A DNA stretch of 31,445 bases from an uncultured bacterium (GTDB lineage Bacteria; Ratteibacteria; UBA8468; B48-G9; JAFGKM01). The DNA is taken from contig CAYORP010000218.1 in the NCBI GenBank assembly GCA_964406415.1, positions 1 to 31,445 on the forward strand. The letters run 5' to 3'. This document shows positions 1-31,445 of the stretch, piece after piece. The position numbers and the translations under genes were made by a program. Each line of letters starts with the position of its first letter. The stretch's first letter is position 1. The notes beneath the pieces were generated by a model. That model was not told where the DNA came from. It made no database searches and worked only from the letters and a program-made list of their open reading frames with translations.

Positions 1-45
1 CTGAAAGGGGAGTGGAAAAGTGATACAATAGAGGAGGTTGACTAA
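1..45 (+). CDS. Probable 3' end of an upstream gene (partial; [14 protein letters not shown])
   Basis: Frame 1 is open from base 1 to TAA at 43-45, 1 nt before ATG 47. The AGGAGG SD for the next gene (32-37) lies inside it, matching the coupled layout of the rest of the operon. Confidence 0.45.
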
Positions 46-46
46 A

Positions 47-763
47 ATGACTTACTTAAATCCGCCTCAAAATCGGACAAATGTCTGGTATAAACACAAC
101 AGAGGATTTACACTGATAGAGTTGCTGGTGGTGATAGCGATAATCGCTATCCTTGCGGCAATGCTACTCCCCGCTCTCTCCAAGGCAAGGGAAAAAGCAA
201 GACAGGCAAGTTGTATGAGTAATCTAAAACAACTTGGAATAGCCCTTGCTATGTACAAAACGGACTACGACCATTTACCTGTGAATTTTGTGTTTACAAG
301 CAGCGTGGAGATAAGAGACCTTTTTATTCAGTATTATTTGAAAAACCCAGAGGTCTTACACTGTCCAACACAAAGAACAGGAAGGACTTTTACCTATAAT
401 GGGAAGACCCATATTCTGAGTTATGGGCAGAACTACAATATGAACACAGGAGGAGATGCAGGAAGATATAGCGGGACGGAGTTGATAGGTGGACCAGACC
501 CATCAGGAACAATATACTTCGCTGACTGGAATGGACATAACTATGGGCTTTATATAAGGTGTGGGGAACATGCAACAACCCAGCCTGGCGATATTGATTA
601 CAGACATGGTGGGTTTGCAAACTGTCTGATGGTAGATGGACATGTTGAGGCATGGAAAAAAGAAGCCCTTATACCATACTTCCCATCAGATGTTGTCTCT
701 GAAGGGACAGCACCACCAAACACCTATGGTAAGGGACCTTTAACCTATCACAGAGAAGACTAA
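47..763 (+). CDS. Type IV pilin-like protein, prepilin N-terminal cleavage/methylation + DUF1559-like domain + C-terminal H-X9-DG motif
   Basis: NRG|[22 protein letters not shown] (G|F cleavage, E at +5), [20 protein letters not shown], and [14 protein letters not shown] (exact H-X9-DG, nt 605-640). ATG 47 is preferred over the track's TTG 38 because AGGAGG 32-37 is 9 nt upstream. Confidence 0.92.
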
Positions 764-886
764 AAAGGAGGTGAATAAAATGAAAAAGAAAGTAAGAGAT
801 TGCTTCATAAAAAACTCTCGCAATGACAACAGAGGGTTCACTTTGATAGAGTTACTGGTGGTGATAGCGATAATTGCTATCCTTGC
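97..886 (+). repeat. 60-nt dispersed direct repeat (97-156 and 827-886) encoding the pilin N-terminal helix
   Basis: Hand alignment gives 54/60 identical nt, all differences synonymous. The rest of the two genes is divergent. Confidence 0.85.
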
Positions 887-1487
887 TGCTATGGTTTTAC
901 CTACCCTTGAAAGGGCAAGAACACAGGCAAAGATGGCAACCTGTATCAACAACCTAAAACAGATAGGACTTGCAACGCATATGTATCTTTTACAATATAA
1001 TGAATACTTTATGGGGCCGACGGTATGGGGATTAACAAGCACAAAGGGAACGAGAGATACTACCTTGCCACTCTATATCCTCTTACAGGAAGGATTTATA
1101 GAAGGGACTATGACATATGATGCTGGTAATGCTTTAAGAGGAGCGAGTGGAACGGTTGCTTGTCCATCAGTTAAAGGATATCAAAGAAGGACATACTATG
1201 TGGCTGATTATGGATATAATTACTATCTTGGGCTTACCGACCCTCCATTTTATAGAAAACTTTCAAAGGTGACAAAGCCATCAGGAACTCTTCTTTTTTA
1301 TGAAAGTATGTATGGATACAGACACTACAAACCAAGTATATGGGAGAATGCTCTCCTTCATGATGTTTATGGAAGACACCAGGAGGTTCCCATACTGAAT
1401 GCTTTGTTTGTTGACGGACACGCAAAAGGGCTCTCTTATGGCGAGTTTATGAGTGGTGGAACAACCACAGACAAACCGATTGAATAA
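780..1487 (+). CDS. Second type IV pilin-like DUF1559-type protein (H-X11-DG variant)
   Basis: NRG|[53 protein letters not shown] 780 is preferred over GTG 771 because AGGAGGT 766-772 is 7 nt upstream. Confidence 0.92.
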
Positions 1488-1519
1488 TCAAAAAATTTAG
1501 AGCGAAGGGAGATAGTAAG

Positions 1520-4500
1520 GTGACGAAAGTGGTGTTTCTTATTTTTTTGCTTTTCGCAGGGGCTTCCTTTCCTCAAACCAGAATAGTGATTGAAGCAGAA
1601 GATATGAAGGGAGTGGAGAGAAATTTACTCGGCCCAGGTAAAGACTGGCAGACTGGAGAATGGGGAAGGGTTCTCTATCAAAATATGACATTCGGAGGAG
1701 TATGGCAGAGTAGATTAAAGACCGTTATGACTGATGAAAAGGATAACTCCTCCGAAATATATTCTGACCTTGAAATCCCTGAGACAAAGAATTATAAGGT
1801 ATGGGTAAAGTATGAATGTCCGCCCTTCTACAACTATGCATTTGGTGTAAGAATAGTTGATGAGGGGAAAAAAGAGGTTCTTTTTGACAAAACCTATGGT
1901 CTTATAGAATCTCCAAAACACTTTTCATTCAAGAAAGATATTTTAAGAGGGAGTTTATACTGGACATGGGGGATAGACCACGATGCAGCAGAAGGATATG
2001 AGGTAGACCTGAAAAAAGGCATATACAGAATCTATATTTATAAGACAAAGAATCCACCTCCAGCAGGGCCAAGAAGTATTGATGTGGTCTTTATCACAGA
2101 CAGGATTACAGAACTCTCTTCTCCTGACTATCCAAGATATCCACTCCTTGATGAACTGAGGAAGACAAATAAAGCCTACTTCAGATTTTCAAATCCATCA
2201 GAATCGCCACTAAAACTGAGGTGGACCAGGTGGGCACACAGGTATCCTGATTTCTATTATCCTGCCACACCTAAAGAAATACTTTTTTATGACGAAGAAG
2301 GGGATGCAAAAGGGAAGGTAAAACTAAAGGATTTAATTGAGGTTGACGGTAAGAGTAAAACTCTCTGGTATAACTTTGGTCCGGTAATGAATGTTGAGAG
2401 TAATTCTGTCTTTTCATTTATGCCTGTTGAGAATATAGAGAAGGCAAAATTCAGGATTGAGGTCTCACTGAATAGAAAAGAGGTTATAAAGGAATTTGAG
2501 TTTCAGCCAGAAAAAGGAGAAAAAGAACTTTCCTTTGTGCTCCAACCAGACATCAATACAAAAGAGGGACAAATCTATTCAAAGAAGGTTATAGATATCT
2601 ACAGAGATATTACAAAGGAACTTGCAAGAGAAGAAAGAATAGGACCAATCCCAGAGAAATTAAAACTATTCGCCAGCACTGGGGGCGCATCCGTTCTGTA
2701 TAAAGGTGAGATACCATGGGATTTTGATGTTACTCAGGAATTCAGATATGCACTTGGACTTAATACAATACCCGGAAATACATTCAATAAAGGTTATATT
2801 GATAAGATGGTTGAATGGCGGGAAGATAGGAAGGCACCTCTAATCAAGAGGTCTCTTTCATACCACCATAACCAGAATATTAAAGATGTTGTAAAACGCC
2901 TTAATGATAAAAGACTAAATGACTATTTCCATTACCTGTCTTACGGAGATGAGATTGGACTTCCAAGAATAAACCCGGAAGATAAAGGAGTGGTTGATGA
3001 ATTTATAAATTTTCTAAAAGAAGAGGGTGTAACACCGCAGAAACTCGGACTTAAGGGGTGGGAAGATGTAAGACCGCTGAATTCTGTCTCTCCTGATGCC
3101 GCAGTAAAGATAGGTGTTGTATCAGAAGACGAGAAAGAAAGTGAAACAGCGGAAGTAAAGATGAAAAAATTGTACTGGTACACCCTGAGGTTCCAGGAGA
3201 AGAAGGGGATAGAGACATTTGCTGAAAAGACAAAAGAACTGAGAGAAAATCTGGGAAAAGAGGTAAACACAACCGCAAACCTTGGAGGTATGCATCCATT
3301 TTATTGGGTAAGCCAAACATCCTTTATAGAAAGTTTCAAGAAAAACGCTATGACAATTGCATGGAGTGAGCCCTACGCATGGGCAATGCCAGAGGCAAGT
3401 AACCTCGTGGTTGACTTTGAGGCATCCTACCTTAGAAAGGGGGCATCTTATCATAATACACCAATGATGTTCTACTGTATGCCCCACTTCCCGGGGAATA
3501 CCCCTGAAAATTTTCTGCAGACAGCAGTAATATTATGGATGAATAATGTCAAAGACCTTGAATTTTTCTGCGCAGGGCCGGATGCCTTCTTCACTGAAAA
3601 CTATATCTCTTATAGATACGGGATTGATATGTTTAAGATGATAAGGAAAATCTCAGGTATATCTGGCTTGATTGAAAAAGACATTCTTCCTGCAATGGTC
3701 AAGGAAACACCTGTTGCATTTCTTGTAAGCCAGGCATCTGATGTATGGGAAACTGCAGGGAAAGGACAGAGGGAGATTAAGCCAAACAGTGAAGGAACAA
3801 ACATTTTTCAAGAAGAACGAAAGTCTCTGTGGTATGCGCTGAGAAGGGCAGGATACAGGGTTGACATCCTGACTGAAAATGATGTTAAGGAAGGGATTGC
3901 AGATAGATACAGGGTTATATATTCAGCAGGTAGCAATACAGAAAGTAAAGCAGGAGAAAGACTGAAAAAGTGGGTGGAAAGAGGCGGAAGACTATTCTTG
4001 ACATCCGCCGCAGGCAGGAAAGATGAATTTGACCAGAGGTCAGGTATCATTGACGAAATCTCAGGGAGAGGGAAGCAAACTGATTTTAAACAGTATGCTG
4101 GACCACTGAGAGCAAAACTTGAACTTTTGTTTGAGGAAAAGATTGATGAAGTCTCTATCAAAGATGAATCAATGGATATATACTGCGTAAAGGAGAACTT
4201 CACTCCTTCACCTGACGTTACCATTATATCAAGGTATAAAGATGGTAAACCCTCTTTCATTAAAAAGAGATATGGCAAAGGGACGGTTTACTACTCTGGA
4301 TTTCTGCCCGGCATCACATATGTCAAAAAAGGGATGAGGCAACTACCTATGGGGAAAGGTGGTGGAGACCAGAGTTTTTGTCATTCAGCAGCCCACCACC
4401 TTGAAATTGAGAACCCAGACAAGATGGCTGAGAGTATAATTCTACTTCCACTTATTGAGAGCGGTATTAAACCAGATGTGTCTGCACAGGATGGGATAGT

Positions 4501-4723
4501 AACAGGTCGGCTTGAAAGCAGTCTATCAACAGTCATCCCGGTTGTAAACCTGAAGCAGAAAAGACTTGAAGATATAGAGATAGCGGTGAAGGATGTAAAG
4601 ATGTGCAGAGGTGTATGGTCTCCATTTTTCAAGAGAGGATTGAAATACAGAACTGTGGAAGGTGGGATAGTCGTTAGAGTCCCAGAGATTGGTTCTGCTG
4701 ATATCCTCATAATAAAAAAATAA
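1520..4723 (+). CDS. Secreted clan GH-A / GH42-like glycoside hydrolase, paralog A (N-terminal CBM-like domain, TIM barrel, GH42-type trimerisation/GATase-like domain)
   Basis: Hydrophobic signal peptide; IEAED-type beta-sandwich start; YGDE (E478) and AWSE (E617) candidate catalytic Glu pair; PVAFLVSQASDVW...RVDILTE...LKKWVERGG typical of the beta-galactosidase trimerisation domain. GTG start with GGGAG SD. Substrate not assignable. Confidence 0.75.
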   Translation: MTKVVFLIFLLFAGASFPQTRIVIEAEDMKGVERNLLGPGKDWQTGEWGRVLYQNMTFGGVWQSRLKTVMTDEKDNSSEIYSDLEIPETKNYKVWVKYECPPFYNYAFGVRIVDEGKKEVLFDKTYGLIESPKHFSFKKDILRGSLYWTWGIDHDAAEGYEVDLKKGIYRIYIYKTKNPPPAGPRSIDVVFITDRITELSSPDYPRYPLLDELRKTNKAYFRFSNPSESPLKLRWTRWAHRYPDFYYPATPKEILFYDEEGDAKGKVKLKDLIEVDGKSKTLWYNFGPVMNVESNSVFSFMPVENIEKAKFRIEVSLNRKEVIKEFEFQPEKGEKELSFVLQPDINTKEGQIYSKKVIDIYRDITKELAREERIGPIPEKLKLFASTGGASVLYKGEIPWDFDVTQEFRYALGLNTIPGNTFNKGYIDKMVEWREDRKAPLIKRSLSYHHNQNIKDVVKRLNDKRLNDYFHYLSYGDEIGLPRINPEDKGVVDEFINFLKEEGVTPQKLGLKGWEDVRPLNSVSPDAAVKIGVVSEDEKESETAEVKMKKLYWYTLRFQEKKGIETFAEKTKELRENLGKEVNTTANLGGMHPFYWVSQTSFIESFKKNAMTIAWSEPYAWAMPEASNLVVDFEASYLRKGASYHNTPMMFYCMPHFPGNTPENFLQTAVILWMNNVKDLEFFCAGPDAFFTENYISYRYGIDMFKMIRKISGISGLIEKDILPAMVKETPVAFLVSQASDVWETAGKGQREIKPNSEGTNIFQEERKSLWYALRRAGYRVDILTENDVKEGIADRYRVIYSAGSNTESKAGERLKKWVERGGRLFLTSAAGRKDEFDQRSGIIDEISGRGKQTDFKQYAGPLRAKLELLFEEKIDEVSIKDESMDIYCVKENFTPSPDVTIISRYKDGKPSFIKKRYGKGTVYYSGFLPGITYVKKGMRQLPMGKGGGDQSFCHSAAHHLEIENPDKMAESIILLPLIESGIKPDVSAQDGIVTGRLESSLSTVIPVVNLKQKRLEDIEIAVKDVKMCRGVWSPFFKRGLKYRTVEGGIVVRVPEIGSADILIIKK

Positions 4724-4734
4724 AAGGGGGGATT

Positions 4735-7700
4735 ATGGGTTTAAAAATTATTCTTTTGCTTTTTCCTTTCATCTTTTCCGGTCTATCTTTTTCATTTGAG
4801 ATTCCTATGCAGGCAGAAGACTTTAGTCTTGTCTCTGGATGGGAGGTGAACGACTATGGATATTTTCCATCACAGCCTAACTTCTGGTCATTAACAAAGA
4901 TAATAGCAGACCAGTCAGACACACCGGCATCTGCCTATAAGGACTTTGAGGTACCTGAGACAAAGGAATATATTGTCTGGGTAAGATATGAAAGTTGTTA
5001 TGGTTTTGGTTCTGTCTTTAAGGTTTCAGTTGAACAGGATAAAGAGAAACAGGAGGCGGTCTTCGGCAGAAAGGGAGATAGCAAATACTTCCCATTCGGA
5101 AGGGGATATACAGTTCAGGGGCCCTGGCAGTGGCATAACACAGACTATGTATATCAGGGAGGAAGATTTAAACTAAAAAAGGGTAAAGCGAGAATCTATA
5201 TAACGAAGGATACAAATGAAAGACCATCCGCAAAAAGGGTGGTTGACCTTGTTTATATAACAGATGACCTAAACCTAAGACCTGGAAATGACTGGGCATG
5301 GAGGGGAAAGACTGAGCCACCTATTATATCAAGGTTTACCTTACCTGTTTACATAAGGGTTAAGGTTCTTGAAGGGAAGGAACCAATACTTTTGAGTTGT
5401 AAGTACAAGTGGTGGCTGGTTGGCCATGTCAAAGGGCAGATAAAAGACTATTATTTTTCAAAAAAGGGGGTATCTGAAGATATCCCTTCTGTTGAAGACA
5501 GGCTGGAAAAAGGCGATGAGACTGACTGGCAGGAGATAAAGATTAAGCCGACTATGTCACCTGTGTTTATCTTTTCTACAGGAGGGAATAGCAGGGTAAG
5601 GATTGAGGTTGCTGTAAAGGATAAGAAGAATATTGTAAAAAGGCTTTATCTTGAGCCTGAAAAACCAGAAACCTATCTTTTTGTTGGTATCGGGCAGAGG
5701 AAGTTTGAAGAAGGAATTCTCGGGAATGAAAAGGCACTTACATTTGAGGAGTTTTTCAATAGACAGATTCGGTTACTTGATAACTATAAAATTAAAGGAA
5801 AACCTGCAAAAAAACTTTTCCTATGTGGTGCTATAAGAGAGTTTCCATACCTGACCTTCAAACTGGCAAAGGCATGTGGGATTAATGCAGAGTTTTATCA
5901 GTGCCATCCTGAGATATACAGCAAGAACCCTGAATGGAAAGGGTTTAATACATCCACTGGATTTATAACCGTGCAAAACAGACATCTGAATAGAGAGTGT
6001 TATGAAGGGAATTTTGAAAAACTTGAAGCCTCCTACAAAAAAGTGGCAGGAGAATTGAAGAGCAAACTTGGAAGAGAACTGCCGCAGTGGATAAAACTTA
6101 TAGAGGAGAGTGGACCTCCACCACTCACAACGTTAAGAAAATGGGACAAGATAAACGAAGGGTTTAAGAGATATATGGAGAAGAACAACCTTAAGGGATA
6201 TACTCAAATTGGAACCGGCTCTTCTCAAGAGGCAAGACAAGACCCTGTGCTTTTTTATCACTCACACAGATTTAGAGAGATGCTTTTTACGGATGTATGC
6301 AGGGAAGCAACAGGACTGATAGAGAAAACCTTCCCAGAAGGAAGCAGAGCCCATTCTGGAAGTATCAACATATCAGTAGGAGAGGAATACGCCATTGGAA
6401 GAGGGGAAGAGGTCTATGACTTTTTCAAAAGAAGAGGCGTAACAGGATACTCAACTGAGATGTCCTGGGGCCTGGGTGGAATGCCAAACTATATAGGTCC
6501 CCAAACCCATTCATATGAGGGAGCAATAGGGAGGTCGCTTTCAAAATACTACAATGTCCCTATGGGCGCCTATCTCATAAGTGATGGCAACAGAGGATAT
6601 ACAGGTGAGTTTGTTGAACTTGCAAGTTACCCACTCTATGCCAATGGATTTGTCTTTCTTGACTATTACGACTTCGGGTATCCAAGTGGATGTAGCACAA
6701 TAGGTTATCCTGATATCCTCAAGGCAATCAAGAAAGTAAGTTATACAATGGGTGAGGTTGAAGACAGCCTGCTTGATGGAGAGGTTATAAAATCAGATAT
6801 TGCATTAGGTTATTCTGAAACCACCAATATATGGGACCTGTCCATTGAGATGGAAGACAAAAGGTTGCCTGGCAATGCAATATATCCGCAGGAGAGGCAG
6901 AATTTTTATTATATCCTGAGACACCTTCAGTATCCTGTGGATATTCTTTCAGAGGGTGATATCATTGATGGATACATTGATAGATACAAGGTCTTTATCT
7001 TAATTGGAGACCACATCCAGAAGGACGCTGGAGAAAAACTTGCAGAGTGGGTGAAAGATGGTGGATATCTGATATCAGTTGCTGGTGGCGGATTTTATGA
7101 CGAATACAACAGAGAGATAAAGACTATGAAAGATATCTTTGGTATTGAAGGTGCTCAGATTGAAAAGAAAAACCATTTTATGAGGCCGAAACTTGACCTT
7201 CTTTATGCAGAACCTGTTGATAAGATAGAGTTTGAAGAAGGGATATCTCCCATTGACATCTTTGCCTACAGACAGAGTTTTAAGATTAATGGAGGGAAGG
7301 CCCTCGGATACTTCAAAAACGGAGATGCAGGCGCTGTCGTGAACAGATATGGAAAAGGTAGAGCACTGATAATTGGAGGACTTCCCGGAATTAGTTACCT
7401 GAAAGGAACATTCCCCTTATTGCCCTATGGCAGAGGAGGAGATAACGAACTTTCAGGATATATGCCCAAGAAGTTTAATGATAATGTCCGAGAGGTAATT
7501 GGCTACTTTCTGAAAAGTGCTGAAAAACCTGTGATATGTTCAAACCACCTTGTTGAACCTATTCTGATGAAGAGTAAAAGCCAGAAAGAGACCTATTATA
7601 TTTCTCTCATAAACTTTTCTGGCAGAGAAATAAAAAATCTTGAAGTAAAACTTAACCTCGGTAAGATTGAAAACGTAAAAAGTCCATTCTCAAATATCAG

Positions 7701-7776
7701 ATTCAAAAACAACATAGTTATAATACCTGAAATGGAAAGGTTCAACTTTTTGGTCTTAAAAGGAGGGGCAGAATGA
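4735..7776 (+). CDS. Secreted clan GH-A / GH42-like glycoside hydrolase, paralog B
   Basis: Signal peptide; MQAED CBM-like domain; LIEE (E458) and YSTE (E575); IALGYSETTNIW...PVDILSE...LAEWVKDGG. Closest to paralog A (shared QxER, LRxKLxLL and GRGG/GKGG motifs). Confidence 0.75.
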   Translation: MGLKIILLLFPFIFSGLSFSFEIPMQAEDFSLVSGWEVNDYGYFPSQPNFWSLTKIIADQSDTPASAYKDFEVPETKEYIVWVRYESCYGFGSVFKVSVEQDKEKQEAVFGRKGDSKYFPFGRGYTVQGPWQWHNTDYVYQGGRFKLKKGKARIYITKDTNERPSAKRVVDLVYITDDLNLRPGNDWAWRGKTEPPIISRFTLPVYIRVKVLEGKEPILLSCKYKWWLVGHVKGQIKDYYFSKKGVSEDIPSVEDRLEKGDETDWQEIKIKPTMSPVFIFSTGGNSRVRIEVAVKDKKNIVKRLYLEPEKPETYLFVGIGQRKFEEGILGNEKALTFEEFFNRQIRLLDNYKIKGKPAKKLFLCGAIREFPYLTFKLAKACGINAEFYQCHPEIYSKNPEWKGFNTSTGFITVQNRHLNRECYEGNFEKLEASYKKVAGELKSKLGRELPQWIKLIEESGPPPLTTLRKWDKINEGFKRYMEKNNLKGYTQIGTGSSQEARQDPVLFYHSHRFREMLFTDVCREATGLIEKTFPEGSRAHSGSINISVGEEYAIGRGEEVYDFFKRRGVTGYSTEMSWGLGGMPNYIGPQTHSYEGAIGRSLSKYYNVPMGAYLISDGNRGYTGEFVELASYPLYANGFVFLDYYDFGYPSGCSTIGYPDILKAIKKVSYTMGEVEDSLLDGEVIKSDIALGYSETTNIWDLSIEMEDKRLPGNAIYPQERQNFYYILRHLQYPVDILSEGDIIDGYIDRYKVFILIGDHIQKDAGEKLAEWVKDGGYLISVAGGGFYDEYNREIKTMKDIFGIEGAQIEKKNHFMRPKLDLLYAEPVDKIEFEEGISPIDIFAYRQSFKINGGKALGYFKNGDAGAVVNRYGKGRALIIGGLPGISYLKGTFPLLPYGRGGDNELSGYMPKKFNDNVREVIGYFLKSAEKPVICSNHLVEPILMKSKSQKETYYISLINFSGREIKNLEVKLNLGKIENVKSPFSNIRFKNNIVIIPEMERFNFLVLKGGAE

Positions 7777-9056
7777 AAAAGGTCTTATTTCTTCTGGCTG
7801 CGTTGGTCTTTTTTGGTAATCTCTTGAAGGCAGAGGTGCTGAAGGATGCAGTAACTGACAAGAATGAGATAAAAGGAGGAGAAGAGATTGTAAAGATAGA
7901 AGCGACAGTCTCTCAACCGGTAGATGTAAGGGTGAGTGTCTGGAAGGATGATAAGATTATAAGGGTTATTGACAACCTGATACCTGCTCAGATTAAGTAT
8001 TCTACTGTCTGGAATGGAAAAGACCAGAAGGGAGATACAGTAAAACCTGGAAAGTACACAATAAAGGTAGAATCCGATGAGGAGATTATCCTTGATAAAA
8101 CCTTTGGAGAAAATGGAGTAATTGCTGATTTTGTTTCTCCCTTTACCCTAAAGGTTGCCCCTGATGGAAGCATATGGATTATTGACAGGGCAGAGCACTT
8201 CCTATGCAAGTATGACAAGAACGGAAAGGCAAAGAACGACTTTGATGGGGAAAATAGATTAAAGATTGGAAATGCATATAATTTAGATTTTGACAAGGAT
8301 GGATTTATCTACATTTCAAGTGGTGGCCATCAGATGTACAAGATGGACCAGAAGGGGAACATCCTGATGAAATATGGTGGACATAAGGTCGTAAAAGATG
8401 AAAAAGGTAAAGGACATTATCCACCAGAAGGGACCACATGGGGACAGGTCGTTGGAGTTGGGCCAGAAAATAAACTCTACATATGGGCGTTTGGTGGTAT
8501 AGATGCTTATAACAAAGGCTTCCCAGACTTTGGCGGTTTTCTTTACACCATCAGCGGAGTTCTTCCTGCTCATCCTAAAACAACCGGTTACATAGGACCC
8601 TCCGGGATTTCAAATGAACAGACCGGTGAGATTTACTGGCTATGGCATACAGGATGGCTCAGCAAGATGATAGACACAGGCAAGGAGTTAAAAGATGCAT
8701 ATAGATATCCGGGGAATAGGGTTTTTGCATCACCCACAGGTGTGGGAACAAACTGGCTCGGAGAGGTTTATGTTGCAAACTGGGGAAAGAATAGGATTGA
8801 AAAAATCTTTGATACAGGAGGAGCCCTGAACTGGATAAAAAGTATTGGTTCCCCCGGTAAAAATATTGAAAACAGGGAATTCTTTGGGATACATGACGTT
8901 TGGGTTGACGGAGACAACATTTATGTGGTTGAGGATGGAGAAAGAATATACAACTATGAGGCACAAAAGGAATACGACACACCTGGAAATCACAGAGTAA
9001 GTAAGTGGATAAAAAAATTCAAAGAGTCAAAAGAGATAGAGGTAACTGTAAAATGA
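7773..9056 (+). CDS. Secreted FlgD Ig-like domain + NHL-repeat beta-propeller protein
   Basis: Signal peptide; VWNGKDQKGDTVKPGKYTIKV (FlgD Ig-like); NHL-like repeats (SPFTLKVAPDGSIWIID, SPTGVGTNWLGEVYVAN, GIHDVWVDGDNIYVVE). ATGA overlap with the upstream gene. Confidence 0.78.
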   Translation: MKKVLFLLAALVFFGNLLKAEVLKDAVTDKNEIKGGEEIVKIEATVSQPVDVRVSVWKDDKIIRVIDNLIPAQIKYSTVWNGKDQKGDTVKPGKYTIKVESDEEIILDKTFGENGVIADFVSPFTLKVAPDGSIWIIDRAEHFLCKYDKNGKAKNDFDGENRLKIGNAYNLDFDKDGFIYISSGGHQMYKMDQKGNILMKYGGHKVVKDEKGKGHYPPEGTTWGQVVGVGPENKLYIWAFGGIDAYNKGFPDFGGFLYTISGVLPAHPKTTGYIGPSGISNEQTGEIYWLWHTGWLSKMIDTGKELKDAYRYPGNRVFASPTGVGTNWLGEVYVANWGKNRIEKIFDTGGALNWIKSIGSPGKNIENREFFGIHDVWVDGDNIYVVEDGERIYNYEAQKEYDTPGNHRVSKWIKKFKESKEIEVTVK

Positions 9057-9943
9057 AAAAGATACCTTTTGTATGGTCAAATGATGATATATCTTTCGGA
9101 CAATCTGATAAATTTAAAAGGCAGATTGAGTTTCTTGATAATCTGGAGATAAAGGGCAGTTTTTTTGTCGTTCCAAGAAGGGTGGCAAATGGAGAAGAGG
9201 TTATACAGGAGAACGGCAAGATGACACTTGACAGAGACAGCCAACTTTTAGACCTGATTGAAGATGCCAGGAAAAAGGGACATAGATTTTATCAGCATGG
9301 GTGGGTCCATACCCCTTACGAGTGCGGGATACCCGACCTTGAAATGCTTGACTTTTCAGGAGAGGTTAAAAAGCAGTTTTCAACAAGAAGGTTTGAGATT
9401 GAGCAGTCAATAAAACTGGAGGTCATTGTAGAAAAGATTGAACTTGGAAGAAAGGTATGGAGAAAAGCATTCGGAGAAGACTCCCCGGGTTTCCGTCCTG
9501 GCTGGGGAGCATATTGTTCTGACTACTACAAGGCACTTGAAATACTTGGTTTTAGGTGGAGTTCAGCAAGAATATACCTGTGGACCTCATGGGTATGGGG
9601 ACAGGGCATATTTGAGTTTAAAGAGGGGTTCAGAGAAGGGATAACCCCTTATCCACATAAAATTGGTAGAATAATTGAGATTCCCATCGGAGGCGACTAT
9701 GGTTTTAAAGTTAAAGAGCAAGATATTAACAGGTTCTTTAACCTTGCAGTAGAGGAGTTTAATCTGTGCTGGAGTAATGGCTATCCCTTTGTATTTGTTT
9801 CACACTGGCATGGACTTGAAAGAGACGGAACAAACACTGGATATAAGGTGCATCAAAAATTTATCACATATATTATTGAAAGCGAAAGGGCGGATTTTAT
9901 GACTGTGGAAGAACTTTATGAAAAGTATAGAGATAGAAAGTAA
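9053..9943 (+). CDS. Polysaccharide deacetylase-like protein (CE4/NodB superfamily, DUF2334-like), no signal peptide
   Basis: WSNDD, YQHGWVH, FRPGW and SHWH metal-binding/catalytic motifs. Start moved from the track's 9005 to ATG 9053, which forms an ATGA overlap with the upstream stop. Confidence 0.8.
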   Translation: MKKIPFVWSNDDISFGQSDKFKRQIEFLDNLEIKGSFFVVPRRVANGEEVIQENGKMTLDRDSQLLDLIEDARKKGHRFYQHGWVHTPYECGIPDLEMLDFSGEVKKQFSTRRFEIEQSIKLEVIVEKIELGRKVWRKAFGEDSPGFRPGWGAYCSDYYKALEILGFRWSSARIYLWTSWVWGQGIFEFKEGFREGITPYPHKIGRIIEIPIGGDYGFKVKEQDINRFFNLAVEEFNLCWSNGYPFVFVSHWHGLERDGTNTGYKVHQKFITYIIESERADFMTVEELYEKYRDRK

Positions 9944-9950
9944 ATCCTCA

Positions 9951-9979
9951 TTGAATGTCATAGATGGACCCTTTATAGT
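9951..9979 (+). promoter_or_regulatory. Candidate internal sigma70-type promoter upstream of the GH20 gene
   Basis: TTGAAT (9951-9956), 17 bp, TATAGT (9974-9979), in the only gap of about 100 bp in the operon. Confidence 0.55.
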
Positions 9980-10045
9980 ACTGACAAGAAAGACGCAGGC
10001 TAAAACCAACAGATGAAAAACGAGTCGGTTATCTGAATACTTCCG

Positions 10046-11761
10046 ATGGAAATTTACAAGATAGAGTCGAACAGGATAAGGATTGAGGTTGATAAAAAAG
10101 GTGATATAGTCAATCTGCTTGATAAAAAAGAAAAGATAAACTTTGTTAAAAAGAAAAATGTCTTTAGTAAAGGCGGGCTCCAGATATGGGTGAAGGAGGG
10201 AAGACTTGGTAGGGATGCGGGGGGGACTCTTTCCCATAAGTTTTCAGACATAACATTCAAAACCCCTACCATAAAGATTAAAGATTCCAATATATATATT
10301 GAGAAGAGAGAAAAAGAAGAGGTATTGAAGACATCTTATGATATAAATGATGAAGGAGTTGCAATCTTTGTCTCCCTCAAAAACAAAGGAAAGCCAAAAC
10401 TTCAACAGTTTGAGTTCTTTTTTAGCTGGGAACTACCTGCCAGGACAAATATCCTAATCCCTGTCGGAAATAGATATACAAATTATATTATCCCACCTTT
10501 CGGAAGGGTTGTAACAGAAAGGTTCAGGTTTTCCCCTGAGCCTGTTTATCTCATATTTGAAAATGGGAGCGGCCTAAAGATTGAGTTTTCACAACTTGGA
10601 ACATATGTAATATATAACAGAGGAAAGATGTGCGTCATAGGTGGCTACACAGATGCAAAACTGGTAAAAAAAGAGAGAAAACTGGAAGAGACTATAAAGA
10701 TAATGCCATATAAGAAGAAGATTTACACCCATCCGAGAGAAGAAAAGTTTGTCTTTCCTGAGGTTTCAGAGAACCCATGGTTTCAAAAAAGGCTGATACA
10801 TCTCTCACTTTATTATCAACGGGTTGACCTCCAATCTCTGTTTTTTGTTTTGAGAAACCTGAAAAAGATTGGATACAACGGAGTGGTTCTTGGGATTGGC
10901 AAAGGGATGAGGTATGAGAGTTATCCTCAGGTAAGTGAAGAATGGTCTTATACGAAAGCAGAAGTTATGGAGATAAAGAGGAGTCTTGAAGAGATGGGGA
11001 TGGAGATTATACCTGAGTTCCCCACACTGGGACATCAAAACGATACAAACCTTGCAAGGGTTGACCCATCCCTCGTTGAGGACCCTGAAAATCCATCAGT
11101 CTACTGCACCTCCAATCCCAAGACATATACGGTTATCTTTTCACTTCTTGAAGAAATAATAGAGATATTCAGACCAGGCTTTTTCCATCTTACACACGAT
11201 GAGGTTCAACACTGGTTCAGCAAAAGAAAGATGGGGATTTGTGAAAGGTGTAAAGACAAAAAACTATGGGAGATTTATTCAGAGGATGTGAACAAACTGC
11301 ATGAATTCTTGGATAGTAAAGGGATAAGGATGACCTTATGGGGAGATATGCTTCTTGACCACAGGAGATTCAAGATTTGTAACTGCAATGGAGCAGCAGG
11401 AAATATATACAAATCTATTGACCTTATCTCAAAAGATATACTTGTTTTTGACTGGCACTATCATTATTATAGAAGTTATCCATCACTTGACTATTTCAGA
11501 GATAAAGGTTTTGATGTCTTTCCTGCAATGAGTTTTTTTAGACCAGAGGCGGTTGCCTCCTTCACAAGGTATTCTAAAAAAACAGGGATAAGAGGAGGGG
11601 CGATTGAAACAACATGGGCTGTGCCGGTTGTTGAGGAACTGCCCCTTGAGAATATCTTCATTGCCTCACAACTCTTTCAGAACCCAAACCATAATATCAA
11701 AAAACTGAAAAAACAGGCATATCAATTCGCAATGCACATCTATGAGGAGGCTAAAAAATGA
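10046..11761 (+). CDS. GH20-family beta-N-acetylhexosaminidase-like protein with N-terminal beta-sandwich domain, no signal peptide
   Basis: IIPEFPTLGH, FFHLTHDE (catalytic DE pair, nt 11198-11203), WGDML, FDWHY, ETTW. No clear SD, so the exact start is uncertain. Confidence 0.82.
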   Translation: MEIYKIESNRIRIEVDKKGDIVNLLDKKEKINFVKKKNVFSKGGLQIWVKEGRLGRDAGGTLSHKFSDITFKTPTIKIKDSNIYIEKREKEEVLKTSYDINDEGVAIFVSLKNKGKPKLQQFEFFFSWELPARTNILIPVGNRYTNYIIPPFGRVVTERFRFSPEPVYLIFENGSGLKIEFSQLGTYVIYNRGKMCVIGGYTDAKLVKKERKLEETIKIMPYKKKIYTHPREEKFVFPEVSENPWFQKRLIHLSLYYQRVDLQSLFFVLRNLKKIGYNGVVLGIGKGMRYESYPQVSEEWSYTKAEVMEIKRSLEEMGMEIIPEFPTLGHQNDTNLARVDPSLVEDPENPSVYCTSNPKTYTVIFSLLEEIIEIFRPGFFHLTHDEVQHWFSKRKMGICERCKDKKLWEIYSEDVNKLHEFLDSKGIRMTLWGDMLLDHRRFKICNCNGAAGNIYKSIDLISKDILVFDWHYHYYRSYPSLDYFRDKGFDVFPAMSFFRPEAVASFTRYSKKTGIRGGAIETTWAVPVVEELPLENIFIASQLFQNPNHNIKKLKKQAYQFAMHIYEEAKK

Positions 11762-14745
11762 AAAAGGCAATTATGTTTTTCTTCATATTCAGTATCCTTT
11801 TATTTTCAAACAATGAGAACCCATTACTTGAAAAAGAAATCTTCCCTCTATCAAACCCCTCATTTGAAGAAAACCTGAAGGACTGGGGAGGAAACCCAAA
11901 AGACAACTATATGTTAATGTACACCTACGGAAACATCCCCTGCAAGATTGCCGAGGATGGATATGATGGTAAAAAGTCATTATATATGGAACTGAACAGG
12001 GATGGCGCTTCGTATCTATATAGAAGTTTTAAACTTAAAGTTGGGAAAAAGTATTATGTCAGTGCAAAGATTAAGACTGAAGGGAATATCTATGGAAGTG
12101 TAAGGGTTGTCTATGGAGCCAGTGGGGAACCTTCTTCTTCCTTGGTTTCGCCTGACAGCAAATGGGAGGAGGCGGGGGTGAGTTTTACCGGCACAAAGAA
12201 AGGACAACCTAAAGATGCTGACCCCTCTGATGCCTATTGCGAGATAAGACTGCAAGCCAGCGGCAAAGGGAAGATTTACTATGATGATATAAGAATCCAA
12301 GAATTGAAGGAGTATCAGCCATACTTAAGGGTAAAACTTCTGTCAGGCGAAGGGAAATACAGGATTAAGATATATTCAAAGGTTGGACCACCTAAGTGGT
12401 TTTTCTCAAAAGTCTTTTTTGCAAAAGAGGGGTTGCAGATTGGAGAGTTCTCACCATGGATAAATCTGGGAGAATTTGAAGAATTTAAGGGAAGAGGTAT
12501 TGCCTATACAGGGGTGATATTTGAAGGTCTCAGTAGTAAGAAGTTGGATGAGATAAAGGCTGAGATTGATTTTGCCTATATGCCCGATGAAAAAACAATA
12601 TTGAAGAGGTTTGTAAGGCAGGTGAAGGGCAACATAATAGGTATCTTTATACCCAAAGGTGAAAATACCCCGACATATTTTGTTGAGAATGTAAAACTTC
12701 TGAAGGATAATGCTGAAGAGAGAAACAGATTTGTCAGGTCTCTTAATCTACCATTTGTTGAACTGAAGCACTACTTTGTTGAAGCACATCTGAAAGGATA
12801 TGGCTCTTTCTTCTCTGACCCCGAGATAGTAGAAAAAGAGGTCAACACATTACGAACCATTGGGTTTAATGCCATTGATTCCCAGTATTCAGGACTTGCC
12901 ACAGTTTACAGGGAGACAGCAGAAAAAGAAGGGATATTTCAAACACATCATACAATGAGAAGGTTTAACCTGCCTTTTGATAAAGAGACAAAAACATTTG
13001 TCTTTGATATCAACAAGATAAAAGAAAACATTGAGGTTGAAGTGAATGACTGGGTTGAAAGACTAAAAAAGGATGACCCCAAACAAACAGTACCTATAAA
13101 ATTTGTGGACATTGGAGATGAGATAGCAGGTTCTGTCTTCGGCGGGCAGGGTTATGAAGATGGTTATAAAAGATATCTAAAAGAACACAGGGTCAAACCA
13201 TCTGAATTAGGACTTAAAGACTGGGATGAGGTAAAGACATATGGAACATGGAACTGGAGAGAGGCAAGGGGGAAAAGACCAGAAAATAGAAAAGACCTAA
13301 GTGCTTGCAGAAGTTATTACTGGACACTGAGATACTGGAATTATGCAAATTCAGAGGTTTACAGGATAATGACTGAAACACTTGAAAAACACCTTCCAGG
13401 TATAACAACGAGGGTTAATTTCGGTCCACCATGGCTATATGAATACTGTTCATATCTGAGAGGAGCAGAGATATGGGAGTTTGCAAGAAACAGAAGTGTA
13501 TCATCAATGTGGAATGAGGACTGGCTTAATACCTATGGATGGAGAGGGGGTGGTGGAATTCAGATGTGTGCCTTTCTTGTTGACCTCAGCAGGAGTTGTG
13601 CCCAAACCCGTGGACTTGAAACAGATGCCTATGTGATGCCTGAAGGGAAAGAAAATATACAACTAAAACTTGCATCCGTGATAGGGAAAGGTGCCAAGAA
13701 GATGGGTATCTACAGATACGGGCCTGCATATGCTTCTCCTGACAGTTGGTCAGAGAACAGCAGTATGGTTGAAGGGGTATCCACCTTTTTGAGAAAACTT
13801 GGAAAGACCGAAGATGTTTTATTCCCTGGAAAACCACCAAAATCTGATGTTGCTATTGTCTGGTCACAAAGCAATGATATATGGAGAGATACAAATGACA
13901 GTATTACAGACAGAACCCTTATATACCTTGCACTTCTTCACAGGCAGGTCCCGGTTGACTTCATAGATGAAAAAGGGATAGAGGAAGGGAAACTTAAAGA
14001 CTACAGGGTTGTCTATCTTGCTTCAGAGTATCTTAAAAGGGATGCTCAGGAAAGGATTGAGGAATGGGTGAGAGGTGGTGGATATTTATGGGTTGATGGA
14101 CTTGGAGGTACAGGTGATGAATATGGACAGAAAACAGATATCCTGCTTCCAGTCTACGGTATAAAGGTTAAAGATGTAGTAAAAAGGGAAGACAAAAAGT
14201 TAGAGCAACCACTTGGAAAGATTATTATTGGAGATTCTGATATTGAAACAACCAGTATAAGGGTCAACTTTTCTTTAATTCAGCCATCAGAGACAGAGAT
14301 AATTGGTAGATATGAAGATGGTCAGCCTGCGATAATTGAACATAGATATAAAAAGGGAAAGGTATTCTATGTTCCAACATATGCAGGGCTGGTTTATTCA
14401 ACACCTGTTGTGAGAATACGAGGGAAGATAGAGACCGGATACAGAGAAAGAGAGAGGAAGATAATAACTGACCTTGCCCTGAAAGATGGAATAAAAAGAC
14501 CGGTTGAATGCAGTGTTGATTGTGTTGAGGTTGATTTACTTGAAAGTGAGAAAGGGACGGGACTGGTGCTTGCTAACTATACAGGTGAGTCTCAAAAAGA
14601 GATAAAGATTAGGGTCAAAACAGACAAAAAGATAAGGTCAGTCTATTCAGCAACAACAGACAAGACAGTACAGTTCAAAAGCGACACAGGATATGTAGAA
14701 TTTAATATTCCACTTGAAATTGTTGACCTTATAACACTGAGATAG
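11758..14745 (+). CDS. Secreted clan GH-A / GH42-like glycoside hydrolase, paralog C (N-terminal CBM4/9-like domain)
   Basis: Signal-like N-terminus; LSNPSFEE...IYYDDIRI (CBM4/9-like); IGDE (E455) and MWNE (E587); VAIVWSQSNDIW...PVDFIDE...IEEWVRGGG trimerisation domain. ATGA overlap, GAGGAGG SD. Confidence 0.77.
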   Translation: MKKAIMFFFIFSILLFSNNENPLLEKEIFPLSNPSFEENLKDWGGNPKDNYMLMYTYGNIPCKIAEDGYDGKKSLYMELNRDGASYLYRSFKLKVGKKYYVSAKIKTEGNIYGSVRVVYGASGEPSSSLVSPDSKWEEAGVSFTGTKKGQPKDADPSDAYCEIRLQASGKGKIYYDDIRIQELKEYQPYLRVKLLSGEGKYRIKIYSKVGPPKWFFSKVFFAKEGLQIGEFSPWINLGEFEEFKGRGIAYTGVIFEGLSSKKLDEIKAEIDFAYMPDEKTILKRFVRQVKGNIIGIFIPKGENTPTYFVENVKLLKDNAEERNRFVRSLNLPFVELKHYFVEAHLKGYGSFFSDPEIVEKEVNTLRTIGFNAIDSQYSGLATVYRETAEKEGIFQTHHTMRRFNLPFDKETKTFVFDINKIKENIEVEVNDWVERLKKDDPKQTVPIKFVDIGDEIAGSVFGGQGYEDGYKRYLKEHRVKPSELGLKDWDEVKTYGTWNWREARGKRPENRKDLSACRSYYWTLRYWNYANSEVYRIMTETLEKHLPGITTRVNFGPPWLYEYCSYLRGAEIWEFARNRSVSSMWNEDWLNTYGWRGGGGIQMCAFLVDLSRSCAQTRGLETDAYVMPEGKENIQLKLASVIGKGAKKMGIYRYGPAYASPDSWSENSSMVEGVSTFLRKLGKTEDVLFPGKPPKSDVAIVWSQSNDIWRDTNDSITDRTLIYLALLHRQVPVDFIDEKGIEEGKLKDYRVVYLASEYLKRDAQERIEEWVRGGGYLWVDGLGGTGDEYGQKTDILLPVYGIKVKDVVKREDKKLEQPLGKIIIGDSDIETTSIRVNFSLIQPSETEIIGRYEDGQPAIIEHRYKKGKVFYVPTYAGLVYSTPVVRIRGKIETGYRERERKIITDLALKDGIKRPVECSVDCVEVDLLESEKGTGLVLANYTGESQKEIKIRVKTDKKIRSVYSATTDKTVQFKSDTGYVEFNIPLEIVDLITLR

Positions 14746-14753
14746 GGGGGGAT

Positions 14754-17219
14754 ATGAGAAGAACTATCTTGTTGTTGGTTCTGTTTCCTTTGCTGCTTTT
14801 TGGAGAGGACAACTGGTACTTAAGATATAAACCTATAAGTGATTTTAAAGATGGGGTCTATGCAGATGTAGGAGGGATAGCACATCAGTCACCATGGTTC
14901 CCAAACTTTGGTTCTCTTCCGCTTTCAGGAAAAGGTTATCCCTGGAGATGGACAAAAACAGACAGTTATTCACCATGGTTAAAGATAGAGAAAAAACAAC
15001 TTTCAAAAAGACTCCCTGCAACAATAATACTTTCCTTCCATTCAAAAGATGAGGTTAAAAATATAAAGGTGGAGATAGAGGTTTCAGAGAACAAGACTGA
15101 TATTCTGACCTCAAGAGAGATAACCGGTGATGGTAACCTCATTTCTTTTCTTCTACCACCCGACCTGAAAAAGGGTGATAGAATAGTTACTGTCCCTGAA
15201 AAGATAGATGAGTATTATAAACTCTCAAGAGAGATTTTCCCTGATACCTCTCCTGACCTGAAAAATTTCATTATGGCAACGGGGGTTTGCGGATATAGAA
15301 GGCTCTTTAGTTCTCCAGACCTTTTAATGAAACAGTATAAGACTATCAGACACTATGGTATAAATTCAACAGGATGGATTAATGAAAAATGGGGAGAGGC
15401 AGGATTCAGGTATACACGCCTTGTCGGTGGGACTCCCTATGGGAAGATATGGCAGCCTGACTTTGATAGACTTGTAAAAGAAGGGGTGGAAAACCTTTGC
15501 AAAAGATATAAAGAAAATCTGCAGATACAGGATAAGGTATATTCAGTTGTTCTTGCTGATGAACCAGGCCTTTTAAGACTGAAAGAGGAAGATGAAAATA
15601 TTCAGAAGGCATTCAGAGAATATCTCAGAGAAAGAGGTCTTAACCCGTCTGACTTTGGACTTTCAAAATGGGAAGAGGTAAAACCGGCCTTTTCAAGGAA
15701 CAAATTTGCAGAGATAGAACGTCTTTATACAGAGAGAGAGGTAAAAGCCGCCAAAAAACTGTATTTCCACAGCAAAAAGTTCCAGAGTTTCAGCACTCTC
15801 TATGCATTTAAGAAACCGACAGAGATAATTTCAGAATACCTACCAGATAAAGCAAAGACATACATAAATTTCACTCCCCATCCAATGATTGGAGGAGGTA
15901 TGCTTTCAAGCAACTCCCCTGACTGGATTGAAGCAGGAAGAATACATGCAACAACAATGCCATGGTCTGAAGACTGGCTTGGAAGCAGTGGATGGGTTGC
16001 AATGAGCCTTGAATATACGGGATTTATAGCGGATATACTCAGAGGTGCGGCGAGGTATCATAATGACCCCGTAGGATTCTACATAATCCCTTCAGGTAAT
16101 TTCCCTACACTCCAAAAGTCATTCTCAGTTCTCGGCAGGGGGATAAAGATAATTGATTTCTTTGACTATGGTCCCCTGATATGCTCAACAGAGAACCACT
16201 TTTCAGATAATCATGAAAGCCTCAAAGGAGTAGGAATGTTTACAAGACTCATCTCAAAGATAGATGATGACTTCCCTGATGCAAGACTTATTACAAATCC
16301 TGTCGCAATCCTATGGTCAACATCAAGTGAGATATGGAAGGATGACAATGTCTCTCACACAGAGAATATGATGCTATGGCTTGCTCTTGATAGAAACCAG
16401 ATTATCCCTGATTTCATTGAAGAAGAAGATATAGAAGGTGAAGATATCTCAAACTATAAAGTGATTTATGCCACAGGTAAAAACATTACAGAGAAGGCAA
16501 CTGAAAAACTACTCGGGTGGGTTAAAAACGGAGGGGTTCTATGGTTGGAGGCAGGGTTTGGAATGTATAACGAGTATAACAGAGATAACAGTCGCCTCCG
16601 TGAGATCACAGGATTTCTACCAGAAAACCTTATCAAAAAAGACGCAGATAGATTTAACTGGAGAAGTTTAGCATCTCCACCTGTGATAGATAGTGTGAGT
16701 GGTAACGGACTTCAAGAGGTCCCCACAATTGCTTATAAACAGAAGATAGAGACAACAAAGGGCATCGTTGCAGCCTTTTCAGATAATACGCCCGCACTCG
16801 TTGAAAAGGAATATGGGAAAGGGACAATCTTCATCTCCTGTTTTATGCCGGGGCTATCCTATGGCTCAACAACAAACAAGTGGGAGAATAAAAATTTTGC
16901 TACATCTTTTAACGAAAAGATATTTGAGTGGCTGTATATACCTATCGCAAAGTCAGGTTATAAAAAGCAGGTCACTGTCAGTAAACCAGGTGTGCAGACA
17001 ACCATTCTAAAGAGTCCTGAAAAAACATACGTTGTGCTTGTGAATTATTGTAAGGACACTGAAAAAGGGGAGATTGATAACCTTGCGGTTGGTATACCGG
17101 GGATTAAAAACTATAAAAGGATATGGACTGTTCAGGATAAAAAGTTGAACATCTCCAAAAAGAATGGAGTTGAGATTGTATTACCACTTGATACCGCAGA
17201 TGTTATAGTTATAGAGTGA
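14754..17219 (+). CDS. Secreted clan GH-A / GH42-like glycoside hydrolase, paralog D (no N-terminal CBM)
   Basis: Signal peptide; LADE (E270) and PWSE (E406); VAILWSTSSEIW...PDFIEE...LLGWVKNGG trimerisation domain. Confidence 0.77.
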   Translation: MRRTILLLVLFPLLLFGEDNWYLRYKPISDFKDGVYADVGGIAHQSPWFPNFGSLPLSGKGYPWRWTKTDSYSPWLKIEKKQLSKRLPATIILSFHSKDEVKNIKVEIEVSENKTDILTSREITGDGNLISFLLPPDLKKGDRIVTVPEKIDEYYKLSREIFPDTSPDLKNFIMATGVCGYRRLFSSPDLLMKQYKTIRHYGINSTGWINEKWGEAGFRYTRLVGGTPYGKIWQPDFDRLVKEGVENLCKRYKENLQIQDKVYSVVLADEPGLLRLKEEDENIQKAFREYLRERGLNPSDFGLSKWEEVKPAFSRNKFAEIERLYTEREVKAAKKLYFHSKKFQSFSTLYAFKKPTEIISEYLPDKAKTYINFTPHPMIGGGMLSSNSPDWIEAGRIHATTMPWSEDWLGSSGWVAMSLEYTGFIADILRGAARYHNDPVGFYIIPSGNFPTLQKSFSVLGRGIKIIDFFDYGPLICSTENHFSDNHESLKGVGMFTRLISKIDDDFPDARLITNPVAILWSTSSEIWKDDNVSHTENMMLWLALDRNQIIPDFIEEEDIEGEDISNYKVIYATGKNITEKATEKLLGWVKNGGVLWLEAGFGMYNEYNRDNSRLREITGFLPENLIKKDADRFNWRSLASPPVIDSVSGNGLQEVPTIAYKQKIETTKGIVAAFSDNTPALVEKEYGKGTIFISCFMPGLSYGSTTNKWENKNFATSFNEKIFEWLYIPIAKSGYKKQVTVSKPGVQTTILKSPEKTYVVLVNYCKDTEKGEIDNLAVGIPGIKNYKRIWTVQDKKLNISKKNGVEIVLPLDTADVIVIE

Positions 17220-17226
17220 GTCATAA

Positions 17227-18270
17227 TCATATATTCAGGATATTTTTGATAACTGGAAATAGACCTTCCGCCATCCTCATAAACCCAAGGTCGGTAGGAT
17301 GAACACCATCAACAGTGCATTCATAGAAGTCTTTACCGAGTAGTTCGTATCCATCCTTAAAGTACATATTTTTATCACCTCCACTTCTTAATTTCTTAAC
17401 AAGTTCAATCGTAAATTTCTTCCTGTCTCTCTGTGCCTTCTTAACCTCTGCATCAAAAATTTCAGCAGAATAAGGAATGTGGGAAATTACAAGTATAGGT
17501 ATTTTGGGCTGCGCCTTTCTTAAAATCCTTATAAATTGTGGCAGAGTTTTCCTGTAATACTTAAGCCCCCCGGAGTTTCCTTCATAATCAAGGATATACA
17601 AGACTGGAAAGCCAATCTGTGTTATAATCCTTGCCATTTCAGGTTCGCCTCTTCCACTCCCGGAAAATCCGAGGTTTATAAACTCAATCCCCAGCCACCT
17701 GCTCAGAATATTTGTATACGCCATCCCAGGTCGTGACGCGCATCCGCCCTGTGTAATAGAGGTCCCATAAACGATAATCTTCCCGGCTACTCTGAAGATT
17801 TCCGGCGGCAGGATACTGCTTCCCTCTTCAAGCCCAATAGATACCTTTTTAACTCCATTATAAAGAGGAAAATTCAGTGTGACATCTCTCAGTCTTCTCT
17901 TTTTATCTTTAAATTCAAAGAAGGTAAACTCGTACATTCTTCTTGAAACTGGGAAAAACTTTGTCGTTTTCAGATACCTGTAGTTCCCAAAACTACCGAT
18001 ATAACAGTCAAAACCACTCTGCCCTGTTGCTGGCATATAGGGAATATCTGACTTCCCAGAAAGTAGAACCTTTATTCTTAAAAGATTAGAATCAGTTTTA
18101 AACCTTATTTGAGAACCGGCAGTGCAATCCGCAAGTTTATCCACAACCTCTGAGACTCTATAAGACGGTTTTACAAGCAGTCTTCTATAGACCCTTTCCT
18201 TTTCAAACCATGCAAGCCCGCATATCTCAAAAACACCTTCCTTAGGGTTATGCCATATCAATCTTTTCAT
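17227..18270 (-). CDS. SGNH/GDSL esterase with N-terminal GxDLY-type domain
   Basis: SGFDCY (GxDLY-like), YGTSITQG (catalytic Ser block), GFSG, DYEGN, DGVHPTDLG (intact D-x-x-H). AGAGGAG SD on the minus strand. Confidence 0.9.
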   Translation of the reverse strand: MKRLIWHNPKEGVFEICGLAWFEKERVYRRLLVKPSYRVSEVVDKLADCTAGSQIRFKTDSNLLRIKVLLSGKSDIPYMPATGQSGFDCYIGSFGNYRYLKTTKFFPVSRRMYEFTFFEFKDKKRRLRDVTLNFPLYNGVKKVSIGLEEGSSILPPEIFRVAGKIIVYGTSITQGGCASRPGMAYTNILSRWLGIEFINLGFSGSGRGEPEMARIITQIGFPVLYILDYEGNSGGLKYYRKTLPQFIRILRKAQPKIPILVISHIPYSAEIFDAEVKKAQRDRKKFTIELVKKLRSGGDKNMYFKDGYELLGKDFYECTVDGVHPTDLGFMRMAEGLFPVIKNILNI

Positions 18271-18301
18271 GTTTTCTCTCCTCTTTGGAAACCTGTCACC
18301 T

Positions 18302-18330
18302 ATTTTACCATCTTATAGATAGATTCCCAA
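18302..18330 (-). promoter_or_regulatory. Candidate sigma70-type promoter for the SGNH gene (extended -10)
   Basis: Minus strand reads TTGGGA, 17 bp, TAAAAT with TGn extension (TGGTAAAAT). Confidence 0.55.
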
Positions 18331-18368
18331 TAAAGAGATGTTCTCTCCTTTGCCTGGGTAGAAATCAG

Positions 18369-18384
18369 TACACCTACAGGTGCA
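18369..18384. promoter_or_regulatory. Palindromic candidate operator CACCT-AC-AGGTG between the divergent promoters
   Basis: Perfect 5-bp arms at 18371-18375 and 18378-18382, extendable with one mismatch to TACACCTACAGGTGCA, just upstream of the + strand -35 box. Confidence 0.4.
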
Positions 18385-18390
18385 ATTTTT

Positions 18391-18419
18391 TTGACAGGGA
18401 AACTTAAAAGTTTTAAAGT
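18391..18419 (+). promoter_or_regulatory. Candidate sigma70-type promoter for the C45/GH106-like pair
   Basis: Perfect TTGACA (18391-18396), 17 bp, TAAAGT (18414-18419). Confidence 0.6.
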
Positions 18420-18451
18420 AAATGGGAAAAACTAAATCGTTTAACTGAGAT

Positions 18452-19576
18452 ATGGGAAAAACAGACTGGTATAAAAAGGGATATGAAGAGGGGAAGAAGA
18501 ATAAAGAGTATATCAAAAGATGCTCTGAAAACTTCTTAAAGCAATTTCAGGCAGGTATGGGAAATATCTCTGCTGAAAGAGTGAAAAATTATTTTTCAAC
18601 ACTATACAAAAGACGGCTTGATGCTTCTCCCTCTTTAGTGAAATATCCGGAAGTTAAAGGCGTAAGGGAAAGGATTATCAGTCAGGACAAAGGATTGATG
18701 GATGCGCTACATATTGATTTTGGTTTGCTGTCTATCTACAGAAACTACAGGTTTTATTTTAACTACATTGAAAACCACGGGGAGAAATATAAGGGTAAGG
18801 ACTGCACGATAGTTTATTTCTCTGAAGGTAAAGATGGTCCAATGGTGGGGAAGAATGTTGATGATACAAAAAAGTTTATGTACAAAAAAATCCCAGAATT
18901 TAAGATTGAGAATAGAAAATTTTTCGTTGACTGCGTATCCAGCGGCATCTTCTACGGCGAGGTCCCACCGGAAATTTTTCCTGTCCCTGTATTTGAACTA
19001 CTTGAAGAAAATTGTTCAACCCTGAATGAGGCAATAGAGTTTTTAAGCAGATACAAATTTTTCTGGGGACAGGGTTCCTGTATATTAATAGAAATGAAAA
19101 CAAAACAGGGGGTTGTCTTTGAGAAGTCCAATTGTAGATATGAAATCAGGAAAATGAAGTATGGTGCCCTCTGGTGTACTGCTATGACATTTGCAGAGAA
19201 AAGGATGAAAGGTTATCTTGACAGGAAAAGAAGAGAGAGGGTGAGGAGAAGAAGAGAAAAGTGGGATGAATCTATTGAAGCAGAGTATTGGACAGGTTGC
19301 GATAGAAGGTACAAAAACCTTGAGAAACTTATTAAAGAAAGGAAAGGCAGATTTTCTCTTGAAAGTATGATTGAAATACTTCATAATAGATCACCTTACC
19401 CGGAAGGTATATGCCTTGATGGAGAAGGAAGAACAGATGATGAATTTCCAGAAACAAACTATACCATCCTGACAAGGATATGGTTAATGAACAAATATAA
19501 GGCTGGGTTCTGGCTTTTCTCGGACAAGAATTTTGCTTGTGAAGCAAGGCCAGTATGGAAAAAAGCAGGGGGGTAA
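18452..19576 (+). CDS. Peptidase C45 / acyl-CoA:6-APA acyltransferase-like Ntn-hydrolase
   Basis: D-C118-TIVYF...GPMVGKNVD matches the C45 CT...GxNxD pattern; later TLNEAIEFL and GSCILIE segments fit the fold. Cytoplasmic, weak SD. Confidence 0.7.
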   Translation: MGKTDWYKKGYEEGKKNKEYIKRCSENFLKQFQAGMGNISAERVKNYFSTLYKRRLDASPSLVKYPEVKGVRERIISQDKGLMDALHIDFGLLSIYRNYRFYFNYIENHGEKYKGKDCTIVYFSEGKDGPMVGKNVDDTKKFMYKKIPEFKIENRKFFVDCVSSGIFYGEVPPEIFPVPVFELLEENCSTLNEAIEFLSRYKFFWGQGSCILIEMKTKQGVVFEKSNCRYEIRKMKYGALWCTAMTFAEKRMKGYLDRKRRERVRRRREKWDESIEAEYWTGCDRRYKNLEKLIKERKGRFSLESMIEILHNRSPYPEGICLDGEGRTDDEFPETNYTILTRIWLMNKYKAGFWLFSDKNFACEARPVWKKAGG

Positions 19577-22546
19577 ATGGAAGAACTGAAAAAGATGTTT
19601 AAGAATCCGGACGCAGATTATGGGGTTTATCCTTTCTGGTTTTTAAACCACAGGATTGAGAAAAGAATCTTAAGGTGGCAACTAAAAGAGATGAAAGAGA
19701 ATGGAGTTGCTGGATTTTTCATGCATGCAAGGAGTGGACTGATACACCCTAAGTATCTCTCAAAAGGATGGTTTGAAACCATAAGATATATTGTGAAGGA
19801 GAGTGAGAAGATAAACATTAACTCAGAGATATATGATGAGTTTGACTGCCCGAGTGGAACAGCAGGAGAAATTATTCCTCTTCTCTATCCGCAATATAGG
19901 GCAAGGTTCCTAAATATCTGGAGAAAAAAGGTAGAGGTCAAGACGAAGTTTAGTGTACAGATTCCGGAAGGTGAGATACTGAAGATATTTGCAATAAAAG
20001 ATGGTAAGATACTTGACTTAACAGATAAAATTGAGGTTACAAAGAGAGGGTTTTCCTACCATCTGGATTGGACGAGCCAATACTATTATAGGACTGAAGA
20101 GGACTATAGACACAGCAGAGCTATTACTTTCATTCCTGAATTGTTTGTGACAGTACCTTTCCCTGGAGAGTGGGAAGTAATCATCTTCTATATATCAGAT
20201 AAACAAAAGCCAGAATTTACCCATCAGGTCTACCTTGATGTTCTGAATCCTGAAGCAACTGATATGTTCATTAAATACACACATAATAACTACAAAAGAT
20301 ATGTCTCTGATAACTTTGGGAAAAATCTTCACTATTTTTTTGTAGATGAGCCAAAGATGTTCTCACAATTTCCATGGACAAATAGACTTGAGGATAAGTT
20401 TCGCAAGAAATATGGATATTCACTCGTTGGAAATTTATACCACCTTGTCCTTGATACAGACAAGGAGAGTGAGAAGGTAAGATTTCACTACCGCCAAATC
20501 CTCACTGAACTTTTTGCAAAATCATTTGTTTTAAGAATAAAGAACTGGTGTAATGAAAATAATCTTCAACTGGTGGGACACATAAGTCCAGAAGAGGATA
20601 TTTCACATGAGGGTTACCTCCTCGGTTCACTGATGGAACTGCTTGAAGGTTTTGATATTCCGGGGACTGATATAATCATTCCTGCAATAGGAGATGAAAA
20701 ACACAAACTTCTGAATAGAACTATGATAATATCTTCTTCTGTCGCTGAAAGGAAAGGAGTCCCTTCTTTATGTGAGAGTTTTGGGAGCTCTGACTGGCAT
20801 TTTACTCCACTGGCGATGAAAAAAATTACTGACTGGTTTTTCACGCTTGGAATAAATTTTGTGGTTCCACATGCATTCTTCTATTCTATTGACGGTTTAA
20901 GAAAGCATGAGGCAGGACCATCTCAGTTCTACCAGTGGACATTCTGGAAATATTACAGATATTATTCCCGGTATGTATCCCGCCTTTCTTACATTATGCA
21001 GAATACCCGGCCCACTGTCAACTGCGCTTTTCTTTATCCAGTCTCAACCATCTGGAGAATCTTGCCTGATGAAAAGAAGACAGGGGAGATAAACAAAAAG
21101 ATAGATGACCTGACCTTCTCTCTTCTATCTAATCATTACCACTTCCACTTTATAACAGAAAAGGATATAAAATATGGCCGGGTTATGGACAAAGGGGTCT
21201 CTTGCGGGCAGGCCACATACTCTGTGATACTTATATTGAAGGGGACATATATCTCTCCTGATGTCAGATTGAGGATTGAAGAGTTTAAAAAGGAGGGGGT
21301 TGACATTATTGAGTTTGAAAATATAAAGGAAGTAATAGGGTATTTAAGTACAAAAAAACTGAATAGTTTTGAAATCAAAGGCTCTGAAAGAGAGAAAATT
21401 TTTGCATTTGAAAAAAAGAGGGGAGATAGTTCCTTCTATCTTTTTATGAACACCTCCGACAGAAGACTTCAGGTAGAGATTGAAATTAAGGGTAAAACAG
21501 GTATTGAAATATGGGACTGCGAAACAGGGAATATCACCCCCGTCCCTGTAAAAATAAGTAATGGTAAGACCTATATCAAACCTGAATTTTATCCATTTCA
21601 AAGTCTTCTACTATCAACATCAAAAAATATAGTCTCTGAACAGAAAAAAAGAGTTATAAAGAAGCGATACTTACTGAAAAGCGAATGGGAAATTAGAGAG
21701 GTTGAAAACTATCTCGTTCTGAACAGATGGAAGGTTAGAAAAGAGAAGAAAGACATGGATGTAGTCGTCCCCTCCCCTGTCTATAAAATCTTCCCTGAAA
21801 TCTTTCACGGTGAATGGAAAAAGACGGTCTTCGGGAAAATACCTGCTGAGAGTGTAGAAAAAAAACGAATTGAGTTTAAGACAAAATTCAGGGTCAAGAA
21901 CAAGATTAAAAAGATAGAGATACTCATTGAAAAAGACGGCATTAAAGGGAAACACCATATTTTCATAAACGGGAAAAGAATAAAAGAACTCAAGAGACAG
22001 AAGGAATACGATACCTTCAATATGAAAATGGATATAACATCTTTAATAAAGAAAGGAGAAAACAAGATAAGTATTAGTTTGATTACTGACCATCTTGAGT
22101 CAGGGATTTTCTCTCCTGTTATTTTGAAGGGTGCCTTTTCTTTGGATGAAAAGAATGGTTACTATGAGATTATAACTGAGAGGAGGAGATTAAAAACAGG
22201 TTCATGGGTTTCTCAGGGTTTCCCGTTTTTTTCTGGTACAATGAGATATTTACAGAGAGTCAAACCTGATATCGATTATAAAAATACGGATAAGATATTC
22301 TTGAATTTCCCATCTGTGGGAGAGATGGTGGAAGTGAGAATAAACCAAAAGAATGCAGGTGTTTTAATGTGGCACCCATTTAGAATTGAAGTTAAGGACT
22401 TCTTGAAAGATGGGAGTAACCTGTTTGAGTTCCTGATTACAAATTCTAATGCAAATCTATTTCTAAAAAAAGGGCGTCCATCTGGAATTCTGGAGACACC
22501 TTTCCTTGAACTACAAACAGGTTACAATAAAACTCCTGAAAGATAA
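19577..22546 (+). CDS. GH106-like (alpha-L-rhamnosidase-like) glycoside hydrolase with C-terminal GH2-type galactose-binding-like domain
   Basis: YPFWFLN...QLKEMKENGVAGFFMHARSGL, YLDVLNPEA, FFVDEP, PGTD, CESFG, LGINFVVPHAFFYS; C-terminal EMVEVRIN...LMWHPFRIEV...GSNLFEFLITN. No signal peptide. Abuts the upstream stop (TAA-ATG). Confidence 0.8.
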   Translation: MEELKKMFKNPDADYGVYPFWFLNHRIEKRILRWQLKEMKENGVAGFFMHARSGLIHPKYLSKGWFETIRYIVKESEKININSEIYDEFDCPSGTAGEIIPLLYPQYRARFLNIWRKKVEVKTKFSVQIPEGEILKIFAIKDGKILDLTDKIEVTKRGFSYHLDWTSQYYYRTEEDYRHSRAITFIPELFVTVPFPGEWEVIIFYISDKQKPEFTHQVYLDVLNPEATDMFIKYTHNNYKRYVSDNFGKNLHYFFVDEPKMFSQFPWTNRLEDKFRKKYGYSLVGNLYHLVLDTDKESEKVRFHYRQILTELFAKSFVLRIKNWCNENNLQLVGHISPEEDISHEGYLLGSLMELLEGFDIPGTDIIIPAIGDEKHKLLNRTMIISSSVAERKGVPSLCESFGSSDWHFTPLAMKKITDWFFTLGINFVVPHAFFYSIDGLRKHEAGPSQFYQWTFWKYYRYYSRYVSRLSYIMQNTRPTVNCAFLYPVSTIWRILPDEKKTGEINKKIDDLTFSLLSNHYHFHFITEKDIKYGRVMDKGVSCGQATYSVILILKGTYISPDVRLRIEEFKKEGVDIIEFENIKEVIGYLSTKKLNSFEIKGSEREKIFAFEKKRGDSSFYLFMNTSDRRLQVEIEIKGKTGIEIWDCETGNITPVPVKISNGKTYIKPEFYPFQSLLLSTSKNIVSEQKKRVIKKRYLLKSEWEIREVENYLVLNRWKVRKEKKDMDVVVPSPVYKIFPEIFHGEWKKTVFGKIPAESVEKKRIEFKTKFRVKNKIKKIEILIEKDGIKGKHHIFINGKRIKELKRQKEYDTFNMKMDITSLIKKGENKISISLITDHLESGIFSPVILKGAFSLDEKNGYYEIITERRRLKTGSWVSQGFPFFSGTMRYLQRVKPDIDYKNTDKIFLNFPSVGEMVEVRINQKNAGVLMWHPFRIEVKDFLKDGSNLFEFLITNSNANLFLKKGRPSGILETPFLELQTGYNKTPER

Positions 22547-22659
22547 TTTCTTCGATTTATATGCCGTGAAGATACAAGTAACTACTTTATGGTTTATCTC
22601 CTTTACAATCAGGTTTTTCTTAACCATAGTAACACTATTTTGGGGAGACCGAAACTTAT

Positions 22660-22688
22660 TTGCTCTTTATCACACATCCTGTTAAAAT
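22660..22688 (+). promoter_or_regulatory. Candidate sigma70-type promoter (extended -10) for the lipoprotein-GT2 operon
   Basis: TTGCTC (22660-22665), 17 bp, TAAAAT (22683-22688) with TGn extension (TGTTAAAAT). Confidence 0.6.
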
Positions 22689-22721
22689 AGAAGAAAAGTA
22701 GTAAATAAAATAGGGGAAGCG

Positions 22722-22865
22722 ATGAGAAGACAAAAATTTGTTGCGATTTTTTTTCTGTTTGCCTCAGGAATTTTTGTTGTTCTCTTCAGTGGATGTACAG
22801 CAACAAGCAGCGGGAGCAACGCTATAGAAATAGATTCTGAAACCGGTGAAATCATTGAGGAATGA
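22722..22865 (+). CDS. Small lipoprotein, 47 aa, absent from the ORF track (MRRQKFVAIFFLFASGIFVVLFSG-CTATSSGSNAIEIDSETGEIIEE)
   Basis: AGGGGA SD, basic n-region, hydrophobic h-region, FSG-C lipobox (C25), and TGA stop overlapping the next ATG (ATGA at 22862-22865). Confidence 0.85.
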   Translation: MRRQKFVAIFFLFASGIFVVLFSGCTATSSGSNAIEIDSETGEIIEE

Positions 22866-25198
22866 TAAGAAAATTATCAATATCAGCCATAGTAGTTTTT
22901 ATTATTATGGCATTTGTATATGTAGACAACAATGAAAAAGAGGAAGAATATTTTCAGGAGAAGATAAGAGAATCTTCCTCTGACAGACTTGTTGTTTTAG
23001 GTGATTTTGAAAGAGAATACGAAGGATGGTCTGCCTCTGGCGGAAAAATTACAAGAAGTTCTAAACATGCATCCAGCGGCAGATACAGCCTTGAAATTTC
23101 ACAGGGGGAAGAAGAAGTAACCCTAACCAAAAAAGAAATTTTTGACTGGTCGGACATCAGCAACCTTTCATTTGATGTGTACCTGCCTTCAGGCGCAAAA
23201 GGGAAAGAGGTTTACATATCCGTTGTGGATAAAGAAAATTTCTGGTATAAGATAAAAAAAACATTCACCCTGTCAGAAGGGTGGAACTCCTGTCGGATAA
23301 ATATAGATGCTGATATGGTACCTGCAGGACACTATCGCCCATGGTCAGGATACATCTCTTCTTCTTTACAGGCAATAAACATAAAGTTTCAGTCCCGAAC
23401 ACCGTTTGTCTACCCTTTATACGTTGACAACATAAGAGTTTCGGGGGAAAAGTTTTCCGAAAAGAAACCACCACTGGGAATAAGAGATTTCAGGGTAAAT
23501 ACAACAGAGGTTGAAAAATATGCAAGGTTTGAGGTTAGTTTTCTACTCTCCAGGGAGTACAATAATCCTTTTGACCCTGAACAGGTCAGGATAGACTGTG
23601 TTTTTTTTGCTCCGTCAGGAAAGATGGTTGAGACACCTGGATTTTTCTATCAGCAATACATAAGAAGATTGTCTGCGGGAAAAGAACATCTCATCCCGGC
23701 GGGAACAGCCAGATGGCTTGTCCGCTTTGCACCATGTGAAACCGGGACATACAGATATTACATAAGGGTAAAAGACAGGTATGATTCAATTAAAACAGAT
23801 AATCTGAAATTTGTATCCCGGCCCTCTTCCAATCGTGGATATGTCAGGGTAAATAGCAGTGAGAAAAGATATTTTGAACTTGAAGACGGCTCTTTTTTTT
23901 ATCCAATAGGACTCAATCTCATATCTCCATGGGACACACCCTATCAACAGAAATACGTTGAAACACTGCCCCTGGGACTCGGGACATATATCTACGACAG
24001 GTATATTGATAAGATGTCCGCAAACGGAATGAATTTTTTCCGTATGTGGATGGCTCACTGGTGGCTGGCTCTCGAGTGGAACCCTGAGAAAGGCCCTTTT
24101 CAGGGGATAGGCAGATACAGTCTCAGTAATGCTTGGAGGCTTGACCACATAATAGAACAGGCAGAAAAACACGGCATTTACGTTCTTCTCACACTGAACA
24201 ACCATACGCAACTGACGGGCCATGAAAGAGGATGGGAGATGAATCCTTACAACAGGGCAAATGGTGGATTTCTAACTCACACTGAGGAATTTTTTACAAA
24301 TCCACAGGCAAAAGAGATGCACAAAAAAAAACTGAGATACATTATCGGAAGGTGGGGATATTCCACCGCTGTTTTTGCCTGGGACCTGTGGAGCGAGGTG
24401 GACCTGACAGGCGGATTTAATTCTTTCAAAGTAAGACAGTGGCACAAAGAGATGGCAGGATACATCAAGAAAAACGACCCTTCAGGACATATGGTATCAA
24501 CACACTTCTGCATTCCGTCAAGGACTCTGGAATGGGAACTACCTGAAGAGATGGATTTTATACACAGCAACTCATGGGTTAACGTAGACGGGTTTTCTGA
24601 TTCTCAGGTGGAGGCAATATCACAGTACTATGAACGTATGAAAAGATTTGGTACTCCCACATTTGTATCTGAATATGGAGGACACTGGGCAGGCAGTGAG
24701 AGAGAGGTAATGCTCAGAGACCTGCATACCGGACTGTGGGCAAATTATATGATACCTCTCTCCGGCAGTCCGCAATTCTGGTGGTGGAACCTGATTGACG
24801 AGGAAGACCTTTATTTCCATTACGGTGCGCTTGCTCGTTTTGCAGAGGGAGAGGAACGAAGAGGTAAAAACCTCCAGCAAAAAAAGGGCGTTATAGAGAA
24901 TGATGAGTCAGGTCATCTCTCAGCAATCTTACTTGGCAATGACACCACAGTTTACGGCTGGATATACAACTTTCTCACTGCCCTGCGTATATCACATGAG
25001 AAGATAAACCTCAGTGGGGCCTATCTCCTCATCAGCAATCTTCGCAATGGAAGATACAGAATAGAGTTCTGGGATACATATAAGGGCAGAATCACCGGGA
25101 CAATAAATGCGGCTGCGAGCAATGGAATGCTGAAAATTGCCCTGCCGGATATTGAAAATGATATTGCCTGCAAAATAAAGAGGATGGATGAGCAATAA
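22862..25198 (+). CDS. Membrane-anchored GH5-like TIM-barrel protein with CBM-like and DUF5060-like N-terminal domains
   Basis: N-terminal TM/signal anchor; GDFE...LSFDVYLP...LYVDNIRV (CBM-like); YNNPFDPEQV...WLVRFAPCETGTYRY (DUF5060-like); YFELEDGSFFYPIG, RYIIGRWGYSTAVFAWDLWSE (E512), FVSEYG (E604). Confidence 0.78.
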   Translation: MIRKLSISAIVVFIIMAFVYVDNNEKEEEYFQEKIRESSSDRLVVLGDFEREYEGWSASGGKITRSSKHASSGRYSLEISQGEEEVTLTKKEIFDWSDISNLSFDVYLPSGAKGKEVYISVVDKENFWYKIKKTFTLSEGWNSCRINIDADMVPAGHYRPWSGYISSSLQAINIKFQSRTPFVYPLYVDNIRVSGEKFSEKKPPLGIRDFRVNTTEVEKYARFEVSFLLSREYNNPFDPEQVRIDCVFFAPSGKMVETPGFFYQQYIRRLSAGKEHLIPAGTARWLVRFAPCETGTYRYYIRVKDRYDSIKTDNLKFVSRPSSNRGYVRVNSSEKRYFELEDGSFFYPIGLNLISPWDTPYQQKYVETLPLGLGTYIYDRYIDKMSANGMNFFRMWMAHWWLALEWNPEKGPFQGIGRYSLSNAWRLDHIIEQAEKHGIYVLLTLNNHTQLTGHERGWEMNPYNRANGGFLTHTEEFFTNPQAKEMHKKKLRYIIGRWGYSTAVFAWDLWSEVDLTGGFNSFKVRQWHKEMAGYIKKNDPSGHMVSTHFCIPSRTLEWELPEEMDFIHSNSWVNVDGFSDSQVEAISQYYERMKRFGTPTFVSEYGGHWAGSEREVMLRDLHTGLWANYMIPLSGSPQFWWWNLIDEEDLYFHYGALARFAEGEERRGKNLQQKKGVIENDESGHLSAILLGNDTTVYGWIYNFLTALRISHEKINLSGAYLLISNLRNGRYRIEFWDTYKGRITGTINAAASNGMLKIALPDIENDIACKIKRMDEQ

Positions 25199-27406
25199 AT
25201 GGTAAAAATAGAAATGTATATAAGGTTGAAACTTTTATGCATGACAGGCCTGTGGGTATTTTTCTGCACAAACCTTTTTGCGGAGACGCCGTGGTGGAAC
25301 CCTGACTGGAAATACAGAGCGGAGATACTCATTGAAACCCCTAAACTCAATACCTCTGTTGATACATCTTCGGTAAACCTTTTTACAGACGGCAGGTCAA
25401 AACCCGGCGGGGATGACATAAGAATCGTTGACATAGAAGGGAAAGAGGTGCCTTGCAAAGTGATATCAGAAAAACCAGAAGGTTTTGAAGTCTTATTCCG
25501 CGTGGAAGGTAAAAATAGAGAACTTTTCCATGCATACTTCGGCAACATACTGGCAGAAAAACCTTCTTATCACTGGATACCACAGACAGGCGAACTCACC
25601 CTTGAAACACGACAAAAAACAGACCACAGACACCCTGCAAATCTTGAACAGATGGTCAGGGGATTCAACGCAAGCAGCCCTGTATATAAAAAAGGGGTGC
25701 GGAAAAAAATTGACGACAGTGAAAATCCTTTCGGGCCTAATAATTATTATTACAGTTATTACCGCGGGCACATCAACTGCCCCATAGAAGGAGAATACTG
25801 GTTTGCCACAAATTCAGATGATGCATCCTTTTTACTGATTGACGGCAAACCGGTTATAGGCTGGCCATTATCCCACACAAAAGACGGAGGAGTAAACAAG
25901 CCCCTCGTAAATATTTGGACAAGGCGAAACAGGATTAACCTCCATAAAGGGATTCACCTCATAGAATATTATCAGGAAGAAGGGGTGGGTTCACAGATGG
26001 CAAGAGCAGGATGGAAAAAACCCGGGGATGAAGATTTTGAGATTATCCCGGAAGAATTTTTTATATCTTCCCTGAACGCAGTTCAGAACTCTTTTGAAGA
26101 AAAAGACTCCACGCCGTACGCCTTTTTCAGATTCACCGCTGTGAGGAATATCCGGTTCAAAGGATTGAAAGAGGAGTTTGTTACCCTGAAATTTATAAAC
26201 AAAACATTTTCACCTGAGGGGAAAGAAATTGCATACCGCTGGAACTTTGGTGATGGAACATACAGTGACAAGAAAGAACCCGAGCACACACTTGTCGCAG
26301 GCAGGGAATATAATATCAGTCTTACTATTACCGACATGGATAAGAAAGGGAAAAACAAAATAACGATACCGGTCAAAATAGAAAAAGAGACTATAAAAGC
26401 AGAGAGGTTCAGTCTGAATATGGGAGTGATGAGCAACAAGATGGTTTATGACGAAAGAGAAATGGCTGGTATTAAATACTGGGTAAGAAACTATACTGAG
26501 AAACCTATCACACTCTCAGTATCCCGTGAAGTTTTTACACGCAGCAGTGAAGGTCTTTCTAACACCACAGAGGCTATAAGTCTTGAACCCTACAAATCAA
26601 GGGAGACCTCTTTTTCTGTTTCTCCTGAGGTTTCTGAAATACGTCTTTCTCTTAAGTATAACGGACATACCATTATACGTAAAGATATCATCTTTCTTGA
26701 ACCAATGGAGAAGATTCCTGCATTGAACCTTTCTGAAGGAAAGATTGAAGACCAGCATGGGAAACAGGTACTGATAAGAACAAAAAGCATACCAGAAAAG
26801 GTTTCATCTTATTCAGGACTTAAAAATAATATCTCAAGAATTGTACTTGTAAGCAGCCATGGCCAGAATCCTCCTGACGGTAAAACCTATTGCGAACAAT
26901 TTGTAAGCAGTCTTGTGGACAGGGAAAACAACAGACCTAAGATAATACCAGTGAGAATAGAAGCATCCATACCTTATTATTCCCCGCTGCTGGCTCTTAT
27001 AAAAATGAACGAGATACTGAGCCAGAATCCGGATATGCTCCTGTTTGTACCCGGACAGAATGAAATAAACTATATGCTTGAGGTGAATAAAGAATTTAAA
27101 AACCTGCTTTCTTTTTTTGTGACAGTATTGCAAACAAATAATGTTCAGTGTATGCTCATTGTACCTCCTGCAGTACCGGGTAAGGTTGAACAATCAACAT
27201 CTCTTGCGGTTGCCATAAAAGAGGTCGGTCTGAGACAGTCAATATTATTGTTAGACCTTTACAGTTCACTGCCGGATGGAAAACAAAAAATAGGAACTTA
27301 TTACAGGACGGCAAATACACTTTCTTCTTTTCCAAATGTTGCAACCCAGAAGTTTCTGGCGGAAAGGTTATCTGAACACATAAAAAAATGGATAAGTCCC
27401 AGATAA
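25199..27406 (+). CDS. Secreted multidomain protein: DUF2341-like + PA14 + PKD + degenerate SGNH-like domain
   Basis: Signal peptide; PWWNPDWKYR...GDDIRIVD (DUF2341-like); GEYWFATNSDDASFLLIDGK (PA14 with DD pair); YRWNFGDG (PKD); LFVPGQNE...LLLDLY...FPNVATQKFLA (SGNH-like without catalytic His). Confidence 0.78.
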   Translation: MVKIEMYIRLKLLCMTGLWVFFCTNLFAETPWWNPDWKYRAEILIETPKLNTSVDTSSVNLFTDGRSKPGGDDIRIVDIEGKEVPCKVISEKPEGFEVLFRVEGKNRELFHAYFGNILAEKPSYHWIPQTGELTLETRQKTDHRHPANLEQMVRGFNASSPVYKKGVRKKIDDSENPFGPNNYYYSYYRGHINCPIEGEYWFATNSDDASFLLIDGKPVIGWPLSHTKDGGVNKPLVNIWTRRNRINLHKGIHLIEYYQEEGVGSQMARAGWKKPGDEDFEIIPEEFFISSLNAVQNSFEEKDSTPYAFFRFTAVRNIRFKGLKEEFVTLKFINKTFSPEGKEIAYRWNFGDGTYSDKKEPEHTLVAGREYNISLTITDMDKKGKNKITIPVKIEKETIKAERFSLNMGVMSNKMVYDEREMAGIKYWVRNYTEKPITLSVSREVFTRSSEGLSNTTEAISLEPYKSRETSFSVSPEVSEIRLSLKYNGHTIIRKDIIFLEPMEKIPALNLSEGKIEDQHGKQVLIRTKSIPEKVSSYSGLKNNISRIVLVSSHGQNPPDGKTYCEQFVSSLVDRENNRPKIIPVRIEASIPYYSPLLALIKMNEILSQNPDMLLFVPGQNEINYMLEVNKEFKNLLSFFVTVLQTNNVQCMLIVPPAVPGKVEQSTSLAVAIKEVGLRQSILLLDLYSSLPDGKQKIGTYYRTANTLSSFPNVATQKFLAERLSEHIKKWISPR

Positions 27407-28797
27407 AAGAGCAGTTTTTGAGTTATCAGGAAAGCGCCCGGGAGGTACTTTCAAAAAAACAGGTTTTTATATCTGCGTTTATTATTTTAGTCCTTATTTA
27501 TGGCTGGTTTTACAGACCTGACAGGGCATTCATATATGTGAACCTTGCAGTGATGCTCTTTTATCTGATATTTATGTTTTACAAGGTGGTAATAATATTA
27601 CGTTCGGGTCGTAAAGAAGGTATGTTAAGGGTCTCCGCTGAAGAAATCAGCCAGTTAACGGATGAACATCTGCCGATTTACACCATACTTGTACCACTAT
27701 ACAGGGAAACAGAGGTTTTAAGACAGATAGTTGAATCCATTGAAAAGATGGACTATCCCATTGAAAAGATGGACATAAAACTTCTACTTGAAGAGGACGA
27801 CACCGAAACAATAGAGGCGTGCAAAAGTCTGAATCTTCACCCCTCTTTCAGCATGGTCATTGTGCCCGATGGAATACCGAAAACCAAGCCCCGTGCCTGT
27901 AATGTCGGACTCTCTCTGGCAAAGGGGAAATATACGGTCATATATGATGTAGAAGATATACCTGAACCTGACCAGTTAAAAAAGAGCATCGCAGGGTTTT
28001 CCATGTCCCCTGAAAGGGTCGTCTGCCTTCAGGCAAAACTTAACTTTTATAACCAGCGGCAGAACCTTCTAACCCGCTGGTTTACCCTTGAATATTCCAT
28101 GTGGTTTGACCTGTACCTTCCCGCTCTCGGTCTGATTGATGCTCCCATACCTCTTGGAGGGACGTCAAACCACTTTGTTACGGAGAAGATTAAAGAACTG
28201 GGAGGATGGGACGCTTTCAACGTTACCGAAGACTGCGACCTCGGCATCAGGATATACCGCTCCGGCTACCGCACACTTATGCTTGACTCAACAACATGGG
28301 AAGAAGCCTGCAGTAACCTCAGATACTGGCTGCCCCAGAGGTCAAGATGGGTCAAGGGACACATCCAGACATATCTTGTGCACCTCAAGCACCCTGCCCT
28401 CCTGTTGAAACAGATAGGTATAAAAAAGATTATACACTTCCATCTTTTGATAGGAGGAATGTTCTTTTCTCTTTTGATTAACCCTTTCTACTGGATTTTC
28501 CTTGCAATATGGATTCTGACACGCTGGGATATAATGGCAGTCTTCTTTCCACCTGCAGTCTTTGCCATGGGGGCTGTATGCCTTTTCCTCGGCAATTTCG
28601 CATTCATATATACAGTTGCTGTGGGGGCAGCACACAGGGGATATTACGACCTTGTTAAGTATGCTTTTTTGATACCTCCTTACTGGGTTCTTATGAGTAT
28701 AGGTGCGTGGCGAGGTTTTATACAACTGATTGTAAATCCTTTTTACTGGGATAAGACAAAACATGGATTTTTCAGGTTCGGAGGCCATAATGACTGA
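27388..28797 (+). CDS. Processive membrane GT2 glycosyltransferase (cellulose-synthase-like superfamily)
   Basis: Two N-terminal TM helices; TILVPLYRE, EEDD, TKPRACN, YDVED (DxD-like), GGTSNHF, VTEDCDLG (TED), QRSRW (QxxRW); further C-terminal TM helices. 19-nt overlap with the upstream gene. Confidence 0.92.
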   Translation: MDKSQIKEQFLSYQESAREVLSKKQVFISAFIILVLIYGWFYRPDRAFIYVNLAVMLFYLIFMFYKVVIILRSGRKEGMLRVSAEEISQLTDEHLPIYTILVPLYRETEVLRQIVESIEKMDYPIEKMDIKLLLEEDDTETIEACKSLNLHPSFSMVIVPDGIPKTKPRACNVGLSLAKGKYTVIYDVEDIPEPDQLKKSIAGFSMSPERVVCLQAKLNFYNQRQNLLTRWFTLEYSMWFDLYLPALGLIDAPIPLGGTSNHFVTEKIKELGGWDAFNVTEDCDLGIRIYRSGYRTLMLDSTTWEEACSNLRYWLPQRSRWVKGHIQTYLVHLKHPALLLKQIGIKKIIHFHLLIGGMFFSLLINPFYWIFLAIWILTRWDIMAVFFPPAVFAMGAVCLFLGNFAFIYTVAVGAAHRGYYDLVKYAFLIPPYWVLMSIGAWRGFIQLIVNPFYWDKTKHGFFRFGGHND

Positions 28798-30058
28798 AAA
28801 ACAATTCTCGTCCGAACAGCACATTATCTTTCTCACATTTTTCACAGTCTATCTGTCTGCGGCAGTATATATTAAAATACACATCGGGTATCTACCGGAA
28901 GAATTAATCATACGCACTCAACAGTTCCTTGATATTATAGCGGGAAACCAGAATGCAAAGCAGAGCATTATTGGCTCTGTACTGCTACCTCCGCTTCCGG
29001 CGATACTCAGGACGCCTTTTGCCCTCCTGCCTCTTGAGATAAATACGCTGTTTATGGGCAGTGTTATATCTGCCCTTTTTGGTGCGGGTTCGGTGCTCTT
29101 TCTGAACACCCTGATGAAGAATTATAACTGGAACAGACTGACAAGAGTTTTTTTTCTCGCTTTATTCGGCCTGCACCCTCTTTTTGCATTTACCTCTACC
29201 TCCGGCTCAGACACTGCTACCTTCATATTCTTCTTTACGGGCTCTCTGGTCTACATGCTCCTGTATCTCAAAGAAGAGCAGATGCGCCCTCTCCTCTTTA
29301 TGACACTATTTTTATCCCTTATGCTTATCACGACAGTAGAGGGACTGCTTTATGCACTTTTTATCGTACTCGTGTTTGTGGCGGTAACACTTTTTAGAAA
29401 GCACCCACCATCCTTTAAGGAAGGTACGCTGCTTCTCGCCTTACTGCCCCCGGTCTACACTGTATTTGTCTGGGGTTTATTCAACTGGTTTATCCTGGGA
29501 GACTTCTTTTATTTCCTGAGAGGTATCTCCTTTTACCTGCAGGGCTTTTCTTTTTCTCAGATATCGTTTATCCCGTTGCTTTTTTTACTGCTGGTTGAAA
29601 TTCTTTCGTTTCAGTCTTCAGGATATACGCCTTCAAAAACTGTGAAGGTATCATCTGTACTGATTCTACTTGCCCTTGCATACATCTTCGTCAGCCCCGT
29701 TCATACGATTGGCGGTGAGATAAGAAGAACAAAAAACAGGGTTATGGACGAGATTAAACTGATACGCCAGATTGAACGGTTTCCTGAAGACGCAAGGTTT
29801 ATAATAACAGGTTACAGGGGGTATATACTCAAACACTATGCAGTTTCTTCAGACAACCTCCTGCACATATTTGATTTTTATGCGGACAACATCTATCCTG
29901 CAGACAAACCGTCTTTTCTCCTTCTATATGAACCAACACCCGGGAGCATACTGGACGGTATATATTACAGGTACGGGGATATTTATAACACAGGGGCGGA
30001 CTTTCTTCTTCTTGAAAAAGAACTCCCCGGCTGGAAGATATACCGCTTTATATTTTAA
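28790..30058 (+). CDS. Polytopic membrane protein, GT-C (ArnT/PMT-like) superfamily candidate
   Basis: About 9-10 hydrophobic segments; first loop PEELIIR...LLPPLPAILRTP; LHPLF...GSDT; soluble C-terminal tail. Start moved from 28763 to ATG 28790 (GGAGG at 28780-28784, 8-nt overlap with the GT2 stop). Confidence 0.65.
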   Translation: MTEKQFSSEQHIIFLTFFTVYLSAAVYIKIHIGYLPEELIIRTQQFLDIIAGNQNAKQSIIGSVLLPPLPAILRTPFALLPLEINTLFMGSVISALFGAGSVLFLNTLMKNYNWNRLTRVFFLALFGLHPLFAFTSTSGSDTATFIFFFTGSLVYMLLYLKEEQMRPLLFMTLFLSLMLITTVEGLLYALFIVLVFVAVTLFRKHPPSFKEGTLLLALLPPVYTVFVWGLFNWFILGDFFYFLRGISFYLQGFSFSQISFIPLLFLLLVEILSFQSSGYTPSKTVKVSSVLILLALAYIFVSPVHTIGGEIRRTKNRVMDEIKLIRQIERFPEDARFIITGYRGYILKHYAVSSDNLLHIFDFYADNIYPADKPSFLLLYEPTPGSILDGIYYRYGDIYNTGADFLLLEKELPGWKIYRFIF

Positions 30059-30104
30059 TTCTCTTTACCTGCGGCTACCTTGAACTGGAATTATCTTTAC
30101 TGTG

Positions 30105-30132
30105 TTGATTTTTATTGAATATACTGTAAAAT
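30105..30132 (+). promoter_or_regulatory. Candidate promoter for aldo/keto reductase 1
   Basis: TTGATT (30105-30110), 16 bp, TAAAAT (30127-30132). It would give a very short leader with no SD. Confidence 0.4.
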
Positions 30133-30144
30133 ATTAATGAGCAA

Positions 30145-31122
30145 ATGGAATATATTAAACTGGGTGGATTGGGTGCTTCAAGAGTCTGTATGGGCTGCTG
30201 GAATATAGTGGGGGATGCTACATGGGGGCCCCAGGATGAAAAAGAATCCATAGAGACCATCAAAACTGCACTTGACAACGGGGTAAACTTTTTTGATACT
30301 GCAGAGGCATATGGTAACGGCTACTCTGAGGAACTTCTGGGTAAAACCCTTTCCGGACTGAGAGACAGGGTTGTAATAGCAACAAAAACAGCAAGGTTAT
30401 CCCCTGATGAGATAACAAAAAGGTGTGAAGAAAGTTTAAAACGTCTGAAGACCGACTATGTGGATTTATATTATCTACACTGGCCTGACTGGAATATACC
30501 GCTGGAAGAAACCGTTAATGCAGTAAAAAAACTGGAGAAAGCGGGTAAGATAAGGATGTGTGCTGTCTCCAACTTCGGCAGGCGTGACTTAAACGACATC
30601 CTGAAATATTACGAGGTAAAAATAAATCAGGTTGCCTACAACCTGCTTTTCCGGGCTGTGGAGTTTGAAATTCTACCTGAGTGCATAAAAAACAGTGTGG
30701 GAATTGCCTGTTATTCATCAATAGCAGAGGGACTGCTGACAGGAAAATTTTCTTCCCCGGATGAGGTGCCTGAAGGTAGGGCAAGGACGAGACACTTCTC
30801 TATGTCACGCCCACAGACTGGACACAACGAAGAAGGGGTTGAGGAACTCACCTTTAATGCAATAAAGGAGATAGGTGAGATTGCAGATGAACTTTCCATT
30901 TCTATGGCTGAGATATCTCTTGCATGGCTGCTTGCCAGAAAGGGTGTCTCTTTTGTCATTGCCGGTGCTCGCAAACCATCCCAGATTATTCAAAACAGCA
31001 AGGCAGGAAATCTGAAACTGCCAAAAGACGTTGTTTCAAGACTGGACAAGGTTACAGAAAAACTGAAATCCTCTCTCGGTTCCAATCCAGATATGTGGAA
31101 ATCAATCCCCAGAATAAGATAG
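30145..31122 (+). CDS. Aldo/keto reductase (NAD(P)H-dependent)
   Basis: LGGLGASRVCMGCW, FFDTAEAYGNG (catalytic D and Y), IATK, DLYYLHWPD, VSNF, NQVAYNLL, GLLTGKF, IAGARKPSQI. Confidence 0.95.
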   Translation: MEYIKLGGLGASRVCMGCWNIVGDATWGPQDEKESIETIKTALDNGVNFFDTAEAYGNGYSEELLGKTLSGLRDRVVIATKTARLSPDEITKRCEESLKRLKTDYVDLYYLHWPDWNIPLEETVNAVKKLEKAGKIRMCAVSNFGRRDLNDILKYYEVKINQVAYNLLFRAVEFEILPECIKNSVGIACYSSIAEGLLTGKFSSPDEVPEGRARTRHFSMSRPQTGHNEEGVEELTFNAIKEIGEIADELSISMAEISLAWLLARKGVSFVIAGARKPSQIIQNSKAGNLKLPKDVVSRLDKVTEKLKSSLGSNPDMWKSIPRIR

Positions 31123-31216
31123 AAAAATTCCCATGATTACTAAATCTTTTCAGGCGTGGCAAGTCAGAATAAAAATAGTCAGGGAAAAATAAAAACCGCA
31201 GCATCTACCTTCTTGT

Positions 31217-31244
31217 TTGACAAAAAATCTCTGTGTGTTTAAAT
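31217..31244 (+). promoter_or_regulatory. Candidate promoter for aldo/keto reductase 2
   Basis: Perfect TTGACA (31217-31222), 16 bp, TTAAAT (31239-31244) preceded by TGn. Confidence 0.5.
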
Positions 31245-31330
31245 ATAAACTGTAGATTCTAAATTTAACATTTTTACATCAATCCACCTCGGGATGATAT
31301 GTCAAAAAACAGGTTGAAAAGGAGGAAGCT

Positions 31331-31445
31331 ATGGATATGCAATATACAAATTTAGGAGATACAGGACTGAAGGTTTCGCGTATCTGCCTGGGGGCAATGA
31401 ACTTCGGCAGTTATCAGGAAGAAGAAAAAGATATAGAGATTATCA
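31331..31445 (+). CDS. Aldo/keto reductase 2, N-terminal fragment truncated by the window end
   Basis: GGAGG SD at 31321-31325; MDMQYTNLGDTGLKVSRICLGAMNFG is a canonical AKR N-terminus. Confidence 0.88.
   Translation, partial: MDMQYTNLGDTGLKVSRICLGAMNFGSYQEEEKDIEII

Follow-up and report, generated by a model that had tools for sequence, protein, structure and literature searches.

The four large proteins encoded in an operon-like block of the window, which is the whole 31,445-nucleotide stretch of DNA analyzed, are best explained as secreted paralogs that separated long ago within a single large, uncharacterized glycosidase family, a remote homolog of GH42; they are called A, B, C, and D here, in gene order. 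Given its GH42-like fold and rebuilt catalytic center, the family may well be a new one whose substrates are amino or N-acetyl-amino sugars. The observation made in the initial annotation, four co-operonic paralogs of a GH42-like family with an acidic residue in place of the Asn of the N-E motif, is confirmed; its interpretation is partly supported.

Organization of the locus

The four open reading frames are present as originally described, each on the + strand and each with a signal peptide: A is a 1067 aa protein (1520..4723), B is 1013 aa (4735..7776), C is 995 aa (11758..14745), and D is 821 aa (14754..17219). Two pilin-like proteins, recognized by N_methyl and DUF1559 domain matches, lead the operon (38..1487, +). 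Between B and C lie a FlgD_ig/NHL-repeat protein (7773..9056, +), whose start overlaps the B stop, a CE4/DUF2334-type polysaccharide deacetylase (9005..9943, +), and a GH20-like protein with an H-D-E motif (10046..11761, +), whose stop overlaps the C start; no obvious signal peptide is seen in the GH20-like protein. The true start of the deacetylase gene is likely the ATG at 9053, overlapping the upstream stop, so that ATGA stop/start overlaps occur at 7773, 9053, and 11758. Intergenic gaps in the A-D block are an operon-like 8-32 nt and no terminator signal above chance was found in it; by this spacing A-D are predicted to be co-transcribed. A convergent SGNH/GxDLY esterase (17227..18270, -) ends the block, and a GH106-like enzyme is also counted among the operon enzymes.

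Domain architecture and fold

The paralogy of these tightly packed, secreted proteins is far beyond chance as judged by sequence comparison; mutual identity is 21-26%, with E 4e-62 for C against D and about 1e-26 for C against either B or A. The family layout comprises N-terminal β-sandwich modules, a (β/α)8 barrel, a GH42M trimerization domain, and a C-terminal sandwich. In A, N-terminal β-sandwich modules precede a barrel at about aa 379-724 (nt 2654-3691, +) and a GH42M domain at aa 754-935 (nt 3779-4324, +), with a sandwich at the C-terminus; the B barrel spans about aa 359-681 (nt 5809-6777, +) and its GH42M domain aa 708-882 (nt 6856-7380, +). C opens with two sandwiches, one of them CBM4/9-like (together aa 24-300), continues with the barrel (aa 335-690; nt 12760-13827, +) and the GH42M domain (aa 697-874; nt 13846-14379, +), and ends in a further sandwich; D has a short N-terminal part, a barrel at about aa 170-509 (nt 15261-16280, +), and a GH42M domain at aa 519-696 (nt 16308-16841, +). 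Pfam finds GH42M in all four proteins, A, B, and C scoring above the gathering cut-off and D falling short of it (20.5 bits; cut-off 25.8). Modelled with AF2, C (pLDDT 90.9) and B (pLDDT 91.5) each show a clean eight-strand barrel, the GH42M domain, and the C-terminal sandwich; with the Pfam matches these models bear out the shared barrel and trimerization layout first proposed.

The barrel keeps the GH42 helical insertion after β4. The long motif previously described is indeed present in A (495-517), C (470-492), and D (287-309), but its L-to-P spacing is six residues, not five. In VIA-align comparisons spanning about 560-575 residues, the C model matches GH42 and GH164 with Z 24.7 and the B model with Z 25.9; GlmA is matched with Z 20-22 and GH151 with Z 18.7 (C) and 19.4 (B); GH66 dextranases (Z 15-17) are also found, and the GH35 transglycosylase IaSGT is among the top fold matches.

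The evidence supports the initial view that A-D form an unclassified family, GH42-like and of clan GH-A origin. The barrel is assigned to no Pfam, NCBIfam, or PDB family: Pfam and NCBIfam recognize the GH42M domain only, and the PDB search gave no sequence relative closer than remote GH42. Against GH42 structures the full-length family profile matches Gan42B at E 8.9e-12; a barrel-only profile matches 3TTS at E 5.9e-8, placing D-E on N-E. The family comprises 110 clusters at E≤1e-30, and copy number per genome runs from 1 to 18, the highest figure coming from a 2-Mb genome in a sister lineage.

The catalytic site

The candidate Glu pairs proposed earlier (A GD-E478/WS-E617, B IE-E458/ST-E575, C GD-E455/WN-E587, D AD-E270/WS-E406) are found at those residue numbers. 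In C, D454-E455 (13117..13122, +) follows β4 (strand 447-451) and W585-N586-E587-D588 (13510..13521, +) follows β6 (strand 583-585); P628 (13639..13641, +), at the end of β7 (strand 624-626), occupies the nucleophile Glu site of GH42 and GlmA. The corresponding β4 D-E and β6 motifs are D477-E478 (2948..2953, +) and W615-S616-E617 (3362..3370, +) in A, and D269-E270 (15558..15563, +) and W404-S405-E406-D407 (15963..15974, +) in D. B carries an E-E variant, E457-E458 (6103..6108, +), which is invariant among 34 B-type orthologs, and E575 (6457..6459, +) directly after β6 (strand 571-574). E458 is misplaced by both MAFFT and hhalign, and its position is taken from the B model; there β4 spans 451-454 and E457-E458 follow at +3/+4, as D454-E455 do in the C model, which upholds E458 as the β4 Glu. 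The second Glu of each pair had been expected after β7; both models instead place β6 before it.

Profile alignments set 'lgDEiG' of the family on 'VSNEYG' (3TTS) and 'TDNEYG' (1KWG). The GH42 acid/base has its homolog in the β4 Glu (A E478, B E458, C E455, D E270), and the preceding Asn is replaced by Asp in A, C, and D and by Glu in B, as the initial annotation had it. The 'LLME' of Gan42B (E323) aligns on the family 'YVMP'; the canonical β7 nucleophile is absent from A-D, B having Ser at its position and the other three Pro. Since this site is Pro or Ser and the second Glu follows β6, the pair differs from the canonical GH-A acid/base and nucleophile. In the 129-member family set the β4 Glu is E in 121/122 and the position ahead of it holds D in 107 members, E in 13, and N in 2; no conserved acid after β7 was found among the 129. 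The W-x-E-(D) motif after β6 is new and conserved, its Glu being kept in 112/119 members with D/E-E and missing from the other seven. Only two members have the classical N-E; both lack the β6 Glu and have H-E or H-D after β7.

Proposed mechanism and alternatives

Substrate-assisted cleavage of β-linked HexNAc is the mechanism we tentatively favor. The family would cleave β-linked sugars bearing nitrogen at C2, with the β4 Glu as general acid/base and the preceding Asp/Glu holding the C2 nitrogen, as do Asp178 of GlmA and the Asp of the D-E pair in GH20 and GH123; the nitrogen-bearing sugar guessed in the initial annotation is reasonable. As no enzyme nucleophile lies under C1, the N-acetyl group of the substrate would itself act as nucleophile through an oxazolinium intermediate, and the sugar would be held by the β6 Glu/Asp and flanking Trp residues. 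A GH20-like gene adjoins or lies close to C-type genes not only in the window but also in four other genomes; this neighbor, the CE4 deacetylase and SGNH esterase of the block, and the covariation of the β4 pair with the β6 and β7 acids are counted for this reading. Counting the other way, no CE4 gene was found linked to family members at the other loci inspected. Most likely each paralog would form its own homo-oligomer and cleave a different linkage of one acetylated HexNAc- and rhamnose-containing complex glycan, with the GH20-like, CE4, GH106-like, and SGNH enzymes working beside A-D.

Counter to this mechanism, Glu rather than Asp before the acid/base, as in B-type proteins, is unusual for substrate-assisted families; the β6 Glu is nearly as conserved as the β4 pair, which fits a true catalytic role as well; and, with a GH20-like enzyme already in the operon, a second HexNAc-ase could be redundant. 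The authors of the GlmA study also expect the Asp to clash with an acetamido group (PMC6566704), an argument that holds with the β7 Glu in place.

The main rival, a real possibility though an unlikely one, is a double-displacement retaining β-glycosidase in which the β4 Glu is the acid/base and the β6 Glu (E587 in C) replaces the β7 nucleophile; the Asp/Glu would bind a protonated C2 amine, giving a GlmA-like exo-β-glucosaminidase or galactosaminidase on a CE4-deacetylated glycan. The β6 position of GH42 is a Tyr touching the nucleophile, which is counted for such a relocation, as are the retention of the β6 Glu and the covariation of N-E/β7 acid against D-E/β6 Glu, which fits a swap; however, no clan GH-A family is known to have a β6 nucleophile, and the seven D/E-E members without the β6 Glu speak against it. 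Spacing agrees with GlmA, at 127 residues for E179-E306 against 132 for C E455-E587 and 41 for both E306-E347 and C E587-P628, but the equivalence of E587 and E306 is based on spacing only. In GlmA, E306 touches the anomeric O1 and has a part in activity (PMC6566704), yet this contact is on the leaving-group side and not the nucleophile-attack face. The CE4 gene within the operon favors a deacetylated substrate; in other genomes inspected CE4 is unlinked to the family. Another chemistry on the same scaffold, whether a transglycosylase, a non-catalytic glycan-binding protein, or an inverting hydrolase with the β4 Glu as acid and the β6 Glu/Asp as base via water in the vacated β7 space, is doubtful. 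Loss of the nucleophile makes room for a water molecule, and the members without the β6 Glu and the fold match to IaSGT also fit; the known clan GH-A relatives are all retaining, the strong conservation of two acidic motifs across 129 diverged members favors catalysis, and secretion speaks against phosphorylase chemistry. More doubtful still is the retaining α-glycosidase layout of GH151, GH29, and clan GH-D (for example α-fucosidase, α-galactosidase, or α-GalNAc-ase), with a β4 Asp/Glu nucleophile and the β6 Glu as acid/base. The GH66 dextranases among the fold matches also use β4 and β6 residues. ALfuk2 of GH151, itself a fold match, has nucleophile D154 on β4 and acid/base E235 on β6 in the same barrel and GH42M-type architecture (PMC10154630). 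Against this, homology is to GH42, with D-E on N-E, not to GH151, for which no Pfam match to A-D was found at E≤1; GH42 and GH164 fold scores are 5-6 Z units above GH151, and the Glu is the invariant one of the pair; an Asp nucleophile should not vary among D, E, and N as this position does.

The initial annotation also raised the possibility that A-D assemble through their GH42M domains as one hetero-oligomeric enzyme, which is now very improbable. All four carry the oligomerization domain and are predicted from spacing to be co-transcribed, and B, C, and D types occur together in one other Omnitrophica-labelled MAG (L009), although no A-type gene is seen in that cluster. The GH42 and GH164 enzymes known so far are homotrimers. 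In several genomes A, B, and C types have orthologs (52%, 48%, and 50-51% identity, respectively) that occur singly, each at its own locus; this speaks against an obligate hetero-oligomer, as does the span of copy number.

Comparison with known systems

The substrate-assisted families GH20 and GH123 and three related new families are distinguished by their D-E pair (bioRxiv 10.1101/2023.07.28.550916). These families share with A-D a TIM barrel, consecutive Asp-Glu after β4, and no enzyme nucleophile, but have no sequence or top-ranking fold relationship to A-D; GH20 and GH123 lack the GH42M domain, and A-D lack DUF4091.

The Asp-Glu motif is not without precedent: GlmA, an archaeal GH35 glucosaminidase with the same three-domain fold, has Asp178 in place of Asn, binding C2-NH3+ (PMC6566704). 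A known enzyme with the motif thus exists at the fold level (Z 20-22), which counts in part against the initial interpretation, but a strong sequence match is absent; only the GH42M-like domain is alike in sequence, NF041127 scoring 27.5 bits where the cut-off is 1500. E306 of GlmA matches the family β6 Glu in its spacing from the acid/base; GlmA retains the β7 nucleophile (E347), and the A-D family is bacterial and secreted.

GH151 α-L-fucosidase ALfuk2 (PDB 6TVK) likewise has a barrel, a GH42M-type middle domain, and a sandwich, with catalytic residues on the strands that bear the family acidic motifs (PMC10154630); its fold score is lower, it has no sequence match, and the invariant β4 residue of A-D is instead the Glu homologous to the GH42 acid/base. 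The GH164 β-mannosidase Bs164 (PDB 6T5O and others) is the best or tied-best fold match, with barrel, trimerization domain, and sandwich in a doughnut-shaped trimer (PMC7105311); its sequence match is not significant (E 0.36) and it has the canonical β4/β7 Glu pair (E160, E297).

GH42 (β-galactosidases and α-L-arabinopyranosidases, e.g., PDB 3TTS, 4OIF, 5E9A, 1KWG) is the sole family detectable by sequence, at 12-16% identity and with the Pfam GH42 catalytic model below threshold. It shares the three-domain architecture (Z about 24-25 over about 570 residues), the helical insertion after β4 with its F-x2-[FYW]-L motif, and the homologous acid/base Glu. Unlike GH42, with its Asn before the acid/base and its β7 nucleophile Glu, the A-D family has Asp or Glu at the one site and Pro or Ser at the other, together with the W-x-E-D motif on β6, extra N-terminal sandwich modules, and signal peptides.

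Gene Block

Genes 38-17219 of the window form one closely packed co-directional block with intergenic gaps of 8-32 nt and ATGA stop/start overlaps at 7773, 9053, and 11758; a terminator and promoter scan of the block gave no signal beyond chance, terminator-like sites being no commoner than in shuffled sequence. The block opens with two pilin-like DUF1559 genes (38-1487), followed by paralog A (1520-4723, 1067 aa), paralog B (4735-7776, 1013 aa), a FlgD_ig/NHL protein (7773-9056), a CE4/DUF2334 deacetylase (listed at 9005-9943), a GH20-like protein (10046-11761), paralog C (11758-14745, 995 aa), and paralog D (14754-17219, 821 aa); a convergent SGNH esterase gene closes it. The N-terminus of each of A, B, C, and D is a hydrophobic, signal-peptide-like segment.

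The deacetylase ORF as listed shares 52 nt with the upstream gene (9005-9056); its start is more likely the internal ATG at 9053, which forms an ATGA overlap with the stop of the upstream gene. Directly upstream of the start codons of B and D (4720-4737 and 14740-14757), stretches of six or seven G look like unusually G-rich ribosome-binding sites. The GH20-like protein contains an H-x-x-H-D-E catalytic-type motif and, in contrast to A-D, showed no N-terminal signal peptide; its stop codon and the start codon of C share an ATGA, and the pairing of these two genes is kept in GCA_023819585.1.

Paralogs and Their Relationship to GH42

The four paralogs are homologous well above chance (C against D, E 4e-62; C against B and C against A, E about 1e-26) and, with pairwise identities of only 21-26%, are old. 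The sole domain recognized by Pfam is the GH42-type trimerization domain GH42M (PF08532), for which A-C score over the cut-off and D under it; NCBIfam recognizes nothing useful, and searches of Pfam, NCBIfam, and PDB sequences gave no family assignment for the barrel. The initial annotation considered the family unclassified, which holds for every library used here.

The GH42 relationship is visible to profiles only, as single-sequence PDB searches with A and with C gave no match. A full-length profile of the C family matched Gan42B (E 8.9e-12), and a profile limited to the barrel, built from 78 diverse members, matched 3TTS (E 5.9e-8) and 1KWG (E 1.9e-4); GH42 was the sole family reached. The GH42 Pfam model PF02449 detects D alone among the paralogs (14.1 bits, E 0.031), under its gathering cut-off of 21, and matches 11 of the 78 barrel segments, all weakly (best E 1.4e-4). 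A-D fall short of the gathering score for GH42 membership and lack both the Asn-Glu after β4 and the nucleophile Glu after β7; the family does have the GH42 architecture of barrel, GH42M, and C-terminal sandwich. Together the profiles and models show remote homology to clan GH-A. The family is real, large, unclassified by the libraries used here, and descended from GH42-like clan GH-A enzymes; the initial annotation, which had proposed a divergent GH-A/GH42-like family, was accurate in what it observed, with every residue that it named found at the number given, and its interpretation is supported in part.

A motif described as common to A, C, and D, F/Y-x2-F/Y-L...P-x2-[LF]-G-L-x2-W-x-[ED]-V, is present with six residues before the Pro rather than the five reported; it is the counterpart of the GH42 helical insertion 'F-R-x-W-L...L-N-x-x-W' after β4. 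A and B have in common an N-terminal β-sandwich module (1580-2500 and 4800-5700) that opens with an 'I-x-A-E-D' motif. Among B-type orthologs this module is highly conserved, and many of its Trp, Tyr, and Gly positions are invariant. The N-terminus of C is instead a CBM4_9-like module, which matches the hyaluronate lyase CBM 4D0Q (E 1.4e-4).

Predicted Fold

AlphaFold2 models were obtained for C (30 homologs; pLDDT 90.9, pTM 0.87) and B (34 orthologs; pLDDT 91.5, pTM 0.91), and C 335-995 and B 359-1010 match the whole three-domain GH42 layout. In C the predicted barrel consists of β1 (340-344), β2 (372-374), β3 (396-399), β4 (447-451), a helical subdomain (464-545), β5 (550-552), β6 (583-585), β7 (624-626), and β8 (648-651); the strand count of B is analogous, and all eight strands are clean in both models. 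VIA-align scores for the C and B models are Z 24-25 over about 570 residues against GH42, 24.7 (C) and 25.9 (B) against GH164 Bs164, about 22 against the GH35 transglycosylase IaSGT, 20-22 against the archaeal GH35 exo-β-glucosaminidase GlmA, 18.7-19.4 against GH151 fucosidase, and about 17 against GH167. Identity to all of these structural matches is 12-16%, and by fold alone no single family is singled out.

Active Site Motifs

The central claim of the initial annotation, that an acidic residue stands in place of the Asn of the N-E motif, holds in the profile alignments, where the family '...lgDEiG' lies on the GH42 sequences '...VSNEYG' and '...TDNEYG'; B has Glu at this position and the other three paralogs have Asp. 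Since D-E aligns on the GH42 N-E, the β4 Glu is the homolog of the GH42 acid/base, with Asp replacing Asn. The β4 signature across 129 members is 'hhhh[GAM]-D-E-[IP]', with an invariant E-E in B-type proteins; the residue preceding the Glu is Asp in 107 members, Glu in 13, and Asn in 2. E458 of B had been named correctly: the B model has β4 at 451-454 and then E457-E458 at +3/+4, as in C. Alignment of the four paralogs by MAFFT, and of the B profile to the C profile by hhalign, misplaced E457-E458 and suggested that B was without the motif; the larger alignment of 129 sequences and the model of B overturned that reading.

The second Glu of each protein had been placed after β7; in both models it follows β6 instead (C E587, B E575). 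The end of β7 reads 'LLME' in Gan42B, where the nucleophile is E323, versus 'YVMP' in the family, and the nucleophile site is occupied by Ser in B and by Pro in the other three paralogs. No conserved acid after β7 was found in the 129 members, whose remaining strand signatures are N at β5, 'W-[SNT]-E-D-[WY]' at β6, and 'h-Y-h-M-P' at β7. An HMMER alignment of the family 'YVMPH..PGNTP' to the GH42 post-β7 loop 'NWAPHNPSP' was rejected as a strand assignment, because both models put β7 at 'Y-V-M' and the spacing to α7/β8 agrees.

The metagenomic relatives P0158 and P0168 are the sole two members with a classical N-E on β4; both lack the β6 Glu and have H-E or H-D after β7. Because the N-E members without a β6 Glu are those that carry H-E/H-D, the D-E replacement, the β6 Glu, and the β7 change appear to go together. 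These two proteins may preserve the ancestral GH-A arrangement, and they would make a useful outgroup.

Distribution and Gene Neighborhoods

Searching 1.84 billion cluster representatives with A returned 967 matches at E<=1e-3 and 110 at E<=1e-30; named matches are MAGs labeled Omnitrophica or Ratteibacteria, and this large metagenomic family is currently annotated only as 'beta-galactosidase trimerization domain-containing protein', 'trimerization domain-containing', or hypothetical. The barrel is present in 20 of 65 species genomes of the phylum. As it is missing from the eight further genomes of the genus to which the window belongs but occurs in every one of the 12 genomes of a single sister-family genus (G004-G015; 2-18 copies per genome of about 2 Mb), the four genes may have been acquired by horizontal transfer. 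The genomes with up to 18 paralogs are labeled Omnitrophica by NCBI, and 10-18 copies in genomes of this size point to an unrecognized glycan-degrading lifestyle of these uncultured bacteria.

In the sister-family genomes, the orthologs of A, B, and C (identities of 52%, 48%, and 50-51%, respectively) are dispersed over separate loci and mostly stand by themselves; the set in the window is therefore a lineage-specific clustering of independent enzymes. This argues against an obligate form of the hetero-oligomeric enzyme that the initial annotation had raised as a possibility. A lone C-type gene in GCA_023818965.1 is flanked by BNR_2 and GDSL esterase genes, and the MAG GCA_023819585.1 has the order pilin, B, GH20-like, C, GH106, unknown, FlgD_ig, D; linkage of C-type, GH20-like, and pilin genes is seen again in four other genomes. 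Two adjacent, more distant GH42M proteins of 1054 and 1243 aa are encoded on contig C134 of the window's own genome (L010:4476-7640 and L010:7618-11349), the larger with Laminin_G_3 and CBM4_9 modules. Their putative β4 motif, 'GVH-L/S-D-E-V/I-Q', is D-E too and resembles 'H-D-E-V-Q' of the GH20-like protein in the window; neighboring genes encode a DegT aminotransferase, DUF3604 proteins, and a ceramidase-like protein.

Proposed Mechanism

The favored mechanism, held tentatively and at somewhat less than an even chance, is substrate-assisted cleavage of a β-HexNAc linkage. In C, E455 would serve as the acid/base and D454 would polarize the acetamido group, P628 would leave room below C1, and E587 and D588 with the flanking Trp residues would hold the sugar. 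Substrate-assisted GH20, GH123, and related enzymes are recognized by two successive residues, D-E, on a TIM barrel that supplies no nucleophile of its own (bioRxiv 10.1101/2023.07.28.550916); the family likewise has consecutive Asp-Glu after β4 (Glu-Glu in B-type) and no enzyme nucleophile, but no PF00728 or GH123-domain Pfam match to A-D was obtained at E<=1. The main rival, considered unlikely, retains double displacement: E587 would be the nucleophile in a new position and D454 would recognize a C2 amine, an arrangement that would suit the CE4 deacetylase in the operon. GlmA holds the protonated C2 amine of GlcN through Asp178, and its D178N mutant lacks activity (PMC6566704).

A GH151-like α-glycosidase layout is quite improbable. 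GH151 is a GH42M-type enzyme that uses a β4 Asp and a β6 Glu for α-retaining chemistry (PMC10154630), and the C and B models place acidic residues after both strands. There is no sequence match to 6TVK, homology of the family points to GH42, and the β4 residue that stays invariant is a Glu, the homolog of the GH42 acid/base, whereas the preceding Asp varies. Inverting, transferase, or binding-only roles account for what likelihood remains. If cleavage is substrate-assisted as favored, this would be the first GH42-fold HexNAc-ase. New specificities for amino-sugar or N-acetyl-amino-sugar glycans may also come from the family; D454, E455, E587, D588, and P628 of C are clear mutation targets. A broader proposal, possible rather than probable, is a new CAZy-level family on a GH42/clan GH-A scaffold without a β7 nucleophile, either substrate-assisted or using a β6 nucleophile, that forms the main glycan-degrading toolkit of the lineage; if true, this toolkit would belong to a lineage that is generally seen as ultra-small and dependent on hosts.

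Comparison with Known Glycosidases

GH148 (EngU), raised for its similarity to GH42, is ruled out by its canonical N-E and T-E motifs (PMC5725463). The sequence match to GH164 Bs164 is not significant (E 0.36), and its E160/E297 pair contrasts with the absence of a β7 Glu in the A-D family. The GlmA-type NCBIfam model NF041127 reaches 27.5 bits, against a cut-off of 1500, and in the middle domain only; in the window's own genome it gave only middle-domain matches, and no control genome was over the cut-off.

Replacement of the Asn, which the initial annotation took as a sign of an unclassified family or subfamily, has a characterized precedent in GlmA, which has the same fold and Asp-Glu in place of the conserved Asn-Glu on β4, as does the A-D family; its β4/β7 pair is E179/E347, and E306 touches O1 and adds to activity (PMC6566704). 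GlmA retains the β7 nucleophile E347 whereas the family has Pro or Ser; E179-E306 spans 127 residues versus 132 for E455-E587 of C, and E306-E347 spans 41, as does E587-P628. These spacings match and, judged from residue spacing only, the family appears to correspond to a GlmA that has lost the nucleophile. With D-E, a β6 Glu, and a β7 Glu together, GlmA is a plausible intermediate state in nucleophile loss, of which the A-D family would be a natural example in a retaining GH-A enzyme; what is new here is the replaced Asn combined with the lost β7 nucleophile and the conserved β6 W-x-E-D motif.

Follow-up and report, generated by a model that had tools for sequence, protein, structure and literature searches.

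A five-gene operon of an uncultured Ratteibacteria bacterium encodes a candidate xag/sfz-type glycan system with a predicted GT-C-fold partner of the synthase

Introduction

What kind of glycan machine is encoded by five tightly packed genes, led by a micro-lipoprotein and closed by a polytopic membrane protein, that lie at 22722-30058 on the forward strand of a 31,445-nucleotide contig from an uncultured bacterium (the whole stretch being referred to as the window), and does it correspond to any system already described? The genes encode a GT2 glycosyltransferase with the motifs of a processive synthase, a hydrolase, a protein with an SGNH fold and a membrane protein that the curated domain models leave without a name. 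On the basis of the domain content, a preliminary description proposed an undescribed machine of unfamiliar composition. We analysed the operon by profile searches, structural modelling, family alignments and comparison of gene order across genomes, and we report here that it is a genuine operon of closely packed genes, probably for a cell-surface sugar polymer, with a core that is shared with published gene clusters.

Results

Operon layout

The five genes are co-directional and each overlaps or abuts the next, as the preliminary description had stated and as is borne out by the open-reading-frame coordinates and by direct reading of the junctions (Table 1). Genes 1 and 2 share an ATGA overlap, the TAA of gene 2 is followed without a gap by the ATG of gene 3, genes 3 and 4 overlap by 19 nt and genes 4 and 5 by 8 nt (ATGACTGA), provided that gene 5 starts at 28790. 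An alternative start at 28763 would yield a product of 431 aa in place of 422 aa; the start at 28790 has a GGAGG 5 nt upstream of its ATG and is implied by a 422-aa member of the NCBI cluster of gene 5. Upstream, a GH106-like gene ends at 22546, leaving a 175-nt gap before the operon. The claim of one promoter could not be confirmed, as the region that includes the two matches in Table 1 contains 23 promoter-like hexamers versus 15.5 +/- 4.5 in shuffled sequences, which is not a clear excess.

Table 1. Features of the operon and its upstream region, with coordinates in the window
Feature	Coordinates	Strand	Size or remark
Two sigma-70-like promoter matches, intergenic, 5' of gene 1	22602..22711	+	weak consensus matches
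Gene 1, micro-lipoprotein	22722..22865	+	47 aa
Gene 2, CBM4_9-like/DUF5060/GH5-like (clan GH-A) glycoside hydrolase, N-terminally anchored	22862..25198	+	778 aa
Gene 3, secreted beta-sandwich/PA14/PKD/Ig-like protein with C-terminal SGNH-fold putative pseudo-esterase	25199..27406	+	735 aa
Gene 4, putative XagB-type membrane-integrated GT2 synthase	27388..28797	+	469 aa
Gene 5, polytopic membrane protein with modelled GT-C fold, XagC/Sfz3-like by position	28790..30058	+	422 aa

Several components of other synthase-dependent systems had been reported as not recognisable here, and this was upheld for BcsB, TPR proteins and c-di-GMP receptors: a match to BcsB (PF03170) is absent from the operon and from the rest of the 88%-complete genome, and Pfam and NCBIfam give no TPR, MshEN or PilZ match in the five operon proteins. 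The operon also contains no TPR, porin or secretin gene, and no outer-membrane exporter is in view. The translation of gene 1 comprises a signal peptide, an FSGC lipobox and an acidic tail. This micro-lipoprotein had been counted as part of the module and does not deserve that place, as it is conserved only in the near relative L091, where the GT2 is 90% identical to that of the window and the gene 1 homologue agrees in its mature tail and is likewise coupled through ATGA, and not in more distant PVC-type loci, no counterpart being found upstream of the module in L001 and L002.

The GT2 synthase and its GT-C partner

The product of gene 4 matches three GT2 models of Pfam and consists of two N-terminal TM helices, a GT-A domain and a C-terminal TM bundle. 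In the family alignment the residues of YDVED (DxD), TED, QRSRW, KPRACN and GGTSNHF vary little or not at all, and the window protein and the family consensus both have the first DD (EEDD). Proteins with 44-55% identity to the window GT2 occur in at least 590 GTDB species, and in the tree it groups tightly, within a single clade, with the MshEN-GT2 proteins that are encoded in the BcsB/GH113 clusters of Gammaproteobacteria. The suggestion that the enzyme is of the XagB type gained support from a 90%-identical protein that carries the JGI name 'glycosyltransferase XagB'; the assignment to Xag is a putative one, drawn from a database name and from published descriptions of Xag. To our knowledge, no polymer has been demonstrated for any member of this GT2 family, Xag included.

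When compared with three of the synthases named in the preliminary description, the family proved distant from each of them (BcsA, PgaC and NfrB score 79.6, 30.5 and 27.8 bits against the GT2 family profile), with BcsA being the best solved sequence match of this profile (E 2e-21). An identity as CelA/BcsA was rejected (53.3 bits for NCBIfam CelA versus a cut-off of 699.1; no PilZ), as was an identity as NfrB (22% identity, E 3e-5; no MshEN and no TPR porin). Pfam detects no MshEN domain in the window GT2, and XagB-type relatives such as L074, L079, L018 and P0113 harbour N-terminal MshEN, which occurs on GT2 relatives in one to six copies.

Gene 5 encodes about nine TM helices followed by a periplasmic C-terminal domain. 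While the window protein has no Pfam or NCBIfam match to curated GT-C family models and PMT_2 matches only weakly in 15 of its 83 relatives, its structural model (pLDDT 92.5) confirmed a GT-C fold, the top Foldseek matches being all GT-C and the Z-scores reaching 19.1 to Pmt4, 15-16 to STT3, about 15 to PglB and 12 to AftB. The column of E47, in the first periplasmic loop after TM1, holds E or D in 75/83 sequences and that of D247 holds D in 66/83, and there is no variation at P229 or W242.

A GT-C gene of family A1 was found within 1.5 kb of the GT2 gene at 58 of 80 species loci, directly downstream of it at 55 of the 80 and within 9 kb at 9 more. These pair loci are spread over more than ten phyla (e.g. 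Actinomycetota, Chloroflexota, PVC phyla, Bacillota, Patescibacteria, Aquificota and Proteobacteria), and the GT2 is the one partner that is found with the GT-C gene almost everywhere. A model of the GT2 and GT-C complex scored 0.74 versus 0.01 for the best of three controls; of 78 solved complexes, 51 score this high, as do 2 of 108 mismatched pairs. The modelled interface lies on those helices that are most conserved in each protein, and the model supports the prediction that the two bind each other.

The periplasmic accessory proteins

Pfam recognises CBM_4_9 (weakly), DUF5060 and the GH5 'Cellulase' model (26.3 bits; cut-off 23.5) in the product of gene 2. Residues 202-776 match PDB 9gmj ('DUF5060 domain-containing protein') with an E-value of 5e-82, the next-best solved matches of the profile search are mostly GH5 endo-beta-1,4-mannanases, and there is no sequence relation to GH113 (hhalign probability 0.2%). 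E512 and E604 are invariant in nine relatives, and their counterparts in 9gmj lie in its WNE and GEFG motifs; gene 2 and six operon-linked relatives have WSE, not WNE, and thus do not have the Asn before the acid/base Glu, and the two second hydrolase copies, which lie beside the module in L001 and L002, have WNE. Two of the three DUF5060/GH5-like paralogues in the genome lie outside the operon, showing that the hydrolase family is not exclusive to it.

Gene 3 matches PA14 and PKD in Pfam. Its AF2 model (pLDDT 84.7) aligns by VIA-align to SGNH (Z 17.7, about residues 545-735), PA14 (Z 16.4) and PKD (Z 13.3), and the fold matches of the SGNH domain include PatB and OatA. All domains named earlier for the operon were recovered, by Pfam or, for SGNH and GT-C, by structure, with the exception of DUF2341 in gene 3, for which there is no Pfam match even at E <= 1. 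The block V His of SGNH enzymes is absent in all 17 aligned sequences and, in block I, the window protein has a His where its relatives have the Ser of DDSL. Since the block V His is missing throughout these 17 relatives, a non-catalytic guide or scaffold role is plausible for the SGNH domain, and the residues suggest that the gene 3 product is probably neither an acetyl-esterase nor an acetyl-transferase. The notion of two non-canonical enzyme folds serving as chain guides therefore survives in one half, the SGNH domain with its lost His, and finds no support in the other, as the hydrolase keeps both catalytic Glu residues and is probably an enzyme and not merely a guide.

Distribution and lineage variants

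The four large genes occur in the same order in L001, L002, L010 and L091, in line with the conserved glycan-synthesis module that had been proposed. A rearranged version of the four-gene set is present in L003 and L017, and L037 has a weak PA14-PKD-like gene along with the GT2 and GT-C genes. Among relatives the module has a patchy distribution, with strong GT-C matches in only 5 of 40 related genomes.

In Gammaproteobacteria the pair resides within BcsB-like/MshEN-GT2/GT-C/GH113 clusters (about 710-740, 630-650, 500-526 and 350 aa, respectively) that agree in order, sizes and domains with the published Sfz1-4 (PMC8250860) and correspond gene for gene to xag-like CDS9-12 (PMC4643136) and sfz1-4 (PMC8250860). 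These xag-like (bcsB-xagB-xagC-xagD) and sfz1-4 clusters were described in iron-oxidising Beta- and Zetaproteobacteria as candidates for the stalk matrix, with the XagC/Sfz3-type gene listed without a known domain (PMC4643136, PMC8250860). As the GT2 and GT-C core is common to the window and to these published clusters, the view of an undescribed machine of unfamiliar composition gains no support. The operon does not map entirely one-to-one onto the described layout: three of the four large genes do so by function, and the BcsB position alone is taken by an unrelated protein. Judging from the sequences, the PVC-type lineage of the window has a PA14-PKD protein with an apparently dead SGNH domain in place of BcsB and a membrane-anchored DUF5060/GH5-like hydrolase in place of GH113.

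Discussion

We consider it fairly probable that the five genes specify a synthase-dependent glycan system of the xag/sfz type. In such a system the inner-membrane GT2 would, to judge by its motifs, use a nucleotide sugar to assemble a beta-linked glycan, which it would thread through its own TM bundle. The GT-C protein, whose pairing with the GT2 is shown by synteny, would pack against the last TM helices of the synthase according to the model, and because it keeps periplasm-facing acidic residues it would probably act on the emerging chain, either by adding a lipid-linked sugar or by transferring the chain to an acceptor; this role is a guess, since we know of no synthase-dependent system that uses a GT-C partner. 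The donor of a decorating GT-C enzyme would be unexplained here, as GtrA (PF04138) was not found in the 88%-complete genome and a lipid-sugar synthase gene is absent from the operon. In the BcsB-like place, the PA14-PKD protein with its putatively dead SGNH domain would probably bind and guide the chain in the periplasm, and the membrane-anchored DUF5060/GH5-like enzyme may trim or release the polymer, a task that elsewhere falls to BcsZ, CcsZ or the GH113 gene. A c-di-GMP sensor domain and an outer-membrane exporter are not present in the window's copy. The polymer may perhaps be beta-mannan-like, a weak hint that comes from GH113, from the GH5 mannanase-like profile matches and from a ManC-type gene that heads the Geobacillus cluster. 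Much more tentatively, GT2 and GT-C could constitute a distinct and ancient synthase-dependent class, in at least 590 species and more than ten phyla, in which the synthase hands the nascent chain (possibly beta-mannan) to the bound GT-C for branching or for ligation to an envelope acceptor, the PVC version having swapped BcsB for a pseudo-esterase lectin. Among the characterised Bcs, Alg, Pel, Pga and Nfr systems we know of none with such a hand-over to a GT-C enzyme.

As far as is known, all characterised GT-C enzymes use lipid-linked donors, and the near-universal partnership that the GT-C gene has with the GT2 and with no other gene, together with the predicted binding, would also suit a two-step periplasmic glycosylation as in ArnC/ArnT or GtrB/GtrC, where the GT2 makes and translocates a lipid-linked sugar or short glycan that the GT-C enzyme then uses on a protein, lipid or wall polymer of the envelope as acceptor. 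Pointing the same way, a DPMS-like GT2 and a GtrA gene are added in some relatives (L004), Patescibacteria have further GT modules fused to the GT2 core, and a monoglucosyl-diacylglycerol synthase cluster is among the GT2 neighbours in the ESM Atlas. However, the TED and QxxRW residues that are so well conserved here serve the sugar acceptor in those processive GT2 synthases that have been characterised, BcsA among them, the pair is accompanied in other phyla by BcsB-like subunits, MshEN and endo-type GH-A hydrolases, and the PA14 lectin-like protein and the hydrolase would be left unexplained. We regard two-step glycosylation as unlikely.

Another arrangement would use the same core for a glycan that is never exported and stays in the periplasm or on the membrane (osmoregulated-glucan-like or lipoglycan-like), which would explain the missing outer-membrane porin and would accord with the operon having no TPR, porin or secretin gene, with accessory proteins that are all predicted to be periplasmic or membrane-anchored and with the fact that GT-C enzymes often build lipoglycans. 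This seems still less likely, as a TPR protein adjoins the module in L001, the PA14-PKD half is fused to TPR repeats in some relatives, an exporter could lie elsewhere in the incomplete genome, and mutations in xagA and xagB reduce biofilm, an extracellular trait, in a Xanthomonas oryzae rpfG mutant (PMC3609779). That genes 2 and 3 belong to the glycan-degrading repertoire of the window and merely abut an unrelated GT2/GT-C pair might be argued from the 22 kb upstream of the operon, which are dense in glycoside-hydrolase-like genes, and from the three hydrolase paralogues; such a chance neighbourhood is already disfavoured as very improbable by the recurrence of the order with different flanks in L001, L002, L010 and L091 and by the overlapping start and stop codons.

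The xag/sfz-type reading bears on a GT2 family that ranks among the most widespread and most conserved in bacteria, with 44-55% identity all the way from Patescibacteria to Proteobacteria. Modelling now provides the XagC/Sfz3-type gene with a predicted fold, GT-C, where the cited papers list no known domain, and this fold, with its conserved acidic residues and the predicted binding to the synthase, makes the role of the partner gene directly testable. The PVC variant indicates that the accessory proteins of the periplasm can be exchanged: a PA14-PKD pseudo-esterase, or its sister with fused TPR repeats, appears able to stand in for BcsB, and a DUF5060/GH5-like enzyme for GH113. Such exchanges help to tell core from accessory parts in synthase-dependent secretion.

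Comparison with known systems

AlgX/AlgJ/PatB-type SGNH proteins resemble the gene 3 product in combining a periplasmic SGNH fold with carbohydrate-binding modules and in being encoded beside a synthase, but the gene 3 family is without the catalytic His and the window copy has its Ser replaced as well. The GtrB/GtrA/GtrC, ArnC/ArnEF/ArnT and CsbB/GtcA/YfhO systems likewise pair a GT2 with a GT-C-fold enzyme that has a conserved periplasmic acidic residue; in contrast to these three-component systems, the window GT2 is synthase-type (QxxRW, multi-TM) and not DPMS-like, GtrA was not detected in the genome, and the operon has no second GT2. E. coli NfrB-NfrA-YbcH, for the N4 glycan receptor exopolysaccharide, shares a GT2 synthase family with MshEN-bearing relatives, although MshEN is C-terminal in NfrB and N-terminal in the XagB-type relatives, and the window has no NfrA-like porin or WecB-like epimerase. 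BcsA-BcsB-BcsZ(-BcsC) offers a processive membrane GT2 with D, DxD, TED and QxxRW, an adjacent gene for a periplasmic partner and a periplasmic endo-hydrolase, all as in the window, whereas PilZ, BcsB and BcsC are missing from the latter and its GT-C partner has no Bcs counterpart.

The Xanthomonas biofilm polysaccharide operon xagABCD and the xag-like/sfz clusters share with the window a GT2 synthase, putatively of the XagB type in the latter, followed by a gene for an unannotated membrane protein (about 430 aa here and about 500 aa there) and a clan GH-A hydrolase, which in the window is DUF5060/GH5-like and not sequence-related to GH113. Unlike Sfz2, the window GT2 is without the N-terminal MshEN (T2SSE_N) c-di-GMP receptor domain; a BcsB-like (Sfz1) or XagA gene is likewise absent, and a protein with PA14, PKD and a putative pseudo-SGNH domain is added. 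The operon can be read as a lineage variant of this genetically known system.

Organisation and surroundings of the operon

ORF calling on the window bore out the five overlapping or abutting genes that the preliminary description had placed at 22722-30058, and the observation of a five-gene operon is confirmed overall, with junctions read directly in the sequence (see table). The start chosen for gene 5 lies 5 nt downstream of a GGAGG and is also implied by a 422-aa member of an NCBI cluster. Pfam recovered the domains named in that description in gene 2 (CBM_4_9, weakly, DUF5060 and GH5), gene 3 (PA14 and PKD) and gene 4 (GT2), but DUF2341 was not detected in gene 3 even at E ≤ 1, and neither gene 5 nor the 47-aa ORF has a Pfam match. 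The claim of a single promoter could not be verified, since the region shows no clear excess of promoter-like hexamers.

Coordinates of the operon genes and of neighbouring or related features
Feature	Location	Junction with next gene, as read directly in the sequence
Gene 1, 47-aa micro-lipoprotein	Window 22722-22865 (+)	ATGA overlap
Gene 2, DUF5060/GH5-like hydrolase	Window 22862-25198 (+)	TAA, then ATG without gap
Gene 3, PA14-PKD-SGNH-like protein	Window 25199-27406 (+)	19-nt overlap
Gene 4, XagB-type GT2 synthase	Window 27388-28797 (+)	8-nt ATGACTGA overlap, gene 5 ATG taken at 28790
Gene 5, GT-C-fold membrane protein	Window 28790-30058 (+)	
Glycoside-hydrolase-like gene run	Window 38-17219	
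Aldo-keto reductase gene	Window 30145-31122	
Aldo-keto reductase gene, near relative	L090 7051-8061	
Aldo-keto reductase gene, Kiritimatiellae MAG	L003 17890-18885	
Pilus/type II secretion-type genes, PVC loci	L003 1-6048; L002 12780-13472	
DUF5060/GH5-like paralogue, own genome (39% identity to gene 2)	G000:C164:3466-5655	
DUF5060/GH5-like paralogue, own genome (34% identity to gene 2)	G000:C182:14619-16841	
Dehalococcoidia XagB-type GT2	L018 6382-10392	
Geobacillus plasmid gene row	L007 3099-9836	
CotH kinase-like gene	L079 13786-15564	

The operon is surrounded by genes of a PVC-type bacterium; 5' of it lie DUF1559/N-methyl pseudopilins and an extended run of glycoside-hydrolase-like genes. 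This co-directional run, headed by two DUF1559/N-methyl pseudopilin genes, includes four GH42M-containing paralogues, one GH20-like gene and one DUF2334/deacetylase-like gene, and no transporter is in view within it. In two related PVC loci the module (the GT2/GT-C core and its neighbours) adjoins pilus or type II secretion-type genes encoding a secretin, PilM, a T2SSE ATPase and N-methyl pseudopilins; the nearest pseudopilin genes in the window lie 21 kb from it. An aldo-keto reductase gene sits just 3' of the module, and a near relative and a Kiritimatiellae MAG also have one close by, which may reflect linkage or chance. The stretch is present in aquatic and freshwater-sediment metagenomes, all matching runs being DNA.

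A conserved GT2-GT-C core

Gene 4 contains EEDD, YDVED, TED and QRSRW, the full motif set of membrane-integrated processive synthases, and the closest named protein among its 7896 matches in a word-indexed search is 'glycosyltransferase XagB'. This family is both very large and conserved to an unusual degree. Relatives are encoded in at least 590 GTDB species, and the best 80 relatives, at 44-55% identity, come from Actinomycetota, Chloroflexota, Kiritimatiellota, Verrucomicrobiota, Planctomycetota, Omnitrophota, Sumerlaeota, Bacillota, Patescibacteria, Aquificota and Proteobacteria. Judged by sequence, it is distinct from the studied synthases BcsA, PgaC and NfrB; the family profile scores these E. 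coli proteins at 79.6, 30.5 and 27.8 bits, respectively, versus hundreds of bits for its own members (E-values of 1e-180 or lower; 1087 bits for the window protein), and in the tree they form saturated branches outside a tight XagB-type clade. The window GT2 groups with the homologues of loci L001, L002 and L010, within the PVC/Sumerlaeota/Brocadiia group of that clade. Assignment of gene 4 to the NfrB subfamily was rejected (22% identity, E 3e-5 by BLASTP), with MshEN located at the opposite end in relatives.

N-terminal MshEN c-di-GMP receptor domains are frequent among the GT2 relatives, with a single copy in Gammaproteobacteria and in the relative P0113, and a Dehalococcoidia protein apparently has six in tandem, the start of its ORF being a naive call. 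In five loci of Patescibacteria and some Gammaproteobacteria (L070, L073, L051, L082 and L060) the XagB-type core is fused to an N-terminal soluble GT2, a C-terminal GT4 or both, giving proteins of 1100-1600 aa. Gene 4 of the window carries neither MshEN nor extra soluble GT2 or GT4 modules.

Relatives of gene 5 numbered three by word-indexed search and 642 clusters by exhaustive phmmer search, and the few named members are all 'hypothetical protein'. Its AlphaFold model (pLDDT 92.5, from an alignment of 83 sequences) matches GT-C glycosyltransferases exclusively, namely Pmt4 and Pmt1/2 (Z 18-19), STT3 and PglB (Z 15-16), AftB (Z 12) and also EmbB, with ArnT, RgtA-D and TMEM260 as matches in the AlphaFold DB; Pfam PMT_2 is a weak match in 15 relatives among the 83 sequences. 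The helix pattern suggests about nine transmembrane helices followed by a periplasmic C-terminal alpha/beta domain. At the position of E47, immediately following the first helix, 75 of the 83 sequences have an acidic residue, and D247, the second periplasmic acid, ends an almost invariant N-W-L-I-M-G-D motif; together these residues present the signature that would be expected of a catalytically competent GT-C enzyme.

The GT2 and GT-C genes are the conserved core of the module. A gene of the GT-C family (A1) lies at most 1.5 kb from the GT2 gene in 58 of 80 species loci, immediately downstream in 55, and within 9 kb in nine further loci; the remaining 13 lack one, five of them stopping at a contig edge. 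Complex prediction for the window proteins gave a score of 0.74, compared with 0.01 for the best of three controls. Among solved complexes 51 of 78 scored that high, as did 2 of 108 mismatched pairs. The model supports binding between the two. The modelled interface joins GT2 residues 400-427 and the GT-C helix with P229 and Y232, and these are the most conserved membrane segments in both families. A search for GT2-GT-C fusions as Rosetta-stone evidence yielded none, the additional parts of long GT2 ORFs being GT2, GT4 or MshEN modules. Of 40 related genomes, 5 gave strong GT-C matches, and this patchy distribution marks the module as an accessory trait. In the literature on xagC and on GT-C proteins in synthase-dependent systems we found no description of the pair.

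Partner proteins

Gene 2 begins with an uncleaved-looking N-terminal anchor, and its residues 202-776 match PDB 9gmj, a 'DUF5060 domain-containing protein' (E 5e-82), one of nine solved entries of the same 568-aa protein (9gmj, 9gpa, 9gpg, 9gpc-9gpf, 9hhj and 9him); a literature search on DUF5060/PF16586 and these PDB codes found no paper on the solved enzyme. After these, the solved structures that the family profile matches best are mostly GH5 endo-beta-1,4-mannanases. The invariant residues E512 and E604 fall, in the alignment with the solved protein, on its WNE and GEFG motifs. WSE occurs in window gene 2, in four other operon-head copies and in two Kiritimatiellia-type copies on the opposite strand, and WNE is kept in the second gene 2-like copies flanking the module in L001 and L002. 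Two further DUF5060/GH5-like paralogues are encoded in the same genome (see table). Homology of gene 2 to gammaproteobacterial GH113 was rejected at the sequence level.

Gene 3 has few relatives (39 by word-indexed search), and the full-length ones occur with the GT2 in PVC-type loci. Its model (pLDDT 84.7) comprises a leader helix and a beta-sandwich, then PA14 of sugar-binding type (Z 16.4) and PKD (Z 13.3), and lastly another Ig-like domain and an SGNH fold (Z 17.7). The block V histidine of the SGNH domain is missing in all 17 aligned sequences and the block I serine, retained by distant relatives as DDSL, is also absent from the window protein, which is therefore a pseudo-esterase. Foldseek and VIA-align searches over the PDB returned only SGNH, PA14, PKD and generic beta-sandwich matches, lending no support to a BcsB homologue; gene 3 is therefore at most a positional substitute or analogue of BcsB. 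In a Planctomycetota sister family (P0299-P0319) the PA14-PKD N-terminal half is kept and TPR repeats, the scaffold motif of the AlgK, BcsC, PgaA and NfrA exporters, replace the SGNH domain.

A relative with a 90%-identical GT2 also encodes the 47-aa lipoprotein, with the same mature tail and again ATGA-coupled, and neither L001 nor L002 has a counterpart upstream. The ORF is probably a genuine gene, added at the genus level.

Proposed mechanism

Alongside the observed gene order and coupling, folds, motif conservation and adjacency of the pair across phyla stands a GT2-GT-C contact that is modelled only. On the mechanism that we favour, the GT2 would polymerise and translocate a beta-glycan, the GT-C enzyme would work on the chain from the periplasmic side, the PA14-PKD pseudo-esterase would bind and guide it, and the gene 2 hydrolase would trim or release it. 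The main rival has the GT2 providing a lipid-linked donor for the GT-C enzyme. In its favour, the GT-C gene has no near-universal partner other than the GT2, and GtrA was not found in this genome (88% complete). Against it stand the invariant TED and QxxRW motifs of the GT2 and the EPS-type partners in other phyla.

The product of such a synthase may be mannose-based, a tentative reading that we consider the less probable outcome. Three unrelated context genes suggest it, those for GH113, which is a beta-mannanase family, for ManC and for the GH5 mannanase-like enzyme, as does the fact that the GT-C protein is structurally most similar to mannosyltransferases; each is a weak hint.

Relation to described clusters

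In three gammaproteobacterial loci (L074, L076 and L079) the pair lies within a four-gene cluster of BcsB-like, MshEN-GT2, GT-C and GH113 genes. In L079 a CotH kinase-like gene follows 3' of the cluster, past one 276-aa ORF with no Pfam match. The order, sizes and domains of these clusters are those of published ones: the 'xag-like' cluster of stalk-forming iron oxidisers, in which CDS9 is BcsB-like and CDS10-12 are similar to xagBCD (PMC4643136), and sfz1-4, in which Sfz2 combines a T2SSE_N domain with a GT2 with QxxRW, Sfz3 (about 500 aa) has no known domain and Sfz4 is a glycoside hydrolase of about 330 aa (PMC8250860). Biofilm is raised in an rpfG mutant of Xanthomonas oryzae pv. oryzicola and falls when xagA or xagB is deleted from it (PMC3609779).

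A conjugative plasmid of Geobacillus stearothermophilus (pEF60063-1) encodes in a row a ManC-type nucleotidyltransferase, a BcsB-like protein, an XagB-type GT2 and a GT39-annotated GT-C protein that matches the A1 profile (E 3e-14; hhalign probability 86%). It was the only plasmid in our survey to give useful context, and, being mobile and found in a cultured thermophile, this copy of the system offers a possible experimental entry point.

Through the gammaproteobacterial clusters, the window maps onto the xag/sfz layout at three positions: its GT2 corresponds to XagB/Sfz2, but without MshEN, its GT-C protein to the XagC/Sfz3 position, and its clan GH-A hydrolase to XagD/Sfz4 in function. The putative orthology to XagB and XagC rests on these correspondences and on the XagB name that JGI gives to the closest named protein. 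The preliminary interpretation is partly supported: the GT2 is probably of XagB type, and the reading of the operon as an undescribed surface-polysaccharide or glycoconjugate machine gives way to this three-position match. The real interest lies in the conserved GT2-GT-C core rather than in the make-up of this single operon, which is a new, lineage-specific variant of a kind of system already described genetically.
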